Assembly (NCBI RefSeq): GCF_900102215.1 | Contig: NZ_FNBG01000003.1 | Location: 206,397 to 246,396 of the forward strand | Direction of reading: 5' to 3' | From: Fontibacillus panacisegetis | GTDB taxonomy: Bacteria; Bacillota; Bacilli; Paenibacillales; Paenibacillaceae | Length of the DNA: 40,000 nt | Part shown: positions 1 through 40,000 of the stretch, one piece after another | Position numbering within the stretch: position 1 is the stretch's first letter | How the letters are laid out: every line of letters begins with the position of its first letter | The notes under the pieces: generated by a model | What the model was told of the DNA's origin: nothing | Seen by the model: the letters and a program-made list of their open reading frames with translations, nothing else | The model's database searches: none | Translations under genes and position numbers: made by a program

Positions 1-373
1 TTTTTATGCTTATTTCATTCATTTGCGCTATGCCTCCATTCTTTATTAAAAAGATATTTGTATGGAGACGTTCAAGCCTGTTGTATTCATTGGACAAGGT
101 GGTTTCAAGAAGCACGGCTTTGTTTTCAAGCATTTCAATTAACATTGGCACCGAAATGCCCTTATTCAAAACATCGGCGATTTCTTCTAATGAAAAACCA
201 GCGTCCTTTAATGCCAATATTTTGTTGACAGTTACCAGTTGTGAAGCATCGTAGTAACGATAGCTGGTGAATTTATCAACTGTCTTTGGCACAAGAATTT
301 TAAGTTTTTCATAATGATATAGCGTGTCTGCCGATAAGCCACATAGCTTTGAAAACTCACCAATTCTGAACAA
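1..373 (-). CDS. MerR-family transcriptional regulator (3' partial, runs off the left edge)
   Basis: Absent from the ORF track because there is no stop inside the window. Minus-strand reading from TTG 373-371 (GGGAGA 8 nt upstream) gives MFRIGEFSKLCGLSADTLYHYEKLKILVPKTVDKFTSYRYYDASQLVTVNKILALKDAGFSLEEIADVL..., the canonical MerR N-terminal HTH. The frame stays open to position 1. TTG 388 is an alternative start. Confidence 0.8.
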   Translation of the reverse strand, partial: MFRIGEFSKLCGLSADTLYHYEKLKILVPKTVDKFTSYRYYDASQLVTVNKILALKDAGFSLEEIADVLNKGISVPMLIEMLENKAVLLETTLSNEYNRLERLHTNIFLIKNGGIAQMNEISIK

Positions 374-425
374 AATATCATCTCCCAACAGACTTTACAG
401 GTGTGCACCCCTGTCGTCTGTTAAT

Positions 426-456
426 AGACTACGCCTTTGGGTAACCCAAGAGTCAA
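426..456 (-). promoter_or_regulatory. MerR-type promoter with 19-nt spacer and operator dyad
   Basis: On the minus strand: -35 TTGACT (456-451), a 19-nt spacer containing the perfect dyad TTGGGT-T-ACCCAA (449-437), and -10 TAGTCT (431-426). It lies about 40-50 nt upstream of the MerR start. An over-long 19-bp spacer with a central dyad is the hallmark of MerR-controlled promoters. Confidence 0.6.
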
Positions 457-539
457 TAAGTATTTTTAAAATTTTCATTAGCGGACAAATTTTTTCGTAT
501 ACGTTTCGTAACCAACTCATGAGTTCGCCCTAAGCCCGC

Positions 540-1393
540 GGCAGCGCCCACGGCACTTTGCCCGCGCAGCGGGAAAGTGTCATAGTGGGTTACATACTTT
601 GAAAAAGTATGTAAGTTGCCGTCCCGACCTCAATGCGCCTTTAACGATAGCATAGCATAGCATAAAAACGCGGCCACTTCCACAAAAATAATACAAGCCT
701 CTCTGCGGGTAAGCCCAACCGCCGAGGGGCTTTTTATGGTTTAAGTTCGCTGACGAGTACCACAGAGTAGCGGAGTACATTGAAGTCAATACCCCTGCGG
801 CGGCAATCTGACCGCCGCAATACCAAAGGCAGTTTGTTTTCCTAATATATAAGGCCCATAGTATCCCTCCGCCCAAAATTTTCGATTGCCATACTTATAC
901 TTCAAATTCGCATGCTTCTCGAATATCATCAGTGCGCTTTTTCCCTTCAGATATCCCATAAATGAGGATACTGAGATTTTTGGAGGAATTGCTACTAACA
1001 TATGTACATGATCTGGCATCATGTGACCTTCTAATATCTCCACTCCCTTGTATTTACATAAACGTTTGACGATTTCGATCAAGTCTTTCCTCACTTGATT
1101 ATAGATCTCTTTCCGTCTATACTTCGGGGTGAATACAATGTGGTATTTGCACATCCACTTGGTGTGCGCTAAACTGTAGTTCTTGTTTGCCATCTAAGAC
1201 CATTCCTTTCAACCCCGCCTGAACATCTCAATTCTATCGGCTTGGTCTTAGTGGTCAAACCCTTGATCCCTCCACCCGCATCAGGTGGTTTTTTGTTTCG
1301 CACGCTTCGCGAGCTCAACTGGCTTAAGCCATAATAAGAGGAAGCTAGTCGCTTCCCCTCTAAGTTATCAGAAGAGTTAAAGTGCTTTTCCAT
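540..1393 (-). mobile_element. IS200/IS605-family element remnant (boundaries approximate)
   Basis: Contains the tnpA ORF flanked by structured non-coding DNA. There is a perfect 11-bp hairpin TTACATACTTT-N3-AAAGTATGTAA (588-612). GC-rich hairpins occur at CCCGC-GCA-GCGGG (about 562-576) and TGCGGCGG-N8-CCGCCGCA (about 796-819). An (ATAGC)x3 microrepeat lies at 647-661. Exact ends were not determined. Confidence 0.45.
786..1193 (-). CDS. tnpA: IS200/IS605 Y1 (HUH) transposase TnpA, aberrant C-terminus (probably inactive)
   Basis: MANKNYSLAHTKWMCKYHIVFTPKYRRK...PDHVHMLVAIPPKISVSSFMGYLKGKSA...NRKFWAEGYY shows the HUH motif (HVHML) and the conserved IS200 core. Similarity ends after GYYGPYILGKQTA. 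The usual C-terminal helix carrying the catalytic Tyr (YI..Q) is replaced by FGIAAVRLPPQGY*, which is encoded by a GC-rich hairpin. Confidence 0.85.
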   Translation of the reverse strand: MANKNYSLAHTKWMCKYHIVFTPKYRRKEIYNQVRKDLIEIVKRLCKYKGVEILEGHMMPDHVHMLVAIPPKISVSSFMGYLKGKSALMIFEKHANLKYKYGNRKFWAEGYYGPYILGKQTAFGIAAVRLPPQGY

Positions 1394-1394
1394 G

Positions 1395-2030
1395 TTATTG
1401 CTTAAGCTTCTCCATTACAGCATCAACCCATTCCTGATCGTCCCATAATTTAGGGTTATCAAGCTTTCTTTCACTCGGATGACCTGTTGCTATCGTATCT
1501 ACACCATCTTTGTTGCCAAAATACAAATCTACTATTTTTAATGACTTGTTGACAGACTGAACCAACAGCTTGCAGCTCATCCCGGACCCCTCTTTGGTAA
1601 AAGTTATATGCAAATAGTAAAGATTATCATCAAGCTTGTTGATCTCAACTTCCTTAAACTTATTCTCCATGCCGAAAATAACCCCAATGCCGCCCTTCAA
1701 TTCCTGTTGTTGTTCTAATGCCAACATTTTATTGGTGAACGTAAGTAAATTTTCGTTCGCTATGTAATTTTCAAATGATACCGTTTGCTGCTCTGCAACC
1801 GCCCCGGTATACAGATTGACGAAAGATTGTCCGAAGTCCTCCATGGAAGCGTAATCACTTTTACCAATCTGATCCCCTTGGATTGAAAATTGTAAATTAG
1901 ACAGACCAATTAATAATTCTTCTGCTGATGTTGCTGGAGTCAGAATATAATCTTCTGTATTAGTAGATTGTGAGCAGCCCGCTAGAGCCAAAAATACCAA
2001 AATTATAATACCTAATGTAGATTTCTTCAT
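1395..2030 (-). CDS. Putative lipoprotein, function unknown
   Basis: ATG at 2030 is preceded by GGGAGG. The N-terminus MKKSTLGIIILVFLALAGCSQ is a signal peptide with lipobox L-A-G-C. The track start at 2042 (GTG) overlaps the RBS. Confidence 0.75.
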   Translation of the reverse strand: MKKSTLGIIILVFLALAGCSQSTNTEDYILTPATSAEELLIGLSNLQFSIQGDQIGKSDYASMEDFGQSFVNLYTGAVAEQQTVSFENYIANENLLTFTNKMLALEQQQELKGGIGVIFGMENKFKEVEINKLDDNLYYLHITFTKEGSGMSCKLLVQSVNKSLKIVDLYFGNKDGVDTIATGHPSERKLDNPKLWDDQEWVDAVMEKLKQ

Positions 2031-2080
2031 AGTACCTCCCACACAAACTTATTGACTGTCCCATCCAATAATTAATTAAC

Positions 2081-3007
2081 TCACTCTAAAAATCTCTTAC
2101 TTCTTTTTATTAAACATTCCGAATTCTTGAATCTCCACAATTCGATCTTCTTTCGTTGGGTTTCGTCAACCACTATCAAGTCGAAGTTCTGACTCGCTAT
2201 TGCAGTATCTATATCCTTTGCAGCGAATATATTCCATCCATTTTTTCTACTCAGTATCTCATGTCCTTCTGATAACATTCCACAATGAAAAATGGCAACA
2301 TTCCATCCATTTTCTATGTAATATTTAGCAATGTCATAAGCCAAGAGTGATTTGCCCGTACCTGGTTTCCCTTCAATCGCAACAAACGGTAATTTATTTT
2401 GATTAATAATCTTGATGATTTCATCCCTAACGGTTAGTTGGTTACCGTTGAGAAAGTAATTTCCACCAATAAATTTCGCCGTCGAGTTAAGTGGGGAAAC
2501 AAGATATTCACTTGGCTTGAATAGTGCATCTATCTCAGTTATGACTTTTGGCTTTTGAGTTTTGATGACATTAACCAAGTCGTCTATAGTAGACTTTATG
2601 AGATTTTCAGAATCATCTAATCTATAAAACTCATTCGTCTTTGCAATATATGAGAATGATTTCACTTCATAACCTAATGCGCGTAAGTAGTATTTGTTTT
2701 GAGATAGTTGCTTTTGAACCCGATTTGGTTGGCTGTTGTTTTTCACTTCAATGTTAAGCGTGAAGTTAGTCCCAAACCGCAAGAGATCAAACTCTTTGGA
2801 AATCTGGGGGATGGTGTAGCCCATATAGAATTCGCTCATTTGAACAGTTCGAATATCACAATCAAGAATTTCCAAAATCATGTCTTGAACATCAATGCAT
2901 TCTTGTTTCTTAACCGTAATTCCAAAATAGTTAAGGTATCTGTTAAATTGATCTTCTTTTAATGACTTGTATGCGTCAGCATATGAGCTTAGGCTTATGG
3001 CTTTCAT
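2081..3007 (-). CDS. DUF2075/Schlafen-group-3-like protein (PD-(D/E)xK-like N-domain plus P-loop), C-terminally truncated
   Basis: The N-domain pattern YTIPQISKEFDLLRFGTNFTLNIEVK (D...E-x-K) is typical of DUF2075 proteins. Walker A is EGKPGTGKS and Walker B is LIVVDETQR. The ORF ends about 25 aa after Walker B, whereas family members continue for several hundred residues. Confidence 0.6.
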   Translation of the reverse strand: MKAISLSSYADAYKSLKEDQFNRYLNYFGITVKKQECIDVQDMILEILDCDIRTVQMSEFYMGYTIPQISKEFDLLRFGTNFTLNIEVKNNSQPNRVQKQLSQNKYYLRALGYEVKSFSYIAKTNEFYRLDDSENLIKSTIDDLVNVIKTQKPKVITEIDALFKPSEYLVSPLNSTAKFIGGNYFLNGNQLTVRDEIIKIINQNKLPFVAIEGKPGTGKSLLAYDIAKYYIENGWNVAIFHCGMLSEGHEILSRKNGWNIFAAKDIDTAIASQNFDLIVVDETQRKKIELWRFKNSECLIKRSKRFLE

Positions 3008-3480
3008 AGTTACCTTTCCTTCTTCTTAATATTTTGAGAGGGATTCATTTTAGTTCCTTTTAAAACTCTTTTAATATATATTATACAAATTTTTGATGTT
3101 ACAAGATACGTAAATCACTGACTGAAAAAAAGTTATTATAAACTTTCTTTGCCCCAAAATTACTTACAATTTAATTATAATTATGATACATATATTTCAT
3201 AAACAACATATCAATTCATGTATTAGTTGCCACGGCTCTTCGTACAAATCCAAATTTTTTTAGATCAATATATAACAGAAAGGAAGACCAGATTGTCCGG
3301 TCTTCTCTCTCTTTATAGAACTAACATGAACGTTGAATACAATAGAAATACTTATCTATCAAGTACTAATCCACGACTACCTTTATTTAGTTGACATAGA
3401 AAAACAGAATCTTTATCATAACTCTTTTCAGCCTGTAATCAGAAAATAAGTATTATTTGTGACAATTTATAGGTCGCTAT

Positions 3481-3735
3481 TTATATCTTGAAATGTTTTC
3501 TCGCTTTATTGATTATTGAGTCAATTTCAACAGCTAAAACACTTCCATCTAGCGTATTCAGATGCCATAAAAAGGCGGAAAATCTCCGTGTTCCATCCTT
3601 ATAAACTCCATACTTCGGTCTGCTCTTGAAGGCATTTTCAATAGGTTCAAACAACAACTGATCATCAATCTGAAAATCCTTCAGTCTTTGATTAACCTGT
3701 GCTATTATTTCTTTGTTTCGTTTTAATTTTCCCAT
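3481..3735 (-). CDS. Hypothetical protein (84 aa)
   Basis: AT-rich ORF with GAGGAAG upstream of the ATG. No recognisable motif. Confidence 0.45.
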   Translation of the reverse strand: MGKLKRNKEIIAQVNQRLKDFQIDDQLLFEPIENAFKSRPKYGVYKDGTRRFSAFLWHLNTLDGSVLAVEIDSIINKARKHFKI

Positions 3736-3825
3736 TATTACTTCCTCGCTCTCGTTTTTATAGTTTGATTAGCAGGCGTAGTATTAAAATATCATTTGAG
3801 AGACTAATCGTATGTAAGTAACACG

Positions 3826-3860
3826 TATAAAAAAAGAACTCTCATTTTTCTTCTGAGAGT
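3826..3860 (-). terminator. Rho-independent terminator after the 586-aa gene
   Basis: Minus strand: ACTCTCA-GAAGAAAAA-TGAGAGT followed by TCTTTTTTTATA, 12 nt after the stop at 3873. Confidence 0.7.
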
Positions 3861-3872
3861 CCCTCCAAAACT

Positions 3873-5633
3873 TCAACCAAGCATGAACTTTCCAAGACCT
3901 ATCTCTATTTTTTCCTGTGACTCTTCACCACTGATCATTTCCATAAAATTCAATCCCTCTAGTACCTTGTCTTTTCGATTAACAATAAAATTAAAAAGAA
4001 ATCTTTTTTCATGAGTATTACTTAATTGTATTTCGAATGTGTAAAACATTTCTCTTGCAACAATAAAACTGTAATCATTGACGGCTTGTTCAGACTCAAA
4101 ATCGCGAATCATATCGCTAATATCATCAACTACTTCTTCCATAGTCTTCTCATAAAGTAAAAATTCTCGGAACATATTTAAAACATTAATTCCTCTATCA
4201 CAAATAATAAATCTATACTCACTACAATTTTTATTGATGAGTTCTCCAAATTTTGCACCTATGTCCATAGCCACATCTCTACTTATTAAACTTCTAGATA
4301 CAAAATAAGTAATCATTTCATTAGCAACTTGGAGATCCTCCATATTTTGATAGATAAACAGCTTTTTCTTTATTTCAAAAATTACATTCTCAACTGATCG
4401 TTTTGCTCTGATAAGTTCATGAACACCTAAATTAGATGCATATCTGTTTTCTAATTTATTAATCCAGGCTTGTTTAATTACCGCTTCTACTTCCTCTCCA
4501 TTTTTTAATGCAGATATCATTGATTTTGCTGTATACTTATTGCCGTAAAAATCATTCACAAATATTTCTTTGTTTGCATTAACAGATATCAATTCTTGTA
4601 TTGCAGTGGTAAAAATAGAAAAATTGTATCCCTCTGAAAAATCAATTTTCTTGACATTTTCAAACCACCCTAGTAGGGTCTCAACGTATTTAAATGCAAA
4701 TTTTAGATTTTTCACATCAACCGCATCTAATAACGTTTTTCCTGTCATCATTTTTTTTATTATGTCAATATCGCTATCTTCAATAGGTCCCTTAATACAA
4801 ATCTTTTTAAGTATTTCGGGTATTTTTTCACTTGTTACTACAAACTTTTCTTCATATTTTTTAAAAATCTCACTGTACTGTTTTGTTGGTGGATCATCCA
4901 AAGATATTTTATAATTAATATTTACACGATCTGCATCATTACAGAGTACTTCATGAGACAAAAGTATATTATAAAATATTTCAAAAGCGGACTCTTTGTA
5001 AGGAAGTTTTAGACTTTTATTTGGGAGCCTACTTAACACTCTGGTTTCTAGAAAGACTCTTATTCTCTCTAATTCCTTCAATGCAGTAGCGGGATCACAC
5101 AATGCCCTATCAGTCATAACATAATCAAATAACTTTGTGACTATTTGATCCCAGTATGAATTTAAGTGCTCAAAATAGACTTGTTTTGATTTTTGGATAT
5201 CCTCTGCAAGTTCTATTGCAATATTTTTTTTCATCATTGTAGTAATACTACCATAAGCACTTTTAGACGTTATATCTGTTTTTATATTATCTAATCTAGG
5301 TTTATTTAATATATCTATTATCCTAACCCTGGTTTTATTGTATAATTTACTCTTCGATTTACTGATTCCTCTCTTCTCTATATTATATAAGTATTTCAAA
5401 AATTTCAGACGACTATATTTATCCGTAAATTCTTCAATATGAAAATACAACAATTTTTCTAATTTATTAATGATTCCACTTTGATCAGAATTCTTAAACT
5501 TATTTCTTATTGCTTCTACAGAATTTGATTCCATGTTTTCAGTTTCATTCTCATCTGCTATTTCTTGACACAGTTCGTTCATCGTTAGCAAACATTTTGT
5601 TTTTTCGTTTTGCCCCAAATTATATTTTGGCAT
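3873..5633 (-). CDS. Hypothetical protein, 586 aa, very AT-rich, predicted all-helical
   Basis: Start reassigned to ATG 5633 (MPKYNLGQNE...), which is preceded by GGTGGAAGG. The track start at 5729 lacks an RBS. The protein is Lys/Glu/Ile/Asn-rich with no catalytic motif I can recognise. The gene is monocistronic with its own terminator. Confidence 0.7.
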   Translation of the reverse strand: MPKYNLGQNEKTKCLLTMNELCQEIADENETENMESNSVEAIRNKFKNSDQSGIINKLEKLLYFHIEEFTDKYSRLKFLKYLYNIEKRGISKSKSKLYNKTRVRIIDILNKPRLDNIKTDITSKSAYGSITTMMKKNIAIELAEDIQKSKQVYFEHLNSYWDQIVTKLFDYVMTDRALCDPATALKELERIRVFLETRVLSRLPNKSLKLPYKESAFEIFYNILLSHEVLCNDADRVNINYKISLDDPPTKQYSEIFKKYEEKFVVTSEKIPEILKKICIKGPIEDSDIDIIKKMMTGKTLLDAVDVKNLKFAFKYVETLLGWFENVKKIDFSEGYNFSIFTTAIQELISVNANKEIFVNDFYGNKYTAKSMISALKNGEEVEAVIKQAWINKLENRYASNLGVHELIRAKRSVENVIFEIKKKLFIYQNMEDLQVANEMITYFVSRSLISRDVAMDIGAKFGELINKNCSEYRFIICDRGINVLNMFREFLLYEKTMEEVVDDISDMIRDFESEQAVNDYSFIVAREMFYTFEIQLSNTHEKRFLFNFIVNRKDKVLEGLNFMEMISGEESQEKIEIGLGKFMLG

Positions 5634-6069
5634 AACCTTCCACCATTCTTTCAAGTTAATTTTATGCTCCTTTTGAAGATGTAACCCTTTAAAACAAAAA
5701 AGTGATATAAAGTAAAAAATGACCACCACAGTTATATCTTGTAGTAGCCATCATAGAATAAAATATTTAAATCCTGCAGAACAACTCAACAGATTGTTCA
5801 GCCTTTTGTTGACTTCGATAATACCCGGACAAACGATCAAAAGGAATATAGTTACCGTTTGAATAGGTTGTAATTGCCGCACGGCCAATATAAAAACCAG
5901 CATTTGAACGCATCACTTAATACTCAGTAATTTCTAGGACCTCTTTGTACTCGATTCCATCAATTCTCATCTTCATACATCCTATTGATTCAATTTTGTA
6001 CAAACTTCAGAAAATACTGCCATTATTTTCGTAAAACTAAAAGCTTGGAATTCATTCATTCTCTTTACT

Positions 6070-8361
6070 CTATTTAATTTTAGGCATTAAAGCTTTAGTT
6101 TCTCCTAATGCTGTAAGTCCACTATAAGCGGATAATACTTCATCTTTCCAAGACCATCTATTTGAACCAATTTTATTCTGCTTCAAATAGTCTCCACCAC
6201 TAATCAAGCACACTACATGTTGGGCACGAGTAACAGCTACATAAAAAATACGGGCTTCTTCCTCCAAATGATTTTGATTATATTTTCCAATCCATTCCTG
6301 ATAACGAGATGACATTCCCTTTTCTCCTTGAAGGCATACATCCAATCCCCAATTATCTTCATCAATGTCAAAAAACTCGGGCATCTGTTTATCATTTAAC
6401 AAAGGTCTCTCGATATTTGGAATAATAACTATAGGATATTCTAAGCCTTTTGCCGAATGAACCGTTGAAAATCTTACTGCATTTTTCACTTGTTGGTTTT
6501 CTTCGTCCACCTCAGCATCATCCATTGCTAACTCTGTCAAGAATGCATTTTGGAACCGTTCTAAGAACTGCTGCATCGTCAAGGCTTCAGCATTCATCTG
6601 TTCTCTTGACCACATCACGAGTTTCTCAAGATTTGCCACGGCTTGAGCATTCCCTCTTGATTTATAATATTCTCTAATTTTTGTAAATTCATATAAACGA
6701 ATCAACAATTGCGGAACAAGTTCAATCTTAATACGTTTTCTGAATTCCTTTATTCCTTTATACCAATCCAAACATTCAGGGGTTCCCTCAAACCAATCGC
6801 ATAAAGGAGTTACTGAGTCAGTTTGGCGATAAATATGAACCGGAGCTTTAAACGGTAAAAATGGTGTCTCTAATGCAAGGTCTAAAGAAACATCATCACG
6901 ATACTTCATCATTGCTTGCAGCATATAATAGCAATTTATTATCTCATTTCTTTGGAAAAAACCTCCGCTAACATCTGTTACAACTGGAATATCTGACTTA
7001 AGTTCTTTGAATTGCTGCTCATAATTAAGCATCTGATCATTCGAACGAAAAAGAACGCAAATGTCTTTGTATTGTACATTACAAAGACCCTTTCCATGCA
7101 TATCTATCTCTTGACTTTGAAACATTTTTATTCGCTTTATTAATTCCTCCACCAATTCATTTTTATTACGACTGTAAACATGATAATACTGAAATGGAAC
7201 CATACTATCCTGTGGTACATGTGCTTCATTTGGGGTAACTAGTACATCTTTCATCACACTATATCGTTCCCCCATACTGTCAAATAGCGCTGATTGAGCC
7301 TCGTTTAACGGCTTTGTTGGGCGACGCGAAGCATTTAATGACAACATAGTCACACCATTTTCCTCAGCCATCTGTTTGATAATTGAATCATCTGCGCCGC
7401 GGAACCCATAAATAGCCTGTTTACGATCTCCTACAACTAAGACATGTCTTAGTTCTTGAATTAATTGATCAATTATTGTTTTTTGTAAGCGATCTGTGTC
7501 TTGAAATTCATCCACAAAGAGGTATTGGAATCTGCGCCCTAAAAGGGGGGCAATAGTACTTCCATTTTGCTGCATCATAGTTGCAGTCTTGTGAAGTAAA
7601 TCATTGGAATCAACCCCGCCTAAAGACTCTTTAATACTCTTATATCTCTTGTCTAAATTATTCAAAAAGGCAGCAACCGCCACACGATATTCTTTCCCAT
7701 CATCATTTGGTTGATTTACTGTTTCATTGTAGAGATCTTCAATTTTCCTACCATTTCCACGTACCCGTTCATACCATTCTTCTAATTTTGAACGCATTTC
7801 ATGTATAGCCCAAGGTATTTTATTAGATTGAAACAAGATTGACATCTCTGCATTTTCTAAAGCATAGTTCATTGTATCATCTAAAGCTCCAAGAAAGTGT
7901 CTGCGGGCAATCAAAACCTCTGTTTCGTGCGGTACGTATTCCTGGTAACCAAATGTTTTAAGCATCATGGAACAGAAACCATGAATAGTTCCAATAAAAG
8001 TAGATGACAATCTTTCTTTCTGTGCGAACCAAAATTTACGCTCTTGTTCGTTATCCTCTAGTTCAGACTTCCTTAACAGATTTTCAACACCTTCTTCAAG
8101 GCGTTGGCGCATCTCATCAGTGGCTTTATTAGTAAACGTGATGAGGGCGAAATCATCTATAGAAGTTTCACTTCGAAAAGTATCTACCAGATGTAATACA
8201 GTAGCTACCATCACCCGCGTTTTACCGGAACCCGCTCCGGCAGAAACAACTGTTATCTTATCAGAACCAATTACTCGATCAACTATAAGTAGTTGCTCTT
8301 CTGAAAGTTCGATTCCTCCACGTTTATTGTTTTCAACTGTAATAGAAATTCCTCCACTCAT
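6070..8361 (-). CDS. UvrD/PcrA/AddA-like SF1 helicase (763 aa, no C-terminal nuclease domain)
   Basis: Start ATG 8361 (MSGGISITV...) follows GGAGGAGGGG. SF1 motifs seen: SAGAGSGKT (I), FTNKATDEMRQRL (Ia), LFVDEFQDTD (II), VVGDRKQAIYGFRGAD (III), LNASRRPTKPL (IV), TVHSAKGLEYPIVII and YVAVTRAQ (VI). Its start lies 1 nt from the stop of the upstream gene. Confidence 0.9.
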   Translation of the reverse strand: MSGGISITVENNKRGGIELSEEQLLIVDRVIGSDKITVVSAGAGSGKTRVMVATVLHLVDTFRSETSIDDFALITFTNKATDEMRQRLEEGVENLLRKSELEDNEQERKFWFAQKERLSSTFIGTIHGFCSMMLKTFGYQEYVPHETEVLIARRHFLGALDDTMNYALENAEMSILFQSNKIPWAIHEMRSKLEEWYERVRGNGRKIEDLYNETVNQPNDDGKEYRVAVAAFLNNLDKRYKSIKESLGGVDSNDLLHKTATMMQQNGSTIAPLLGRRFQYLFVDEFQDTDRLQKTIIDQLIQELRHVLVVGDRKQAIYGFRGADDSIIKQMAEENGVTMLSLNASRRPTKPLNEAQSALFDSMGERYSVMKDVLVTPNEAHVPQDSMVPFQYYHVYSRNKNELVEELIKRIKMFQSQEIDMHGKGLCNVQYKDICVLFRSNDQMLNYEQQFKELKSDIPVVTDVSGGFFQRNEIINCYYMLQAMMKYRDDVSLDLALETPFLPFKAPVHIYRQTDSVTPLCDWFEGTPECLDWYKGIKEFRKRIKIELVPQLLIRLYEFTKIREYYKSRGNAQAVANLEKLVMWSREQMNAEALTMQQFLERFQNAFLTELAMDDAEVDEENQQVKNAVRFSTVHSAKGLEYPIVIIPNIERPLLNDKQMPEFFDIDEDNWGLDVCLQGEKGMSSRYQEWIGKYNQNHLEEEARIFYVAVTRAQHVVCLISGGDYLKQNKIGSNRWSWKDEVLSAYSGLTALGETKALMPKIK

Positions 8362-8362
8362 C

Positions 8363-11233
8363 TTATTCCCCTCCTCCAATTCCCAAACATTCCATACGAA
8401 CTGGACAAGTAGTACAATGTTTACCAGCATGTTTTGGAAACTTATTTTCCTCTATAGAAACTATCCAGTTTGCTAATTGTTCTTCCGATGAATCTTTGTG
8501 CGAAAGTGTTTTTCTCGTGTAATCAGTGTCTTTATATTGAAATTTTTCGATTACATGGGATTGAATAGTTAACCTCCACCAAGAAACAGCATCAAATAAT
8601 GTTTCAAATACTTCTACACCATCAATATCTTTCATCATAATTGATTGGGCACGGGTTTCATCTTGTTTTTTTGTAGCACTTAGAAGCCATTCATGACTAA
8701 GTTCATAATCTAATAACGGAATAGTTAGGATTCCAGAATTCAAATAGTTAGGCACATTGAAAGAAATAATTTTGTTATCATCACTAGGAAGTGTGACATC
8801 AAATTCTTCATTCTCCCCATCAATTATTCTTACTGGATACAGTCCACGCTTACTTGCATGAAATTGAAGTTGGTCTTCAACTTGACGTTCAACGGCTACC
8901 CATGTCTTAGAATCAAAAGTTGGGAACAACTCTGTTACTTGATCCTTAACACACTTTTTGGCTTCCAAAAGAAAGCGAAACAATCCATCTATCTTCTCAT
9001 CTTCTGATCTTAGGACCCTCGGATTTGGCCATTCACCTGTATATTGAGCTAAATTTGTATAAATTTTATCTAACCAAATTCCTTTTGCAACAATATTAAG
9101 TTGCCATTCAGTGCGGTAAACCATAGCCTCTGGATGCAGTAGTTCTAAACGATATCGTAGGGGACATAACCCATAATGGGCAAGCTCATTTAACTCATAC
9201 CTTTTTCTCCGTGCAGGAGGCGGAGGTGGAAAGACTGGTGGGACTTTGGCGAGTGAGATATCTAATTGATCAAAAATACTGCTAACTTCAGTAGGCTTAT
9301 TCATTAGCCTTTCAATTTCGCCAAGATAAACACTTTTTTGAAATGCACGTTCCCCATCCTTGCTAGAGTATGATAACCAAAGCTTTTCACTTGCAGAACG
9401 AATTACGGTTAAGAACATATAACGTTCTTTCATCATATGATTCTCTCGATTGTCCTCATAAAAAGGCCATGATTCAGAGTACAATACTGGAGAGTGCTGA
9501 CTGTCAACAGCTACATACAAAACTGCTGGCTTGTTAATTCCATCCAATGTTTCTGGAGTTACAATGCTTAAACGGTGATCTTCTTTACCATGATCGTCGT
9601 TATCGTTGTTGTTATCCTCGTCTTCCTCCTCCTGCTCAGTAGTACCCCGAGTCAGAGCGTGAATTGCCTCTCCAAATTCACTCGATGTGATATCTATAGA
9701 ATAATAACTCCCAAGTTCTTCGAAAACCTGTTGAATTTGTTCTAGAACTTCTTGTTCTTCACGACGCAGCCGTTTTGGTAATAATTTTTTCATTTCGGCT
9801 TGCAATAATTCAATATGAGATGCAATTGTTTTTTGCCCTCTAACAAACAACCGAACACATGCACTTTCTAGAAGTGAAACAACTTCCTTCCACCTTGCTA
9901 ATGTATGATGATCAAGTTCAAGTAAATGTAAAGGTAATCTTTTATATTGTGTTTTATGTTTCAGAATAAGTCGTTCCAAAACCGAATTCCACTGTTCCTG
10001 AGTTTCACAATCACTAAAATACTGATGTTTTACAGAGCGAAACAACGATGCTGAATCTTGCAACCGCGGCCCAAGCCAACCTGAAGCCAGAATTGTCTCC
10101 AGTTCGTCCATTGTCAACTTTAAATTTCCATTTTCCCATATACGGTACAAAGTCAATACAAAACGACCAACTGGTGTGAGTAACAACAAACGAGGTTGAA
10201 TAGACAATGTAACCGGAATTGGTTCCGAAGAACTGTCCGAATAAAATAATAGTGGGTTCATCGCTAAGTGATCTCTAAAACGATCAATAAATTCTTTAGA
10301 TCTTCTCATAACAATCACTACATCATCAGGTTTGTACGTTTTGTCTGCGAACCAAACTTGCAGTTGGTCGATACAAGCCAACATTTCCCTATCACGATTT
10401 GGATATTTTTTTATGATAATATTTGAAGTATCCCCTGCGTAGTTCACTGTATTATCAGAAAATAGATTTGATTGCAAAAAGTTTAAGTCTTCTTTTTTAC
10501 TATTGGGATCGGTCTCCAGAACTTTATTTGTAATATTCGGAACAGAACTGTAGGTGTTGCTTATTATTTCAAATCCTTTAGGTTGATTAGGATTTAAGGG
10601 AACGACAAAATATAGTTGGATTTTTTTATTCAAACAAGTTTGAACAAAAAGCTTCTGCAGTTCAGTAAAAAATGTAAATCCTTCCATTATCACAACTGAT
10701 TCTGGAGCAAATCCATTAAGCAGAAACTTCCTAGCAGCAGTTTCAAATAGCTCTCGATTTTTTGCTTTCATTTCATTATGAAATGAATTATGTATTGCAA
10801 TCAAATACCTACCCAATTCTGGATTCACAAGACAATCTAATTTTTCCTGCGGAAGAGAAGTGTATCGCAAGTCAATACCCTGAGTTGCTAAATCATAAAA
10901 AACACGCAAAAAAGAATTCGTGTCCTTATGAAATAAATCATGTAGCAATATATCGTCAGCAGCTACTTCTTTTAAAGCTCTTTTTAGAAAGGTCTTTTCC
11001 TCTCCACGTGTAGCAAACTTAACACCTTTTTCTTTCAGAACTCCTTTAAGAAAATCATTAAACAAGGCACACTTTTTATCCTCCCATATTTGAGTCCTAG
11101 GAATTAGCTCCTTACGTTCACGAGCCAATGCTTTTGTTGCAGTGACATATAAATAGGATTTACCCATAATCATCTCTTGTTTAATTAATGCATCAGATGG
11201 TCGAGAATTCTCATACGTACATAAGTAAGGCAT
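8363..11233 (-). CDS. AddB/RecB-family (PD-(D/E)xK plus 4Fe-4S) nuclease-fold protein with inactivated helicase-like N-region
   Basis: ATG 11233 is preceded by AGGAGGG. The Cys arrangement C(PLRYRLE)...C-TT-C-PVRME-C at the C-terminus equals the AddB/Cas4 Fe-S ligand pattern C-Xn-C-X2-C-X5-C. The N-terminal Walker A is degenerate (QEMIMGKS). A GF.FFTELQ-type AddB motif is present. An acidic low-complexity insert EQEEEDEDNNNDNDDHGKEDH lies at about 9580-9645. Confidence 0.75.
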   Translation of the reverse strand: MPYLCTYENSRPSDALIKQEMIMGKSYLYVTATKALARERKELIPRTQIWEDKKCALFNDFLKGVLKEKGVKFATRGEEKTFLKRALKEVAADDILLHDLFHKDTNSFLRVFYDLATQGIDLRYTSLPQEKLDCLVNPELGRYLIAIHNSFHNEMKAKNRELFETAARKFLLNGFAPESVVIMEGFTFFTELQKLFVQTCLNKKIQLYFVVPLNPNQPKGFEIISNTYSSVPNITNKVLETDPNSKKEDLNFLQSNLFSDNTVNYAGDTSNIIIKKYPNRDREMLACIDQLQVWFADKTYKPDDVVIVMRRSKEFIDRFRDHLAMNPLLFYSDSSSEPIPVTLSIQPRLLLLTPVGRFVLTLYRIWENGNLKLTMDELETILASGWLGPRLQDSASLFRSVKHQYFSDCETQEQWNSVLERLILKHKTQYKRLPLHLLELDHHTLARWKEVVSLLESACVRLFVRGQKTIASHIELLQAEMKKLLPKRLRREEQEVLEQIQQVFEELGSYYSIDITSSEFGEAIHALTRGTTEQEEEDEDNNNDNDDHGKEDHRLSIVTPETLDGINKPAVLYVAVDSQHSPVLYSESWPFYEDNRENHMMKERYMFLTVIRSASEKLWLSYSSKDGERAFQKSVYLGEIERLMNKPTEVSSIFDQLDISLAKVPPVFPPPPPARRKRYELNELAHYGLCPLRYRLELLHPEAMVYRTEWQLNIVAKGIWLDKIYTNLAQYTGEWPNPRVLRSEDEKIDGLFRFLLEAKKCVKDQVTELFPTFDSKTWVAVERQVEDQLQFHASKRGLYPVRIIDGENEEFDVTLPSDDNKIISFNVPNYLNSGILTIPLLDYELSHEWLLSATKKQDETRAQSIMMKDIDGVEVFETLFDAVSWWRLTIQSHVIEKFQYKDTDYTRKTLSHKDSSEEQLANWIVSIEENKFPKHAGKHCTTCPVRMECLGIGGGE

Positions 11234-11350
11234 TAAAGCCCTCCTACCCTTTAAATTTTTTCAAGTTTCATCTTTTTTACATTTTACCATAATTTACGCT
11301 CATAGGAAGATAGAACTACTCTTTTAGCGTACCCTTCAAACCCTTTTTTA

Positions 11351-11383
11351 GAAAAAAAAGAACACTCCCAATAGGAATGTTCT
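11351..11383 (-). terminator. Rho-independent terminator after queE
   Basis: Minus strand: AGAACATTCC-TATTG-GGAGTGTTCT (one A/C mismatch) followed by TTTTTTTT, 12 nt after the queE stop. Confidence 0.7.
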
Positions 11384-11394
11384 TTATCTTCACT

Positions 11395-12141
11395 TCAAAC
11401 CCCACGCTTATTACCCCACAACAAAGTGTGTAACTGCGGGAGAACTTTAACTTGTCTCAAATCTGAGGAAGCCATGACTTGATTAATCAACCATTCATAC
11501 TTCTCTAATAGTGCAAATGCCAATCCTTCTCTATCTAATGTCGTTACATCGCTATTACCTACCTGCAAAACCAACCTTATGTGAGGATATCGTTTATGAG
11601 CTTGTACTGCATACTGAAGATCATCTTCATCAAAAACGACTACTTTAATACATATTTCATTTGAACTATTTTTCAAGTTCTCCATAACCTCGTCTAATTT
11701 TTCCCAATCAGTTATCATTCCTGAACTTGGTGGTTTCGGGGAAATCGTCAAGTCATCAATATCTGCCATCCACTCTTGCCATCTGCTTCCTTGTGTCTCC
11801 AACCCAACTCGAATTCCTTGGTCATGAAGCAGATTCACTAAGTATCCAATATTCTTTAAGAGTGCTGGATTACCGCCAGAGATGGTTACATGCTCAAAAG
11901 TGTTTCCACCAAGAATTTTCAATTCATCCCAAATCATTTGGGCAGATAATTGTTTAATTTCATTCTTTGCAGAACCGTCCCATGTAAAGGAAGAATCACA
12001 CCATGAACAGGAATAGTCACAGCCAGCTGTTCGAACAAACATTGTTTTTTGTCCAATCACCAAACCTTCTCCCTGAACAGTTGGACCGAATATTTCCAGC
12101 ACCGGGATGGGCTTTTCCTTAGAAGTCAATCTGCCATCCAC
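11395..12141 (-). CDS. queE: 7-carboxy-7-deazaguanine synthase (radical SAM)
   Basis: LEIFGPTVQGEG...FVRTAGCDYSCSWCDS (CX3CX2C cluster) and ~245 aa match a Bacillus-type QueE. It overlaps the queD stop by 16 nt. Confidence 0.92.
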   Translation of the reverse strand: MDGRLTSKEKPIPVLEIFGPTVQGEGLVIGQKTMFVRTAGCDYSCSWCDSSFTWDGSAKNEIKQLSAQMIWDELKILGGNTFEHVTISGGNPALLKNIGYLVNLLHDQGIRVGLETQGSRWQEWMADIDDLTISPKPPSSGMITDWEKLDEVMENLKNSSNEICIKVVVFDEDDLQYAVQAHKRYPHIRLVLQVGNSDVTTLDREGLAFALLEKYEWLINQVMASSDLRQVKVLPQLHTLLWGNKRGV

Positions 12142-12617
12142 TCCCGTCTTGCTTCGGCATAGCTGGTTGGTGTTTCGAATAACCGGACAAATTCAGTTCT
12201 TGCATCCACGTCTTTTGATGAGTATTTATCAGTACTTAGCGCTGTTTCCATCTGCTCATAAAGCCAAACGACCATGTTTTCAGCAGTCGTATTCATTAAC
12301 GGCAACGTCTCATTTAGATATCTGTGGTCTAAGTATGGCTCTATTTGCTCACGCCAAATTGTTTTTATCATTCCAAAATCTATCGTCATGCCAATTTCAT
12401 TTGTATATCCACTTACTCCAAAAACAACTTTATAGGTGTGACCATGTAGATTTTTACATTTACCCTCATATGCATGCAAGTGATGCGCCGCGTCAAAAGT
12501 AAATTCTTTACTGACTAATACTCTGCGCTGATGATATTTCAACTGTTCTTGAGTAATATCCTCTTTAAACTTTTGCAATGCATCTACAATGACGAATTGC
12601 CCTGGCATTTTGTTCAT
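12126..12617 (-). CDS. queD: 6-carboxy-5,6,7,8-tetrahydropterin synthase
   Basis: [26 protein letters not shown] shows the QueD/PTPS Cys-X3-His-Gly-His signature. Confidence 0.92.
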
Positions 12618-13297
12618 AACATCTGCTCCGGATTTCTTCCTTGCAAAAATCTATCCAAACCAGCTTTTCTCAACTGGCAAGCAGGACAAGTACCACATCC
12701 ATCACCGATAATACCGTTGTAGCAAGTTAAAGTCTTTTGGCGTACAAATTCAAACGCCCCTAATTGATCTGCCATTTCCCACGTCTCTGCTTTATCAATC
12801 CACATTAACGGAGTATGAATGATAAAATTATGATCCATCGCTAAATTTAACGTCACATTTAGGGACTTGATGAAATCATCCCGGCAGTCAGGATATCCAC
12901 TAAAATCTGTCTCGCAGACGCCTGTTACAATATGTCTAGCATCTACTCCTTTAGCAAATACTGCGGCGAAACTTAAAAACAAATGATTACGTCCTTCCAC
13001 AAATGTGCTGGGAAGTTCACCATCATTATGAACAATTTGGAGGTCATTACGTGTCAGAGCATTCTGAGTTAGTTGACCGAGCAAGCTCATATCAAGTAAC
13101 GTCCACTTTACTCCAAGTTCATCGGCGATTTTTTTAGCACATTCAATTTCTAAAGCGTGCCTTTGTCCATAATTAAAGGTGATTGCTTCAACTTCGTCAA
13201 AGTGCTTCATTGCCCAAAACAAACAAGTTGTACTATCTTGACCGCCACTAAAAACTACAACGGCTTTTCTGTTTTTTTGTTCCATAATCTTACCCAC
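12614..13297 (-). CDS. queC: 7-cyano-7-deazaguanine (preQ0) synthase
   Basis: [15 protein letters not shown] is the PP-loop. The C-terminal Zn cysteines are CYNG...[11 protein letters not shown]. There is a 4-nt ATGA overlap with queD. ATG 13285 is an alternative start. Confidence 0.93.
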
Positions 13298-13351
13298 TTT
13301 CTCACCATTCTCCCTTAATGATAACAGATGTACTATTTTATCGAAAGTTGA

Positions 13352-16300
13352 CTATTTATCGTTGCCCACAACTAATCTAATCTCTACAACTTCAAACAAA
13401 TTAGGAAACTTCTCTTTAATCTCTTCTAACAGACGTTTACCTTGGACTGGTGGGAGGGTACTATAACCATTCTCAATGAGTAATCTAATATGTCTTTTTA
13501 TAGAAGGCCTGATTTGAGAATTGTGATTTATTCTTTCGAGTAGTTGATAAATATTCCCAACGTCTTCATAATCAAGATCATTCCGAATTACTTCAAGAAG
13601 GTTTATTTTGATCTGCTCAAGTTGAAGTTTTCTTTCAACCAGTTCTCTTAATTCATAAAAGTCTATTGATTGCCACTCATCAATTACGGAATTGAGTTCA
13701 GATTCAATCTGTGAACCCTCCATTAAGAGCTCAACACATGCAATCATTTTTAATTTAAGTTCCTTAATTGGCTTTAGAATTTCTAATTGGACTTGAAGAT
13801 TTAACAAATACTTAACTAAAGTGCGCGGAGTTAAAGCAAGACAGTTTTTTAGATTTGATACCTGCTGCACATTAGTTAGAATTTTTCTTTTCTTCTTCTC
13901 TAATTCAGACAAAGAGAACTTACCATCATCAACAATTTCTACTCCCACTTCTTCATAAGTCGCTTGCATACCACACTCAATAAGAAAATCAACTACTTCC
14001 ATTAAAGCCTGGTCAAATTGCTTTGATAATTGATCAACTTCATTGTTTAAAGCAAATAACCTATTAAATTGAATGACTAACTCTGGTTGTTCTAATTGTT
14101 GTTCCAGCAGCGTATAATTCACAAGGTCTTGTTGTCGAAGAAATATCTTTTCGTTAAAAGTACAAATTTGGTCTGCAAGTTTAATCCATTCTGATTTACA
14201 AGAACCCATTAGAAATGGAATCATCGTTAGTCTTTTTTCAATTGATTGCCTAAAGCTTTGATGAAGCAGTTCAAGATAACCACTATAGCTTTCTTTTAAG
14301 TTTGATAAGAATTCCTTCAAGGTTAGACTACCTATTGTAAAGCTTTCTAACGTTTTAGAAGGTACAAGACTTAATAACCATAGATCAAATTCTTCATTCG
14401 CTAATACATCATCATCTGGAGTCTCATAAAAATTTTCACGTAACAAATACCAATCTGAATAACATTCATCAAGCAATGACATTAATTCTTTGTTGAAGGG
14501 AGATTTTCCTTTCGCATCGGAAGTCCATGAGGATTCGCTATATATTCTGGCTTGTTGCGCCCAATTCCTCATTCCGTGCACAAATACAGGTAGCTTCAAC
14601 CCAAGAGCTAGCTCGAGAGATTCAAACCATATTTTACGAACATTTTCTGCCTGATATATCCATTTGGAGGTTTCATATTCATTCGAGATTTTTTGAAATG
14701 TATTTAATTTTTCTGAATACTTCATCGTTTGAAAGTTGGTAATTTGAATGCCAACGTAGCTACGATTTACATTTATAGAGAACTCGTCATTTTTGTCTAG
14801 TTTAATAGGATATCGTGTTCGATTAACAACTTCATTCCATTGAATAACTGAGGAGGTTCGAGATGTGAATGAGCGGTTCATATGTACCCCCTTTATAACA
14901 TCATGTACCAGAGCAGCAACTCCAGATCTAACAGGTAATAATAGTTCATCGTTTACTTCTTTTCCTTCTACCCAATCTCTGACTACCTCTTTTTCATTGA
15001 AGACAGCATTATTTTCATTTTTATACTCTATTTGAAGCGGTAGTTCTTCCCTTGTATTACCTGCTGCTATCTTGTTTAACTTAATAGATATTTGATTTTC
15101 GCTATAACCAAAGTGCTTTAACAGGGGTTCAGAAATTATCATTTGAATTGCATCCTCAGACGCATACCATTCAGATAGTGTTTTAATAAACATATCTTCA
15201 TGCTCCGCAAACATTTCCCTGCGTATAAGTGGAATAACTCTACTAACATGCTTTTTACCTTTTAGAAAGAAGCGTAAGATTTCCTTGCTATTCAGTATCA
15301 TGTAACGTAATTTACCTTTTCCTATAGGAATAGCATCGTATGTGCGTCTTAGCATGTGACTATTAAATGGGAGCAACTGAACTCCAAGATAATTTAAATT
15401 ACTATCCTTGTCGCTTTCCTCTGGCAGGATACCAGAACATTGTTTGTAGTGCGGACATTTAAGAGAGCAGTTGAATCCCTGCGTCGCTTTCAGTTGGGTA
15501 AGATAATTTGCTATATATGGTACTACTTGCTTACGATCAAGATTGAAAAAGTCTTTCCCAGACTCATCCGATAGCCATAGCTTTTTTACACGATCATTAA
15601 TAGTATCAAGATTCTGTATTCTTTGTGTGAGACTAAACCCCTTCTCTGTATCCTGAACTGCACCAGGTGTCAAACCAATGACCACATCCCAGCTCCCTTC
15701 TTCTAATGTAATAAGTTGATCAAGGATACTGGTTGCGTAAATATTAACTGATTGAACTAAATCATCAATCAACAACAAAGGACGGATTCCTCTGCTTTTT
15801 ATCTGCAAAGACATTTGTTTAAAAAGGGTTCCGATATCTTGTCCCTCGAAAAGAAAATGGTCCAACTGCCGCGAGAGATTTTGTCGAAATGCTGCGTATT
15901 CTAATGGAATATGAAGGGTTGTATTGGCGAGTAAAGTTTCAAACTGTTCCCGATGCATCACCTCTAGTGGATTTTTAATTTTTCCTCGTTTAACTTGTGA
16001 TGTAAAATCAATAATATTTTGCTCAATCACCGGCCTTAACAATAGTGCTGTTGGAACGATCTCCTCATCGGACTCCATAGCTTCCGCTAATGTTGTCCAA
16101 ACCATTTGGTTAACAAGGGTTATGGGCTTTTTAAGCAAAATCCCCCACCTGTCTTCATCAATACAAACATCTAGGGATAAATTCAGTGTTTCTAAACATT
16201 TTTTGATCAGGGTCTGAGGATTTAGTTCTGTTCGTGAGATTCGTATCACGGGTCTATCTGATACTTCCGCTACCCACTTATCTTTTAACCAACGAAGCAG

Positions 16301-16552
16301 TTCGGATTTCCCCGATCCTGTCGAACCGAATACTAAATAAACTCTGTTGCCACTAGTATCAGTTTCTTTGAGTTCTCCCAACAATTCATCTTCCGTAACC
16401 TCAGCGATTAACTGACTACCGTTATACCTATGCATTACTTGCGGAAAATGCGTTCTTCTGAAATACTCAGGTGATTGGTCATATCGCTCATCTGCAGTAC
16501 CAGCTAAAAGTTTAAGCGAATTTTTGTTGAGACAAGGAAGCATTAGTATCAC
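13352..16552 (-). CDS. Large P-loop NTPase (1066 aa), family unassigned
   Basis: Walker A is VYLVFGSTGSGKSELL near aa 75-90. A Walker-B-like segment RPLLLIDDLVQS lies near aa 265-276. There is a Cys cluster CSLKCPHYKQC, followed by about 650 aa of helical sequence without motifs I recognise. The start is ambiguous (GTG 16552 or ATG 16543). It overlaps the upstream gene by 32-41 nt. Confidence 0.8.
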   Translation of the reverse strand: MILMLPCLNKNSLKLLAGTADERYDQSPEYFRRTHFPQVMHRYNGSQLIAEVTEDELLGELKETDTSGNRVYLVFGSTGSGKSELLRWLKDKWVAEVSDRPVIRISRTELNPQTLIKKCLETLNLSLDVCIDEDRWGILLKKPITLVNQMVWTTLAEAMESDEEIVPTALLLRPVIEQNIIDFTSQVKRGKIKNPLEVMHREQFETLLANTTLHIPLEYAAFRQNLSRQLDHFLFEGQDIGTLFKQMSLQIKSRGIRPLLLIDDLVQSVNIYATSILDQLITLEEGSWDVVIGLTPGAVQDTEKGFSLTQRIQNLDTINDRVKKLWLSDESGKDFFNLDRKQVVPYIANYLTQLKATQGFNCSLKCPHYKQCSGILPEESDKDSNLNYLGVQLLPFNSHMLRRTYDAIPIGKGKLRYMILNSKEILRFFLKGKKHVSRVIPLIRREMFAEHEDMFIKTLSEWYASEDAIQMIISEPLLKHFGYSENQISIKLNKIAAGNTREELPLQIEYKNENNAVFNEKEVVRDWVEGKEVNDELLLPVRSGVAALVHDVIKGVHMNRSFTSRTSSVIQWNEVVNRTRYPIKLDKNDEFSINVNRSYVGIQITNFQTMKYSEKLNTFQKISNEYETSKWIYQAENVRKIWFESLELALGLKLPVFVHGMRNWAQQARIYSESSWTSDAKGKSPFNKELMSLLDECYSDWYLLRENFYETPDDDVLANEEFDLWLLSLVPSKTLESFTIGSLTLKEFLSNLKESYSGYLELLHQSFRQSIEKRLTMIPFLMGSCKSEWIKLADQICTFNEKIFLRQQDLVNYTLLEQQLEQPELVIQFNRLFALNNEVDQLSKQFDQALMEVVDFLIECGMQATYEEVGVEIVDDGKFSLSELEKKKRKILTNVQQVSNLKNCLALTPRTLVKYLLNLQVQLEILKPIKELKLKMIACVELLMEGSQIESELNSVIDEWQSIDFYELRELVERKLQLEQIKINLLEVIRNDLDYEDVGNIYQLLERINHNSQIRPSIKRHIRLLIENGYSTLPPVQGKRLLEEIKEKFPNLFEVVEIRLVVGNDK

Positions 16553-17288
16553 ATCTCCCCTCTACCTTAATCCAGTTCAATGTATTTTTTGGCCCATAGG
16601 ATTTATATGGAAAATCTTGCACATAACTCAATTCTATTTCCCCTGCCTCAGCTAATCCCATCAATGAAAAAATAATCCCTTTATAAATATTCCCTTCTGA
16701 TGTTAAGCATGGAATAACCGGGTGAATAAATCTTTCACAGAATAGATGTAATCCACCCTCCCATGTCTCGTTTCTTTCAATAATACTTCTCATTAATGAA
16801 AGTTGTGGAAGTGCATAAAAACCTGAGTAGACACGTCTCCCCAATCCCCAACATTCCATCATACGCTTCCATGCATTTACTTTTTCATGACCAACTACTG
16901 TCTTCATTAATTGGCTATTAACTTGGTAATGAATATTACTCACAAATAGTCTATCTGGCTTTACAAAGAACTCTTCAAAAATTGTCGTAAATAAATTATC
17001 AAGTGAATCGCTCGGCATATTATCAGAAGTTGAAATCCCCCTTAATCTCAGAAAAACTTCTTTGTTAGACCATGCTTTATTTTGTGACACATAAAATCGT
17101 GCTTTGTCTTTATATATGAATTGTAAATCTTCTAATACCGTCAAGGCACATTCGATTAAAGAGGTAATGTCACCCTCTTCCCGATACTGGAACTTTGTTT
17201 TTAACCCATTTGCATCCATTCCAGGCTTAGCTCTTAGTTCCTCATAAATTACTTCAATTTCTGGCCCGTAACACATTTGGAACAACAT
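16512..17288 (-). CDS. Hypothetical protein (258 aa), possible N-terminal winged-helix
   Basis: ATG 17288 is preceded by GGAGGGG at 5 nt. It overlaps the 3' end of the 310-aa gene by 35 nt and the 5' end of the NTPase gene. There is no catalytic motif, and the wHTH guess is weak. Confidence 0.65.
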   Translation of the reverse strand: MLFQMCYGPEIEVIYEELRAKPGMDANGLKTKFQYREEGDITSLIECALTVLEDLQFIYKDKARFYVSQNKAWSNKEVFLRLRGISTSDNMPSDSLDNLFTTIFEEFFVKPDRLFVSNIHYQVNSQLMKTVVGHEKVNAWKRMMECWGLGRRVYSGFYALPQLSLMRSIIERNETWEGGLHLFCERFIHPVIPCLTSEGNIYKGIIFSLMGLAEAGEIELSYVQDFPYKSYGPKNTLNWIKVEGRCDTNASLSQQKFA

Positions 17289-18186
17289 GTTCGCCCCTCC
17301 TCTGCTTATTTTCTAAAATATCTTTAAATGTTCTTAATAAGTGATAATAATTGTGGACTGATCTTAACTTCATATATTCTCTCGGGGAGGGAATAAAAAT
17401 CTGTTTTGCATTAATTTCACATACAGGGCATTCACAATGAAGTGGATTTTCCAATCGAGGGCTTGTGGGTTTTGCTCTGGATTCTGATAAAAAAAATGTT
17501 CTAAATGGTCTACTGTAAAATACCTGAAAGAATGCAGCGGCCATTGTTGGTCGAGTTGAATCAAATGACTTTACTCCAATATCAACCATCGCATGAAGTT
17601 GAGGAATCCCTGTTACTCCAAAGACATGAAGGTTGGCAGATCCAACAACATCTACAGCTCTCCTAATCATTTCAATCTGTTCAGTCTGATGCTTAAATAA
17701 CAAGGACCCGATCCCGAAATTTTCATACCCCATCTTAATTAACTCATATGCTGAAAACTCTATACTAGCTTGGTCATAACCTTGGATTACTCCCATTGGT
17801 TGAACAAATTTAGGAAGCTCATACTTATTAAAGAGATTTAAATATTCGTACGCATTAAATAGCGTTCTTTCTATGGCCATGTATCGTTCAGATAAAGAGG
17901 TCTTATTTAATAGGGGTTCATCAAAATGAACCATTTGAATTTTTGCCGTTGAATCGCAATCTTCCAAGATTGATAGTTGAATATCAAAAACATCTTTTAG
18001 TGGTGGCCTACTTTTTTGTTTAACATAAAAAACTGATCCACAATCTAGTATTAACTTTTTAGGTTTGTTTCTATACTTCTTTACTCCTCCTCTATTGTCT
18101 GGAATTGCACTTATTAGCACCGGACACGTAGGGAAGTAGTCACAAAAAATTGCATCACTATGTGACCAACCAATATAAAAATCCAC
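17254..18186 (-). CDS. TGT-family transglycosylase, DpdA-like (310 aa, stand-alone)
   Basis: GTG 18186 is preceded by AAGGAGG at 8 nt. TGT hallmarks: LILDCGSVFY (catalytic-Asp region), GVIQGYD, GIGSLL, HVFGVTG, SFDSTRPT, and the zinc site CECPVC...22 aa...HNYYH (CxCxxC...H). Confidence 0.8.
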   Translation of the reverse strand: MDFYIGWSHSDAIFCDYFPTCPVLISAIPDNRGGVKKYRNKPKKLILDCGSVFYVKQKSRPPLKDVFDIQLSILEDCDSTAKIQMVHFDEPLLNKTSLSERYMAIERTLFNAYEYLNLFNKYELPKFVQPMGVIQGYDQASIEFSAYELIKMGYENFGIGSLLFKHQTEQIEMIRRAVDVVGSANLHVFGVTGIPQLHAMVDIGVKSFDSTRPTMAAAFFQVFYSRPFRTFFLSESRAKPTSPRLENPLHCECPVCEINAKQIFIPSPREYMKLRSVHNYYHLLRTFKDILENKQRRGEHVVPNVLRARN

Positions 18187-18204
18187 AACACGAACCTCCT
18201 TTTC

Positions 18205-18223
18205 ATACGTGATTATACGTGAT
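18205..18223 (-). promoter_or_regulatory. Candidate promoter -10 embedded in a tandem direct repeat
   Basis: The minus strand reads ATCACGTAT-A-ATCACGTAT (two 9-mers at a 10-bp period). The TATAAT (18217-18212) is formed at the repeat junction, about 20 nt upstream of the RBS of the 310-aa gene. Confidence 0.35.
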
Positions 18224-18270
18224 ATTTTGATTTTAGCATATTTTTCTTCACATAACTACTCTAAAAAATA

Positions 18271-18295
18271 TAAAAAAAGAAGCCTTCAGGCTTCT
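18271..18295 (-). terminator. Rho-independent terminator overlapping the stop codon of the 262-aa gene
   Basis: Minus strand: AGAAGCC-TGAA-GGCTTCT followed by TTTTTTTATATTTTTT. The TGA stop sits in the loop. Confidence 0.75.
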
Positions 18296-19074
18296 TTTAT
18301 CCATTGTCTCCATATTTCATATATTAATCCGCGCTGTTCATCATTAAATTTGAAGCGACCATTATTTACATTTAAGACAGGATTATCTCTGTCAAAGAAG
18401 TTTCCAGTCCAATTTTCATAATGAAATTTCTTTAATAACAATGGACGCGGCAAAATTTGTGAACCAGTAATCCATTGTTCAATGAAATATCTAATATAGC
18501 AATACCACGCTATAGAGGAATCAGCAATAGATTTTTTTCGGAACTGTTTCCTTTGTACCACAGAAAGGTATCCTAATTCAGAGTAATCATTCATTAAAGA
18601 ATCAACGTACTTGATTAAATCTTTGGTTAATTGAGGATATAAACTACGCTCAATTCGATAGTTTAGAAAATCTTCAAAAATATCATGCAACGATCTGATG
18701 GTCATTAGTTTAGTGGAGTTACTACTTATCTTTTCTCCCCTCTCTATTAACCGTTCAAAACGTTGATAAGACAATAATTGATGAACACAGTAACTTGGAA
18801 ACTGTTGTACTTCAGATACAATTAGAACAACATACTCATCATTCTTACTACCATTGGGCAATTTGTATGTAAATTGTGGGTTTTTCACTTGTAATTTGTT
18901 ATCAATTAAACTCACGACAGTATCATAATTGACTAAAATGACGTCTTCGCCAACTACATCAGACTGAACTACTGGAAATCCCCAATCTTTGATCTGACCT
19001 AGGGGCAAGACAGTAAAATAAACTTTATTGTTCTTTCTCGTTAAATTGCTTATGTTCTCAAAAGTAAAAAACAT
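18286..19074 (-). CDS. Hypothetical protein (262 aa)
   Basis: ATG 19074 is preceded by GGGGGAA. The N-terminal ~100 aa look beta-rich and the C-terminal half looks helical. No motif recognised. Confidence 0.65.
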   Translation of the reverse strand: MFFTFENISNLTRKNNKVYFTVLPLGQIKDWGFPVVQSDVVGEDVILVNYDTVVSLIDNKLQVKNPQFTYKLPNGSKNDEYVVLIVSEVQQFPSYCVHQLLSYQRFERLIERGEKISSNSTKLMTIRSLHDIFEDFLNYRIERSLYPQLTKDLIKYVDSLMNDYSELGYLSVVQRKQFRKKSIADSSIAWYCYIRYFIEQWITGSQILPRPLLLKKFHYENWTGNFFDRDNPVLNVNNGRFKFNDEQRGLIYEIWRQWIKEA

Positions 19075-19088
19075 GGAATTTCCCCCAA

Positions 19089-19129
19089 CGCAAATATGCC
19101 TTAGTGTACCACACTAAGGCATATTTGCG
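19089..19129 (-). repeat. Perfect 19-bp-stem inverted repeat between the 683-aa and 262-aa genes
   Basis: CGCAAATATGCCTTAGTGT-ACC-ACACTAAGGCATATTTGCG fills almost the whole 57-nt intercistronic gap. No T-tract follows it on the coding strand. Confidence 0.9.
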
Positions 19130-19131
19130 CA

Positions 19132-21183
19132 CTATTTATTCCACCGCTTCTTTAATTCCTGAATTTGACTATAATATACATGTGTATTATGGAAGCCTCT
19201 TCGTCTGTTCCTATTGTTACCCCTGAATACTATGACATCAATTCCAATTTCCCTACATATATTACAACCACATTGTTCCCATGGTCTTTCAGATAAAACC
19301 TCTCTATACATGTCCTCATGAACTTCACGCTTTTCACCAAGTATTTTGTCATACTCCAGTATAGCTTCAAGTGTCGAATCTAACTCTCTTGTCCCTGCGC
19401 TGAACTCTCTAAGAGCGCCCAAAGCCTCTTGTTCAAGTCTTCTATATTCCGCAAACTCTATTTCATCACTATTTTGCAACATTTTTTTCACTCGACCAGA
19501 TGTTTCTTTGGCTTCTGGAATTCTAATCGCTGTATAATGTTTTCCATTTAAAGAGTGGTAATTATGCCCTGTTCCTAACCATGCTCTTCTCAATGGTGAA
19601 GAAGAGTCAAATGATGTCACGCCCAACTTATGGAATGACTCCATTGTTCTCACATCTCGTGCAACACCAAATAAGTGCATTCGAAACGTAGGGCTTGGAA
19701 TAATAGGCGCTATTTCTTTTAAAATTTCATATATTTTTTCAGATTGTTCTCTGGCTAAACCACCTAGGGCAACATAATCGTAACCTAACCCAATAAGATG
19801 CGCAACCGCTCTTCGGAAAGAAGGCGGGTCCCACCCTTGAACTATACCTATCGGATGGAACTGATAGTTCATTATTTCTTTTCTTTCTCTATACATGTGT
19901 AAAAATTCTTCCGCCATCGTAAGGGTTAATTCATAACGCTGATTTCGAATGTTTTCATCTTTTTGAAAGGGTCCGACTATCAGATGATCAATAGATACAC
20001 CATAATCTAAACCTAAAGTATGATAGTAATCCATAATTTCTTCGGTCGTATACGGTGGTACATCTTTATCAATATAACTAAAAGCACCGCAATCACCCAT
20101 AATAGGATACTCTCTAGGTAGTTTATAAAAATCGTGCAAACCCATTTCTTCAATCATCTGATTTTTTTGTTTGGTGGCACTATCAATGTTTACTTTAGAG
20201 ACAAGTAACCCATCAAACTGTGGTCTATCGAATATCTGGTGAGCATACACATCATTTTCTAATGGATTTCTATTTTTTTCTGAGAAATCAGTCATAAAAT
20301 CATAATTAGGATCTACCCTATCATCATTCTCTGGAAGGTAAAATCTTGGTTCCTCAATGCAATTTATAGCGACCAACTCATCCGGTACAGGGAACATTTC
20401 ACTAAAGAACTTTAATAAATTTCCACTATCCGATGTTTCATTAAATAACTCAAGTTGTTTAGTTGAAGCAATCGAATCTAAAATAAATGATCTAATTTGA
20501 TCAGGATGATGTATTATTGTGCTCCATTTCTGATCAATATCAGTTGTAATAATATTTCTTAATAAATGTGCAAAAAGATAACCTTTAATTCCGATCAATC
20601 CATATTTAAAGGTTTTAGCTTCTTTTTCACCAATAGTTAATACATGATAATCATCCCAATTTAAAATTCTAGCACGACTAGATGCTCCAGCAAAAAAGAT
20701 AACCTTTTGATTTTTATCCAGATTCAGTGGCCACTCCACAGCTTGTAAATATTTATCTCCGAGCAAGAAAAAAATAAGATCATATTCTGCAATTTTTGTT
20801 TGTAGTACCTGCGTAATTTTGAGTTCTCGCGCCCATCTTTTTATAGACCGTGAGTCCATCGTGTTAAAAGTTACTTCATAAGGCACAATTTGCTCATCTT
20901 CATTCAAAAGGCCATAACCCGCTGAAATAATGCAAAGATCAATGTCCCCTCCTTGCTGACGATATTCTTTAATACCATTCATTAGCGCAAGATGTTGACT
21001 ACCGGTGTACATTTCATCAGCACGTTCTTTAAATTCCAATAATTCTTCTTCTCTTCTTCTCAAGACTTCTTTATTTTTAAAATCGTCAAATACAAGTTGA
21101 TTTATAGGTTTGTGTAACTTCTCTCCAGTACAAGAAGTCACAACAAGAATACGGTTTGACAAAAACATCCCATCCTTTAACAC
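19132..21183 (-). CDS. Fusion protein: N-terminal YaaA/DUF6884-like domain plus C-terminal TGT/DpdA-like transglycosylase (683 aa)
   Basis: C-terminal half: MGDCGAFSY, GIVQGWD, ALGGLA, HLFGVA, SFDSSSPLRR, and the zinc site CGCNIC...22 aa...HNTH. N-terminal ~230 aa: VVTSCTGEK, EMYTGSQH, IISAGYGLLNEDEQIVPYEVTF. The last resembles the YaaA motif SGLYGVLRP...PYRLEM and the SA.YGL motif of DUF6884. ATG 21168 is an alternative start. Confidence 0.8.
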   Translation of the reverse strand: MLKDGMFLSNRILVVTSCTGEKLHKPINQLVFDDFKNKEVLRRREEELLEFKERADEMYTGSQHLALMNGIKEYRQQGGDIDLCIISAGYGLLNEDEQIVPYEVTFNTMDSRSIKRWARELKITQVLQTKIAEYDLIFFLLGDKYLQAVEWPLNLDKNQKVIFFAGASSRARILNWDDYHVLTIGEKEAKTFKYGLIGIKGYLFAHLLRNIITTDIDQKWSTIIHHPDQIRSFILDSIASTKQLELFNETSDSGNLLKFFSEMFPVPDELVAINCIEEPRFYLPENDDRVDPNYDFMTDFSEKNRNPLENDVYAHQIFDRPQFDGLLVSKVNIDSATKQKNQMIEEMGLHDFYKLPREYPIMGDCGAFSYIDKDVPPYTTEEIMDYYHTLGLDYGVSIDHLIVGPFQKDENIRNQRYELTLTMAEEFLHMYRERKEIMNYQFHPIGIVQGWDPPSFRRAVAHLIGLGYDYVALGGLAREQSEKIYEILKEIAPIIPSPTFRMHLFGVARDVRTMESFHKLGVTSFDSSSPLRRAWLGTGHNYHSLNGKHYTAIRIPEAKETSGRVKKMLQNSDEIEFAEYRRLEQEALGALREFSAGTRELDSTLEAILEYDKILGEKREVHEDMYREVLSERPWEQCGCNICREIGIDVIVFRGNNRNRRRGFHNTHVYYSQIQELKKRWNK

Positions 21184-21190
21184 AATATAA

Positions 21191-21212
21191 AATAGGGCGA
21201 GAACGCCCTATT
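21191..21212 (-). terminator. Hairpin (terminator or attenuator) between the transporter and the 683-aa gene
   Basis: Minus strand: AATAGGGCG-TTCT-CGCCCTATT followed by TTATATTG. It begins 2 nt after the transporter stop and ends about 8-20 nt before the next start. Confidence 0.55.
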
Positions 21213-21213
21213 T

Positions 21214-21759
21214 TCAAACAACTTTTGCTTGTTTAAAGAAAATTCGTTTAACAATAATTGCAGCAACTAATTGAACTAATGTCTTAACAATAATTTGGCC
21301 AACGATAGCTAAAAACACAGCATTCCACGGAAGAATATTAGCCCCCAACGGTGATAAACCAATAACAACGAAAATAATACTATCTAAGATTCCACCAACA
21401 ATTCCACTATACGCTACCCTTAGATGAAAAGGTAATTTAAGACGGGAATAGATTTCTGTATCTGTGGTCTCAGATACTGCAAATGTAATAATTGATGCAA
21501 AAACAATCCAAAGTGTATCTCCCAGTAAAAGCGATGTTAATGCTGATAAAATCATTGCTAATAAAATAAGCAAATAGGTCCTGCGTCGACCAATGAAATT
21601 TTGAACAAAATCACGGAAAATAAATGTTGCCCCAATTATAAAAGTCCCTGCCGGAACAATGAAGGGACCGATAAAAAATGGGGGTACTCCTGCTGTTACA
21701 ACATTTGATGAAACGATAGCCAGTAAATAAGCTACGATGGTTAAATATTTAATTTTACA
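21214..21759 (-). CDS. YhhQ/VUT-family queuosine-precursor (preQ0/preQ1) transporter; no canonical start codon
   Basis: The frame is open from 21759: (C)KIKYLTIVAYLLAIVSSNVVTAG...FIFRDFVQNF...VSETTDTEIYSRL...GGILDSIIFVVIG, which are DUF165/YhhQ-type motifs on a multi-TM protein. The track only reports the C-terminal 119 aa because no ATG/GTG/TTG occurs between 21759 and 21573. Confidence 0.7.
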   Translation of the reverse strand, partial: CKIKYLTIVAYLLAIVSSNVVTAGVPPFFIGPFIVPAGTFIIGATFIFRDFVQNFIGRRRTYLLILLAMILSALTSLLLGDTLWIVFASIITFAVSETTDTEIYSRLKLPFHLRVAYSGIVGGILDSIIFVVIGLSPLGANILPWNAVFLAIVGQIIVKTLVQLVAAIIVKRIFFKQAKVV

Positions 21760-21786
21760 TCACCTCTTCAATTTGATCCATCACCA

Positions 21787-21795
21787 ATTATAACA
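21787..21795 (-). promoter_or_regulatory. Extended -10 (TGTTATAAT) upstream of the transporter gene
   Basis: The minus strand reads GTGGTGTTATAATTGG about 20 nt upstream of the GAGGTG RBS. There is no good -35. Confidence 0.35.
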
Positions 21796-21937
21796 CCACT
21801 TTTGATTCCGACCTACCCTCGCTAAACTAAATCATACTACAAATTTCGACTCAGTTTGCTAAGAAATATTTATTAAGGGAGGTATTTTTTACTTTAAGTC
21901 GAATAATTAAATGAGAGATTAAACTTTTATAGATTGG

Positions 21938-22366
21938 TTGAAGATGGAGGTTATTTTTTTGAATAATTATGGAAAATCTGCTATTCGAGCAGTAGAACTC
22001 ATTCAATCCGGTGAAGTTCCTTATACGGAAGATGCCTGGAAAAAAGCGACCACAGAATTTTTCACAATTAAAACCAAGGCATGTCCCAGAAGTGCTTTTT
22101 TGGGGCTTTGCGAAGCAGGCTTAATAAAAGATGTTCATCAGATACATATCAAACAGCCTCTCAAAAATACAATTAACAAAGATCATGCGATTGAAGCTGT
22201 TCAACTGCTCACAGAAAATGAAGATTACGCTTCATACAAATCGCTTCAGTTGTGGAGGATTATTATGCTAGGAAATCAAAAGTCACATAATTTCCAAATG
22301 GACGTAGTACTGGCACTATGGAACAATGGCATGATTTCTCCCGCTAAAACTTATATTATGGCTTAA
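21938..22366 (+). CDS. Hypothetical protein (142 aa or shorter)
   Basis: Sequence ...NNYGKSAIRAVELIQSGEVPYTEDAWKKATTEFF...CPRSAFLGLCEAGLIKD. It is divergent from the island and its start is uncertain. Confidence 0.5.
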   Translation: MKMEVIFLNNYGKSAIRAVELIQSGEVPYTEDAWKKATTEFFTIKTKACPRSAFLGLCEAGLIKDVHQIHIKQPLKNTINKDHAIEAVQLLTENEDYASYKSLQLWRIIMLGNQKSHNFQMDVVLALWNNGMISPAKTYIMA

Positions 22367-22951
22367 TCTTCATAAAAAAATAAATGCACAATCCAGACTG
22401 AGGTATTCCCGGTCAAGTAGACAGTGCAAAAATAAAAAAAAGTGCCAGAATAGCTCGATCTGCCTATAATCAATGGTTAAATGGAAGCCATAGCCCCTAC
22501 TCACATTGTGAAGCGGTAGCCCGGTAAAATTTTTGCCGGGCTGGCTACTTAGTTTCATTTTATAAATTCGATAATCATGCATCTCTTGCGAAAGCAATTG
22601 GTCTGAATCGGAAACACTATGCTCGAAACTAAATACGCATACCATTGCGTCATCAGCGGCCTGCTCATTACATATCTGTTGATCCGTCTTTCAATACAAG
22701 GTGGGCTTGGTCAAAGCATTAAAAAGTATAAGTAATTTCCGCCTACTTGCTCACAATTAGGTTGGGCCGCGTTTTTTAAAATGGTTTTTCTGTGCTTTAA
22801 CCTATACGTTTAACAAGAAGGAGAATTGTTAAATAAATGGATTGGCTTCAGATTTCAAAGATCGGGCCACACTCACACTGTTGATTCGATTATAAATGCT
22901 TCCCATTATTATTTCTAAATACGAGTTAAACTTTTATTTTATAACTTCTTA

Positions 22952-23230
22952 TTAAAATGGCCTTGAAGCCCTCCGATACATAACCTGCTTATCCCCATCA
23001 AACAAATTCCGATAAACCACCTGCCCACGGCTTGAGAAGGCATCGACTACCTTGCCATTCCCTGCATAGATTCCTACATGTGTTATATCCATAAAACAAC
23101 CATTTCGTTCATAGCTCCAAAAAACCAAATCACCCGGTGCTAAAATCTCATATTGAATTGCAAGACTATTATCTACAATATAAGGTGGCTGTTCTGCCGC
23201 TGTATGTAAGACAAGGGAAGTGACTTCCAA
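22952..23230 (-). pseudogene. NlpC/P60 (C40) peptidase C-terminal fragment
   Basis: PGDLVFW...DITHVGIYAGNGKVVDA is the His-containing half of NlpC/P60. The N-terminal catalytic Cys segment and any signal peptide are missing, and there is no RBS. Confidence 0.6.
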
Positions 23231-23282
23231 AAGTACTCACTCTTATTTATAACGAAATATCAATTCCACAGATCCCCCCTGA

Positions 23283-23564
23283 TTATATACAATCCACTGC
23301 ACCAGCTTCTTCAACGCCCCATTCTTCTCTTAACTTGTCACCGCTCACTGCAATGCTCCACAACTCCCTAAACCGACCTGCCCGTTCATATATCTGCTCA
23401 ATAGTCGGATAATTTCCTTCATCTAATATAACTTTCCGCAAATCCTTCAACTCTTCCTCCTGCTTCTTTATCTGTCTAGACCGAATAGCTTTATACTCCA
23501 AAAATACCTGCTTCGTTAGCATGTCCTCTTCATATAACTCATGCAACTTGTCTAACGTTATCAA
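23283..23564 (-). CDS. Hypothetical protein (93 aa, TTG start)
   Basis: Charged helical ORF. No motif recognised. Confidence 0.4.
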   Translation of the reverse strand: MITLDKLHELYEEDMLTKQVFLEYKAIRSRQIKKQEEELKDLRKVILDEGNYPTIEQIYERAGRFRELWSIAVSGDKLREEWGVEEAGAVDCI

Positions 23565-23762
23565 TCATGCTTAACACCCGTATACCATTTCTTCTGCTTG
23601 AATAGTAACTATTTTGCTATGTATCTTCATTTCTACTCAGCTAAGATTTACTCGCTTATTCGAATAGATTTAATTTCCCACATTCATATATTGAAGCTAC
23701 CTATTAGGCTATAAAGAAAAGCCTACCTAAAGATCAGACTTTACTTCAACTTATCCATTTGA

Positions 23763-24038
23763 TCAATCCTTCCCACCAAACACCTCCCCCATCATCAAAG
23801 CCCCCATCTTAAACCCATAAATAAAAGCTTCTGTCGAATGCATTGAGCATGATTCCCCAGTTAAATCAAACGTTTCTTCAAGAAGCTTGAAGTCATTTTC
23901 AGAAAGGATATTTTTGAAATACTCCTTGGAGATAGATATTTTCTTATTAAGTGCTCGGTACTCAGGATTTTTAGGCACAATAACTTCTTCAGGTCGAATT
24001 TCTCCAAAATACAGTTGTTCTAATATACTGTTGCTCAT
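23763..24038 (-). CDS. Small hypothetical protein divergent from the XRE regulator
   Basis: MSNSILEQLYFGEIRPEE... (91 aa) with AGGGGAAT upstream. It shares the operator-rich intergenic region with the XRE gene. Confidence 0.55.
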   Translation of the reverse strand: MSNSILEQLYFGEIRPEEVIVPKNPEYRALNKKISISKEYFKNILSENDFKLLEETFDLTGESCSMHSTEAFIYGFKMGALMMGEVFGGKD

Positions 24039-24076
24039 TACCTAATTCCCCTTTGTAATTTCGTTACTGAATATTT

Positions 24077-24129
24077 TAGCGATATTTTCGCTAAAATTCA
24101 ATAGCGAATAATTCGCTAGGATATCCTAG
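24077..24129. promoter_or_regulatory. Operator cluster in the divergent XRE intergenic region
   Basis: O1 is TAGCGA-TATTT-TCGCTA (24077-24093). O2 is TAGCGA-ATAAT-TCGCTA (24102-24118). They share half-sites and a 5-nt spacer, with centres 25 bp apart. A third palindrome CTAGGAT-ATCCTAG (24116-24129) overlaps O2. Confidence 0.6.
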
Positions 24130-24146
24130 TAACGGAGGTGTCAGGT

Positions 24147-24365
24147 ATGTACGAAAGAATCAGAAATTTACGTGAGGATAAGGATTTGACGCAGACACAG
24201 ATTGCTGCACATCTAAACTGTAGTCAACGGATATACAGCAATTACGAACGGGGTGATGTTGATATTCCTACTACGATTTTGATTAAGCTAGCCGACTTTC
24301 ACAATACCAGCACAGATTACCTTTTGAATAGAACAAACGTTAAAAAGCCCTACCCCAGCGACTAA
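24147..24365 (+). CDS. XRE-family helix-turn-helix regulator
   Basis: MYERIRNLREDKDLTQTQIAAHLNCSQRIYSNYERGDVDIPTTILIKLADFHNTSTDYLL. ATG 24147 lies 6 nt after GGAGGTG. Confidence 0.88.
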   Translation: MYERIRNLREDKDLTQTQIAAHLNCSQRIYSNYERGDVDIPTTILIKLADFHNTSTDYLLNRTNVKKPYPSD

Positions 24366-24398
24366 ACAAATTAAACAAAACCTAATCACCAAAATGGG

Positions 24399-24426
24399 TT
24401 GACTTTTCATCTTTCCATTATATAAT
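24399..24426 (+). promoter_or_regulatory. Sigma-A-type promoter for the YdjC-family gene
   Basis: TTGACT (24399-24404), a 16-nt spacer, then TATAAT (24421-24426). Confidence 0.55.
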
Positions 24427-24455
24427 CTCAATAAATAACTTCAGACAATATTCAG

Positions 24456-24494
24456 GGACGTAAATTACGACATTCGTAATCTGCGTCCTTTTAT
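24456..24494 (+). promoter_or_regulatory. Leader hairpin followed by a T-run (possible attenuator or operator)
   Basis: GGACG-TAA-ATTACGA-CAT-TCGTAAT-CTG-CGTCC followed by TTTTAT. It lies between the promoter and the RBS of the 24522 gene. Confidence 0.35.
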
Positions 24495-24521
24495 GTTGTC
24501 TTGAACATGGGAGGTTTACCA

Positions 24522-25433
24522 ATGCTTGAACAATTAGGGCTTAATCCAGACGATCGAGCCATTATCATCAATGCTGATGATTTTGGCATTTCACATTCGA
24601 CCAATCAAGCGATCATGAGCTTGTTCCACAAGGGTTCTAGTACTTCTGCATCGCTGATGGTTCCTTGTTCAGCAGCTAATGAAGCTGCGGATTTGTGCAG
24701 TAAGTCTAACAACAGCAATGTCAACGTTGGAATCCATCTGACGCTTACAAGCTCAGAGAGTGATTCCTATCGACCTGTATTCCAAGGTTATCCATTAAGG
24801 AGCTTGGTTACAGCCGATGGTTTCCTTCCTACAGATCCTGCAATGATCGAAAAGAAGGCAAAGCCTGAGGAAGTGAGAATGGAGCTAGAGGCACAAATTG
24901 TTAAGGCTCTCTCTATGGGGATCGATGTTACTCATCTGGATAGTCATGCGGGGACTGTGATGGGGGTATATGCGGGGCGCGATTTTCTGGAAATGGTGTT
25001 TGATTTATGCGAGAAATATGAGCTGCCTTTTAATCTGCCTTTGCGTATCGTGGAACAGCGATTTTTTAGCAAAAGTCTAATTAGGTTATTTGAACAGAGG
25101 ATTCAATCGGCTAAACGGCGCGGGATTCTTTTGATAGATGATCTAATCGCCCTCCCCTATCATCTCGACACAGAAGAGAGCTATGCGGATATGAGGGATG
25201 ATGTCATTCGCAAGATACAGACCTGCAAGCCAGGCATTACCCAAATTGTAGCTCACCCCGCGATCGTGACGGACGAACTTAAGAGATTAACCCCCCATTT
25301 TGTCAAAAGAGAGCTGGAATACCAACTATTCAATGACCCTGAGGTGAAGCAAGTACTCCATTCTGAGGGGATACATCTAATATCATGGAGGGAAATTCGA
25401 GATTTGCAAAAGACAATGAAACGAGGTTGTTAA
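24522..25433 (+). CDS. YdjC/ChbG-family carbohydrate deacetylase
   Basis: MLEQLGLNPDDRAIIINADDFGISHSTNQAIMSLF...TSASLMV...THLDSH are YdjC signature motifs. ATG 24522 lies 8 nt after GGGAGG. Confidence 0.82.
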   Translation: MLEQLGLNPDDRAIIINADDFGISHSTNQAIMSLFHKGSSTSASLMVPCSAANEAADLCSKSNNSNVNVGIHLTLTSSESDSYRPVFQGYPLRSLVTADGFLPTDPAMIEKKAKPEEVRMELEAQIVKALSMGIDVTHLDSHAGTVMGVYAGRDFLEMVFDLCEKYELPFNLPLRIVEQRFFSKSLIRLFEQRIQSAKRRGILLIDDLIALPYHLDTEESYADMRDDVIRKIQTCKPGITQIVAHPAIVTDELKRLTPHFVKRELEYQLFNDPEVKQVLHSEGIHLISWREIRDLQKTMKRGC

Positions 25434-25742
25434 CATAAAAAAACGCTCGGCTATAAGCTCAGCATCTTCATTGTGAAAGGTATTTATTTTGAGAGTCCTT
25501 TTGCCAATCATCAAGTGCATATGGGCCGTGTTTATGTATGATAGCAGTTACTTCGAGCCAAAATGTCCTGAAGTAAGTGGGGTTCTGTGTATTCCTCCTC
25601 TCGCCCATTCATCAGCCATCAACCAACCATCATGATGAACAGTGGATTTCCCGCTAAAGCTATTGCCACTTCTTCTATCTTGCATTACAATATAGCTAAA
25701 CTACATGGCAATGCAAGGTAGCGTTAGGAGGGTGTAATATCC

Positions 25743-26081
25743 TTGATACCATCACAGATGTTAAAAGGAACCTTGGAAAATTGTATATTAAAAGTGATCA
25801 GTAAACAGGAAACCTACGGCTATGAAATTTCGCAACAATTACAGGAATATGGCTTTACAGATATTGCAGAAGGAACCATTTATCCGCTTTTACTTCGTCT
25901 TGAGAAGAATGGTTATATAACAGCCGAGTATCGAGAATCGGCTCTCGGCCCCAAACGCAAATATTTCTCTATTACACCAGCTGGAGAAAAAGAATTGGAA
26001 ACCTTCATCGCCAATTGGAGAGAACTGGAATGTGCTGTCAATCAAGTATTCCATATAGGAGGAAAAGAGGATGAACACTAA
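25743..26081 (+). CDS. PadR-family transcriptional regulator
   Basis: LKGTLENCILKVISKQETYGYEISQQL...GTIYPLLLRLEKNGYITAEY...RKYFSITPAGEKEL. ATG 25758 is an alternative start. Confidence 0.9.
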   Translation: MIPSQMLKGTLENCILKVISKQETYGYEISQQLQEYGFTDIAEGTIYPLLLRLEKNGYITAEYRESALGPKRKYFSITPAGEKELETFIANWRELECAVNQVFHIGGKEDEH

Positions 26082-26763
26082 AACCAGAATGCTAAACCGT
26101 AAGAATAACGAGTTGGATCAGAAGTTAAATAAAGAGAATAGCATCGTCATGACCGATATGGTGTGTTACCTTCGTGTGGCAAATATCTCGGAGTACCATC
26201 AGGAAATGGTAAGACAGGATTTGCTGCAAATGGTTTTATCCGCTCAGCAGCGCAGTGCGTATATTAAAGAGGTGATCGGTGAAGATTACAAAGCCTTCTG
26301 TGATGAAGTGATAGCTGCATTACCGCCTATTAGCCCAAAAGAGCGGTTCCTTGATTTTGCTGATATCATTCTTCGCTGCATCGCTATTCTTGGTGTAATC
26401 AATATTATCATTTCGAAAGAGATGTTTGAATTGATTCGCAACGCAGTAACCGGACAAACGCTTGATTATCAGCTGTCCATTTCTGTAGGCACATTGTTAA
26501 GCACCGCCGTTATCGTTGCCGCTGCTTCCTTTATCGTCCATTTTATTGGCAGACATTCGTTTGATACCCAAACAACGAAAAGCAAAAGCAGCTTAAGGGA
26601 GAATATAATGGTTGGTTCTGTTAGTGGGGGACTGACGGCTGTCATTCTGTTACTTATGCTTTTTGCTAAACAGACACTTTTTACAGTTAACATTTTTATA
26701 GCATGCTTATTTATCTTGGGAATCTATGTTGCACATAAAATACTCCAGAACAGGAGATTGTGA
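26071..26763 (+). CDS. DUF1129-like membrane protein (PadR-operon partner)
   Basis: N-terminal soluble helical region followed by TM helices. It overlaps the padR stop by 11 nt. This architecture is typical of DUF1129 genes downstream of padR. Confidence 0.6.
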   Translation: MNTKTRMLNRKNNELDQKLNKENSIVMTDMVCYLRVANISEYHQEMVRQDLLQMVLSAQQRSAYIKEVIGEDYKAFCDEVIAALPPISPKERFLDFADIILRCIAILGVINIIISKEMFELIRNAVTGQTLDYQLSISVGTLLSTAVIVAAASFIVHFIGRHSFDTQTTKSKSSLRENIMVGSVSGGLTAVILLLMLFAKQTLFTVNIFIACLFILGIYVAHKILQNRRL

Positions 26764-26765
26764 CT

Positions 26766-28235
26766 ATGCGTATTTTTGAAATTCTTATTCTTGCGGGATT
26801 GTTATTATCCGCACTAGGTTTATTAATTATCAAGGATGCCAGATTGCGCATGGTTTTCCCCGCGCTTTCCGCTGTGCTCGCATTTATCGGAATCGGAACG
26901 GAAGGCTACCGATTCGTCATGACACCAGCGTATATATTAGCCGCTGTTCTCTTCGCTTGCAGTCTTCTAAAGCTGTTTTCCAGTGAGAGAAGGAAGCACC
27001 CTGTTCTAAGAAGCTTCGCGATTGCGGCGTTTTGCATTTTTTACGCACTATCTGTTGCCTTGCCGCTCTTACTACCTGTTTATGATCTCCCAAAACCGAG
27101 AGGAAAGGAATTGGTGGGAACAATCCGCCTGGATTTTACCAACCCCACGAGACGCGATCTTCTGTCAGGAGGCACAACCGCACAGGAAATAGCCGTTCAG
27201 GTCTGGTATCCAGCTTCGGATGCGGGCATTGGTACTCGTGCCCACTGGATGGACAACCGGAAAGTGGCAAGTCTTTTTGCGCAAAATCTGAGACTTCCAG
27301 ATATCTTGGGCCAGTTGTGTCTCATTCGCACGAACAGCTTTTGGAATGCTCCCCTTTCAAATGAAACAGATAAATATCCGGTCATTCTGTTTTCTGGTGG
27401 AGCAGGTTCGTTCAACGGGCAAAATACAATTCAGATGGAAGAACTGGCAAGCCAAGGCTACATCGTATTTTCGGTGAGCCATCCCTATGACGATTTTGCC
27501 GTCATATACGCAGACGGATCTGTAGTCCCCTCTCACAGCACTCAGTTTGAGGCGCTTATCAAGGACAGTGCGGATGCAATCACCGAAGCCCAAAAGCAGA
27601 TCGCCGACGAAAGCAGTCCAGATTTTTACAGAGCTATGCTACGGAATAGTAAGTTGAATGCGGAAAATGTCCGCATTTGGGGCGATGACATGATTTTTAT
27701 TGCTGATCAAGTCGGCCGCCTCGACGACGGAAGCATTTCAAGCATGTTTGAAGGAAGGCTGGATACCGAAAACATGGGAATATTCGGGCATTCCTTCGGC
27801 GGCGCAGCGGCTGGTCAGGCCATTCTAACCGACAACCGTTTTAAGGCATTCATCAATTTGGACGGAACTCCGTTCGGAGACACAGTGGACAGTATCATAG
27901 AGCAGCCCTTTCTGATTATGTCTGCTTTCTCCGAACAAAACGGGAACCTGATGTCCGAAAGTGGATACTCACAGGAACAAGAAGATTACGCCGTTATAAC
28001 AATTAAGGGCACACAGCATATGAATTTCACTGATCTGAATGTTGTTCTATCCAATGTAGGCAAAGCTATAGGCCTATTGGGCACTATCAGTCCTGAACGT
28101 CAAACGGAGATTATGAATGCCTATATCGTTTCCTTTTTCAATAAACACTTAAAAGGAATGCAGGCTTCTTCATTTGACATTTTGCTACCTGAATATCCGG
28201 AAATAACCGTTAAAATTATTGGCGACCCGTTTTGA
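26766..28235 (+). CDS. Membrane-anchored alpha/beta hydrolase (PAF-acetylhydrolase/lipase-like)
   Basis: About 3 N-terminal TM helices, then PVILFSGGAG...GYIVFSVSHP and the nucleophile elbow GHSFGGAAA. ATG 26766 lies 9 nt after AGGAG. Confidence 0.75.
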   Translation: MRIFEILILAGLLLSALGLLIIKDARLRMVFPALSAVLAFIGIGTEGYRFVMTPAYILAAVLFACSLLKLFSSERRKHPVLRSFAIAAFCIFYALSVALPLLLPVYDLPKPRGKELVGTIRLDFTNPTRRDLLSGGTTAQEIAVQVWYPASDAGIGTRAHWMDNRKVASLFAQNLRLPDILGQLCLIRTNSFWNAPLSNETDKYPVILFSGGAGSFNGQNTIQMEELASQGYIVFSVSHPYDDFAVIYADGSVVPSHSTQFEALIKDSADAITEAQKQIADESSPDFYRAMLRNSKLNAENVRIWGDDMIFIADQVGRLDDGSISSMFEGRLDTENMGIFGHSFGGAAAGQAILTDNRFKAFINLDGTPFGDTVDSIIEQPFLIMSAFSEQNGNLMSESGYSQEQEDYAVITIKGTQHMNFTDLNVVLSNVGKAIGLLGTISPERQTEIMNAYIVSFFNKHLKGMQASSFDILLPEYPEITVKIIGDPF

Positions 28236-28255
28236 TCTTCTATTGACTAGAGGTT

Positions 28256-28486
28256 CTATTTATTTCTGTATCCCGAATGTAAGACAAAAGATACCGTCAA
28301 ACAAATGAGACTGGGGAGTAAAAAGAAAACGGCATGGATTGCATAATATACAGACAATGGTGTCGATCCATAGGATTGTATCACTCTCGGATAGTCATTA
28401 TGTAAATATATAAGACCAACAACAAAACAGACCATTAGAATACATCCAATGATTAGCCAAACTTTTGGCCATATTGATTTTTTCAA
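28256..28486 (-). CDS. Small membrane protein (76 aa, 2 TM)
   Basis: MKKSIWPKVWLIIGCILMVCFVVGLIYL... and a second hydrophobic helix. GGAGGTG lies upstream. Confidence 0.55.
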   Translation of the reverse strand: MKKSIWPKVWLIIGCILMVCFVVGLIYLHNDYPRVIQSYGSTPLSVYYAIHAVFFLLPSLICLTVSFVLHSGYRNK

Positions 28487-28546
28487 GCAGATCCACCTCC
28501 TAGATAAATTATTTATCTCAGGATAGATTAAGCTCTCATTTTTGCA

Positions 28547-28762
28547 TCATATTCTATTGTCCAGCTCTTCGATCGCTCTCTTGAATACGACAATGACTTC
28601 CCTTGATGTCCCTTGGCCATAGCTTGTATCAAAACAGGACACGACTTCCCATCCATCTCGTCCGTAGTGATTTAATTCATCCTGGAAATCGATTTCATCC
28701 ACCTTGCCGCCCATAAAACCACCGGTTTTTATTTTGATCGTCTTATATTCCCAACGTGTCAT
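28547..28762 (-). CDS. DUF4177-like small protein
   Basis: MTRWEYKTIKIKTGGFMGGKVDEIDFQDELNHYGRDGWEVVSCF. ATG 28762 lies 9 nt after GGAGG. Confidence 0.65.
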   Translation of the reverse strand: MTRWEYKTIKIKTGGFMGGKVDEIDFQDELNHYGRDGWEVVSCFDTSYGQGTSREVIVVFKRAIEELDNRI

Positions 28763-28860
28763 TTTCGTTAGCCTCCATTTTTTTCTACAAAACATGATTT
28801 ATTGCTACTGAAGTTTCAATTATCATAACCAATTGGTTTTATTTTGTAAAAGAAAGTTTT

Positions 28861-29130
28861 TCACTCGATCAAACGATTGGCCTGATTTTGGAACAATGCA
28901 GTTTCACCTAAACAGAGCGCACGTCCCGAACTATCAAGGGATTCAAATGAAAAAAGCTGGTAACGAACCAAAGGTGAAGTTGTCCGTCTTCCTAAGATGG
29001 TTGCTTTCAGGTTTCTTGAGCGGCTCACAAAACAGACCGGTCCCGGATCAATCTCATGCTCCCCGCCTAATATACTTGCAAATTGGTTGCACAATCTTCT
29101 AAATCTCGGACTTACCTTGACATTCGCCAT
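28861..29130 (-). pseudogene. Possible DUF1259 (LppY/LpqO-like) N-terminal fragment
   Basis: The pattern ...ILGGEHEIDPGPVCFVSRSRNLKATILG...FSFE...GETALFQNQANRLIE* resembles one DUF1259 repeat. It ends where the family continues. There is no signal peptide. Confidence 0.35.
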
Positions 29131-29405
29131 TATAAACCTCCTCTGGATTTTGAGATATTGTATTTAACATCAGAGTTGAGGGTATATGCGAATGCCCAAT
29201 ATCAAAAATAAATACTGGCCTATCTGTTCATTTAGGCGGAACCGACAATGGAATGGAGTTTTCTCTCTACATCGTAGGGGCTGTCCCAAAAGTGGGGTTA
29301 CTGTTAAAACTAGAAATAGCGGTGCAAGGAAGATGATCCCCGCACCGCTTGATCCTGCCACACATTCTATGACCGTATCTCAAGTGTAATAGTGTCATGA
29401 TGCGA

Positions 29406-29542
29406 AATTCCTGCAAATGTGCAGGCTTTCTCTAAGGATTCTCTTCAAACTAGTCTATTCTGAACCATATTCCTGCATTTTTGCAGGCTTTTGTTCATCC
29501 TTTCATGGCTACTTTAAAAAAACTGTATTTTTGCATCCTTTT
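29406..29542 (+). repeat. Three copies of a short TGCA-hairpin repeat (family 2)
   Basis: AATTCCTGCAAATGTGCAGGCTTT (29406-29429), ATTCCTGCATTTTTGCAGGCTTTT (about 29469-29492), and a degenerate AACTGTATTTTTGCATCCTTTT (29521-29542). The same family recurs at 39001-39180. Confidence 0.75.
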
Positions 29543-29579
29543 CCTGATATCTTGCCTTTACACTGCTAAACAAGAAGCG

Positions 29580-29625
29580 TCCCTCAAAGTTATCTTAGAT
29601 AACTTTTGGGACAGCCTCTTTACTT
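29580..29625. other. Long palindrome (terminator-like) with a distant inverted partner
   Basis: TCCCTCAAAGTTATCT-T-AGATAACTTTTGGGA followed by CAGCCTCTTTACTTTTTT. The 15-mer ACTTTTGGGACAGCC (29602-29616) is the exact reverse complement of GGCTGTCCCAAAAGT at 29279-29293. Confidence 0.6.
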
Positions 29626-29692
29626 TTTTAGGAACTTTTTGAGAAAATACAGGTATTAATAGAATAATAATCCACTAGAGGGAGATGTAAAA

Positions 29693-30268
29693 TTGAAAAA
29701 TCTCAAAAAAATAATTTTCATATTATGTAGTTTAATGATTTTGCAAAGTGTGACCATACTATATGCTGCTGCGAACAAATCGGAAATTTCCATTTATTTA
29801 AATGATGTGCTTCAAAAACGCGAGGGATTAATAAGTGATGATGGAGATGTATTATTGTCTACTGCACAGTTATCTGAGGATTTGTTCGCATTATATTCCC
29901 CTGACAAGTCAGGAGAATCAACCCGTATCTACAAACCTAATGTGAACTTAGTTTTGCGTGATGATAAAGAAAAGGTTTTTGGCAAAGTTAAAAGTACGAA
30001 TCGCATTACATTTTCAACTTTAGTACAAGTAGATAATTTAAAAACAACAATTTCTGATTTAAAAATAGTCATCACTAGTCCCGAAGGTAAGACAGAAACC
30101 ATAACCTCTCAACAAATTAAAGATACGATGGAATATTTCTGGTTCATATCAGACGATTTCACCTACACATTTAATTCAAAAGGAAATTATGCCATTAAAG
30201 TGTTTTTCAAAGATAGTGATTCCAAGAAATGGTTTCCTGTGTCCGAAATTCAAGTGGTTGCGATGTAA
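29693..30268 (+). CDS. Secreted hypothetical protein (191 aa)
   Basis: TTG start 8 nt after GGGAG. The signal peptide is MKNLKKIIFILCSLMILQSVTILYAAA. The mature part looks beta-rich. Confidence 0.6.
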   Translation: MKNLKKIIFILCSLMILQSVTILYAAANKSEISIYLNDVLQKREGLISDDGDVLLSTAQLSEDLFALYSPDKSGESTRIYKPNVNLVLRDDKEKVFGKVKSTNRITFSTLVQVDNLKTTISDLKIVITSPEGKTETITSQQIKDTMEYFWFISDDFTYTFNSKGNYAIKVFFKDSDSKKWFPVSEIQVVAM

Positions 30269-30277
30269 CGTTCATCT

Positions 30278-31087
30278 TCAATTTCTTTCATCAACCCCAT
30301 CCTGTTTCTTTAATCTTGTTTGTAGCTTATCTATAATCTCTTGCCTGTATTCGCCCTGCATTTCATCAATTCGTACTGCTAACGTCGGGATCATCCATTC
30401 CTCAAGGAATTCATCATTCATACCTGTGAGCCTGATATACTCGGATACATATTCCTTATTAAAAAGCTCTCGCGATTCTCTATGCATCAACCAGCCAGGT
30501 GCATTTGGCGGCAGCGAGTCGGATTGGATCATCATTGAAGTTCTAGTGACATCAGCCTCCGGGTTACCTACTAAAAGATTCAACCAATCAATAATGATTG
30601 GACCATTAGGTGACATGATAATGTTATCCGGATGAAAGTCATAATGGCATATCGAATTTCCATCAGGTAATGAAGCCAATATATATGTAATGATTTGCTT
30701 GTCATGATTGGATATCTCTTGTGAATGGTTAATTTTATGAGTGATTTCCGGTTTTAGATTAGGAAGCAGCTTATTCTTAACTTGATGAATCTCGTATTGA
30801 AGATTTGCCATCAGTCTGGCGTTATAGAACATGCTCTCCTCTGAGGGTTCAATATTCCATAACATCGTGGGGCCATCGATTCTCTCATAAATGAGACCCT
30901 TCTTGCCTTCGTAATCTACTAGCCCACCATATTTAGGTGCTCTCAACATTAAGCTGTTAATGAGTTCAGCATTTTTTGCTTCCATCACCGCATAATTCTG
31001 ATCATAGAACAATTTGATAACTTCCGTCTTTCCCCACCGATATACTCTTGCAGTGTTGCCAATCCCAAGTAACTCACCGATTTTCAT
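30278..31087 (-). CDS. APH/choline-kinase-like phosphotransferase family protein
   Basis: Gly-rich loop LGIGNTARVY, the catalytic loop CHYDFHPDNIIM (HxDxxxxN), and IIDW. Confidence 0.8.
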   Translation of the reverse strand: MKIGELLGIGNTARVYRWGKTEVIKLFYDQNYAVMEAKNAELINSLMLRAPKYGGLVDYEGKKGLIYERIDGPTMLWNIEPSEESMFYNARLMANLQYEIHQVKNKLLPNLKPEITHKINHSQEISNHDKQIITYILASLPDGNSICHYDFHPDNIIMSPNGPIIIDWLNLLVGNPEADVTRTSMMIQSDSLPPNAPGWLMHRESRELFNKEYVSEYIRLTGMNDEFLEEWMIPTLAVRIDEMQGEYRQEIIDKLQTRLKKQDGVDERN

Positions 31088-31204
31088 AGTGTATTCCTTT
31101 CATTATGTTCATATGATGAATTTCATGACCGCAATCATATAAATACATGCATGATTTATTCAACACGGCATGGGTTTACTCCTTTTTTAGACATTTAGAA
31201 TGAT

Positions 31205-31606
31205 TCAATTATCATAAACAACCTCAGTACCAGCAATAAAATCATGGATTGAACGCTTATCTTCTCTTAATCCAATCATAAATGCGCTAACGATTACACC
31301 TATTCCAAAAGTAATTGCGTATACGATTCCTGCTACAACATTACGCATTAACATGGTTCCAATCCCCGGAGGTGTTAAATCACTGACTCTTCTAATACGG
31401 ATGCCACAAATTCGTTTTCCAATGGTATATCCGTTCCACAATACAGGCAGCAATAACGAATACAGGAATGACAATATGTTGTCGGTGTACCCCTGATCCG
31501 TACCTCCATCAATGATGTATGCAAGAATTGCCAACGGTATTCCTATAATAATACCATCTAACAAGTTAGCACCTAATCTGATCCAAAAACCCGCTTTCCT
31601 CTCCAT
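31205..31606 (-). CDS. RDD-family membrane protein
   Basis: MERKAGFWIRLGANLLDGIIIGIPLAI...GKRICGIRI...RSIHDFIAGT shows the R..D..D pattern with 3 TM helices. Confidence 0.75.
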   Translation of the reverse strand: MERKAGFWIRLGANLLDGIIIGIPLAILAYIIDGGTDQGYTDNILSFLYSLLLPVLWNGYTIGKRICGIRIRRVSDLTPPGIGTMLMRNVVAGIVYAITFGIGVIVSAFMIGLREDKRSIHDFIAGTEVVYDN

Positions 31607-31915
31607 CACCCTCACTCCACTTCCATAAAATAATGAGCTTCTCTCTATGCATATTCAGTTTAACATCAATAGCTGCATTTATCTCCCATAAGTAAGTACA
31701 AATAAATCGATCATTGCAAACTATAACTATTTACCACTTTTACTAATGAGAGCAACTAGGAAGACCCAGGAATGTAAAGCAATTCTCTGATGGCCTGACG
31801 ATGAAATTCTCACAACACTAACTCAAAGCTCTCTTCCAGAAGGTAAGGGATTGAACCAATAAATAAAAAAGGCCCCCGCCTTAGTTAGCAAAGGAGCCAG
31901 AATATTTTAATATGC

Positions 31916-33346
31916 TTACATTCCCACTGAAGCGGAAATTGCAGCGAATATGGCCGCGATAATCCACAAAATCCCGAATAGCTTTAGTACTACCTTGAGC
32001 CATTGACCAAAGTTAATCCGGGCAATAGCCAATCCAGCCAGAAGCACCCCACCTGTTGGAGAAATAAGATTCGTCAACCCGTTCCCGAATTGATAGGCTG
32101 TAACAATGGCCTCCCTGTTAATACCAATCAGGTCACCAAGCGGAGCCAGTACCGGCATAGTTAGTGCTGCTTCTCCCGAAGATGATGGAACCAGGAAGGT
32201 AATCACATTATGAACTAACAGCATAATTGTAGTAAATGCGTAGTTTGGCAAGCCCTGCAGCATGTTGGCAAGGAAGTTCAGAATCGTGTCGATGATCTTG
32301 CCATTCTCGGCAATGACGAGAATTCCCCGTGCAAGACCTATGATTACCGCTGCATATACAAACTCCCCACAGCCCTTGACAAAATTCTCGGCCATCTCTT
32401 TCTGGCTCATTCTGGATATGATACCAGCAAACAGGCCAAGCGCGAGGAAAAGTGCACCGATCTCCGTCATGTACCATCCCTTTGCCAAAATCCCCCACAC
32501 AATAATTCCTAACACTGCAATAAATCCGCCAATAATCAGCTTATCACGCAATGAGAAGACAAGCTCTTTCCCGTTCTCTTCCCCGAGGTACAATGGACGG
32601 GTGACCAAATCATTCTGATAAACGATCGATTTCTCGGGGTTTTTCTTCACACGGTTAGCGTACCACATAGTAAATGCAATCGACACACCTGTAAAGACAA
32701 TCCATTCAATGAACCGCAGCCATAGCTGAGGATTCCCTTGTACACCGGCCACCCCTTGTGCAATGAGGACCGAAAATGGATTCGTCGTCGAGCCGACATA
32801 TCCGATCTGTGTGCCGAGGAAAAGAATCAGTATAGCAGTCATCGAGTCAAAGCCTAACGCAAACATTAAAGAAATGAATATAGCGTAAAGCGGGATGATC
32901 TCCTCGCTCATCCCAAAGGTTGAGCCACCCAGACTGCAAATAACCATCGTAATCGGAATAATTAAAATGCCTTTGTTCTTAAGCCTTCCAGCCAGTGCCA
33001 TCAATCCTCGATCGATTGCGCCGGTCTGTAAAATAATGCCGAAGGCTCCACCTACGATCAATACGAAGGCAACAACATCTGCAGCATTTATGATGCCTTC
33101 CATCGGAGCTGCCAAAATTTGCGGTATCCCTTGACGTAAATCACTGTCTGCATCGCTCTTGGGTACAGCGTGATATGTTCCGGGTACAATAGCGGACTTG
33201 GTCATTCCGTCGATTGTAACTTCCTGACGTTCAAATTCCCCGCTTGGTATAATCCATGTGAGCACAGCCATCAGGATTATAATGAAGAAAATAAGCGAAT
33301 AGCTATGAGGCAGAGACCATTTATGCTTTTTCTTGATCGCTTCCAT
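31916..33346 (-). CDS. YfcC/DcuC-superfamily anaerobic C4-dicarboxylate-carrier-like transporter
   Basis: MEAIKKKHKWSLPHSYSLIFFIIILMAVLTWIIPSGEFERQEV... is a typical YfcC N-terminus on a polytopic membrane protein. ATG 33346 lies 6 nt after GAGGG. Confidence 0.78.
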   Translation of the reverse strand: MEAIKKKHKWSLPHSYSLIFFIIILMAVLTWIIPSGEFERQEVTIDGMTKSAIVPGTYHAVPKSDADSDLRQGIPQILAAPMEGIINAADVVAFVLIVGGAFGIILQTGAIDRGLMALAGRLKNKGILIIPITMVICSLGGSTFGMSEEIIPLYAIFISLMFALGFDSMTAILILFLGTQIGYVGSTTNPFSVLIAQGVAGVQGNPQLWLRFIEWIVFTGVSIAFTMWYANRVKKNPEKSIVYQNDLVTRPLYLGEENGKELVFSLRDKLIIGGFIAVLGIIVWGILAKGWYMTEIGALFLALGLFAGIISRMSQKEMAENFVKGCGEFVYAAVIIGLARGILVIAENGKIIDTILNFLANMLQGLPNYAFTTIMLLVHNVITFLVPSSSGEAALTMPVLAPLGDLIGINREAIVTAYQFGNGLTNLISPTGGVLLAGLAIARINFGQWLKVVLKLFGILWIIAAIFAAISASVGM

Positions 33347-33414
33347 ATTCATCCCTCATTCTGGATTTTAGTAAATTTTTACAACAATATAGTCATTAAT
33401 GGATTCGAAAAATT

Positions 33415-34989
33415 CTAATGGCTCTCATCATGAGTTACTCGTCCCCCGCACAGGGTCAATATCACCTTTGAATTTCTTAGCTCGGCTGCAGGCGTATGAA
33501 GAAGATTACGATCGAAGACACATATATCTGCATACTTTCCTTTTTCAAGAGTGCCTGTTTTCTCCTCCATAAAACAATGCTTGGCTCCATTTACAGTCCA
33601 GGCTTTAAGCACTTCCTCGCGCGGCATCCCTTTATCCGGATACCATCCCCCTTCAGGCGATCCATCCGGGAATAGACGGGCGCTTGCTGCATACAGTGAA
33701 TCGGGTACGCTAGTAATAAATAGAGGCAGATCAGTACCGCATGTCACCGTAACGCCAGCATCTAACATTGATTGATAATCATAAAACCTGCTCTCTCTAT
33801 CCTGTCCAGCCACCTTGGCCATATAAGCTTCCTCATGAGATGGATTTAGCAGCAATACCTGAGCGTATATTTCAGCGAAAATACCTAACTCAGCCATCCT
33901 CTTCAAATCAGCGGGATGAGGACATTCCAGATCACTTATCGAGTGACGGGCATCCCTGACCCCGTTAACATGACGGCATTTCTCAAATATCGACACCGCT
34001 TCGCGGATGGCAGCATCACCTTCGGCGGTCAGAATGCATTTTAATCCATACTGATCGGCTTCCATAACAGCCGCCTCAATGGCTCCATAATCCACTGGCC
34101 GCAGATTGGTTACACCCGGCATATCGGCATACGGCTCAAGCATATCCCCTGTATGGTCGGCCACTACACCGTCAACCATCACTTTATAGCCTTGGAACCG
34201 AAGATAATCGCCGTTATATTCAGCTTTACAATGCAAACCAAAATCCGTATTCAGTGGACTCTGGACCGGTTCAAGGACGAAATGGACGCGCGCCGAAAGC
34301 TGACTCTCCCCGGCTAATTCCTCCAATACAGGCAACAATCCCTCGTATTGATCAAAACCGATATCTTTGATAGATGTTACCCCCCGTTTTGCCAGCATAG
34401 AGCAGAAATCCTGAAACTCAGTCTTCACGAGCTCCTGGTCCTGAAGCATCTCCCGCAGCATAACAGCACGTGCTTCAGCACTGCATTGATCCGGAGTAAA
34501 TCCAAACCTCTTGATCGCAATACTGTTCATCCAGCAGTAACTTTTGGAACGATTAATCGCCACAACCGCCCGATCTGGAAATGCTTGATCCAGAGGCTCA
34601 TTTTTAGGCAGGTTCCCCCAAGCATCGGAGTCCCAGCCGTAAGCGTATACATTTTGATCTTCAGGTAACTTCTCTGCATAAGCAATAAGAAGCTTTAACG
34701 CTTCAGCCTCTGATTTGACATTCGTCAAATCGAGTCCCCGATGCATAGACATGTAGCCAGTGAAAAACACGTGATTGTCATGAATACCGGGCATGATGAA
34801 ACCGTCACCTAAGGAATACACTTTCGTCTGTGGACCGATCCAAGGCTCCTCTTCCTTGGGGTTGCCAACAGCTACAATGCGGTCTCCTAAAACCGCTACA
34901 AATCCAGGGGACGCCTCCTGATCAAGTCCCGTAAAAATTGCATTGGACATCAGTACCATATCCGCATACCTGGCATTATTGGATTCCAT
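33415..34989 (-). CDS. Amidohydrolase-3-family metal-dependent hydrolase
   Basis: GFIMPGIHDNHVFF is the HxH metal motif. The protein is 524 aa with C-terminal ...TDLP... and KYADICVFD motifs. AAGGAGGGG lies 5 nt upstream. Confidence 0.8.
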   Translation of the reverse strand: MESNNARYADMVLMSNAIFTGLDQEASPGFVAVLGDRIVAVGNPKEEEPWIGPQTKVYSLGDGFIMPGIHDNHVFFTGYMSMHRGLDLTNVKSEAEALKLLIAYAEKLPEDQNVYAYGWDSDAWGNLPKNEPLDQAFPDRAVVAINRSKSYCWMNSIAIKRFGFTPDQCSAEARAVMLREMLQDQELVKTEFQDFCSMLAKRGVTSIKDIGFDQYEGLLPVLEELAGESQLSARVHFVLEPVQSPLNTDFGLHCKAEYNGDYLRFQGYKVMVDGVVADHTGDMLEPYADMPGVTNLRPVDYGAIEAAVMEADQYGLKCILTAEGDAAIREAVSIFEKCRHVNGVRDARHSISDLECPHPADLKRMAELGIFAEIYAQVLLLNPSHEEAYMAKVAGQDRESRFYDYQSMLDAGVTVTCGTDLPLFITSVPDSLYAASARLFPDGSPEGGWYPDKGMPREEVLKAWTVNGAKHCFMEEKTGTLEKGKYADICVFDRNLLHTPAAELRNSKVILTLCGGRVTHDESH

Positions 34990-35070
34990 CTTAGCCCCTC
35001 CTTTGCCTGATTATCTTTTTGCTATAATTGATTACTTCTCTTCTAGAAAAAACCCGCTCTTAACCTATTT

Positions 35071-35094
35071 ATAATACGTATTATAACGTTATAT
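35071..35094. promoter_or_regulatory. Candidate GntR/FrlR operator (site A), upstream of the amidohydrolase-transporter unit
   Basis: ATAATACGTATTATAACGTTATAT contains the palindromes AATACGTATT and TATAACGTTATA. It is a near-identical inverted copy of site C. Confidence 0.55.
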
Positions 35095-35165
35095 TTGTAC
35101 TTCTAATGCTCCTTTTCTCATATGAAATCGAATAAGAAGCAATCAGGCTTTAGAGCGGGAAATGA

Positions 35166-35879
35166 CTACAGGGTGAATTGATATTTGTCACCGATCATAT
35201 ACTGCTTCCCGACATGAACAGGCCATCCGTTTTGGTCGCGGATTACCGTTCTCAAATAAAATAACGGCTTGCCAATATCTGTTTCAAGCAAAAGCGCCTT
35301 TTGCTCATCGGCCAAAACGATTTCCAGGGTTGTTTCACCCGGTTGATTCGGGTCTATTCCATATTTTCCTCTCAGCAAGTCATACAACGAACCTTGTAGG
35401 GGCTCATCCAGCAAAAAGGCGAAGCGGCTGTGTGGATAATAGTTATTTTCCAGCATAATCGGAGTGTCTCCGGCATATCTTTTCCGCTGAATATATATCA
35501 CCTTTTCTCCTTTGCCCAATTGCAGATCCTGTTCCAGCTTGGCGGTTGCCTCAATAATCTCTTTGTGAGTAACCACACTGCGGGAGGCAAGGCCGTTTGC
35601 TTCACAAGCAGCCGTAAAGCCAATAACATGCTCAATCTTACGATCGATCTTGGAGTAGGTAACAAATGTCCCTTTCCCTTGACGCTTTATTAAAAAGCCC
35701 TCTTGAGCCAGCTCCTCAATTGCCTTACGAACCGTAATACGGCTCACTTTATAACGCTCGCTTAGCTCTATTTCCGTCGGGATCTTCTCTCCGTCGCTGA
35801 ACAATCCGTTCGTAATTGCCGATAATATCGCTTTTTTCAATCGAATATATAATGGTTCAGGATGATCAGGATTTAACAT
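35166..35879 (-). CDS. GntR/HutC-family regulator with UTRA domain (FrlR-like)
   Basis: LYIRLKKAILSAITNGLFSDGEKIPTEIELSERYKVSRITVRKAIEELAQEGFLIKRQGKGTFV. Confidence 0.88.
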   Translation of the reverse strand: MLNPDHPEPLYIRLKKAILSAITNGLFSDGEKIPTEIELSERYKVSRITVRKAIEELAQEGFLIKRQGKGTFVTYSKIDRKIEHVIGFTAACEANGLASRSVVTHKEIIEATAKLEQDLQLGKGEKVIYIQRKRYAGDTPIMLENNYYPHSRFAFLLDEPLQGSLYDLLRGKYGIDPNQPGETTLEIVLADEQKALLLETDIGKPLFYLRTVIRDQNGWPVHVGKQYMIGDKYQFTL

Positions 35880-35896
35880 ATATACCTCACTTGTTA

Positions 35897-35908
35897 TATA
35901 ACGTTATA
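35897..35908. promoter_or_regulatory. Candidate operator (site B) in the 5' region of the GntR gene
   Basis: The perfect palindrome TATAACGTTATA lies 18 nt upstream of the regulator start codon. Confidence 0.5.
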
Positions 35909-35981
35909 GTTTTTACTTAAAGAGTAGCAAACATCACATTATTATACAAGCGGGACATATATTCAATTCAACCTATACAAT

Positions 35982-36806
35982 TCACTCATACGTTACGCCA
36001 AAACCAAAGGAACCTTCCACCAGACAACACTCTGCAGCAAATTCGGAGCCTTTCCTCATGGCGGTTTGAATATCATGATCCTTCAAGTAACTTATCAGGA
36101 AGGCCGTTATAAAGGAATCTCCCGCCCCCATCGTATCGACGGCCTCGACAAATCTCGGAGCTTCGAAATAGAACTGGTGTCCGTCGTAAGCCATAGACCG
36201 ATCGCTGCCACGAGTAGCTACAATCAATTGTCCAGCTCTTTTGAATTTCTTGCGAATGTAATCCTGGGTGGCTTCATCAGACATATGACTGCAGGAAAAA
36301 AATGAAAAATCAGCATATCCAATATACTTTTCTACCTGCTCATCCTCAAAATCATCGGAGAAGTCGAAGGAAATCGGTACCCCCAAACTCTGCAGCTCAG
36401 AAAGCAAATGACCGGTATGACTGTAAAGTCCGGTGTGCATCATAGCAAATTCCTTAATATAGGCCTTGTCTTCCTCATCAAGCTGCAGCGGATTCAGTCT
36501 GGTTACGCCACCTTCATTACTGCCCAGAAAAACTCTATCCCCTTCCTTCAGAGTCACTCGAGCACATCCATTCTCTCCGCTGTAATGTCTGCATCTTGAA
36601 ATATCAATTTCAAGCTTCCTCAAGGTGCTCTCCACATGACCAGCTTCGCGATCATCCCCGAAAACTCCGATAAATGCGGAATCCACTCCAAGCTTCTTGG
36701 CAAAAACACTGAAGTTCAGTGCATTGCCTCCGGGATACATCGTTTTCAAATGGACATATTTATCCACCACATTATCGCCAATTCCCAATACTCTCATTTC
36801 TTGCAC
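35982..36806 (-). CDS. frlD: PfkB-family fructosamine (fructoselysine) 6-kinase-like
   Basis: MRVLGIGDNVVDKYVHLKTMYPGGNALNFSVFAKKLG parallels the E. coli FrlD N-terminus. The C-terminal DTMGAGDSF motif is the PfkB signature. ATG 36797 is an alternative start. Confidence 0.75.
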   Translation of the reverse strand: MQEMRVLGIGDNVVDKYVHLKTMYPGGNALNFSVFAKKLGVDSAFIGVFGDDREAGHVESTLRKLEIDISRCRHYSGENGCARVTLKEGDRVFLGSNEGGVTRLNPLQLDEEDKAYIKEFAMMHTGLYSHTGHLLSELQSLGVPISFDFSDDFEDEQVEKYIGYADFSFFSCSHMSDEATQDYIRKKFKRAGQLIVATRGSDRSMAYDGHQFYFEAPRFVEAVDTMGAGDSFITAFLISYLKDHDIQTAMRKGSEFAAECCLVEGSFGFGVTYE

Positions 36807-36869
36807 CCGCTTTCAGGATAGTTGCATCATAATGGCTGAGTAGTTCAGCTTGAACCATTTCAGAGGAGT

Positions 36870-37838
36870 TTAATACGCCACTTTTCCCATGTAACGACGT
36901 GTTTCCAATGGATGGTTGCGAACAGTAGCCAGTGCTTCGCGGTATTCACACAGGATGCTGTAGAACAAGATCGGGTTAAAGAACTCGACAACCTCTTCCG
37001 CGATTGTACCGATTCCCAATTCCTTTGCGTCTACCACCTCGACCTTCCCGGCATACTGGTTGAGAAATTTCAATGCACGTTCGTCTAATGCACGTGTACG
37101 TCCTTCGTTCATCATAAGAATGAAAGGCGTTTCCTTATCGGTTACTTCAAAAGGACCATGGAAATACTCTCCTGAATGAATTGAAGCCGCGTTCAGCCAC
37201 TGCATTTCCATAAGGGAGCAAATCGCGAAGCCATAGGCATGACCGTAAGAAGCACCGCTGGAAAGGATATAGAAAAGCTCCTCAGATCCGTATTTATCGG
37301 CGAAAGCCTTCGTACGAGGGCCAACCTGTTTTTTTCCTTCGCTAATAATGCCGTTGACCTTGCCCATTCCGTTTTGAAAAGCTTCATAATGCTCGTACCC
37401 TTCTACGACCTTCAAAACCTCTACGCACAAGGACAAAATGATAGCCATCGGATTGTTCTTAACATCGCTGTCCTCGCCCCATTCATAAAGGAATGCATGG
37501 TTAGAATACTGGAGCAACGCGGCTTCCTTGTTATGAGTAAGGCCGATCGTATGTGCTCCGTGTTCCTTAGCCGTCTTGGAAGCTTCCACTGATTCAGGGG
37601 TGTTGCCTCCATGAGAACAAACGATGACAAGCGAATCTTTGTTCAGACGTTTCGGCAAAGCATGAACGAATTCATTCGCTGTATACATGCCGGTTACGAT
37701 TTTTTGCGCTTCGCTTTCCAAAAAATATTTCGATGGATACATGTCAACCAGAGAACCGCCACAAGCTACAAGATACACTTCAGAAATTCCATTTTTCGTC
37801 TGTTCATTAATTGAATTGATTACTTTAACAACATCCAT
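36870..37838 (-). CDS. frlB: SIS-domain fructosamine-6-phosphate deglycase-like
   Basis: There are two SIS repeats (VYLVACGGS...; VCSHGGNTPE). The C-terminal ETRRYMGKVAY matches the FrlB-type ERRYYGGLVEY ending. AAGGAGAG is the RBS. Confidence 0.75.
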   Translation of the reverse strand: MDVVKVINSINEQTKNGISEVYLVACGGSLVDMYPSKYFLESEAQKIVTGMYTANEFVHALPKRLNKDSLVIVCSHGGNTPESVEASKTAKEHGAHTIGLTHNKEAALLQYSNHAFLYEWGEDSDVKNNPMAIILSLCVEVLKVVEGYEHYEAFQNGMGKVNGIISEGKKQVGPRTKAFADKYGSEELFYILSSGASYGHAYGFAICSLMEMQWLNAASIHSGEYFHGPFEVTDKETPFILMMNEGRTRALDERALKFLNQYAGKVEVVDAKELGIGTIAEEVVEFFNPILFYSILCEYREALATVRNHPLETRRYMGKVAY

Positions 37839-37856
37839 TTAGTTTCTCTCCTTTTG

Positions 37857-37892
37857 ACATAACGTTATATAACGTATTATTTACAATATCAA
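37857..37892 (-). promoter_or_regulatory. frlB promoter with overlapping operator (site C)
   Basis: Minus strand: -35 TTGATA (37892-37887), a 17-nt spacer, and -10 TATAAC (37869-37864). The operator ACATAACGTTATATAACGTATTAT (37857-37880) covers the spacer and the -10. Confidence 0.6.
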
Positions 37893-37944
37893 TATAACCG
37901 CTTTCACAAACAGAGTCAAGGGCATCTCCAAATTTCTCTTCACT

Positions 37945-38235
37945 TTACTTAGGATTCAGCATGATTTTAGGAACCAGTGCAATGCCCAAGCCGCTTGCTA
38001 CATAATGCTTTAGCGCTGTCATGCTGCCGATCTCCATGTAGCTGACAGGACAATTCCCCGATTCCCGAAGGATCATTTCAAGCTTTTGCGGTATGGGCAG
38101 ATGGTCGATGTATTGAGCAGGTGATGCTCCCTGAAATCGTCCGGTGCAATCCCGTCTTTAAGAGCGAGCGCATGATCTTCACCCCATGAGTATCACAAAT
38201 GATTCTGTAAACAGGGATTCATAGTATAGCTCGGC
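37945..38235 (-). pseudogene. LysR-family regulator fragment (substrate-binding domain C-terminal part, frameshifted)
   Basis: Minus-strand pieces sit in three frames: LDVGAELYYESLFTESFVILMG / EDHALALKDGIAPDDFREHHLLNTST / LPIPQKLEMILRESGNCPVSYMEIGSMTALKHYVASGLGIALVPKIMLNPK*. The N-terminal HTH is absent. Confidence 0.6.
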
Positions 38236-38244
38236 CCCTACATC

Positions 38245-38693
38245 CAGCGGCTATTTCTGGAAGCGAGGAAGTCCGGAGTATGATCGAAACTATTGAACGG
38301 GAGCTTGGGACTATCGATATATTGGTTAATAATGCGGGAATTACGCGGTATATTCCTTTTGAAGATTTGGAGGCAGTCACAGAGGAAATATGGGATGAGC
38401 TTTATGCAACTAATGTCAAAGGAATGTTATACTGCGCACGAGCAGTTGCACCGTTCATGAAAAAGCATCATCAAGGAGCCGTCGTTAATATAGGCAGCAT
38501 CGCGGGTCAGACAGGCTTGGGTTCCTCACTTCCTTACGCGGTCTTCAAGGCAGCTGTTCATGGTCTTACAAAATCATTAGCATATGCCCTGGCTCCACAC
38601 ATTAAAGTCAACTGTGTTGTTCCGGGAGCTGTCGCGACAAGATGGTGGGACGGAAGAGAAGAAATGATGAGGAAATTAGCTTCTAACCTTCCA
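38245..38693 (+). pseudogene. SDR-family oxidoreductase fragment (both ends missing)
   Basis: ...ISGSEEVRSMIETIERELGTIDILVNNAG...GSIAG...YAVFKAAVHGLTKSLA...VVPGAV carries the NNAG and YxxxK motifs. The Rossmann TGxxxGIG N-terminus is absent. Similarity ends at ...ASNLP (about 38693), exactly where the repeat array begins. The track ORF 38280..38846 reads on into repeat DNA. Confidence 0.7.
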
Positions 38694-38694
38694 G

Positions 38695-38891
38695 TAGAGG
38701 AAAAAATCTCCTTTATATTCGAAAATGAGATGATTTTAAAGAAAATAGAGGAAGTATTTTCCCTTATTCTTACTGAAATTGCCCTAAAATGTGAAAAATC
38801 AGCGTATAACACCAAAATAGAGGAATTAAGTTCCTTTATTTTATGATCTTGAGCGAATCCTGATGGAATAGGGGAACTTTTTTCCTTTATT
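38695..38891 (+). repeat. Four copies of an AT-rich GGAA/TTCC palindromic repeat (family 1)
   Basis: TAGAGGAAAAAATCTCCTTTAT (38695), AATAGAGGAAGTATTTTCCCTTATT (38744), AATAGAGGAATTAAGTTCCTTTATT (38816), and AATAGGGGAACTTTTTTCCTTTATT (38867). Spacing is 51/72/51 bp. Confidence 0.8.
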
Positions 38892-39000
38892 GCTACCGAA
38901 GTGCTGAGATAGGCTGAAAACGCACAACTGTAGCCCATGATGCTTCTGTTTAACACGAGCCTAATCACGATTACTTGTGGCATATTCTTTATTTTCGTAT

Positions 39001-39180
39001 AAAGTGCAGGCTTTAGATCAGGGACTTCGTTTATGCTGAGGAATTCATGTAAAAGTGCAGTTATTTTACTCTTGATGAGAGAAAACAGACGGTTTGTCGC
39101 TCAAAAGCTGCACTTTCGCATGAATTTGAGTTGTATGAGCCGTTTGACCGCACAAAAGATGCATTTTTGCATGAATCCCC
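39001..39180. repeat. Four further copies of the TGCA-hairpin repeat (family 2), in both orientations
   Basis: AAAGTGCAGGCTTTA (39001, half copy) and GAATTCATGTAAAAGTGCAG (39041) are in direct orientation. CTCAAAAGCTGCACTTTCGCATGAATTTGAG (39100-39130) and CACAAAAGATGCATTTTTGCATGAATCCCC (39151-39180) are inverted. Confidence 0.7.
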
Positions 39181-39204
39181 TGATGGCTCTGCCCAATGTG
39201 ACTT

Positions 39205-39314
39205 TACCTAATACTTTACTCAAATAATTCCACCTAATGTCTGCACCTAGTAACCCTCCAAATGTCTTCACCTAATACCTCTATCTAATTACTCCAACTA
39301 CTACTCTACCTGAT
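39205..39314 (+). repeat. Degenerate ~38-bp tandem repeat carrying six YAYCTRRT (CACCTAAT-like) boxes
   Basis: The boxes lie at 39205, 39231, 39244, 39269, 39283 and 39307, with spacings 26/13/25/14/24. This gives two boxes per ~38-bp unit. Confidence 0.6.
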
Positions 39315-39453
39315 AACTGCTTCTTTTAATGTTTGGCTCCTTTAGCCCGGCAAGTTATGTCTCACTATTCTAACACATCGTTAACCAGTGCCTCTCCAAT
39401 ACGATCAGGATTATCTGTTATACCCTCGTTTCATATGAGCAATGAATTAGTTT

Positions 39454-40000
39454 TCACTGCATTTCCTCATCAAATAAAGAGAGCTGGACAGGCTCGCCCT
39501 GCTTCAGCTTCTCCTTTTGTGGAGCAATATAACTTCCAGACAGCTGATATTTTGCCTTCAATTCATTGACCATTCCATACAACGAATCCTTATATTCCTT
39601 TGGTGCGCCACCTTTTTTGTACAATGCCTGAAGAGGTTCAAATAACTCGGGATAAGCTGACCTGATAAAATTAAAGAACACACCTCTCGTATTACCGCGC
39701 AAATAGAGAACACCTGGCAATACGTAAGAAACCTTGCTCTCTTGTGCTGCTGCATACAGTGTATCCACATTGTCGCGGTTATCGGTTAAATACGGGATAA
39801 TGGGCATGAAGTGCAGGCCGGTAGAAGCATTCGTCTTCGAGAACTCCTTCAGCATGGCAAATCGCCGCAGCGACGGAACACCGTTAGGCTCAATCTGCTG
39901 ACGAATGGTTTCGTCCATGCAGGTAATGGTCGCCGCCACATTGATATAGGTGATTCGTGACAGCTCATCGATCAGATCGAAGTCACGCAATATGAGATCT
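39454..40000 (-). CDS. Radical-SAM family protein, SplB/COG1533-like (5' partial, continues beyond the right edge)
   Basis: The C-terminal region reads ...ITCMDETIRQQIEPNGVPSLRRFAMLKEFSKTNASTGLHFMPIIPYLTDNRDNV...YPELFEPLQALY. The frame is open upstream of the track's Met at 39990. Confidence 0.5.
   Translation of the reverse strand, partial: DLILRDFDLIDELSRITYINVAATITCMDETIRQQIEPNGVPSLRRFAMLKEFSKTNASTGLHFMPIIPYLTDNRDNVDTLYAAAQESKVSYVLPGVLYLRGNTRGVFFNFIRSAYPELFEPLQALYKKGGAPKEYKDSLYGMVNELKAKYQLSGSYIAPQKEKLKQGEPVQLSLFDEEMQ

Follow-up and report, generated by a model that had tools for sequence, protein, structure and literature searches.

An AddAB-related helicase and its AddB-like partner are encoded together in DNA 7-deazaguanine modification islands

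Described systems closest to the gene pair

The gene pair studied here, which encodes a helicase and a larger partner protein, resembles several described systems in part. AddAB (B. subtilis AddA/AddB; PDB 3U4Q, 4CEI) shares with it the two adjacent genes and the single SF1A motor subunit, and AddB, like the partner, joins an inactivated helicase fold to a C-terminal RecB-type fold and has 4Fe-4S ligands in a C...CxxCx5C arrangement. AddAB requires this Fe-S staple for binding DNA ends. The pair differs from AddAB in that the partner gene comes first and the helicase gene second, in that the helicase has no nuclease domain, and in that the Walker A, nuclease motifs I-III and the Q..Y motif have been lost from the partner. 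It is also smaller, the partner by about 200 aa and the helicase by about 470 aa, and it lies in a mobile defence island, whereas AddAB belongs to the core genome. The reference residues in AddB are C801, C1121, C1124 and C1130 for the 4Fe-4S cluster, K14/T15 in an N-terminal Walker A for the ATP site, and E915, D944, D961-x-K963 and Q981..Y985 for the nuclease motifs (PMC3321194). RecC is another scaffold in which both the helicase part and the nuclease-like domain are dead, and it too is paired with an SF1A motor. However, RecC has no Fe-S cluster, the nuclease of that complex is carried by RecB, and its second motor, RecD, has no equivalent with the pair.

The second group of relevant systems is defined by DNA modification. 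The Dpd restriction operon dpdD-dpdK of S. Montevideo keeps the same company as the pair (dpdA, dpdC and queCDE), and in several genomes the pair closes a dpdH-I-J-K-D series; the presumed job of both is restriction of DNA lacking dPreQ0 or dADG. Unlike the pair, the canonical operon uses SF2 helicases (DpdE, DpdF, DpdJ) and a PLD-type nuclease (DpdK). The pair stands outside the dpdA-K set, and no PADLOC Dpd model matches the partner. The eight canonical Dpd restriction proteins have no assigned roles (PMC10164549).

Two defence systems also invite comparison. Gabija (the OLD nuclease GajA with GajB) likewise couples a UvrD-family helicase to a second protein in a defence context, but the partner has no OLD, TOPRIM(-ABC) or GajA match, the helicase is closer to AddA/RecB than to GajB, and the pair, unlike Gabija, is tied to a DNA modification system. 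Hachiman (HamA nuclease with HamB helicase) offers a common concept, in which a helicase monitors the integrity of DNA and governs a nuclease; it differs from the pair in its SF2 helicase (HamB), in the active nuclease HamA, and in involving neither an Fe-S cluster nor modification genes. The pair itself is described nowhere in the literature that we searched on Dpd/deazaguanine modification, AddAB, UvrD or NERD.

The gene pair, its helicase and its surroundings

We analysed the pair within a stretch of 40,000 nucleotides, referred to as the window, whose relevant features are collected in Table 1.

Table 1. Positions in the window of the gene pair, its sequence motifs and the neighbouring genes
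Feature	Coordinates	Strand	Remarks
SF1A UvrD/AddA-like helicase gene, 763 aa, without nuclease domain	6070..8361	-	Pfam UvrD-helicase + UvrD_C
Helicase motif II, VDEFQD	7498..7515	-	
Helicase Walker A, AGAGSGKT	8218..8241	-	
AddB-like partner gene, 956 aa	8363..11233	-	No Pfam/PADLOC match; AF2 pLDDT 85; TIGR02773 27 bits
C-terminal nuclease-like domain of partner (residues ~672-956)	8366..9220	-	Without conserved catalytic residues
Cys940, Cys943, Cys949, predicted Fe-S ligands 2-4 (HCTTCPVRMEC)	8387..8416	-	Match AddB C1121, C1124, C1130; invariant in 38/38 relatives
LLDYELS (residues 840-846), earlier read as motif III	8696..8716	-	Not conserved in family
Cys690, predicted Fe-S ligand 1 (GLCPLRY)	9164..9166	-	Matches AddB C801; invariant in 38/38 relatives
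Disordered acidic/Asn-rich insert (EQEEEDEDNNNDNDDHGKEDH, residues 533-553)	9575..9637	-	pLDDT <50 over residues 530-550
Degenerate Walker A position (YVTATKALA, residues 29-37)	11123..11149	-	Without GK[ST]
Intrinsic terminator after queE	11357..11385	-	13-bp stem then T-run; parts the pair from the preQ0 genes
queC-queD-queE (preQ0 synthesis), directly upstream of pair	11395..13297	-	Pfam QueC, PTPS, Radical_SAM
Overlapping genes: TGT-like paralogue (310 aa), 258-aa protein, 1066-aa DpdH-like P-loop protein	13352..18186	-	
DpdC-DpdA fusion (DUF6884 + DNA-guanine transglycosylase)	19132..21183	-	PADLOC DpdA + DpdC

The two genes are tightly coupled. Their junction reads GGAGGAGGGGAA-TAA-G-ATG, with the partner stop codon at 8365-8363, a gap of 1 nt and the helicase start at 8361, and the ribosome-binding site of the helicase gene (GGAGG) lies inside the partner gene. 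The partner gene has its own AGGAGG site 5' of its start ATG at 11233, and the terminator that precedes it has a folding energy of -20.3 kcal/mol (z = -5.8 against shuffles). Coordinates, junction and terminator all agree with the first-pass annotation, which had placed the two genes 1 nt apart in a unit of their own past queE. The GC content of the pair is 0.37, compared with 0.42 over 24-40 kb of the window. The coupling is also seen elsewhere: at all loci whose downstream sequence could be inspected, the helicase gene comes directly after the partner gene, and one relative (P0093) carries the AddB-like and UvrD parts in a single chain.

The helicase contains SF1 motifs I, Ia, II, III, IV, V and VI (AGAGSGKT, TFTNKA, VDEFQD, GDRKQAIYGFRGA, LNASRR, VHSAKGLE and VAVTRAQ, respectively), and Pfam matches to UvrD-helicase (E 2.5e-50) and UvrD_C (E 6.7e-31) cover residues 34-720 of 763. 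Pfam finds no PDDEXK domain (PF12705) in it, and the protein ends after UvrD_C, which bears out the earlier description of a complete SF1 helicase that lacks a nuclease domain. About 90 clusters of orthologues, 727-807 aa long, are all without PF12705, and the nearest relatives outside this clade are AddA-type helicase-nucleases of 1060-1290 aa that do carry it. The top NCBIfam models are addA_Gpos (TIGR02785), on which the helicase scores 197.6 bits (cutoff 707.65), and recB, on which it scores 176 bits, likewise far below the cutoff. PADLOC returned generic GajB and UvrD models only, with GajB profiles reaching 139 bits.

Around the pair, the clearest Dpd component is the DpdC-DpdA fusion, which scores 445.5 bits against the DpdA model NF041059 (cutoff 200). 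The genes for the TGT paralogue, the 258-aa protein and the 1066-aa protein co-occur with the pair in several genomes. Compared with the Dpd system of S. Montevideo, the window is without dpdB, dpdD-G and dpdI-K: DpdB, a ParB/DndB-like ATPase, gave no Pfam or PADLOC match in the window and no tblastn match with DpdB of L007 or L018 (two other loci with the pair) as query, and tblastn likewise found no DpdD, DpdE, DpdF, DpdG, DpdI, DpdJ or DpdK. The sole trace of canonical dpdD-K is a weak DpdH-like N-terminus (E 1e-7 to 2e-8). Neither NERD nor DpdK was found in the window by tblastn, and hhalign comparison of the 262-aa, 258-aa, 1066-aa and TGT-paralogue families with NERD and DpdK gave probabilities below 1%. 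The 618-aa and 1066-aa window proteins had no match among PDB sequences, and for the 262-aa neighbour an AlphaFold model based on 8 sequences reached a pLDDT of 44, too low for use. Nhi/AbiO-like and IS200 genes lie close to the pair in the window.

An AddB-like partner with Fe-S cysteines and a nuclease-like domain

The partner is almost invisible to sequence searches. It has no Pfam or PADLOC match, it scores 27 bits against the AddB NCBIfam equivalog TIGR02773, below the cutoff of 903.7, and on its own it matched only a spurious GPN GTPase among PDB sequences. A profile of its family found RecC in the same sequences at E 0.047, the sole match related to helicase-nuclease complexes. Since these searches were nearly empty, fold comparison was needed. 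The best Foldseek match of the partner AF2 model is AddB (4cei_B, E 1.7e-21, TM(query) 0.56), with ~1018 aligned columns over the full length, and the second is RecC. In this predicted structure, the partner is an inactivated SF1-helicase-like N-terminal part joined to a C-terminal nuclease-like domain that would be stapled by an Fe-S cluster.

Three features that the first-pass annotation had picked out in the partner are confirmed. The four AddB-type cysteines, spaced C-x249-C-x2-C-x5-C, are present in every relative compared. At the Walker A position, where GxxGxGK[ST] is expected, the partner has VTATKALA with no Gly-rich loop; its Lys is not kept in distant members, and the family consensus is Y-x-V-A-T-[KAGS]-A-L, in which T33 alone is invariant. 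The acidic Asp/Glu/Asn-rich insert is predicted to be disordered; its length is variable and it is short in relatives fused to NERD.

The nuclease-like domain tells a different story from the one proposed at first. LLDYELS falls roughly at the place expected for AddB motif III and had been read, tentatively, as a D/E-x-K motif with a K-to-E change. Within the family, however, residue 842 is D, G or S, residue 843 is D, S or Y, and residue 844 is L, I, V or E; with these positions variable and no Lys conserved in the domain, this is not one K-to-E change, and the whole catalytic motif set is missing. Residues 672-956 show no conserved D, D/ExK or Lys of the RecB-family motifs across the family, and a profile of the domain found neither AddB nor Cas4 among PDB sequences. 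Second-tier relatives (P0117-P0179), checked as a bridge to true AddB, have no NCBIfam name and no DxK motif. We also considered whether the extra hairpin at 867-876, or E848, might mark a residual active site by being kept only where NERD is absent, and rejected this: the hairpin also occurs beside separate NERD genes, and E848 is lost there. E848, near LLDYELS, is conserved in most members and lost in Gram-negative ones.

The first-pass annotation had proposed that the pair could degrade unmodified DNA. If the pair did so as a self-sufficient helicase-nuclease, the partner domain would be an active, non-canonical nuclease. Its RecB-family nuclease fold with the Fe-S staple speaks for this, as do the acidic residues that are frequent at 842/843, 848 and 869/871, with D common at 842 or 843, and there is no other nuclease candidate in the window or in five other islands (L028, L003, L013, L007 and L018). 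Yet none of these acidic positions is invariant, a conserved Lys is absent, Pfam PDDEXK_1 matches in relatives of the partner mostly cover only the profile end, which is the Cys-motif region, and a separate NERD nuclease has been recruited repeatedly. We regard an active partner nuclease as distinctly improbable; judged by its sequence, the nuclease-fold partner is probably not itself the nuclease, and those relatives in which a nuclease can be recognised have it as a separate NERD domain or gene, or as DpdK. The invariance of the Fe-S ligands despite the lost catalytic sites fits a structural or DNA-end-binding role of the cluster that is independent of catalysis. For the AddAB/RecBCD lineage, we have not found a description of such a state, with invariant Fe-S ligands but with neither of the nuclease sites nor the ATP site of AddB.

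The same data bear on whether the pair is simply a housekeeping AddAB for double-strand-break repair. In favour of this, the fold search ranks AddB first, and the helicase scores highest on AddA and RecB models. However, the scores lie far under the equivalog cutoffs (27 bits against 904 for AddB, 198 against 708 for AddA), the pair lacks the nuclease sites of both subunits as well as the ATP site of AddB, and the family is rare, patchy and always in an island context. Bacilli generally carry a canonical addAB. A housekeeping role is thus very improbable, in line with the initial view that this is not the cellular AddAB.

Linkage to Dpd genes and a possible restriction role

Of the family, 41 protein clusters turned up among 5.8 billion, and a pattern-limited scan of 185,579 species representatives found 7 loci with it. 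A wider profile search returned about 1,800 proteins of this kind at E <= 0.001, none of those checked having a family name; the superfamily is unannotated. The viral contigs scanned contained no relatives, and this lack of phage copies speaks for a defence role. Genomes with the pair belong to Bacillota, Massilia, Deinococcus and metagenomes.

We examined the flanks of 26 loci, and 23 of them have dpd or que genes within the fetched sequence. These linked loci span 24-88% identity and several phyla, usually have the dpd or que genes directly adjacent to the pair and keep a conserved gene order, which answers positively the question, raised with the initial description, of whether the pair co-occurs with TGT and deazaguanine genes. 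B. laterosporus, Paenibacillus and Brevibacillus all have the layout of the window. The pair directly follows DpdH-I-J-K-D in four other cases, which are genomes or contigs, and in L007 it directly follows DpdB and TGT. Massilia and two metagenome contigs have it divergent from dpdC-dpdB-dpdA-dpdB-queC-queD, and the Deinococcus copy is carried by a plasmid that also has QueC, QueD and Vut_1 genes and a TGT fragment. Three loci (L014, L023/24 and L025) have no dpd genes in the available flanks.

These three loci are compatible with an independent defence pair that merely shares islands with Dpd and, in the manner of Gabija or Hachiman, senses DNA ends or damage regardless of modification. Defence genes cluster, with Nhi/AbiO-like and IS200 genes near this pair as well, and the GajB profile matches of the helicase point the same way. 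Against it, the GajB likeness is generic UvrD similarity, exceeded by the AddA and RecB model scores, a GajA/OLD partner is absent, and linkage to dpd/que genes, mostly adjacent and in conserved order, spans phyla. The near-constant dpd linkage therefore disfavours the independent pair, which the first-pass annotation had kept as its alternative and which we hold to be improbable.

A role on the modification side is another reading. In Salmonella, insertion of preQ0 depends on the DpdB ATPase, and the same study brought up a helicase-like step (PMC10164549). Since the window is without DpdB and such a step has been suggested, the complex could open DNA for the DpdC-DpdA transglycosylase in place of the DpdB ATPase, or clear stalled transglycosylase-DNA intermediates or abasic sites; the position of the pair right after queCDE is consistent with this. 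But the Gram-negative loci carry the pair although they have two DpdB copies, and there it shares a divergent operon with the gene of a NERD nuclease. In addition, the pair is the last gene unit of a restriction operon in the four dpdH-I-J-K-D loci, and the window encodes a further ATPase anyway, namely the 1066-aa DpdH-like protein beside the TGT paralogue. We consider such a helper function unlikely, if still worth keeping in mind.

Almost all of the examined genomes with the pair have it next to DNA 7-deazaguanine genes, so the pair probably represents an undescribed motor module of Dpd defence. On balance, we lean towards the view that it derives from AddAB and supplies motor and scaffold to a Dpd restriction module, either an alternative or an auxiliary one. 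The two proteins would form a heterodimer in which the 763-aa subunit is the single SF1A motor and the 956-aa subunit an AddB-like scaffold, which would retain the Fe-S staple while having lost ATP binding and, by its sequence, nuclease chemistry, making it RecC-like but with the cluster of AddB. As part of the 7-deazaguanine (Dpd) modification islands and most likely on their restriction side, the complex would probably load at ends or breaks of unmodified foreign DNA, unwind it processively and pass the strands to a nuclease external to the pair.

In many relatives, a candidate for this nuclease is a NERD PD-(D/E)xK enzyme. At 8 of the 26 loci, NERD is fused to the N-terminus of the partner or encoded just upstream, with its PD...ExK motif intact, and experiments have found NERD proteins active in defence (bioRxiv 10.1101/2024.01.29.577857). 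Evidence of the same kind comes from one relative that has NERD together with a Ser/Thr kinase, an arrangement like that in PglW and DndF. In other relatives the DpdK PLD nuclease, next to the pair at the end of dpdH-I-J-K-D, may serve instead. NERD, AddB-like scaffold and UvrD-like motor would make up a module of 2-3 genes that recurs by dpdA/B/C in Gram-negative and Gram-positive bacteria. In several islands it is the sole candidate besides the modification genes, and it would make genetic and biochemical work much simpler.

A more specific proposal, which we put forward as a long shot, is that the pair is an AddAB/RecBCD-type end scanner in which the 7-deazaguanine mark functions as Chi does. 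The AddB-like subunit would read the unwound strand with its dead helicase domain, and dPreQ0 or dADG would stop or disarm the complex, sparing the ends of the cell's own modified genome, while linear phage or plasmid DNA that lacks the mark would be unwound until NERD, DpdK or host nucleases had destroyed it. Dpd base modification is sparse, at about 1 in 10^3 nucleotides. If true, this proposal would give a compact 2-3-gene restriction module and explain how a sparse mark protects a whole chromosome.

Fold and active sites of the AddB-like partner

We compared the AddB-like partner with known proteins by profile and by predicted structure. The protein has no match in Pfam or PADLOC, and its sole NCBIfam signal, to TIGR02773 AddB, is local and reaches 27 bits. 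Its homologues form 41 clusters in a 5.8-billion-cluster set, from Brevibacillus, Paenibacillus, Neobacillus, Gorillibacterium, Deinococcus and metagenomes. We built an AlphaFold model on 38 of these clusters (pLDDT 85, pTM 0.66). It confirms a predicted AddB fold: AddB chains rank first among its PDB matches (4cei_B, E 1.7e-21, about 1018 aligned columns), followed by RecC (E 3e-16) and then UvrD, Rep, PcrA and AdnAB. Four cysteines (C690, C940, C943 and C949) are invariant in the family and spaced as are the Fe-S ligands C801, C1121, C1124 and C1130 of AddB (PMC3321194), with one far upstream and a CxxCx5C motif at the C-terminus. The AddB-type ligands read in the first-pass annotation are thus borne out.

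The functional residues of AddB served as reference for its active sites, namely K14, T15 and D208 of the ATP site and E915, D944, D961, K963, Q981 and Y985 of the nuclease (PMC3321194). At the N-terminus the family reads Y-x-V-A-T-[K/A/G/S]-A-L and has no P-loop, in agreement with the degenerate Walker A noted earlier. The motif LLDYELS, formerly placed with reserve at the RecB-family D/E-x-K site as a possible K-to-E change, varies freely (D/G/S at 842, D/S/Y at 843, L/I/V/E at 844), and that assignment does not hold. E848 is near-invariant in the first 38 sequences and replaced in Gram-negative members. A profile of the C-terminal domain found neither AddB nor Cas4 among PDB sequences, and none of the RecB-family catalytic residues is conserved. 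Because the beta-sheet core has no acidic residue conserved across the family, no lysine is conserved anywhere in residues 672-956, and Pfam PDDEXK_1 matches in relatives mostly cover the last 40-65 profile positions, which are the Cys motif, the C-terminal domain is probably catalytically dead and, stapled by an Fe-S cluster, retained for a structural or DNA-binding role.

The helicase and its coupling to the partner

UvrD-helicase (E 2.5e-50) and UvrD_C (E 6.7e-31) together span residues 34-720 of the helicase. Pfam detects no PDDEXK domain and nothing after residue 720, and the set of SF1 motifs is complete, as had been read by eye. Its best NCBIfam scores, addA_Gpos (198 bits) and recB (176 bits), with PcrA and UvrD lower, all lie far under the equivalog cutoffs, and the match to PADLOC GajB (139 bits) is weaker and generic. 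In the 5.8-billion-cluster search, about 90 clusters of orthologues stand apart as a group, 727-807 aa long and lacking PF12705. Behind them (E 1e-50 and weaker) rank AddA-type helicase-nucleases, which are 1060-1290 aa long and carry PF12705. On this sequence evidence, the helicase is an AddA-like motor from a clade without a nuclease.

The helicase gene directly follows the partner gene in all loci with downstream sequence. In the window their junction (...GGAGGAGGGGAA TAA G ATG...) leaves a gap of 1 nt, with the ribosome-binding site within the upstream gene. The upstream queE ends at 11395, and a 13-bp hairpin with a T-run follows at 11385-11357 (folding -20.3 kcal/mol, z = -5.8), so the layout described for the two genes was correct. 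An AGGAGG site precedes the partner ATG at 11233; the 160-nt spacer holds, by eye, a TGgTAAAAT extended -10-like element, at which a promoter scan made no call. In one relative (P0093, 1738 aa) partner and UvrD helicase are joined in one chain, in the order of the gene pair. Other fusions carry on the N-terminus of the AddB-like protein a NERD nuclease, NERD plus a Ser/Thr kinase (P0085, 1690 aa), or an SF1B AAA_11/AAA_12 helicase (P0070, 1456 aa); the defence proteins PglW and DndF likewise begin with NERD plus kinase (PMC12839542). Partner and helicase are predicted to work together. In the metagenome contig L019 (10001-13206), the partner breaks off at residue 807 and the match to the helicase begins at residue 491, which looks like a deletion fusing or inactivating the pair, with DpdJ, DpdK and DpdD intact.

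A partner profile search of 1.84 billion representatives returned 1,828 proteins at E <= 0.001, about 100 of them full-length family members. A second tier (P0117-P0179; about 930-1080 aa, E 1e-92 to 1e-33) is AddB-like, keeps C...CxxCx5C, and has no DxK motif and no NCBIfam name. A housekeeping AddAB is disfavoured, because the family is rare, model scores are sub-threshold and the active sites are missing.

Association with Dpd islands and proposed role

Exact-protein look-ups, together with scans of 185,579 species genomes and of metagenomes, yielded 26 independent loci, which we annotated by Pfam or PADLOC and by tblastn with a marker set. Counted on these loci from pattern-limited scans, dpd or que genes lie in the fetched flanks of 23, which supports the suspected co-occurrence with deazaguanine genes; the flanks of the other three (L014, L023/24 and L025) are short or uninformative. 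A search of viral contigs turned up no copy. The earlier alternative of an independent, free-standing defence pair is disfavoured by this near-constant linkage, which spans 24-88% identity and several phyla.

Three arrangements recur. In pattern (a), the window type, Vut_1, the DpdC-DpdA fusion, the 262-aa protein, the TGT paralogue, the 258-aa protein, the 1066-aa DpdH-like P-loop protein and, in some islands, queC(DE) precede the pair. It occurs in B. laterosporus, whose layout is identical to that of the window with the pair ending the island, Brevibacillus sp. MS2.2, Paenibacillus sp. ClWae2A and Paenibacillus FSL H7-0716, where dpdE/F/G/H-like genes follow the pair. In pattern (b), the canonical type, the pair comes immediately after dpdH-dpdI-dpdJ-dpdK-dpdD; the full set is present in Gorillibacterium and B. 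fluminis, DpdJ and DpdD are seen in the fetched flank of P. lacisoli, and two metagenome contigs also belong here. In pattern (c), the compact type, a small NERD gene, partner and helicase form one operon divergent from dpdC-dpdB-dpdA-dpdB-queC-queD, complete in Massilia sp. 2TAF26 and two contigs; other contigs and a Deinococcus plasmid have NERD, separate or fused, with fewer dpd/que genes. NERD proteins of the pair loci retain the PD...E-x-K motif, and those of another system have experimentally shown defence activity (bioRxiv 10.1101/2024.01.29.577857).

We favour a role on the restriction side of Dpd because a nuclease has been recruited repeatedly, the pair stands at the end of the restriction operon in pattern (b), and the divergent two-operon layout of pattern (c) resembles a restriction-modification system. 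That the pair serves the modification side instead is a live rival, since DpdB (ParB/DndB-like ATPase) was not found in the window, which differs from the Salmonella dpdA-dpdB-dpdC set also in its fused DpdC-DpdA, and preQ0 insertion in Salmonella depends on the DpdB ATPase (PMC10164549). Pattern (c), however, has two DpdB copies and yet keeps the pair and a nuclease.

AddAB cannot bind broken DNA without its Fe-S cluster, and it scans the 3' strand with the helicase-like domain of AddB (PMC3321194). By analogy, a restriction-side pair would form a single-motor unwinding complex that loads on DNA ends and feeds a separate nuclease. By tblastn and hhalign the window has no NERD, DpdK or other recognisable nuclease, an arrangement conserved in at least four species. 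The partner domain may keep an unusual activity, an unrecognised neighbour protein may supply one, host nucleases may complete degradation, or the pair may act in modification instead.

The Dpd literature searched covers dpdA-K, BRIGADE, BRC and islands without a restriction operon (including PMC10164549 and PMC12839542). In the papers and preprints searched we found no description of the pair and none combining deazaguanine with AddB/AddAB, and no PADLOC 2.0 model covers the partner. We therefore rate the locus as a putative Dpd-type modification-restriction island whose AddAB-derived module lacks a nuclease and is not described in the literature searched.

Other genes of the island and its flanks

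Every gene in the first 22 kb of the window lies on the minus strand.

Features of the island and its flanks
Feature	Coordinates	Strand	Remarks
IS200-type transposase	786-1193	-	after lipoprotein-like ORF
Lipoprotein-like ORF	1395-2042	-	unrelated; after Nhi/AbiO-like gene
Nhi/AbiO-like defence gene	2081-3007	-	profile positions 1-276 of 470
618-aa ORF	3873-5729	-	just downstream of helicase; GC 29-31%
Helicase	8361-6070	-	763 aa
Partner	11233-8363	-	956 aa
1066-aa protein	13352-16552	-	DpdH-like P-loop N-terminus; overlaps 258-aa gene
258-aa protein	16512-17288	-	overlaps TGT-like paralogue gene
Short TGT-like paralogue	17254-18186	-	310 aa; weak match to DpdA and PDB 7ui4
262-aa protein	18286-19074	-	after DpdC-DpdA; 7 homologous clusters
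DpdC (DUF6884)-DpdA fusion	19132-21183	-	683 aa; single protein
Vut_1/YhhQ-like gene (preQ0/queuosine-precursor transporter family)	21214-21753	-	open; aligns to relatives from 21753
DUF6979 gene	21938-22366	+	flanks island

The TGT-like paralogue may act as another transglycosylase or may read the mark; with the 258-aa and 1066-aa proteins it recurs beside the pair in Bacillota and in the NERD-type metagenome contig L017. The 262-aa protein, whose AlphaFold model is unusable (pLDDT 44), has some Paenibacillus homologues 79-94% identical, closer than other island proteins are between genera, which suggests mosaic exchange within the island. The Vut_1 codon at 21753 is ATT, behind a GAGGTG ribosome-binding site, and the first canonical start lies 60 codons further in; either ATT serves here as a rare start or the start codon is damaged. 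The 618-aa ORF, with no significant match in Pfam (one weak sub-threshold hit), PADLOC, NCBIfam or PDB and no conservation in related loci, is probably unrelated variable cargo. The Nhi/AbiO-like gene is probably truncated, given its partial profile coverage. The DUF6979 gene, which also flanks the island of Brevibacillus sp. MS2.2, may mark a shared insertion site or be an island member.

Follow-up and report, generated by a model that had tools for sequence, protein, structure and literature searches.

A 40-kb stretch of DNA from Fontibacillus panacisegetis, referred to below as the window, harbors a little-known subtype of the Dpd island, a DpdB-less form with two transglycosylases. Bacterial Dpd systems insert 7-deazaguanine bases into the DNA of their host, which is thereby marked as self. 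Its DpdA carries a fused DpdC-type domain, and a second, minimal TGT paralogue (TGT') is encoded together with remote paralogues of DpdG and DpdH (DpdG' and DpdH') in a set of three genes, the trio. The reading that we favor, and that sequence comparison makes about an even bet, is that the locus is a Dpd DNA modification-restriction island in which the trio takes the role of DpdB. A preliminary description had listed queC, queD and queE, a YhhQ-type transporter, two TGT-fold proteins and ORFs of 1066, 258 and 262 aa, and had proposed a Dpd-related, non-canonical 7-deazaguanine module with two different TGT-family enzymes; the listed genes are all in place, and the proposal is supported. All ORFs of the block lie on the minus strand of the window, and the features are as follows.

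6070-8430, minus strand: UvrD/AddA-like SF1 helicase (PF00580, PF13361)
8363-11233, minus strand: AddB-like 956-aa protein, p956 (weak match to NCBIfam AddB, 8e-7)
11395-12141, minus strand: queE (TIGR03365, 370 bits against a cut-off of 206)
12126-12617, minus strand: queD (PTPS Pfam match on record for the identical contig)
12614-13297, minus strand: queC (QueC Pfam match on record for the identical contig)
13352-16552, minus strand: DpdH', 1066 aa (hhalign against DpdH; Walker A and B)
16512-17288, minus strand: DpdG', 258 aa (hhalign against DpdG; overlaps the genes on both sides)
17254-18186, minus strand: TGT', 310 aa, minimal TGT-fold paralogue (Pfam TGT)
18286-19074, minus strand: 262-aa accessory protein (weak DndB-like middle segment)
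19089-19129, no strand: perfect inverted repeat (19 bp) in the gap that separates the fusion gene from the 262-aa gene
19132-21183, minus strand: DpdC-DpdA fusion, 683 aa (NF041059, PF21818, PADLOC)
21214 to about 21759, minus strand: YhhQ/Vut_1-type queuosine-precursor (preQ0/preQ1) transporter (Pfam Vut_1; probable start ATT at 21753)
21787-21818, minus strand: upstream element, putative promoter or operator (invariant in nine divergent loci)

Terminator-like hairpins divide the block into several transcription units; one such hairpin lies 3' of the transporter gene (21214-21189). The TGT', DpdG' and DpdH' genes overlap successively by 35 and 41 nt and run on into queC, queD and queE, which overlap one another, and the first terminator-like hairpin thereafter is at 11385-11357; from this arrangement, queCDE are probably co-transcribed with the trio. 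The upstream element consists of GGGTAGGT at 21818-21811 followed 18 nt on by TATAAT at 21792-21787, of which GGGTAG.T and TATAAT are invariant across the nine divergent loci, and it is a probable island promoter or operator. It gave no Rfam match, and a preQ1 riboswitch 5' of the transporter was rejected after Rfam searches without a match, both at the gathering threshold and at E<=10. The transporter (Pfam Vut_1, 1.5e-15; TIGR00697, 8.8e-12 and 45 bits, slightly below the cut-off of 50.95) has no canonical start codon, and a conserved in-frame ATT at 21753, aligning with the ATG of distant orthologues, is its probable start. Judging by strong homology, QueC, QueD and QueE would produce preQ0 together with the host FolE, and the YhhQ-type transporter should be able to salvage it. 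The island is low in GC, chromosomal and without phage genes, and the defence genes adjoining it are decayed, with a truncated Nhi/AbiO.

The 683-aa protein contains a full DpdA DNA-guanine transglycosylase at about aa 280-679 (NF041059, 445.5 bits against a cut-off of 200; PADLOC DpdA, 2.7e-125), preceded at about aa 10-165 by a DUF6884/DpdC-like domain (PF21818, 48.3 bits against a cut-off of 30; PADLOC DpdC, 1.9e-11). The motifs LY.G.QH, D..I.SAG.GL and VPY..TF are common to the fusion and one canonical DpdC. DpdC, a DUF6884/DUF328-like protein that had gone unrecognised, is thus present as a fused N-terminal domain of predicted activity. From the strong homology one would expect the DpdA domain to swap guanine in DNA for preQ0 and the DpdC domain to turn the resulting dPreQ0 into dADG. 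Phage DpdA with preQ0 genes works without DpdB (Hutinet 2019 PMC6884629; Cui 2023 PMC10516641), so that the fusion may need no helper. The fusion was rejected as a hallmark of the subtype, because the one found in locus L038 has a DndB/DpdB neighbour and no trio is visible on its 12.5-kb contig.

TGT' is a member of the TGT superfamily, with a TIM-barrel TGT domain (PF01702, 55.4 bits against a cut-off of 26.3), an Asp triad and a zinc site of the Cys3His type. The catalytic or base-binding residues D48, D89 and D209, which align to D95, D130 and D249 of arcTGT, are invariant in 22 sequences, as are C251, C253, C256 and H282, and the enzyme is probably catalytically active. Every hallmark motif quoted beforehand was recovered in both TGT-fold proteins: DCGSVFY (position 48), GVIQG (132), VFGV (188), SFDST (207) and CECPVC (251) in TGT', and DCGAFSY (364), GIVQG (446), LFGV (504), SFDSS (524) and CGCNIC (638) in the fusion. 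Since TGT' does not reach the thresholds set for DpdA (77 vs 200 bits), Tgt (24 vs 307) and TgtA (arcTGT; 22 vs 350), its sequence sets it apart as a clade of its own within the TGT/DpdA superfamily, with 41 representatives at E<=1e-30 among 1.84 billion. It did not match DpdG. A phage origin of TGT' was rejected, with one marginal match in 50,697 phage records and none in PHROGs; lacking a significant phage relative for TGT', and being chromosomal with no phage genes, the locus differs from phage DpdA modules.

Neither the 258-aa nor the 262-aa protein, both formerly taken for orphans, has a direct match in Pfam, PADLOC, NCBIfam or PHROGs. The 262-aa protein stays without assignment, whereas the 258-aa protein, DpdG', is by sequence-profile similarity across its whole length a DpdG homologue (hhalign: Prob 94.2, E 1.2e-7, 205 columns). 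Its AF2 model (pLDDT 88.9, pTM 0.85) is predicted to comprise three tandem winged-helix-like modules, and Foldseek returned weak tandem-winged-helix matches only. The 1066-aa protein, formerly described as a different ATPase, is on profile comparison a remote DpdH homologue and P-loop NTPase (hhalign: Prob 99.2, E 1.9e-19, 481 columns, aa 26-558), in which Walker A (GSTGSGKSE) and Walker B (LLLIDDL) are invariant in 17 homologues. Its direct DpdH matches are confined to the N-terminus (PADLOC 1e-7, NCBIfam 2e-8; equivalog NF041065, limited to the N-terminal 100 aa and scoring 33.1 bits where the cut-off is 450), a Cys cluster is present, and the C-terminal half is variable; a DpdI assignment for the C-terminus is unsupported (Prob 1.9). 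The possibility that these two proteins are ordinary Dpd orthologues, which would have made the system canonical, is contradicted by the low DpdH score and by relatives whose islands hold the true proteins alongside, as full canonical DpdG-H-I sets (L029, L034) or as canonical DpdG (L016, L021). Because of this co-occurrence DpdG' and DpdH' are to be regarded as paralogues, not orthologues.

A check for the gene set in other genomes had been suggested, and the set does recur: the fusion, TGT', DpdG' and DpdH' occur together in all of the 26 distinct related loci with flanks examined besides the window, which span Bacillota, Chloroflexota and Deinococcota, and such synteny indicates that the set is not due to chance. 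The genes that come after the module in relatives are bona fide DpdE/F or DpdJ/K/D, and in several relatives bona fide DpdE/F/G/H/I/J/K/D; in Deinococcus, pART37 and Bacillus the trio stands beside bona fide DpdE-F-G-H-I-J-K. Given this coexistence, the trio groups with the DpdA part of the island and does not stand in for the restriction operon. By locus, the slot after the module is held by DpdE (with or without DpdF), by DpdJ/K/D, or by UvrD and a nuclease. PADLOC and NCBIfam detected none of DpdD, E, F, I, J and K in the window, so that the reported absence of DpdD-K stands for these six and fails for G and H, of which remote paralogues are present. DpdB, a DGQHR/ParB-DndB-like ATPase, had also gone unrecognised, and we detected none in the window or in the related loci, in searches of limited sensitivity (PADLOC, NCBIfam); tblastn was likewise negative. 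No DGQ[HQ]R ORF occurs in the window, and the related loci contain only one, a 717-aa SspE-like ORF in L025. For the complementarity between trio and DpdB, the comparators with DpdB are few (L027, L028, L038), the flanks span 10 kb, and the DpdB test is this same one of limited sensitivity.

The canonical Dpd system is reportedly that encoded by dpdA-K in Salmonella Montevideo. The locus resembles it in having a DpdA above the equivalog cut-off, a DpdC-type domain, adjoining preQ0 genes and YhhQ transporter, DpdG- and DpdH-family proteins, relatives with DpdE/F/J/K/D, and the character of a horizontally acquired island. It differs in the lack of DpdB, the fusion of DpdC to DpdA, the extra minimal TGT paralogue and the 262-aa accessory protein, and in that DpdG' and DpdH' are remote paralogues, found beside true DpdG/H in some islands; moreover, the window has an AddB-like/UvrD pair in place of DpdD/E/F/I/J/K. 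As to membership, DpdA is present and DpdC is present in fused form, and neither DpdB nor the restriction operon DpdD-K is found, apart from the remote G/H paralogues. Surveys in which both dpdA and dpdB are required (PMC12235509) will have missed this lineage, so that the Bacillota, Chloroflexota and Deinococcota with deazaguanine DNA modification are probably under-counted. The subtype amounts to a natural experiment in which DpdB is removed and a second transglycosylase, joined to DpdG/DpdH paralogues, is added, and it bears on the roles of DpdD-K and on why DpdA needs an ATPase. The version in the window is compact (about 11 genes, no DpdD/E/F/I/J/K, a Bacillus-like host) and would offer a clonable test of what DpdG/H-type proteins do and of whether a TGT-fold enzyme can write or read within a BREX-like complex.

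In canonical Dpd, DpdB is an ATPase required for insertion (Gedara 2023 PMC10164549), its ATP hydrolysis serving base exchange; here that role would fall to the co-translated TGT', DpdG' and DpdH'. The three winged-helix modules of DpdG' would provide DNA binding and DpdH' the P-loop ATPase, and the trio may form a BREX-like complex that loads on DNA and spends ATP while the transglycosylase writes or checks a mark at target sites. Discrimination could then be handed to a helicase-nuclease effector, p956 and UvrD here and DpdE/F or DpdJ/K/D in relatives. The analogy comes from the literature: in BREX too, a DNA-modifying enzyme is encoded alongside a large P-loop ATPase and a DNA-binding protein with multiple winged helices, and DpdH/I have been described as BrxC-like and DpdE as BrxHII-like (preprint, bioRxiv 10.1101/2025.09.15.676423). 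In contrast to BREX, where a methyltransferase modifies the DNA, the modifier here is a base-exchanging transglycosylase, and PglZ, BrxL and PglX are lacking; PADLOC gave no BREX-component match (BrxC/BrxA included) for any module protein. BREX-related capture (BRC) systems with a TGT are another case of a TGT-family enzyme without DpdB; they also lack DpdC, and another NTPase has been proposed to replace DpdB (PMC12839542). The module, however, has none of the HerA/FtsK, PglZ, DUF6079, DUF4007 and STAND NTPase components by which BRC is defined (PMC12839542), and it does contain a DpdC domain together with a bona fide DpdA. By analogy we tentatively put forward that the trio might be a modification-dependent discrimination machine of a new type, a transglycosylase replacing the methyltransferase of a BREX-like ATPase/winged-helix complex, which either adds another 7-deazaguanine mark (at a second site or as a second derivative) or reads the mark by base flipping. 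If so, ATP-driven transglycosylation would itself be the self/non-self test, and DpdB would be bypassed entirely.

In Salmonella, restriction requires dpdD-K, G and H included, whereas modification does not (PMC10164549), so the homology of the trio points to sensing or restriction as readily as to modification. It is therefore conceivable, if doubtful, that the trio is a sensing/restriction arm in which TGT' flips out and tests the base and, on unmodified foreign DNA, either removes guanine or remains trapped covalently, upon which DpdG'/DpdH' recruit the helicase-nuclease, the fusion alone doing the self-marking in the manner of phage DpdA. TGT' does keep the nucleophile and acid/base Asp, the UvrD and AddB-like proteins are the only other candidate effectors in the window, and in L002-L006 G' and H' are the only DpdG/H-like genes visible in the fetched flank. 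However, a second sensor would be redundant where the trio stands beside canonical DpdG-H-I or DpdG, co-transcription with queCDE suggests a need for preQ0 supply, and in the small number of cases with DpdB that were seen, the trio is absent.

An unlikely alternative is that the island only modifies, or is decayed, dpdD-K having been lost or never acquired, so that the module marks DNA (in an epigenetic or anti-restriction role) without restricting, and that the AddB-like/UvrD pair forms a module of its own for repair or defence. The lack of DpdD, E, F, I, J and K, the decay of the neighbouring defence genes, a strong terminator-like hairpin parting queE from the 956-aa gene, and the presence of DpdE at the position of that gene in close relatives (84-95% identical) all speak for this, and dpd islands lacking the restriction operon have been reported (PMC12235509). 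On the other hand, the module ORFs are all intact, and p956 and UvrD accompany the module repeatedly, in the window, L007, pART37 and Deinococcus; among 72,556 plasmids p956 homologues are confined to the two that also carry TGT', and in L030 and L033 the module is adjoined by UvrD+PDDEXK_1 pairs without demonstrable homology to p956. The pair thus belongs to the island, and an aside on 6.0-11.3 kb in the preliminary description proves apt. It resembles AddAB/RecBCD in the translational coupling of an SF1 helicase of the UvrD family to a large partner that ends in a Cys cluster and gives a weak C-terminal PD-(D/E)XK signal, the PDDEXK_1 match recurring below threshold in four homologues (E 0.003-0.11), which makes p956 a candidate nuclease partner. 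Comparison of p956 with solved structures and with the PDDEXK_1 protein of L030 gave no meaningful match. Unlike in AddAB, both proteins score far below the equivalog cut-offs (p956, 27 vs 904 bits for AddB; helicase, 198 vs 708 for AddA), there is not a nuclease domain in each subunit, the helicase (PF00580, 2.6e-50; PF13361, 7.6e-31) having none, and the pair travels with Dpd-type islands. The helicase ORF comprises 786 aa and the called gene 763 aa, starting just past the 956-aa gene; homologues 54-57% identical occupy the equivalent position in L007 and pART37, and GajB/RTasHel predominate among its PADLOC matches (best 25 of 57 UvrD-helicase families).

That the locus is a separate self/non-self system in which none of DpdB, DpdC and DpdD-K is represented, as first proposed, accords with direct HMM scans that assign neither the 258-aa nor the 262-aa protein and give the 1066-aa protein a sub-threshold N-terminal DpdH match only, but it is now very improbable and largely refuted: the DpdC domain, the DpdG/DpdH homology seen in profile-profile comparison, and the canonical DpdE/F/J/K/D joined to the same module in relatives make the locus a subtype of Dpd. 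The chance that TGT' acts on RNA (tRNA or other), the island coupling DNA and RNA deazaguanine modification, is next to negligible, for although TGT' belongs to the TGT superfamily and its D89 motif (D-x-P) is closer to arcTGT and Tgt than to DpdA, its nearest solved structure is DpdA (7ui4, 6e-16), its scores for Tgt and arcTGT are far under the respective cut-offs, it has no tRNA-binding extensions, and its gene is always in an operon with the DpdG'/DpdH' paralogues.

The 262-aa protein accompanies the module in 17 distinct related loci besides the window, all of them from Bacillales. It gave no match to DpdB (hhalign against a two-sequence DpdB profile), to a DpdI profile, or to canonical Dpd proteins in an HMM search, and its AF2 model (pLDDT 52; seven close homologues found) was unusable. 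A weak, partial DndB-like segment is nevertheless present in its middle around an invariant S-x-NSTK motif, 4 of 11 family members matching positions 160-253 of PADLOC DndB (E 1e-4 to 1e-2).

All of the open reading frames that a preliminary description had named in the block at positions 11395–21759 of the window were found where it had placed them, on the minus strand, and the block is a real, conserved feature. QueE scores 370 bits against an NCBIfam cut-off of 206, the identical contig of a Logan assembly already carries recorded Pfam matches for QueC and PTPS/QueD, and the YhhQ-type transporter matches Vut_1 and TIGR00697. GC content is low (0.29–0.40) across approximately 2–24 kb of the window compared with 0.41–0.49 outside, and the block is surrounded by defence-gene debris, including the following:

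786–1193, minus strand: IS200-type ORF of 135 aa, bordering the low-GC island
2081–3007, minus strand: truncated Nhi/AbiO-like ORF of 308 aa (PADLOC Nhi 9e-97, positions 1–276 of 470; AbiO 4e-94)

The former is probably a Y1 transposase like IS200/IS605 TnpA, and the latter appears to be a defence gene truncated at its C-terminus. Where the island is lowest in GC (0.29), it carries a 618-aa ORF (3873–5729, minus strand) that gave no credible match in PADLOC, NCBIfam or PHROGs, nor in Pfam apart from a single chance match below threshold, and has a counterpart in none of the related loci; it may represent an orphan defence gene.

Every TGT-family motif quoted in the preliminary description is present in both TGT-fold proteins of the block, and one of them, of 683 aa, is more than a TGT paralogue. 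Its residues 280–676 cover the full length of the DpdA equivalog model (445.5 bits, cut-off 200; PADLOC DpdA 2.7e-125), and residues ~10–165 form a DUF6884 domain (48.3 bits, cut-off 30), the Pfam domain of DpdC (PMC12235509). This region is also matched by the PADLOC DpdC models (1.9e-11) and, in an alignment, has the motifs LY.G.QH, D..I.SAG.GL and VPY..TF in common with DpdC of a canonical Enterobacter cloacae dpd cluster. Thus DpdC, which had been thought unrecognisable here, is present as a domain fused to DpdA. In two Bacillus/Neobacillus loci (L019, 7278–9824; L021, 1279–3921) the fusion is 849–881 aa long with a C-terminus extended by ~170–200 aa, which might be a fused equivalent of the 262-aa protein of the block; L019 has no separate 262-aa gene.

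The second TGT-fold protein (310 aa, here TGT′), 100% identical to a protein of Fontibacillus panacisegetis, reaches 55 bits with Pfam TGT and falls far under the DpdA, Tgt and TgtA cut-offs. The closest solved structure is the DpdA crystal structure 7ui4 (6e-16), followed by arcTGT. D48, D89 and D209 as well as the Cys3His zinc ligands are unchanged in 22 family members, and the three aspartates align to arcTGT D95, D130 and D249, positions known to be indispensable to DpdA (PMC10164549). TGT′ lacks DpdA's N-terminal extension and ~80-residue insertion and amounts to a pared-down TGT core. The family is rare: 1.84 billion proteins yielded 41 representatives at E<=1e-30, and no phage relatives were found.

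The 1066-aa P-loop protein (DpdH′) had been regarded as a different ATPase. Alone, it matches DpdH only N-terminally and below threshold (PADLOC 1e-7; NF041065 33 bits, cut-off 450), but a profile of 17 sequences aligned with four annotated DpdH proteins at Prob 99.2 (E 1.9e-19, 481 columns), residues 26–558 pairing with DpdH 25–623 over a region that takes in Walker A, Walker B, the LLPFN/LYPFN motif and a Cys cluster; a DpdH-like protein is therefore the better description. The 258-aa (DpdG′) and 262-aa proteins had been said to belong to no recognisable family, and neither has a direct match in Pfam, PADLOC, NCBIfam or PHROGs; for the 258-aa protein, however, the statement does not survive profile comparison, its family of 39 sequences matching five DpdG proteins at Prob 94.2 (E 1.2e-7, 205 columns; Prob 58 with thinner profiles). 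The helix–strand pattern of its AlphaFold model (pLDDT 88.9, pTM 0.85) may be read as three tandem winged-helix-like modules, and Foldseek returned only weak matches in the PDB, to tandem winged-helix proteins such as RPC3, SelB WH2-4 and VPS25. Two members of this family (P0182 and P0208) each have a precomputed match to PF28110; since the neighbouring accession, PF28109, is DpdD by name, PF28110 may stand for a new family related to Dpd, perhaps DpdG itself. In the 262-aa family, four of 11 members match positions 160–253 of PADLOC DndB (E 1e-4 to 1e-2), centred on an invariant S-x-NSTK motif, the family profile matched neither DpdB nor DpdI, and the predicted structure was too poor to use.

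Searching genomes for the 310-aa family yielded 24 loci, to which others were added from plasmids and metagenomes. The fusion, TGT′, DpdG′ and DpdH′ are found together in all 26 distinct loci with adequate flanks, in Paenibacillus, Brevibacillus, Bacillus, Neobacillus, Laceyella, Gorillibacterium, Ktedonobacteria/Dictyobacter, a Chloroheliaceae MAG and Deinococcus. Only Bacillales have the 262-aa gene (17 distinct related loci and the window), and queCDE and the transporter often adjoin the module in varying position. As had been supposed, DpdB is not recognisable in tests of low sensitivity over 10-kb flanks: tblastn with two queries found none in any locus, and in a regular-expression search the DGQ[HQ]R motif occurred only in the two canonical comparison clusters and in one SspE-like ORF. 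That ORF (717 aa, DGQQR motif, L025 ~11.7–13.9 kb, Dictyobacter kobayashii), a pPIWI_RE operon (L033, 529–7850) and HerA-NurA plus SbcCD-like genes (L030, 1–5371) adjoin the module in relatives, which places the module in defence islands. One metagenomic DpdC–DpdA fusion has a DndB-family neighbour and DpdJ/K-like genes, and no trio of TGT′, DpdG′ and DpdH′ is visible on its 12.5-kb contig.

Downstream of the module lies a slot whose filling differs between loci (Lnnn, related loci):

DpdE, at times with DpdF (PADLOC 1e-210 to 1e-235; DpdF 2e-204): 13 ORF-cluster loci and L034
DpdF: L016, L020, L021; by tblastn also L008, L011, L012, L017, L019, L034
DpdJ, DpdK, DpdD (E = 0, 1e-53, 3e-15): L013–L015, L025, L031, L034
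UvrD helicase and homologue of the window's 956-aa AddB-like protein: window (6070–8430 and 8363–11233, minus strand), L007, L034
UvrD helicase and PDDEXK_1 nuclease, homology to the 956-aa protein not established: L030, L033

The full arrangement is seen on pART37, a plasmid of Paenibacillus sp. 37, in the order queEDC, transporter, fusion, 262-aa gene, TGT′, DpdG′, DpdH′, then DpdJ, DpdK, DpdD, DpdE-like, DpdF, DpdG-like, DpdH-like, DpdI-like, a second DpdJ and a second DpdD, ending with homologues of the 956-aa protein (44%) and the UvrD helicase (57%). On a Deinococcus taeanensis plasmid the fusion and trio adjoin an annotated dpdE-F-(G)-H-(I)-J-like operon, and a NERD-plus-956-like protein adjoins the transporter, queD and queC; in Bacillus loci L016 and L021 a canonical DpdG follows DpdE–DpdF. 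DpdG′ and DpdH′ are therefore paralogues alongside true DpdG and DpdH, not orthologues. Of 72,556 plasmids, two carry TGT′, and these two are also the only ones with a member of the 956-aa family.

In the window, the genes for TGT′, DpdG′ and DpdH′ overlap by 35 and 41 nt, queC, queD and queE overlap mutually, and the following elements lie between genes:

21214–21189: terminator-like hairpin after the transporter
19089–19129: perfect 19-bp inverted repeat with a 3-nt loop, between the fusion and 262-aa genes
18298–18275: terminator-like hairpin after the 262-aa gene
11385–11357: terminator-like hairpin after queE

From the overlaps and hairpin positions, TGT′–DpdG′–DpdH′–queCDE is probably one operon and the 956-aa and UvrD genes another. 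The inverted repeat could be a terminator, attenuator or protein-binding site.

By strong homology, QueC, QueD and QueE would supply preQ0, the DpdA domain would exchange G for preQ0 in DNA, and the DpdC domain would hydrolyse the product to dADG. Canonical DpdA needs ATP hydrolysis by DpdB (PMC10164549), and we suggest that the trio supplies the ATP-dependent, DNA-engaging function that DpdB gives elsewhere, because no DpdB was detected and because a P-loop ATPase, a multi-winged-helix protein and a TGT paralogue with intact catalytic residues are always present. The main alternative gives the trio the part of a sensor or effector arm, as in Salmonella the restriction operon includes DpdG and DpdH, and base flipping could allow a TGT fold to read the mark. 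A role in place of DpdB is favored by the position of the trio on the DpdA side even of islands with complete DpdE–K sets, by its probable co-transcription with queCDE, and by the one fusion seen with DpdB showing no trio. A second alternative would make the window a modification-only remnant.

Like canonical Dpd, the locus has DpdA and DpdC; it differs in having no recognisable DpdB and, in the window, no DpdD–K operon. Rather than the distinct, possibly undescribed system proposed earlier, it is best filed as a Dpd subtype, neither canonical Dpd nor a separate system. By analogy, it may be compared with BREX, which likewise combines an ATPase with a protein that binds DNA and an enzyme that modifies it; DpdH/I have been likened to BrxC (bioRxiv 10.1101/2025.09.15.676423), and PADLOC gave no BrxC match. 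The BRC system, which pairs a TGT and a STAND NTPase, differs in gene content (PMC12839542). The Dpd affiliation is not new, since RefSeq already labels the pART37 fusion ‘DpdA’; what appear to be new are the trio and its complementarity with DpdB. We found no published DpdB-less Dpd cluster with two TGTs, an earlier mention being possible, and the largest dpd survey, which required dpdA and dpdB, found only 11 Bacillota windows (PMC12235509). The module is of value mainly as a compact handle on the role of DpdG/H-type proteins and on the reason for which an ATPase is required in DNA transglycosylation.

The transporter gene has no ATG, GTG or TTG start (21753–21760, minus strand). A ribosome-binding site, GAGGTG, is followed by an ATG-TAA mini-ORF, and an in-frame ATT aligns exactly to the start codon ATG in distant orthologues. 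Because seven related loci keep this arrangement (with ATC in L006), it is no sequencing error; it suggests a non-canonical start or translational control. Ahead of the gene (21787–21818, minus strand), GGGTAG(C/G)T lies 17–18 nt upstream of an invariant TATAAT in an element that matches no Rfam family and is kept in nine loci whose coding sequences are only 60–70% identical; GGGTAG(C/G)T could serve as an operator or as an atypical −35 element.

Follow-up and report, generated by a model that had tools for sequence, protein, structure and literature searches.

To our knowledge, no known restriction-modification system is larger than Dpd, the 7-deazaguanine defense, and two of its components, DpdG and DpdH, have no established role. 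In the Salmonella system, DpdA requires DpdB, a ParB/DndB-like ATPase with a DGQQR motif. The activity of DpdA in vitro needs the ATPase activity of DpdB, and genetic evidence places the dpdD-K genes, including those for DpdG and DpdH, on the restriction side of the system (PMC10164549). Dpd systems that lack DpdB make up about 8% of the genomes with dpdA (PMC5699537). [quoted passage not shown] BREX self-modification needs BrxC together with the triple-wHTH protein BrxA, and SspB and SspC form homologous pairs in PT modification (PMC12839542). In BRC (BREX-Related Capture), a TGT is found with an ORC/Cdc6-like ATPase and a tripartite wHTH protein, and its authors proposed that the NTPase replaces DpdB in preQ0 insertion (PMC12839542).

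The same three kinds of protein are predicted to be encoded side by side in the window (the whole 40,000-nucleotide stretch of the Fontibacillus panacisegetis genome that was analyzed), where a minimal TGT paralog of 310 aa (TGT310), a 258-aa protein (p258), and a large P-loop NTPase accompany the canonical transglycosylase of a Dpd island (table 1). BRC further contains PglZ, HerA/FtsK, GNAT, and STAND NTPase components and has no DpdC; these additional components were not found at our locus, and the NTPase gave no match to DUF6079.

Table 1. Coordinates of the NTPase gene, its predicted domains and motifs, and neighboring features in the window
Feature	Position	Strand	Basis
NTPase gene (DpdH-paralogous AAA+)	13352..16543	-	1063 aa from ATG 16543; alternative GTG at 16552
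Walker A GSTGSGKSE, residues 73-81	16301..16327	-	translation; K79 conservation
Walker B LLLIDDL, residues 256-262	15758..15778	-	translation; D260 and D261 conservation
Cys patch CSLKCPHYKQC, C359-x3-C363-x5-C369	15437..15469	-	translation and conservation
Residues 1-445: predicted ORC/Cdc6-type AAA+ core and lid, large helical insert between strands 2 and 3	15209..16543	-	VIA-align
DpdH-homologous region, residues 22-549	14897..16480	-	hhalign
C-terminal half, residues 550-1063, family-specific	13355..14896	-	profile match ranges
258-aa partner (p258), three predicted winged-helix-like units	16512..17288	-	AF2 and VIA
TGT310, 310-aa minimal TGT/DpdA paralog, active and zinc sites intact	17254..18186	-	Pfam TGT
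DpdC(DUF6884)-DpdA fusion, canonical transglycosylase of the island	19132..21183	-	NCBIfam DpdA 445 bits; PADLOC DpdA and DpdC
queC, queD, queE, tail of the TGT310-p258-NTPase transcription unit	11395..13297	-	Pfam
Terminator-like hairpin between the 262-aa gene and the TGT310 unit	18275..18298	-	sequence

Counted from the GTG, the NTPase frame (13352..16552, minus strand) is open for 1066 codons. Because its homologs begin with MxPCL and a Shine-Dalgarno sequence, GAGGGGAG, lies 11 nt before the ATG at 16543, this ATG is the likely start. The homolog search returned 208 proteins, more than 200 of them full-length, and this number together with the length of the frame places it far beyond chance. 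Thus, the 1066-codon frame of the initial annotation is real, with a likely product of 1063 aa (AF2 model, mean pLDDT 83), and the Walker A, Walker B, and CxxxCxxxxxC motifs that it had listed were all located in the translation. We scored residue conservation over 173 non-identical family members. K79 was kept in all 168 ungapped sequences; D260, D261, T292, R318, and R413 were kept in 173 of 173; and C4, C359, C363, and C369 were each present in at least 95% of ungapped sequences. The patch of C359, C363, and C369 is likely a zinc site, to which the conserved Cys4 may contribute the fourth ligand. Judged by their order along the sequence rather than by coordinates, T292, R318, and R413 would correspond to sensor 1, the arginine finger, and sensor 2, respectively.

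The overlaps reported in the initial annotation were reproduced: the NTPase gene overlaps the p258 gene by 32 nt if it starts at the ATG or by 41 nt if it starts at the GTG, and the p258 gene overlaps that of TGT310 by 35 nt. After a 54-nt gap from the NTPase stop codon, queCDE begin, followed by a terminator-like hairpin at 11385-11357. At the other end, a TATAAT box and a AAAGGAGG ribosome-binding site come after the hairpin that precedes TGT310. From these signals, TGT310, p258, NTPase, and queCDE are predicted to form one unit between the two hairpins. We examined the linkage in 31 NTPase loci of Bacillota and Chloroflexota, with identities as low as 27%. The p258 gene was directly upstream of the NTPase gene in all 30 loci with enough sequence, overlapping it or lying no more than 38 nt away in 29 of these, and TGT310 adjoined in 29 of the 31. 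The assignment of the NTPase to a DpdA-like gene set, coupled to the 258- and 310-aa genes, therefore stands, its order being conserved across two phyla, and the three genes are probably translationally coupled. These results indicated that TGT310, p258, and the NTPase constitute a conserved three-gene module of Dpd islands in which a DpdC-DpdA fusion is present and DpdB is absent. The module was constant while the downstream set varied between loci: true DpdE-F-G-H followed it in 15 of 18 Bacillales loci, an AddB-like and UvrD-like pair took their place in the window and in one other locus (L010), and some Chloroflexota loci had DpdD/DpdJ or other genes beside it.

In TGT310, D48, D89, Q135, D209, C251, C253, C256, and H278 were invariant in 21 sequences, and alignment to DpdA 7ui4, with its Asp95 and Asp256 (PMC10164549), matched the catalytic residues. 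TGT310 thus keeps all catalytic and zinc residues, with a predicted preQ0-type exchange site that includes the nucleophile.

A search of the PDB by NTPase sequence gave nothing useful, and Foldseek with the full model returned weak generic P-loop matches, among them TrwB (E 2e-3, TMq 0.12). With VIA-align, residues 1-445 matched Orc1/Cdc6 2qby_B (Z 14.9, rmsd 4.0, 251 aligned), which was also the top match in a structure search independent of Foldseek, and the N-terminal module matched BrxC 9zll_D (Z 13.5, rmsd 4.4, 289 aligned). The STAND proteins NLRC4, NOD2, and Avs matched at Z 10-11, below ORC/Cdc6, and Pfam nSTAND_NTPase5 reached 17 bits against a cut-off of 34. The N-terminal module is thus predicted to be an ORC/Cdc6-type, BrxC-like AAA+ module, a fold type that, by the model, belongs to a nucleotide-gated switch or loader and not to a translocating motor. 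A HerA/FtsK identity was set aside, as ORC/Cdc6 and BrxC ranked first by Z, and the HerA/FtsK or DptH flavor that the initial annotation had read from the Walker A motif gave way to this assignment.

By sequence, the closest relative is DpdH. Comparison of the NTPase family with DpdH profiles gave an hhalign probability of 99.4% (E 2.6e-21, 490 columns), and a whole-library profile search with the family reached bona fide DpdH at E 4e-15. Both proteins are similar in length (DpdH, about 1000 aa), share homologous N-terminal parts of ~550 residues, and follow the same motif order: THxP, Walker A GxxGSGKS, the acidic Walker B pair, a Cys patch before LPF/YPF, and the lid arginine. The Cys patch of the NTPase aligns with the C-x2-C-x5-C-H patch of DpdH, and each protein is preceded by one of about 250-290 aa. 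However, the NTPase scored only 33.1 bits against DpdH NF041065, over residues 27-123 alone and with a curated cut-off of 450 bits, and 28.7 bits against the PADLOC DpdH model, whereas the true DpdH co-resident in one of the islands (L013) scored 404 bits against the DpdH model. The C-terminal halves are unrelated in sequence (hhalign probability 2.8%). Moreover, the NTPase follows the p258 gene beside a TGT and does not adjoin DpdF/DpdG or stand after dpdG as the only copy in dpdD-K. Because true DpdE-F-G-H lie downstream in 15 of the 18 Bacillales islands, the two occurring together in the same island, we concluded that the NTPase is a diverged DpdH paralog and not DpdH itself. All members conserve the family-specific C-terminal half as far as about residue 760, whereas its final 250-300 residues, which are helical, do not occur in the short forms; an Atlas search with this half gave no lead (best score 0.76). 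Whereas about 650 aa had been called unassignable, homology to DpdH runs to about residue 549, so about 510 C-terminal residues are left without assignment. In the profile search, a group of proteins of 930-1130 aa (P0193-P0228) fell between the NTPase family and DpdH.

The p258 protein is predicted to be a triple winged-helix protein (AF2 pLDDT 88.6). Its model matched MarR (Z 8.9) and SspB 6juf_B (Z 8.1 over 208 residues, rmsd 6.2) in VIA, and the partners of BrxC and SspC, BrxA and DUF4007/SspB, are likewise multi-winged-helix proteins (PMC12839542). Atlas features placed p258 at 0.95 to DpdG-like clusters, in which 45-54% of members have PF28110, and hhalign against island DpdG gave E 7e-4 and a probability of 26%, collinear over 212 columns. 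Searches of PADLOC and of a Pfam copy lacking a DpdG model returned nothing meaningful at E <= 1, DUF4007 and DUF1788 included, and the PADLOC DpdG model matched none of 20 family members. The p258 protein is possibly DpdG-like. The search for fused forms of p258 found none, which is weak evidence.

The distribution of the NTPase followed that of DpdA. In a sample of 401 Paenibacillales genomes, it was present in nine of the 10 DpdA-positive genomes (the exception being G217) and in none of the 391 others; 22 further species of the genus likewise lacked it. On these counts a housekeeping role was rejected. For five genomes whose module locus had no DpdA nearby, canonical DpdA was found elsewhere in four; the fifth is a MAG whose locus is cut off at a contig end. 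No relatives were found in viral contigs. The DpdB model (NF041060), validated on genomes G464 and G541, matched neither the NTPase nor its own genome and exceeded the cut-off in none of the 19 genomes with the NTPase family (its own and 18 others), while two Chloroflexota genomes with a stand-alone DpdA and no NTPase had two copies of DpdB each (387-464 bits). Across the sampled DpdA-positive genomes, 11 had the NTPase only, two had DpdB only, three had neither, and none had both (Fisher p 0.08, with few independent lineages and related genomes counted that are not independent). We therefore defined a separate DpdH-like lineage, linked to a second DNA transglycosylase of minimal size and, unlike DpdH itself, present only where DpdB is absent among the sampled genomes.

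In conjunction, the fold, the homology to DpdH, the conserved motifs, the linkage of the three genes, and the occurrence of the NTPase with DpdA but not with DpdB led us to propose that it takes the place of DpdB as a partner of DNA transglycosylation, engaging DNA in an ATP-gated manner, a reading to which we give about an even chance (roughly 0.5). The ATP-bound NTPase would assemble on DNA with its winged-helix partner; the complex would position or activate the transglycosylase, possibly DpdC-DpdA as well, for the exchange of guanine to preQ0; and ATP hydrolysis would free it from DNA. In this way the NTPase may supply the ATP-dependent step given by DpdB in the Salmonella system. That the proteins form a physical complex, that base exchange depends on ATP, and that the NTPase acts on the modification side are our inferences. 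With DpdB the NTPase shares only this proposed role, that of an ATPase encoded beside a DNA-guanine transglycosylase, and the complementary distribution; DpdB is a ParB-type NTPase of about 350-400 aa, whereas the NTPase is a predicted P-loop AAA+ protein without homology to it. The initial annotation had suggested a non-homologous replacement for DpdB or a scanning motor; the distribution fits the replacement, but the motor does not agree with the predicted switch or loader fold. Our proposal offers a testable answer to how DpdB-less Dpd systems could power base exchange, and it ties Dpd to BREX and Ssp, in which ORC-like ATPases and multi-winged-helix proteins repeatedly occur as partners. 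The pair of NTPase and p258 nevertheless differs from those of BREX and Ssp in giving no profile match to BrxC (NF033441, PF10923; E <= 0.01), DUF499, or DUF4007, and the modifying enzyme of the module is a base-exchanging TGT instead of a methyltransferase or PT enzyme. Some observations count against a stand-in for DpdB, among them the absence of the NTPase from the DpdA-positive genome G217 and the small number of independent lineages behind the mutual exclusion of DpdB and the NTPase. Phage DpdAs work without DpdB, and the DpdC-DpdA fusion may therefore need no ATPase. In addition, a helper that brings its own catalytically intact TGT is left unexplained, and the closest sequence relatives, DpdG and DpdH, are assigned to the restriction side and not to modification.

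This last kinship, that of the NTPase to DpdH and possibly of p258 to DpdG, together with the assignment of dpdD-K to restriction (PMC10164549) and the position of the module between dpdA and the effector genes, would also suit a sensor in which the winged-helix protein and the NTPase scan DNA, the TGT paralog acts as a guanine-flipping reader or a base-excising effector, and, on unmodified foreign DNA, the sensor licenses whichever effectors lie downstream (DpdE-K or the AddB-like/UvrD-like pair). Base-excision restriction enzymes exist (PMC10273834). We nevertheless considered such a sensor unlikely: most module islands already have a true DpdG/DpdH pair, so a second pair in the same role would be redundant, the module is apparently co-transcribed with queCDE in the window, none of the sampled genomes with the module has DpdB, and TGT310 retains a full exchange site with the nucleophile. 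The structural match to BrxC instead recalls its description as the central scaffold for both methylation and defense (PMC12839542), and true DpdH weakly matches the BrxC C-terminal model (NF033441, E 3e-4). A comparable scaffold, on which the NTPase nucleates a complex of both transglycosylases and the effectors that is needed for self-marking as well as defense, appears doubtful, however, since the NTPase has no Pfam or NCBIfam BrxC match, neither PglZ nor PglX was found among 13 scanned ORFs of the window, and the effector sets beside the module are mutually unrelated, as would be expected of a self-contained modification module more than of a fixed super-complex.

It is quite improbable, in our estimate, that the module is an independent second modification system, in which its three proteins place a 7-deazaguanine at another motif, or insert a different derivative, and DpdC-DpdA acts alone. 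The two transglycosylases, both seemingly intact in their catalytic residues, do lie in separate transcription units, and a haloarchaeal plasmid has a like order (long TGT, hypothetical, short TGT, hypothetical, BrxC/D-type ATPase). However, its 383-aa ATPase and 299-aa protein gave no significant match to the module family profiles, so this locus is an analogy of gene order only; moreover, one contig-end MAG locus aside, each module that we found had canonical DpdA on its contig or in its genome, and the NTPase never occurred without DpdA in the 401-genome sample. More tentatively, and with rather low likelihood, the TGT paralog, the triple winged-helix protein, and the ORC-like ATPase could follow a BREX-like logic of base exchange, as one complex that writes preQ0 into host DNA, recognizes unmodified target sites in incoming DNA, and licenses interchangeable effector cassettes (DpdE-K or AddB-like/UvrD-like). 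If so, DpdG/DpdH-type pairs would generally be the DNA-loading core of Dpd immunity. Current pipeline labels for the three proteins of the module are "P-loop NTPase fold protein" for the NTPase, "hypothetical protein" for p258, and "queuine tRNA-ribosyltransferase" for TGT310.

The gene under study belongs to a module of three genes, encoding a 310-aa paralogue of TGT/DpdA (TGT310), a 258-aa partner (p258) and a large P-loop NTPase. The NTPase frame is open for 1066 codons counted from a GTG; however, because its homologues begin with MxPCL and an in-frame ATG at 16543 lies 11 nt 3' of a Shine-Dalgarno sequence (GAGGGGAG), the product was taken as 1063 aa. Translation recovered the Walker A, Walker B and CxxxCxxxxxC motifs reported in the initial annotation, and the claimed gene overlaps were confirmed as 32 nt (NTPase/p258) and 35 nt (p258/TGT310). 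Among 173 non-identical members, K79, D260, D261, T292, R318 and R413 were invariant, and C4, C359, C363 and C369 were at least 95% conserved, with H365 below that level. We therefore take the protein to be a probably active ATPase whose zinc site is built from four cysteines; T292, R318 and R413 probably represent sensor 1, the arginine finger and sensor 2.

Features of the module and its surroundings (window coordinates)
Feature	Position	Strand	Remark
NTPase frame	13352-16552	-	
p258	16512-17288	-	
TGT310	17254-18186	-	
Walker A, GSTGSGKSE	16301-16327	-	translation
Walker B, LLLIDDL	15758-15778	-	translation
Cys patch, CSLKCPHYKQC	15437-15469	-	translation
Terminator-like hairpin	18298-18275	-	3' of 262-aa gene
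Terminator-like hairpin	11385-11357	-	next one, 3' of queE
262-aa orphan	18286-19074	-	between DpdC-DpdA fusion and TGT310
308-aa ORF	2081-3007	-	

In Pfam, PADLOC and NCBIfam, the NTPase matched AAA_22 at threshold and otherwise only the DpdH N-terminus, weakly (33 bits against a 450-bit cut-off). Its 208 database relatives, from Paenibacillus, Brevibacillus, Bacillus-like genera, Clostridia and Chloroflexota, without exception bear the label hypothetical or 'P-loop NTPase fold protein'. A profile of 22 family members, searched against 1.8 billion representatives, retrieved 393 proteins, one of them, at E 4e-15, a genuine DpdH that scores 703 bits against NF041065. Between the family and DpdH lay a second tier of 930-1130-aa proteins (P0193-P0228; E 1e-38 to 1e-21), which matched the DpdH N-terminus at 24-82 bits (7/9 at 57-82); one of these bears choice-of-anchor Z repeats. 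When its profile was aligned to one of 18 true DpdH sequences, residues 22-549 matched across 490 columns (probability 99.4%, E 2.6e-21), with collinear THxP, Walker A, acidic Walker B pair, Cys patch, LPF/YPF and lid arginine motifs, whereas the C-terminal halves, compared directly, showed no similarity. In the AlphaFold model (mean pLDDT 83), the predicted fold of residues 1-445 best matched Orc1/Cdc6 (2qby_B; Z 14.9, rmsd 4.0, 251 residues), followed by the BrxC N-terminal module (9zll_D; Z 13.5, 289 residues), and the same top hit emerged when 48,161 chains were searched independently of Foldseek. STAND NTPases ranked below Orc1/Cdc6 (Z 10-11) and TrwB-type matches were marginal; thus, the HerA/FtsK flavour first read from Walker A is not supported, since Orc1/Cdc6 and BrxC top the fold ranking.

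Downstream of the module, DpdE, DpdF, DpdG and true DpdH were present in 15/18 Bacillales loci (728, 617, 58 and 404 bits, respectively, in locus L013), and the NTPase is accordingly a paralogue of DpdH, not an orthologue. On plasmid pART37 of Paenibacillus sp. 37, the RefSeq order is dpdA, hypothetical, 'queuine tRNA-ribosyltransferase', hypothetical, 'P-loop NTPase fold protein', dpdJ, dpdK, ..., dpdF. An AddB-like/UvrD-like pair replaces DpdE-F-G-H in the window and one further locus (L010), and DpdD/DpdJ or other genes accompany the module in Chloroflexota. Because these neighbours differ, the module appears constant and the presumed effector set variable. A haloarchaeal locus with module-like gene order was observed on Natronorubrum aibiense plasmid NZ_CP045489.1 (4928-10995 and 12197-29140): a long TGT (734 aa), a hypothetical, a short TGT (344 aa), a hypothetical (299 aa) and a 383-aa BrxC_BrxD-type ATPase (PF10923, 65 bits); however, neither the 383-aa ATPase nor the 299-aa protein showed significant similarity to the NTPase and p258 families. 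This gene set adjoins a DpdG/DpdH-like pair, two 5.5-kb DEAD/DEAH helicases and a PLD nuclease, a BRIGADE-like layout.

A scan with one genome per species yielded 31 NTPase loci. A p258 homologue lay immediately upstream in all 30 with enough sequence, overlapping or separated by at most 38 nt in 29. A TGT310 homologue adjoined the NTPase in 29/31, even where NTPase identity fell to 27-30%; the two genes are co-directional in Bacillales and divergent in Clostridia and Chloroflexota. By alignment, TGT310 D48 and D209 correspond to DpdA Asp95 and the nucleophile Asp256 (roles from PMC10164549); the base-recognition Asp and Gln and a C-x-C-x2-C...H zinc site are also present, and these catalytic and zinc-site residues were invariant in 21 sequences. 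As judged from the alignment, every residue that base exchange needs is retained. The minus-strand order in the window is YhhQ-like fragment, DpdC(DUF6884)-DpdA fusion (NCBIfam DpdA 445 bits), 262-aa orphan, TGT310, p258, NTPase, queC, queD, queE, 956-aa AddB-like protein and UvrD-like helicase. Given the flanking terminator-like hairpins, the TATAAT box and strong ribosome-binding site preceding TGT310, and the 54 nt from the NTPase stop codon to the queC start codon, TGT310, p258, NTPase and queCDE look like a single transcription unit.

In an even sample of 401 Paenibacillales genomes, DpdA occurred in 10, each time in a frame of ~685 aa representing the DpdC-DpdA fusion. The NTPase was present in 9 of these 10 and in 0/391 others (Fisher p 1.5e-17, although related genomes do not count as independent), and in 0/22 other species of the same genus as the window. 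The tenth genome (G217, 130 contigs) has the fusion frame, with no NTPase family member or DpdB detected. DpdA was found in 6/401 sampled Chloroflexota genomes: two carried the NTPase and fused DpdA without DpdB; two carried stand-alone DpdA (443-450 aa) with two flanking DpdB genes each (387-464 bits) and no NTPase, serving as positive control for the DpdB model; and two had neither. The NTPase and DpdB co-occurred in no sampled genome, a small count (p = 0.08), and DpdB exceeded its cut-off in 0/19 tested genomes with the NTPase family. NTPase-linked DpdA in both samples was always the fusion (~670-756-aa frame), and canonical DpdA lay elsewhere on the contig or in the genome for 4/5 loci lacking it within 10 kb. 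A weak partial DndB/DpdB-like match (G004:C76:39101-39478; 26 bits, profile positions 106-222) falls in a 520-aa frame that appears, by contig number, to lie ~10 kb beyond the module-bearing Neobacillus island (L016); this frame could encode a ParB-like domain protein of the island.

In Salmonella, preQ0 insertion by DpdA in vitro requires the ATPase DpdB (PMC10164549), which is present in 92% of dpdA genomes (PMC5699537). BREX self-modification requires the ORC/Cdc6-type BrxC and the triple-wHTH BrxA, whose counterparts in PT modification are SspC and SspB, and for a BREX-related system that contains a TGT, a recent survey proposed the replacement of DpdB by an NTPase (PMC12839542). In view of these precedents, we favour, at a probability of about 0.5, that the NTPase and the winged-helix p258 would form an ATP-gated DNA-engaging complex that serves the minimal transglycosylase TGT310, and perhaps DpdC-DpdA as well, in the place of DpdB.

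The model of p258 (pLDDT 88.6) predicts three winged-helix-like units, with SspB (6juf_B; Z 8.1, 208 residues, rmsd 6.2) as best full-length match. A protein atlas placed p258 at 0.95 beside 'DpdG-like' clusters, and hhalign against the island DpdG was collinear and weak (E 7e-4, probability 26%); PADLOC DpdG models gave no match to p258, which is possibly DpdG-like. There are three main rivals to the favoured reading. The NTPase and p258 might act as a restriction-side sensor in the manner of DpdG/DpdH, or the NTPase as a BrxC-like scaffold required by both arms; alternatively, the module might constitute an independent second modification system beside the DpdC-DpdA fusion.

The 262-aa orphan recurs between the fusion and TGT310 in Bacillales islands (22-94% identity); it was undetected in Clostridia and Chloroflexota loci of the module and matched nothing in Pfam, PADLOC or NCBIfam. 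The 308-aa ORF matches Nhi/AbiO defence models (E 1e-96) over the first ~276 of 470 positions only and is possibly an Nhi-like gene that has been truncated or split, within the low-GC stretch 2000-6000.

What the first reader, a model, noticed from the sequence alone, without database searches (positions are those of the whole stretch)
17254..21183. Two divergent DpdA-like transglycosylases in one locus, in separate transcription units
- The 310-aa and 683-aa proteins share the TGT motifs but otherwise look quite different, so they do not look like a recent duplication.
- They are separated by a strong terminator at 18271-18295. One unit is [683 aa + 262 aa] and the other is [310 aa + 258 aa + NTPase + queCDE].
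- Described Dpd systems use a single DpdA.
- Two enzymes could mean two sequence specificities, two successive base exchanges, or one catalytic writer and one reader/sensor of unmodified G.
- All of these ideas are speculation.
Basis: inference. Interest (0 to 1): 0.75.

Follow-up and report, generated by a model that had tools for sequence, protein, structure and literature searches.

The report
Dpd island with two DNA transglycosylases
A DNA-marking defence island in a soil bacterium (Fontibacillus) carries the usual enzyme that swaps guanine for a 7-deazaguanine base, plus a second, stripped-down copy that always travels with a DNA-binding protein and an ATPase; this trio probably replaces the helper DpdB, which is missing here.

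Summary
The 683-aa protein is a DpdC-like (DUF6884) domain fused to a full bacterial DpdA (NCBIfam DpdA 445 bits; PDB 7UI4 E 1e-89). The 310-aa protein belongs to a separate, minimal TGT clade. Its nearest relative is bDpdA (profile-profile E 5e-28, about 20% identity). It scores below the DpdA cut-off and is not a tRNA TGT.

Both keep all three active-site Asp residues and the CxCxxC…H zinc site, invariant across about 40 related loci. Neither is a pseudo-enzyme.

A terminator and a promoter-like region separate the two units, and the terminator is conserved in relatives.

New here:
- The short TGT forms a conserved trio with a tandem winged-helix protein (258 aa) and an ORC/Cdc6-/STAND-like ATPase (1066 aa). 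The trio occurs in Bacillota and Chloroflexota, always inside Dpd-type islands.
- DpdB is never present.
- In several loci the short TGT is the only TGT, sitting next to queC and a preQ0 transporter.

Best reading (about 0.5): the trio is an ATP-driven preQ0-insertion module that replaces DpdA/DpdB, and the DpdC–DpdA fusion adds a second insertion specificity and/or ADG conversion. The rivals are a reader of unmodified G and a QTRT2-like partner.

I found no published description. I rate it a new variant of a known kind.

The parts
21214..21759 (-). Vut/YhhQ-family 7-deazaguanine-precursor transporter gene. The listed ORF is 119 aa from a TTG, but the reading frame is open for 182 codons.
   Evidence: Pfam Vut_1 1.3e-12 and TIGR00697. 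The conserved N-terminus KYLTIV has no ATG/GTG/TTG. An ATT or ATC codon follows a GAGGTGA ribosome-binding site in the window and in five relatives.
21189..21214 (-). Terminator-like hairpin between the transporter gene and the 683-aa gene
   Evidence: 11-bp stem followed by a T-run. dG -16.2 kcal/mol, z -5.9.
20347..21183 (-). N-terminal DpdC-like (DUF6884) domain of the 683-aa fusion protein (aa 1-279)
   Evidence: Pfam DUF6884 1.5e-12. PADLOC DpdC models, E 1.9e-11. BLASTP E 4e-8 to the unannotated 283-aa ORF directly upstream of dpdA on an Enterobacter dpd plasmid; this ORF itself has no family hit. The same fusion is annotated as DpdA in Allocoleopsis PCC 7113 and in Nostoc.
19132..20346 (-). 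Bacterial DpdA (DNA-guanine transglycosylase) domain of the 683-aa fusion protein (aa 280-683)
   Evidence: NCBIfam DpdA 445.5 bits against a cut-off of 200. PDB 7UI4 E 1.3e-89 over the whole chain, including the Ins8 insertion. D364, D399, Q449, G474/G475, D526, C638/C640/C643 and H665 are all present and conserved in 31 orthologues.
19089..19129 (.). Perfect 19-bp-stem palindrome between the 683-aa and 262-aa genes, with no U-tract after it
   Evidence: RNA dG -31.5 kcal/mol, z -7.3. The core GCCYTAGTGT-N3-ACACTARGGC is conserved, with a compensatory change, in relatives. Function unknown.
18286..19074 (-). 262-aa orphan protein, second gene of the DpdC-DpdA unit
   Evidence: No hit in Pfam, NCBIfam or PADLOC. 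Found only in Bacillales loci, always after the fusion gene: 17 loci. No profile similarity to DpdB, D, G or I, nor to the 258-aa family.
18275..18298 (-). Intrinsic-terminator-like hairpin plus U-run. It ends the [683+262] unit and overlaps the stop codon of the 262-aa ORF.
   Evidence: dG -13.8 kcal/mol, z -3.1. Conserved in position in 15 relatives, with different stem sequences.
18205..18223 (-). Two tandem exact ATCACGTAT boxes, 10-bp period, flanking a TATAAT. They lie just 5' of the ribosome-binding site of the short-TGT gene. Candidate promoter/operator.
   Evidence: Read directly from the sequence. These are the only two exact copies in the window. TCACGTA boxes sit at the same place in several relatives.
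17254..18186 (-). 310-aa minimal TGT-fold transglycosylase (the 'short TGT')
   Evidence: Pfam TGT 55 bits, DpdA 77 bits (below cut-off), tRNA TGT models 22-24 bits. D48, D89, Q135, G160, S161, D209, C251/C253/C256 and H278 are invariant in 43 family members. hhalign against bDpdA gives 99.8% probability, and the Ins8 insertion is absent.
16512..17288 (-). 258-aa tandem winged-helix protein, fixed partner of the short TGT. Its start overlaps the TGT gene by 35 nt.
   Evidence: 78 homologue clusters, all unannotated. AF2 model with pLDDT 89 and pTM 0.84 shows three helix-helix-helix-strand-strand units. Foldseek gives only weak matches to multi-winged-helix proteins (RPC3, SelB, SspB, Nse, VPS25). 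Next to the short TGT in 32 of 36 genome loci.
13352..16552 (-). 1066-aa P-loop NTPase. The N-terminal part is ORC/Cdc6-/STAND-like; the C-terminal half is long and helical.
   Evidence: Pfam AAA_22. Weak DpdH N-terminal match of 33 bits. Walker A G76-S83 and Walker B D263/D264 are invariant. AF2 pLDDT 83. Foldseek matches RdrA, Cdc6/Orc1, NOD2 and TrwB at probabilities 0.96-1.0, but with E-values no better than 1.4e-3. hhalign to DpdH covers only residues 14-93, E 9.5e-5.
12614..13297 (-). [quoted passage not shown]
   Evidence: TIGR00364 276 bits against a cut-off of 150.
12126..12617 (-). queD (6-carboxytetrahydropterin synthase)
   Evidence: TIGR03367 105.5 bits against a cut-off of 89.
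11395..12141 (-). queE (7-carboxy-7-deazaguanine synthase)
   Evidence: TIGR03365 370.5 bits against a cut-off of 206.
11357..11385 (-). Terminator ending the [short TGT-258-NTPase-queCDE] unit
   Evidence: 13-bp stem followed by a T-run. dG -20.3 kcal/mol, z -6.9.
6070..11233 (-). 956-aa protein of no known family plus a 786-aa UvrD-like helicase. Candidate restriction effector pair; membership in the system is not shown.
   Evidence: UvrD Pfam domains, E 2.6e-50. p956 has only a 27-bit AddB fragment match. The pair sits where the closest relatives carry DpdE/DpdF, and the same pair follows the trio in L010.

Best explanation
The locus is a DpdB-less variant of the Dpd 7-deazaguanine restriction-modification island, carried on a low-GC island of Fontibacillus panacisegetis. 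It encodes two catalytically intact DNA-type transglycosylases of different clades.

1. The 683-aa protein is a DpdC-like domain fused to a canonical bacterial DpdA.
2. The 310-aa protein is a minimal TGT barrel with a zinc module. It lacks the large Ins8 insertion that carries the DNA-wedging Phe265 in Salmonella DpdA.

The short TGT is not a stray paralog. It is the signature of a conserved three-gene module: short TGT, a tandem winged-helix protein, and an ORC/Cdc6-/STAND-like ATPase.

Proposed mechanism (inferred):
- The winged-helix protein and the ATPase bind the target DNA and open or bend it at the cost of ATP. This is the job the ParB-like ATPase DpdB does for DpdA in Salmonella.
- The short TGT then exchanges a target guanine for preQ0. 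The preQ0 comes from the co-transcribed QueC/D/E and from the Vut transporter.
- The DpdC-DpdA fusion, transcribed separately, either inserts preQ0 at a second kind of site or strand (possibly using the same ATPase), or uses its DpdC-like domain to convert dPreQ0 to dADG, or both.
- Unmodified incoming DNA would then be attacked by the neighbouring helicase/nuclease genes. In this window these are the 956-aa protein and a UvrD-like helicase. In relatives they are DpdD-K.

Shown computationally: homology, intact active sites, synteny, absence of DpdB. Inferred: DNA as the substrate, preQ0 as the base, ATPase coupling, and the division of labour between the two enzymes.
For: Identity of the two enzymes.

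Catalytic and zinc residues are invariant in both families. They map onto Salmonella DpdA Asp95, Asp130, His181 and Asp256, whose roles were shown by mutagenesis (PMC10164549).

The pocket motif of the 683-aa protein, GGLARE, fits the preQ0-type 'GGhsbb' pattern. The short TGT has GSLLFK, with bulky rather than Gly residues after it. That is unlike preQ1/queuine enzymes (sequences).

Synteny:
- The trio is conserved in 32 of 36 genome loci from Bacillota and Chloroflexota, and also in the further metagenome and plasmid loci L002-L004 and L041-L044.
- The ORFs overlap by 35 and 41 nt as listed.
- DpdB/DndB was found in none of these loci, by phmmer, jackhmmer, motif scan or the precomputed Pfam tables. 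Cyanobacterial DpdC-DpdA fusions without the trio do have a DndB-type DpdB.
- In L025, L026/L041, L031, L039 and L043 the short TGT is the only TGT-like ORF within 10 kb.
- In L031 and L037 the short TGT is followed on the same strand by queC and a Vut transporter. In L031, and in L026/L041, the trio sits directly beside DpdJ-DpdK-DpdD, where dpdA and dpdB lie in the one canonical island examined, Enterobacter L045.
- In this window the short TGT is co-transcribed with queCDE.

Literature: DpdA needs ATP hydrolysis by DpdB (PMC10164549). An independent proposal that an NTPase replaces DpdB next to a TGT and a tripartite winged-helix protein exists for BRC systems (PMC12839542).
Against: - There is no biochemical evidence for any member of the short-TGT family, the 258-aa family or the NTPase family.
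- If the trio alone can write the mark, there is no clear reason for a full bDpdA domain with intact catalytic residues to be kept in 24 of 36 loci.
- In Chloroflexota the 258-aa and NTPase genes are co-oriented with the DpdC-DpdA gene, while the short TGT is divergent. This equally fits the ATPase serving bDpdA, with the short TGT doing something else.
- bDpdA could lie beyond the 10-kb flanks in the loci that seem to lack it.
- The invariant Ser161 in place of the second pocket Gly is unexplained.
- The structural matches of the NTPase and the winged-helix protein are weak in E-value (best 1.4e-3 and 3.3e-3).
- In this window no DpdD-K gene is present, so restriction itself is unproven.
Confidence: 0.5

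Rival explanations
1. Reader or effector of unmodified DNA. The short TGT, with the winged-helix protein and the ATPase, inspects target sites. On unmodified guanine it starts the TGT reaction, giving a covalent Asp209-DNA intermediate or an abasic site. That lesion marks or damages foreign DNA and recruits the helicase/nuclease genes. Sites already carrying a 7-deazaguanine are inert, because a 7-deaza base has no N7 to protonate and TGT insertion is effectively irreversible (established TGT chemistry, from my own knowledge). The DpdC-DpdA fusion would then be the only writer.
For: - The short TGT has its own promoter-like region and a conserved terminator upstream.
- It is divergently transcribed from the rest of the module in Chloroflexota and Clostridia.
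- Its partner ATPase is ORC/Cdc6-/STAND-like, with a weak N-terminal similarity to DpdH, a restriction-side, BrxC-like protein.
- The 258-aa and NTPase genes are co-operonic with DpdC-DpdA in Chloroflexota.
- The pocket has an invariant Ser in place of a Gly, which could change which base is accepted.
Against: - In five or more loci no other TGT lies within 10 kb, so there would be no writer nearby.
- The short TGT is co-transcribed with, or adjacent to, queC, queD, queE and a preQ0 transporter. That fits a preQ0 user.
- With preQ0 present, an active TGT would simply complete the exchange and modify the invader.
- The loci that have both TGTs still lack any DpdB for the bDpdA writer.
Confidence: 0.2
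2. Obligate partner subunit. The short TGT pairs with the bDpdA domain, as non-catalytic QTRT2 pairs with QTRT1 in eukaryotic TGT. It helps to hold or orient the DNA, and the ATPase and winged-helix protein replace DpdB for that heteromer.
For: - Both TGT types are adjacent in 24 of 36 loci, and directly divergent in L034, L036 and L038.
- TGT enzymes commonly work as dimers, and the eukaryotic enzyme is a heterodimer of paralogs (cited in PMC10164549).
- The short TGT lacks Ins8 and so probably cannot wedge DNA on its own.
Against: - QTRT2-type partners have lost the catalytic Asp residues. Here all three Asp residues and the pocket are invariant in the short family.
- Salmonella DpdA is a monomer.
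- The short TGT occurs without bDpdA in several loci.
- bDpdA-DpdC fusions function with DndB/DpdB and no short TGT in cyanobacteria.
Confidence: 0.12
3. A substrate other than DNA. The short TGT either handles a protein-linked 7-deazaguanine, as Cap10 does in type IV CBASS (for example tethering the NTPase or the 258-aa protein), or modifies a tRNA or another RNA.
For: - TGT-fold proteins have been repurposed in defence for a protein-linked base (bioRxiv 10.1101/2025.04.06.647259).
- The short TGT is about as small as Cap10 and is fixed to protein partners.
Against: - Cap10 lacks the zinc site and the nucleic-acid-binding surfaces. The short TGT keeps CxCxxC…H invariant.
- The QueC here is a canonical QueC (276 bits), not a Cap9- or QatC-like enzyme.
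- No CD-NTase is present.
- tRNA-TGT models score 22-24 bits against cut-offs above 300.
- The nearest clade is the DNA enzyme bDpdA.
Confidence: 0.06
4. Chance neighbours or decay. Two unrelated systems happen to lie side by side, or one TGT gene is a decaying remnant.
For: Defence islands do accumulate unrelated systems. In this window the canonical DpdD-K genes are missing.
Against: - The pairing recurs in two phyla with rearranged gene order.
- Both families show invariant catalytic residues.
- The genes overlap, and the terminator is conserved.
Confidence: 0.02

Closest known systems
Canonical Dpd restriction-modification system (Salmonella Montevideo dpdA/B/C plus dpdD-K; Enterobacter plasmid example L045)
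   Same: A bDpdA orthologue with all catalytic and zinc residues. A DpdC-like domain. preQ0 synthesis and transporter genes in the island. In relatives the same DpdD, E, F, J and K genes follow.
   Different: - No DpdB, the ParB/DGQHR ATPase that DpdA needs in Salmonella.
- DpdC is fused to DpdA.
- There is an extra trio: short TGT, tandem winged-helix protein and ORC/STAND-like ATPase.
- An orphan 262-aa gene is present.
- In this window DpdD-K are replaced by a 956-aa protein and a UvrD-like helicase.
BRC (BREX-Related Capture) systems: TGT + DUF4007/BrxA-like tripartite winged-helix protein + STAND NTPase + BrxC-like AAA+ (NAR 2026, PMC12839542)
   Same: A TGT without DpdB or DpdC, next to a multi-winged-helix DNA-binding protein and P-loop NTPases. 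The authors propose that the NTPase replaces DpdB. The 258-aa model has a weak Foldseek match to SspB, a DUF4007 protein.
   Different: - No PglZ, HerA/FtsK or GNAT here.
- The 258-aa protein does not match Pfam DUF4007 or BrxA.
- The system sits in a Dpd island and has a second TGT of the bDpdA type.
- Homology between the BRC TGT and this short TGT was not tested, because no BRC sequences were available.
Cyanobacterial DpdC-DpdA fusion loci (Allocoleopsis/Microcoleus PCC 7113 plasmid; Nostoc NIES-3756 plasmid)
   Same: The same DUF6884-DpdA fusion, 47-50% identical in the DpdA domain. The Nostoc locus also has a second, short TGT (315 aa).
   Different: - PCC 7113 keeps a DndB-type DpdB and has no second TGT.
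- The Nostoc second TGT belongs to another clade (27% identity, E 9e-9). It passes tgt_general and lies between two Hel308-like helicases, not next to a winged-helix protein and an AAA+ ATPase.
Eukaryotic QTRT1/QTRT2 heterodimeric TGT
   Same: Two TGT paralogs are encoded for one pathway.
   Different: QTRT2 is non-catalytic. Here both paralogs keep every catalytic residue, and the short one can occur alone.
Phage DpdA1-DpdA4 (e.g. phage 9g DpdA, Dp-1 Gp7)
   Same: Short TGT-fold enzymes of about 310 aa that act on DNA without DpdB.
   Different: - No meaningful similarity: the short-family profile against 9g DpdA gives E 3.6e-3 at 9% probability, and nothing against Dp-1.
- No PHROG hit.
- One weak tblastn hit among 50,697 phage records.
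- DpdA3 and DpdA4 references were not obtained.
Cap10 of type IV CBASS
   Same: A small TGT-fold protein in a defence system with fixed protein partners.
   Different: Cap10 lacks the zinc site and binds a protein-linked base made by the QueC-like Cap9. Here the zinc site is kept, QueC is canonical, and there is no CD-NTase.

Membership tests
Bacterial DpdA (NCBIfam NF041059), tested on the 683-aa protein | Full-length match above the curated cut-off of 200 bits | tested here: met
   445.5 bits over profile positions 2-405 of 406. PDB 7UI4 E 1.3e-89.
Bacterial DpdA, tested on the 683-aa protein | General acid/base Asp, nucleophile Asp, Watson-Crick-edge Asp, and the CxCxxC…H zinc site | tested here: met
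   D364, D526, D399, and C638/C640/C643/H665. All conserved in 31 orthologues. The position equivalent to Sm His181 is Gln449, as in tRNA TGTs.
Bacterial DpdA, tested on the 683-aa protein | Works with the ATPase DpdB, which is encoded next to it in 92% of dpdA genomes (PMC5699537) | tested here: not met
   No DpdB/DndB/DGQHR protein in the window or in any related locus.
Bacterial DpdA, tested on the 310-aa protein | Full-length match above the curated cut-off | tested here: not met
   77.1 bits against a cut-off of 200, covering only profile positions 77-263.
Bacterial DpdA, tested on the 310-aa protein | The Ins8 insertion (about 30% of the protein) carrying the essential Phe265 | tested here: not met
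   The profile-profile alignment leaves a gap of about 90 residues where Ins8 lies. The role of Ins8 and Phe265 is from PMC10164549.
Bacterial DpdA, tested on the 310-aa protein | Catalytic Asp pair, base-recognition Asp and zinc site | tested here: met
   D48, D209, D89, and C251/C253/C256/H278, invariant in 43 sequences.
Bacterial DpdA, tested on both proteins | Exchanges guanine in DNA for preQ0 | not testable with these tools
   Needs enzymology or LC-MS of the DNA.
tRNA-guanine transglycosylase (bacterial TIGR00430; archaeal TIGR00432) | Match above the equivalog cut-off (306.75 and 350 bits) | tested here: not met
   310 aa: 23.8 and 22.3 bits. 683 aa: no hit and 28.1 bits. The short-family profile against E. 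coli Tgt gives only E 3.7e-8.
Dpd restriction-modification system | dpdA with dpdC, plus preQ0 supply genes | tested here: met
   DpdC-like/DpdA fusion, queC/D/E and a Vut transporter.
Dpd restriction-modification system | Restriction genes dpdD-dpdK | tested here: not met
   None in the window; there is only a weak N-terminal DpdH-like match in the NTPase. They are present in most related loci.
Phage DpdA1/DpdA2 | Detectable homology to phage 9g DpdA or to the TGT-like protein of phage Dp-1 (its subfamily was not checked) | tested here: not met
   hhalign E 3.6e-3 at 9% probability for 9g, not significant for Dp-1. No PHROG family hit. DpdA3 and DpdA4 were not tested.
Cap10 (type IV CBASS TGT-like protein) | Loss of the zinc site, plus partner Cap9 (QueC-like) and a CD-NTase | tested here: not met
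   The zinc ligands are invariant. QueC is canonical. No CD-NTase is present.
BRC-type TGT + DUF4007 + STAND module | The winged-helix partner belongs to DUF4007/BrxA. PglZ and HerA/FtsK are present. | tested here: not met
   No Pfam hit for the 258-aa protein. Only a weak Foldseek match to SspB (probability 0.80, TM 0.33). No PglZ or HerA in the window.

The most novel reading that the evidence does not exclude
The short TGT is not a writer. It is the self/non-self discriminator, and possibly the first-strike effector, of the system.

It would work as a base-exchange enzyme turned into a restriction sensor. It attacks guanine only at unmodified target sites, forming a covalent enzyme-DNA intermediate or an abasic site. 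The 7-deazaguanine-marked host sites are chemically immune to it. The ORC/STAND-like ATPase and the winged-helix protein would convert that event into recruitment of the helicase/nuclease genes.

This would be the first case of a transglycosylase used as a reader of a DNA mark. It would also supply the missing recognition step of Dpd restriction.
Probability: 0.17. Interest if true: 0.85.

Novelty: new variant of a known kind. Interest (0 to 1): 0.62.

Why it matters
How DpdA gains access to guanine in duplex DNA, and why it needs an ATPase, are open questions for the Dpd system. How Dpd restriction tells marked from unmarked DNA is unknown.

This variant removes DpdB. In its place it offers a different ATPase, a winged-helix protein and a minimal TGT barrel that lacks the DNA-wedging insertion. 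That gives a natural experiment for both questions.

- If the trio is a writer, it defines a new bacterial DNA-transglycosylase subfamily and a second solution to ATP-coupled base exchange.
- If it is a reader, it reveals the sensing step of Dpd restriction.

It also matters for annotation. Pipelines name the short protein 'queuine tRNA-ribosyltransferase'. Dpd detection rules that require dpdA plus dpdB (for example the GATOR-GC survey) would miss this whole group of islands in Bacillota and Chloroflexota.

Tried and rejected
- **Pseudo-enzyme idea: rejected.** All catalytic, pocket and zinc residues are invariant in both families.
- **tRNA TGT idea: rejected** on model scores.
- **258-aa and 262-aa proteins as paralogs: rejected** (BLASTP and hhalign show no similarity).
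- **Trio as a re-ordered DpdG/H/I, or hiding a DpdB: rejected.** hhalign of the three families against Enterobacter DpdB, D, G, H and I found only a short N-terminal NTPase-DpdH match (E 9.5e-5). Everything else was noise.
- **DGQHR motif hit in L035:** it is a GmrSD/Schlafen type IV enzyme, not DpdB.
- **Placement among phage DpdAs.** PHROGs and tblastn against 50,697 phage records are too insensitive; even bDpdA finds only two records. So I fetched 9g DpdA, Dp-1 Gp7 and E. coli Tgt for profile comparisons. I did not obtain DpdA3, DpdA4 or nt-1 DpdA2 references.
- **preQ1 riboswitch upstream of the Vut gene:** none. Rfam gathering scan of the whole window and a relaxed scan of 21500-22000 were both negative.
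- **Sequence search of PDB** with p956 and with the NTPase profile: nothing.
- **The founding Dpd papers (PMC4801273, PMC6207457) are not held**. I cannot exclude that a supplementary figure there shows such clusters.
- **The tree** is neighbour-joining without bootstrap. It is used only to show grouping.

Full report
**What is in the window**

On the minus strand, from 21.8 to 6 kb, the order of genes and signals is as follows.

- a Vut/YhhQ-family transporter gene (21214-21759)
- a terminator-like hairpin (21214-21189)
- the 683-aa gene (19132-21183)
- a perfect 19-bp-stem palindrome (19089-19129)
- the 262-aa gene (18286-19074)
- a hairpin plus U-run (18298-18275)
- the 310-aa gene (17254-18186)
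- the 258-aa gene (16512-17288), whose listed ORF overlaps the previous one by 35 nt
- a 1066-aa P-loop NTPase gene (13352-16552), whose listed ORF overlaps by 41 nt
- queC, queD and queE (11395-13297)
- a terminator (11385-11357)
- a 956-aa gene and a UvrD-like helicase gene (6070-11233)

The whole stretch from about 1 to 24.4 kb is lower in G+C (0.30-0.39) than its flanks (0.41-0.47), and it ends near an IS200-type transposase gene. The 310-aa protein is 100% identical to a protein of Fontibacillus panacisegetis.

The C-terminal 400 residues of the 683-aa protein are a bona fide bacterial DpdA.
- NCBIfam DpdA scores 445.5 bits against a cut-off of 200.
- E is 1.3e-89 over the full length of the solved Salmonella Montevideo DpdA, 7UI4.

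Its N-terminal 279 residues are a DUF6884/DpdC-like domain. The protein is therefore a DpdC-DpdA fusion. The same fusion is annotated simply as 'DpdA' in Allocoleopsis (Microcoleus) PCC 7113, one of the published example clusters, and in Nostoc.

The 310-aa protein passes Pfam TGT (55 bits against 26). It scores only 77 bits on the DpdA model and 22-24 bits on the tRNA-TGT equivalogs.

The two proteins share 27% identity over 197 residues. Their family profiles align over the whole barrel and the zinc module at 99.8% probability and E 4.6e-28. The single large gap is where bDpdA carries its Ins8 insertion.

**Neither is a pseudo-enzyme**

Salmonella DpdA uses these residues (PMC10164549):
- Asp95 as general acid/base;
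- Asp256 as nucleophile;
- Asp130 and His181 to read the Watson-Crick edge.

The equivalent residues are:

| Role | 683-aa protein | 310-aa protein |
|---|---|---|
| General acid/base | D364 | D48 |
| Nucleophile | D526 | D209 |
| Watson-Crick edge | D399, Q449 | D89, Q135 |
| Zinc ligands | C638, C640, C643, H665 | C251, C253, C256, H278 |

They are invariant or nearly so in 31 bDpdA-domain orthologues and in 43 short-TGT orthologues.

The pocket motifs also differ.
- The long paralog has GGLARE. This fits the 'GGhsbb' pattern proposed for preQ0-type enzymes.
- The short paralog has GSLLFK, with an invariant Ser and bulky residues. This is unlike the Gly-rich preQ1/queuine type.

The short protein lacks Ins8. 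In Salmonella DpdA, Ins8 carries Phe265, which is essential for exchange on duplex DNA.

**Separate transcription units**

The hairpin after the 262-aa gene has dG -13.8 kcal/mol (z -3.1) and is followed by a long U-run. A terminator is kept at the same place, with different stem sequences, in 15 related loci.

Between it and the ribosome-binding site of the 310-aa gene lie a TATAAT and two exact tandem ATCACGTAT boxes. These are the only exact copies in the window, and similar boxes occur in relatives.

In Chloroflexota and Clostridia the short TGT gene is transcribed divergently from the other genes of the module.

**The short TGT belongs to a conserved trio**

Homologues of the 310-aa protein form a small family.
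- There are 91 clusters at 90% identity.
- There are 41 representatives below E 1e-30 among 1.84 billion proteins.

I examined 36 genome loci plus further metagenome and plasmid loci. I matched all their ORFs to the window proteins and to reference Dpd proteins.

- A homologue of the 258-aa protein lies next to the short TGT in 32 of the 36 genome loci.
- A homologue of the NTPase lies there in 33. The exceptions are mostly contig ends.
- A bDpdA lies within 10 kb in 24 of 36, usually as the DpdC fusion.
- Dpd restriction genes (DpdE/F or DpdJ/K/D) are adjacent in at least 22.
- A DpdB/DndB homologue was found in none (and the Pfam tables).

By contrast, the cyanobacterial fusion locus without the trio does have a DndB-type DpdB.

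In L025, L026/L041, L031, L039 and L043 the short TGT is the only TGT-like ORF within 10 kb. In L031 and L037 it is followed on the same strand by queC and a Vut transporter. In L031, and in L026/L041, the trio sits directly beside DpdJ-DpdK-DpdD, where dpdA and dpdB lie in the one canonical island I examined, Enterobacter L045.

**The partners**

The 258-aa family (78 clusters, all 'hypothetical') gives a confident AF2 model, with pLDDT 89 and pTM 0.84. The model has three winged-helix-like units. Foldseek finds only weak matches to other multi-winged-helix proteins: RPC3, SelB, SspB, Nse and VPS25.

The NTPase has these features:
- invariant Walker A and Walker B motifs;
- an AF2 model with pLDDT 83;
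- an N-terminal 400-500 residues that resemble RdrA, Cdc6/Orc1, NOD2 and TrwB, at probabilities 0.96-1.0 but with E-values no better than 1.4e-3;
- a long helical remainder.

Its first 90 residues or so align weakly with DpdH (33 bits; hhalign E 9.5e-5). A 2025 preprint groups DpdH with BrxC.

The 262-aa protein is an orphan restricted to Bacillales loci.

**Placement**

By profile comparison, the short family is closest to bDpdA (E 4.6e-28). The other comparisons rank as follows:
- a different short TGT from a Nostoc plasmid, E 5e-19;
- archaeal TGT, E 2e-10 with the PDB profile;
- E. coli Tgt, E 3.7e-8;
- phage 9g DpdA1, E 3.6e-3;
- phage Dp-1 Gp7, not significant.

A rough neighbour-joining tree of the proteins recruited by the profile shows three groups: a group of about 350 aa that includes the Nostoc protein, the group of about 300 aa that includes the window protein, and bDpdA.

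**Most likely mechanism**

In Salmonella, DpdA needs ATP hydrolysis by DpdB to insert preQ0, and DpdC then makes ADG. In this group of islands DpdB is missing and the trio is always present.

The trio can be the only TGT-bearing unit beside the restriction genes and the preQ0 supply genes. In this window it is co-transcribed with queCDE.

I therefore read the trio as an ATP-driven preQ0-insertion module that is functionally analogous to DpdA+DpdB. The winged-helix protein and the ATPase would supply the DNA handling that the minimal barrel lacks. The DpdC-DpdA fusion would add a second site or strand specificity and/or ADG formation.

A comparable proposal, that an NTPase replaces DpdB next to a TGT and a tripartite winged-helix protein, was made independently for BRC systems (PMC12839542).

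I give this reading a confidence of about 0.5. The steps beyond homology, synteny and residue conservation are inference.

**Rivals**

1. *Reader or effector of unmodified G* (0.2). This is attractive because TGT chemistry cannot remove a 7-deaza base. The ATPase looks like a sensor-type NTPase, and the short TGT is separately transcribed. It is weakened by the loci that have no other TGT and by the linkage to queC and the Vut transporter.
2. *QTRT2-like partner of bDpdA* (0.12). This is weakened by the intact catalytic residues, by the monomeric state of DpdA, and by the occurrence of the short TGT alone.
3. *Cap10-like or RNA substrate* (0.06). This is weakened by the retained zinc site, the canonical QueC and the lack of a CD-NTase.
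4. *Chance neighbours* (0.02). This is contradicted by the synteny.

**Novelty**

Ten literature queries found no description of any of the following:
- a bacterial Dpd island with two TGT paralogs;
- this short family;
- its two partner proteins.

Surveys that require dpdA plus dpdB would miss these islands. Two founding papers could not be read.

I rate this a new variant of a known kind and give it an interest score of about 0.6.

Noticed in passing
window 19089-19129: A perfect 19-bp-stem palindrome lies between the DpdC-DpdA gene and the 262-aa gene (RNA dG -31.5 kcal/mol, z -7.3). No U-tract follows it, and it sits directly 5' of the next ribosome-binding site. Its core, GCCYTAGTGT-N3-ACACTARGGC, is conserved in loci whose proteins are only about 68% identical, with a compensatory T:A to C:G change. 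It could be an RNA hairpin or an operator.
   Followed up: partly
window 18205-18223 (minus strand): Two exact tandem ATCACGTAT boxes, 10-bp period, flank a TATAAT just upstream of the short-TGT gene. They are the only exact copies in the window. TCACGTA boxes recur at the same place in several relatives. This is a possible regulator binding site.
   Followed up: partly
window 21214-21759 (minus strand): The conserved N-terminus (KYLTIV…) of the Vut/YhhQ-like transporter gene is not preceded by ATG, GTG or TTG. An ATT codon (ATC in one relative) follows a GAGGTGA ribosome-binding site in the window and in five relatives. This suggests a conserved AUU/AUC start rather than a truncated gene. No preQ1 riboswitch was found upstream.
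   Followed up: partly
window 6070-11233 (minus strand): A 956-aa protein of no known family (only a 27-bit AddB fragment match) and a UvrD-like helicase sit where the closest relatives (93-95% identical short TGT) carry DpdE and DpdF. The same pair follows the trio in Paenibacillus sp. ClWae2A (L010). A Roseiflexaceae locus (L034) has a PD-(D/E)xK nuclease, a UvrD-like helicase and NurA beside its two TGTs. This may be a swap of the restriction module.
   Followed up: partly
L047 (Nostoc sp. NIES-3756 plasmid) 12789-18450: This is another kind of two-TGT Dpd-like locus. It has a DpdC-DpdA fusion plus a 315-aa TGT of a different clade, wedged between two Hel308-like helicase genes. No DpdB was detected.
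   Followed up: partly
window 1-6000: Further candidate defence genes lie at the low-GC end of the island. They are a 618-aa protein with no family, a 308-aa protein with an nSTAND3-type P-loop, a 215-aa protein with no family, and an IS200-type transposase gene (786-1193).
   Followed up: no
L002 2541-5591 (Bacillus sp. SLBN-46 relative): Directly upstream of that island's DpdC-DpdA gene lie an EVE-HNH protein, a MazG-like protein and a Schlafen-group-3 helicase. EVE domains read modified bases, so a modified-DNA-directed system sits beside the Dpd-like island.
   Followed up: no
L035 11939-14110 (Dictyobacter kobayashii): A GmrSD_N (DGQQR motif) + Schlafen AlbA_2 protein is encoded right after the short TGT gene. 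It is a type IV restriction-like enzyme, not a DpdB.
   Followed up: yes

Follow-up and report, generated by a model that had tools for sequence, protein, structure and literature searches.

A predicted DpdC-like/DpdA fusion protein in a 7-deazaguanine DNA modification island of Fontibacillus panacisegetis

In Dpd-type (7-deazaguanine) restriction-modification (RM) islands, DpdA and DpdC have been characterised as separate proteins responsible for discrete steps. DpdA puts preQ0 in the place of guanine in DNA. It is a divergent relative of TGT, with Asp95 as the acid/base, Asp256 as the nucleophile, and Asp130, Gly206-Gly207 and a structural Zn site as further elements of the enzyme (PMC10164549). 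The canonical enzyme requires the ATPase DpdB. DpdC of Salmonella converts preQ0-DNA to ADG-DNA in vitro independently of DpdA and DpdB, and its substrate is DNA rather than the free base. The dpdC and dpdA genes of the canonical cluster share a strand, with dpdC immediately upstream and some 50-70 nt between the two; the loss of a single stop codon would thus yield a fused architecture.

DpdC is itself a DUF328/DUF6884-type protein. The Pfam authors give CxxxK and LSAxxG as the conserved motifs of DUF6884, which are family-wide rather than specific to DpdC, and describe YaaA/DUF6884 proteins as DNA binders, with YfjM modelled flipping a base and cited for its binding to abasic or RNA-base lesions (PMC11701544). 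E. coli YaaA, whose alpha/beta 'cantaloupe' fold is also taken as a mark of DUF6884, binds DNA, acts in peroxide stress and is not known to be connected with 7-deazaguanines. We found no published description of a fusion between DUF6884 and DpdA in the accessible literature, and databases name the fused proteins simply 'DpdA'.

The fused reading frame and its transglycosylase domain

The window, which is the whole 40,000-nucleotide stretch of F. panacisegetis DNA that was analysed, contains the fusion as an intact ORF in a single frame on the minus strand, exactly where the preliminary description had placed it (Table 1). A Fontibacillus panacisegetis protein (P0001) matches the product at 100% identity. 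The NCBI version begins at ATG 21168, five codons downstream of the GTG, and is 678 aa long; this ATG is preceded by AAAGGA and is probably the true start. The motifs first reported for the N-terminal domain were all recovered, VVTSCTGEK at aa 14-22, MYTG at aa 58-61 and IISAGYGLLNEDEQIVPYEVTF at aa 85-106, and are invariant or nearly so in an alignment of 37 full-length homologs with 45-100% identity (A1).

The C-terminal part matches DpdA over its full length. The NCBIfam model NF041059 covers aa 280-676 (model positions 2-405 of 406) with 445.5 bits against a cutoff of 200, the PADLOC DpdA model scores 416 bits on the C-terminal half, and phmmer aligned the C-terminal 404 aa end to end with Salmonella Montevideo DpdA (PDB 7UI4, E 9.4e-90), bearing out the earlier claim that the N-terminal domain is joined to a complete transglycosylase domain. 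Pfam TGT (PF01702) gave no match to the fusion protein at E <= 1, yet almost all of the homologs have a recorded match to it. The DpdA residues map to D364 (acid/base), D399 (base-recognising), D526 (nucleophile) and G474-G475, and the Zn site to C638/C640/C643/H665 (CxCxxC...H), all of them invariant in the alignment.

Compared with the Salmonella Montevideo Dpd system, the fusion system has preQ0 synthesis and Dpd-type restriction genes in common, but the protein differs from Salmonella DpdA by an N-terminal extension of ~270 aa (the DUF6884 domain plus the linker), by the company it keeps, as DpdB is missing from the window and from every Firmicute relative, and by a substitution in the base pocket, where H181 of DpdA is replaced by Q449, a glutamine that is invariant across the whole fused family. 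Given this substitution, the inserted base could be one other than preQ0. Together with the varied 7-deazaguanine derivatives used by phages, it speaks for an alternative in which the N-terminal domain performs other 7-deazaguanine chemistry, acting on the free base (for example, converting preQ0 to the ADG base before insertion) or producing a non-ADG derivative, with the DpdA domain inserting the product. We regard this alternative as quite unlikely: DpdC, the nearest characterised relative of the N-terminal domain, works on DNA and not on the free base, YaaA/DUF6884 proteins bind DNA (PMC11701544), and the tether to a DNA enzyme fits an action on DNA, as does the domain arrangement predicted by AlphaFold2 (AF2). 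In the full-length AF2 model, the linker pLDDT dips to 63-80 and the pTM is 0.84, a value which suggests that the two domains are fixed relative to each other.

Table 1. Features of the fusion protein and of the surrounding genes, in window coordinates
Feature	Position	Strand	Evidence or remark
VUT/YhhQ-family protein (preQ0/queuosine-precursor transporter type), directly upstream of the fusion	21214..21740	-	Pfam Vut_1, E 1.3e-12
DpdC-like/DpdA fusion protein, whole ORF	19132..21183	-	683 aa from GTG
N-terminal DUF6884 / DpdC-core-like domain, aa ~11-235	20479..21153	-	Pfam, PADLOC, hhalign, AF2, Foldseek
CxxxK motif, S17-C18-T19-G20-E21-K22, invariant, equivalent to DpdC C10/K14	21118..21135	-	Alignment, hhalign
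SAGxG motif, S87-A88-G89-Y90-G91, invariant, equivalent to DpdC S84-A85-G86-x-G88	20911..20925	-	Alignment, hhalign
Inter-domain linker, aa ~236-271, variable and indel-rich	20371..20478	-	A1 columns ~260-320
C-terminal DpdA domain (DNA-guanine transglycosylase), aa ~272-683	19132..20370	-	NCBIfam, phmmer to 7UI4, A1
p262, conserved 262-aa protein	18286..19074	-	Not detectably DpdB- or DpdC-like
Short second paralog of TGT/DpdA type (310 aa) with conserved Asp and Zn motifs	17254..18186	-	Pfam TGT, E 6.8e-15
p258, 258-aa protein conserved with the fusion in Firmicutes	16512-17288	-	
1066-aa P-loop protein with weak DpdH-like N-terminus, conserved with the fusion in Firmicutes	13352-16552	-	
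queC	12614-13297	-	NCBIfam equivalog; preQ0 synthesis
queD	12126-12617	-	NCBIfam equivalog; preQ0 synthesis
queE	11395-12141	-	NCBIfam equivalog; preQ0 synthesis
AddB-like 956-aa protein and UvrD/AddA-like 786-aa helicase, candidate restriction module	6070..11233	-	

The N-terminal domain and its relation to DpdC

The N-terminal domain had been likened at the outset to both YaaA and DUF6884, and only the second likeness stood at the level of family profiles. Pfam DUF6884 (PF21818) matched aa 51-164 with an E value of 1.5e-12 and 48.3 bits, above the gathering cutoff of 30, and both family motifs are present as C18-TGE-K22 and I86-S87-A88-G89-Y90-G91, whose C, K, S, A, G and G do not vary among the 37 homologs. 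The YaaA profile (PF03883) reached 23 bits (E 6.4e-5), below its cutoff of 29.6; by profile score, the domain falls outside PF03883 and its relationship to YaaA/DUF328 is distant. The AF2 model of the domain has a pLDDT of 93, and its best solved-structure match in Foldseek is E. coli YaaA (5CAJ) with E 5.3e-5 and prob 1.00, but with a TM of 0.38-0.39 and 13% identity. The domain is also alike to the DUF6884 protein YfjM of B. subtilis in the family motifs CxxxK and (L/I)SAxxG. Members of the YfjM type, however, are standalone proteins with a proposed role in DNA repair, whereas in the fusion clade the domain is joined to DpdA or encoded next to it, in linkage with que genes.

Comparison with DpdC gave a match along nearly the whole domain. 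When 28 N-terminal domains were aligned with 19 canonical DpdCs, hhalign returned 98.1% with an E value of 1.1e-13 over 198 columns (N-domain 9-215 to DpdC 1-236), against 0.6% for the negative control with DpdB. CxxxK, YxG, SAGxG, PY..T, a W and a Y are invariant in both groups, and DpdC C10/K14, Y61/G63, S84-A85-G86-x-G88 and Y99/T102 each have an invariant counterpart in the N-terminal domain. From this profile alignment, the domain is homologous to the entire ~235-aa catalytic core of DpdC. The genomic company is likewise of the DpdC type: the domain is fused to DpdA, queC/D/E lie in the window, and the pathway neighbourhood is common to the fusion and to DpdC (e.g., in Enterobacter pPOL9A, L001:7959-8915). 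The preliminary description had suggested a writer-modifier fusion on the condition that the N-terminal domain be related to the enzyme that further modifies preQ0-DNA; the DUF6884-type nature of DpdC, the hhalign match and the identity of the invariant residues lend support to this idea at the level of sequence.

In contrast, the domain is not a full-length DpdC as judged from its sequence, because the conserved C-terminal tail is absent and the identity is about 20% over the hhalign region (33% over 66 aa in BLASTP). An HMM of this tail (~80 aa, ...FRDSGNSFEEKRFR...) had no match in the window, nor in any of 84 related loci. PADLOC DpdC models hit the domain with an E value of 1.9e-11 but matched only at positions 3-117 of 319 and 3-161 of 299. 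The generic DUF6884 profile scores the N-terminal domain at 48 bits and DpdC itself at 24 bits, and some conserved positions differ between the two, Q63/H64/E95 in the former corresponding to H65/W66/H92 in the latter. These differences in the region of the active site are a further point for a chemistry other than that of DpdC. The domain falls in a clade apart from DpdC, larger and made up of short DUF6884 proteins (~230 aa). The neighbouring proteins p258 and p262 were considered as carriers of the missing tail and were ruled out by the tail HMM and hhalign.

Distribution of the fusion and its genomic company

A genome scan whose seed (A2) biased it towards the fusion's own motifs yielded 80 species-level loci. 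The fusion is a single ORF in 64 of them, in Firmicutes, cyanobacteria and others. It had also been proposed that the ORF might prove to be two genes. This would make it an artefact, in which a DUF6884 gene and dpdA were merged by a sequencing error or by a recent and functionally meaningless loss of a stop codon. Four cyanobacterial assemblies do carry the halves in different frames, with the breaks falling in the inter-domain linker, and in two of the four (L060 and L067) the first half ends in a clean stop and the second begins with an ATG. Against them stand the 64 single ORFs from several phyla, at least 120 full-length homologs with both domains conserved, and a fusion of reversed order in archaea, and we reject the artefact for this lineage as highly improbable.

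The archaeal proteins are ~965-aa TGT proteins encoded on plasmids of Haloferax (L093:4805-7699) and Halorientalis (L094:4796-7699) in Dpd-like/BRIGADE-type islands. Both domains are united in these proteins as well, every motif of the N-domain is retained, and a second TGT and a BrxC/DpdH-like ATPase come next, as in the window. They differ in their archaeal hosts, in large insertions in the DpdA part, and in the order of the domains, the DpdA-like one coming first and the DUF6884-like one last. The reversed order suggests an independent fusion and, with it, a functional coupling of the two domains. No fusion was found in phages.

With respect to DpdB, an HMM search for DpdB/DndB found none in the window or in 23 Firmicute loci, and DpdB/DndB is absent from 38 of the 47 fused loci with adequate flanks. 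A faint DGQHR match (E 0.039) had made p262 a candidate for a cryptic DpdB, which the DpdB HMM and hhalign ruled out. Given that canonical DpdA depends on the DpdB ATPase, and that neither p262 nor p258 is DpdB-like, the N-terminal domain might be a DNA-handling accessory rather than a modifier of preQ0, one that binds or distorts DNA, flips the target base or holds an abasic-like intermediate, and so lets the DpdA domain reach duplex DNA in place of the ATP-driven help of DpdB, leaving dPreQ0 as the final mark. The DNA-binding YaaA as the best solved-structure match and the base flipping modelled for YfjM (PMC11701544) agree with such a role. We nevertheless consider it unlikely. DpdB is present in 13 cyanobacterial loci and occurs beside the fusion in 10, so the domain is not simply a substitute for DpdB and takes the place of DpdC in a set of A, B and C; a blanket statement that fused loci lack DpdB is ruled out by these loci and holds for the window and the Firmicutes. 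Moreover, a separate canonical DpdC or DpdC tail was found in none of the 64 fused loci, the domain has no likeness to DpdB in hhalign, and the retention of an invariant Cys-Lys pair and of the residues shared with DpdC among homologs of 45-100% identity points to catalysis.

The fusion is usually accompanied by genes for preQ0 synthesis and by Dpd-type restriction genes. que genes are present in 32 of the 64 fused loci. The VUT gene adjoins the fusion in the Firmicute loci too, and in the window its open frame runs past the listed 119-aa ORF; the short TGT/DpdA-like paralog is found in 16 of the 23 Firmicute fused loci. Dpd restriction genes accompany the fusion as DpdE/F/G/H-like genes in Leptolyngbya and as DpdJ/K in Paenibacillus sp. 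37. Neither a preQ1 riboswitch nor any other Rfam family was found in the window. Standalone relatives of the N-terminal domain directly follow queC/queD in five loci in which dpdA is not present (L043, L055, L064, L088 and L090), an arrangement that speaks for the writer-modifier reading and also for the alternative of a different 7-deazaguanine chemistry. A point against the writer-modifier reading is that other close standalone relatives have no visible que or dpdA and are neighbours of MmeI-type RM genes, an AGOG-like glycosylase, a GIY-YIG nuclease or a giant helicase.

Proposed function and implications

Taken together, we think it somewhat probable that the fusion is the modification enzyme of a Dpd-type RM island and holds both modification steps in one polypeptide; the widespread natural occurrence of the fusion suggests that insertion and modification work as one unit. 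For this function, preQ0 would come from synthesis by the linked QueC/D/E or from import through the VUT transporter, which is also linked, and the DpdA domain would exchange guanine in DNA for preQ0. Since DpdB is not encoded nearby in the window or in any of the Firmicute relatives, the insertion would be either independent of DpdB or helped by other proteins of the cassette. Next, the tethered DpdC-like domain would work in place on the preQ0 now in the DNA, most likely by hydration of its nitrile to the amide (dADG). By analogy with QueF and nitrilases, the invariant Cys-Lys pair could plausibly serve as nucleophile and base in forming a thioimidate intermediate. For this domain, covalent attachment to the DNA-binding DpdA part may stand in for the ~80-residue tail of the free-standing DpdC.

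A broader reading, which we offer tentatively and consider doubtful, is that such fusions form a distinct and widespread Dpd-like class in which one polypeptide would insert and mature the mark without DpdB, with the DUF6884 domain supplying both DNA access and the conversion of nitrile to amide. The standalone ~230-aa relatives, which number in the hundreds, might then be an overlooked family of enzymes acting on modified DNA bases, and canonical DpdC one divergent branch among them.

A natural fusion that occurs in dozens of species, with the domains in either order and in many cases with no DpdB, makes a case for physical coupling between the insertion of the 7-deazaguanine mark and its maturation. 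Through it, the large and unannotated clade of ~230-aa DUF6884 proteins becomes connected with the modification of DNA bases. There is also an annotation gap, as surveys that require separate dpdB and dpdC genes will miss or misclassify the fusion islands. The fusion offers a compact one-protein system for biochemistry and structural work, and possibly a tool for writing 7-deazaguanines into DNA.

The reading frame and its gene neighborhood

The fusion is encoded by an uninterrupted frame of 683 aa counted from GTG, in which a DUF6884/DpdC-like N-terminal domain (N-domain) and a C-terminal DpdA domain are connected by a variable, indel-rich linker with reduced pLDDT (aa ~236–271). A public Fontibacillus panacisegetis protein, which starts at ATG 21168, is 100% identical over 678 aa. 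AAAGGA precedes this ATG, and the strings quoted in the preliminary description occur at aa 14–22, 58–61, and 85–106.

Positions of features in the window and, where an L-number is given, in comparison loci
Feature	Minus-strand order	Position	Strand	Remarks
VUT/YhhQ-type transporter	1	21214–~21740	-	frame open well upstream of the TTG giving the listed 119 aa
Fusion	2	19132–21183	-	
p262 (conserved protein)	3	18286–19074	-	no family match
Second TGT/DpdA-like paralog	4	17254–18186	-	short, 310 aa; DCG, QG, FDST, CxCxxC..H kept
p258 (conserved protein)	5	16512–17288	-	no family match
P-loop protein	6		-	1066 aa
queC, queD, queE, then AddB-like protein and UvrD/AddA-like helicase	7 onward		-	
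STAND-like NTPase genes		2081–3007		in the island
DUF6979 protein		21938–22366	+	139 bits; divergent, just upstream of the island
Hairpin, fusion–p262 gap		19089–19129		
Hairpin, VUT–fusion gap		21189–21214	-	terminator-like
Codon of Q449		19837–19839		
L093, reverse-order fusion		4805–7699		
L094, reverse-order fusion		4796–7699		
L064 (Phormidium tenue), que genes and standalone relative		7856–14059		
L091, standalone relative and AGOG-like protein		7495–9127		

GC is low, about 0.29–0.40, across roughly 2–24 kb of the window and 0.41–0.49 in the flanks, consistent with a horizontally acquired island around the fusion. The AddB-like/UvrD pair stands where canonical DpdD–K restriction genes would be. 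Given the open frame and a 180-aa ortholog in Paenibacillus sp. 37, the VUT gene is probably complete and begins at an unusual codon. The 30-nt gap from its stop to the fusion start holds a hairpin (AAAATAGGGCG TTCT CGCCCTATTTT), leaving hardly any space for a promoter. Another hairpin lies within the 57 nt between the fusion stop and the RBS (GGGGGA) and ATG of p262, with a perfect 19-bp stem and a 3-nt loop; on the coding strand, no T-run comes after it. This hairpin is kept in Paenibacillus and Brevibacillus loci with a compensatory T:A to C:G change (GCCTTAGTGT..ACACTAAGGC vs GCCCTAGTGT..ACACTAGGGC), and could be an RNA processing/stability element or a palindromic operator.

The second TGT, the P-loop protein (with a weakly DpdH-like N-terminus), and p258 follow the fusion in 16 further Firmicute species, 14 of which also have p262; in Paenibacillus sp. 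37, DpdJ and DpdK come after this cassette. Of the 23 Firmicute fused loci, 16 contain the second TGT, and comparable genes lie downstream of the fusion in Nostoc (L003) and haloarchaea (L093, L094). It could be a heterodimer partner like eukaryotic QTRT1/QTRT2 or a modified-base reader. In Leptolyngbya, queD-queE-queC and the fusion are followed by SNF2 (DpdE-like), DEAD (DpdF-like), DpdG, and a DpdH-like ATPase, and in Desulfosporosinus the fusion is followed by folE2-queC-queD-queE, a HerA-like ATPase, UvrD, a PD-(D/E)XK nuclease, and GmrSD.

The two domains compared with DpdA and DpdC

The NCBIfam DpdA equivalog matches aa 280–676 end to end (445.5 bits vs a cutoff of 200), bearing out the claim of a complete transglycosylase domain; the PADLOC DpdA model scores 416 bits, and the Pfam TGT model does not match the window's fusion protein. 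In a search of solved structures, the C-terminal 404 aa matched Salmonella Montevideo DpdA (7UI4, E 9.4e-90), in which D95 (acid/base), D130, H181, G206/G207, D256 (nucleophile), and a Zn site have been described (Gedara et al., PMC10164549). With the mapping corrected for the 20-residue tag of the deposited chain, the counterparts are D364, D399, G474–G475, D526, and C638/C640/C643/H665, all invariant in 37/37 homologs, so the writer half is intact. At the position of H181 the whole fused family has Gln (Q449) without exception, the residue that bacterial tRNA TGT carries there; the replacement may reflect a different base specificity.

The proposed DUF6884 character of the N-domain is upheld by Pfam, in which PF21818 matches aa 51–164 (48.3 bits, cutoff 30). 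Kinship with YaaA is distant: for the AF2 model of aa 1–268 (pLDDT 93, pTM 0.90), YaaA (5CAJ) is the best solved structure in Foldseek, with E 5.3e-5 and prob 1.00, but the TM is a modest 0.38–0.39 and PF03883 stays below threshold (23 vs 29.6 bits). An exhaustive HMMER search with aa 1–240 yielded 837 cluster representatives (E ≤ 1e-3); the 150 best include 30 with DpdA sequence and ~90 standalone proteins, 200–260 aa long and spanning aa ~11–212. The N-domain is thus a member of a large "short DUF6884" clade that includes the DpdA-fused forms as one part. Canonical DpdC is farther from the N-domain than all of these and is a divergent cousin of the clade. Two metagenomic members (P0191, P0236) have another architecture of about 350 aa, with an N-terminal DUF7662 followed by DUF6884.

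DpdC, filed under DUF328 or DUF6884 in the literature, alone turns preQ0-DNA into ADG-DNA. PADLOC DpdC models match aa 9–154 of the fusion (E 1.9e-11 to 4e-5), the matches covering just the first third to half of the models. In the canonical cluster recovered from Enterobacter plasmid pPOL9A, a 318-aa ORF immediately precedes dpdA in the same orientation. It matches PADLOC DpdC with 470 bits and DUF6884 with 23.6 bits, and the 91 proteins of its family bear no annotation beyond "hypothetical". From this gene order, losing a single stop codon would be enough to give the fusion. Nineteen aligned DpdCs share a conserved C-terminal tail and invariant T8, C10, K14, Y61, G63, S84-A85-G86-x-G88, Y99, T102, W127/W128, and Y165; invariant in 28–37 fused N-domains are S17-C18-T19-G20-x-K22, Y59-T60-G61-x-Q63-H64, S87-A88-G89-x-G91, E95, P101-Y102..T105, W117, L140-L141-G142..Y145, and K200-G201. 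Profile–profile comparison aligned N-domain 9–215 with DpdC 1–236 (98.1% probability, E 1.1e-13, 198 columns; reproduced in a second run; 0.6% for the negative control, DpdB). The match and the shared key residues indicate that the N-domain corresponds to the entire catalytic core of DpdC. Identity is nevertheless low, about 20% across the profile alignment and 33% over 66 aa by BLASTP, and the ~80-residue tail was not found in the window or in any of 84 related loci. We consider a non-catalytic, DNA-handling role for the N-domain unlikely.

Recurrence of the fusion and of its partners

The best 120 full-length homologs (44–100% identity, about 98% coverage, mostly 660–700 aa) come from Paenibacillus, Brevibacillus, Bacillus, Tumebacillus, Laceyella, Desulfosporosinus, Desulfotomaculum, and one cyanobacterium; all contain PF21818 and all except the top match contain PF01702. 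Most are named "DpdA" by NCBI. A survey of fused or adjacent split genes, as envisaged in the preliminary description, scanned one genome per species with the N-domain alignment and found 80 loci. A single ORF holds both domains in 64, the halves are adjacent but in different frames in 4, and 12 are standalone, proportions that are biased since the scan relied on the fusion's own motifs. In two cyanobacterial assemblies (L060, L067), a complete N-domain gene overlaps by 17–41 nt a DpdA gene that starts at an ATG of its own. The break falls within the linker, and these are either true split forms or assembly frameshifts; that the uninterrupted F. panacisegetis ORF is an artefact is very improbable.

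Haloarchaeal plasmids (Haloferax, Halorientalis, others) encode ~965-aa proteins with the domains in reverse order: residues 2–586 are DpdA-like (E 1e-66) and residues 732–938 match the N-domain (phmmer 1e-22, profile 1e-33) with QCSGSK, YTGRQ, SAGFG, PPYEVTF, LGSDY, and LKG. Downstream, as in the parallel Firmicute cassette, lies a second TGT, here with an uncharacterized 298-aa protein and a BrxC-like ATPase after it. A divergent queC-folE-queE-queD operon adjoins the fusion in Halorientalis (L094). The two domain orders point to independent fusion events and hence to selection for physical coupling. The AF2 model of the full-length F. panacisegetis protein has a pLDDT of 90.4 and a predicted TM (pTM) of 0.84, higher than would be expected of two freely hinged domains.

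No separate canonical DpdC was found in any fused locus. Searching with a DpdB/DndB HMM, we detected DpdB next to the fusion in 10 of the 35 loci from cyanobacteria and in none of 23 Firmicute loci, 6 other-phylum loci, or the window; among fused loci flanked by 4 kb or more on each side, 38/47 are without DpdB. Where DpdB is present, the N-domain is the sole DpdC-like entity and so fills the DpdC slot of the dpdA/dpdB/dpdC set. p262 and p258 were ruled out as a cryptic DpdB or DpdC, showing no likeness by profile comparison.

Proposed role of the N-domain

Standalone N-domain relatives directly follow queC/queD in five loci (L043, L055, L064, L088, L090). L064 has queD-queE-queC ahead of the homolog and no recognizable DpdA within 10 kb; its opposite strand carries a gene of the DndB/DpdB family (201 bits) and another, unannotated, of 322 aa. 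Other close standalone relatives are without visible 7-deazaguanine genes nearby, their neighbors being MmeI-type RM enzymes, an AGOG-like glycosylase, a GIY-YIG nuclease, a 1609-aa DEAD+UvrD helicase, or nothing telling. In L091, within a defence island, a relative is followed, with stop/start overlap, by a 306-aa protein weakly resembling AGOG, the archaeal 8-oxoguanine glycosylase, which may be another pairing of DUF6884 with base excision or base exchange. The CxxxK/SAxxG motifs are common to all DUF6884, including YfjM with its proposed DNA-repair role (PMC11701544). Given these relatives and family-wide motifs, homology alone cannot fix the chemistry; we hold a different chemistry or a free-base substrate for the N-domain to be somewhat less likely than a non-catalytic role.

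We lean modestly toward a writer–modifier model, for which we infer five steps of falling confidence. The DpdA domain would place a 7-deazaguanine in host DNA, preQ0 being the likeliest; the N-domain would work on DNA at or close to the insertion site; it would hydrate the nitrile to give dADG like DpdC, plausibly via the invariant Cys/Lys; the tether would stand in for DpdC's tail; and in DpdB-less lineages, including this one, insertion would be DpdB-independent or aided by cassette proteins, possibly the second TGT, p262, p258, or the P-loop protein.

Publicly, fusion-type proteins are annotated as "DpdA" or "queuine tRNA-ribosyltransferase", and Pfam says of DUF6884 that it occurs "in combination with other domains", nothing further (PMC11701544). 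A DpdC–DpdA fusion is unmentioned in the Dpd biochemistry paper, the phage 7-deazaguanine papers, the 2016 review, GATOR-GC, the BREX survey, the YprA/BRIGADE preprint, and the 2026 7-deazapurine mining preprint, a set outside which the two founding papers fall; the BREX survey describes its TGT systems as without DpdB and DpdC. Sequence comparison shows that the fusion unites an intact DpdA catalytic set with a DpdC-core homolog within an island for preQ0 synthesis and Dpd-type restriction. It is real, widespread, and informative, but it joins two partners whose action in a common pathway was established before.
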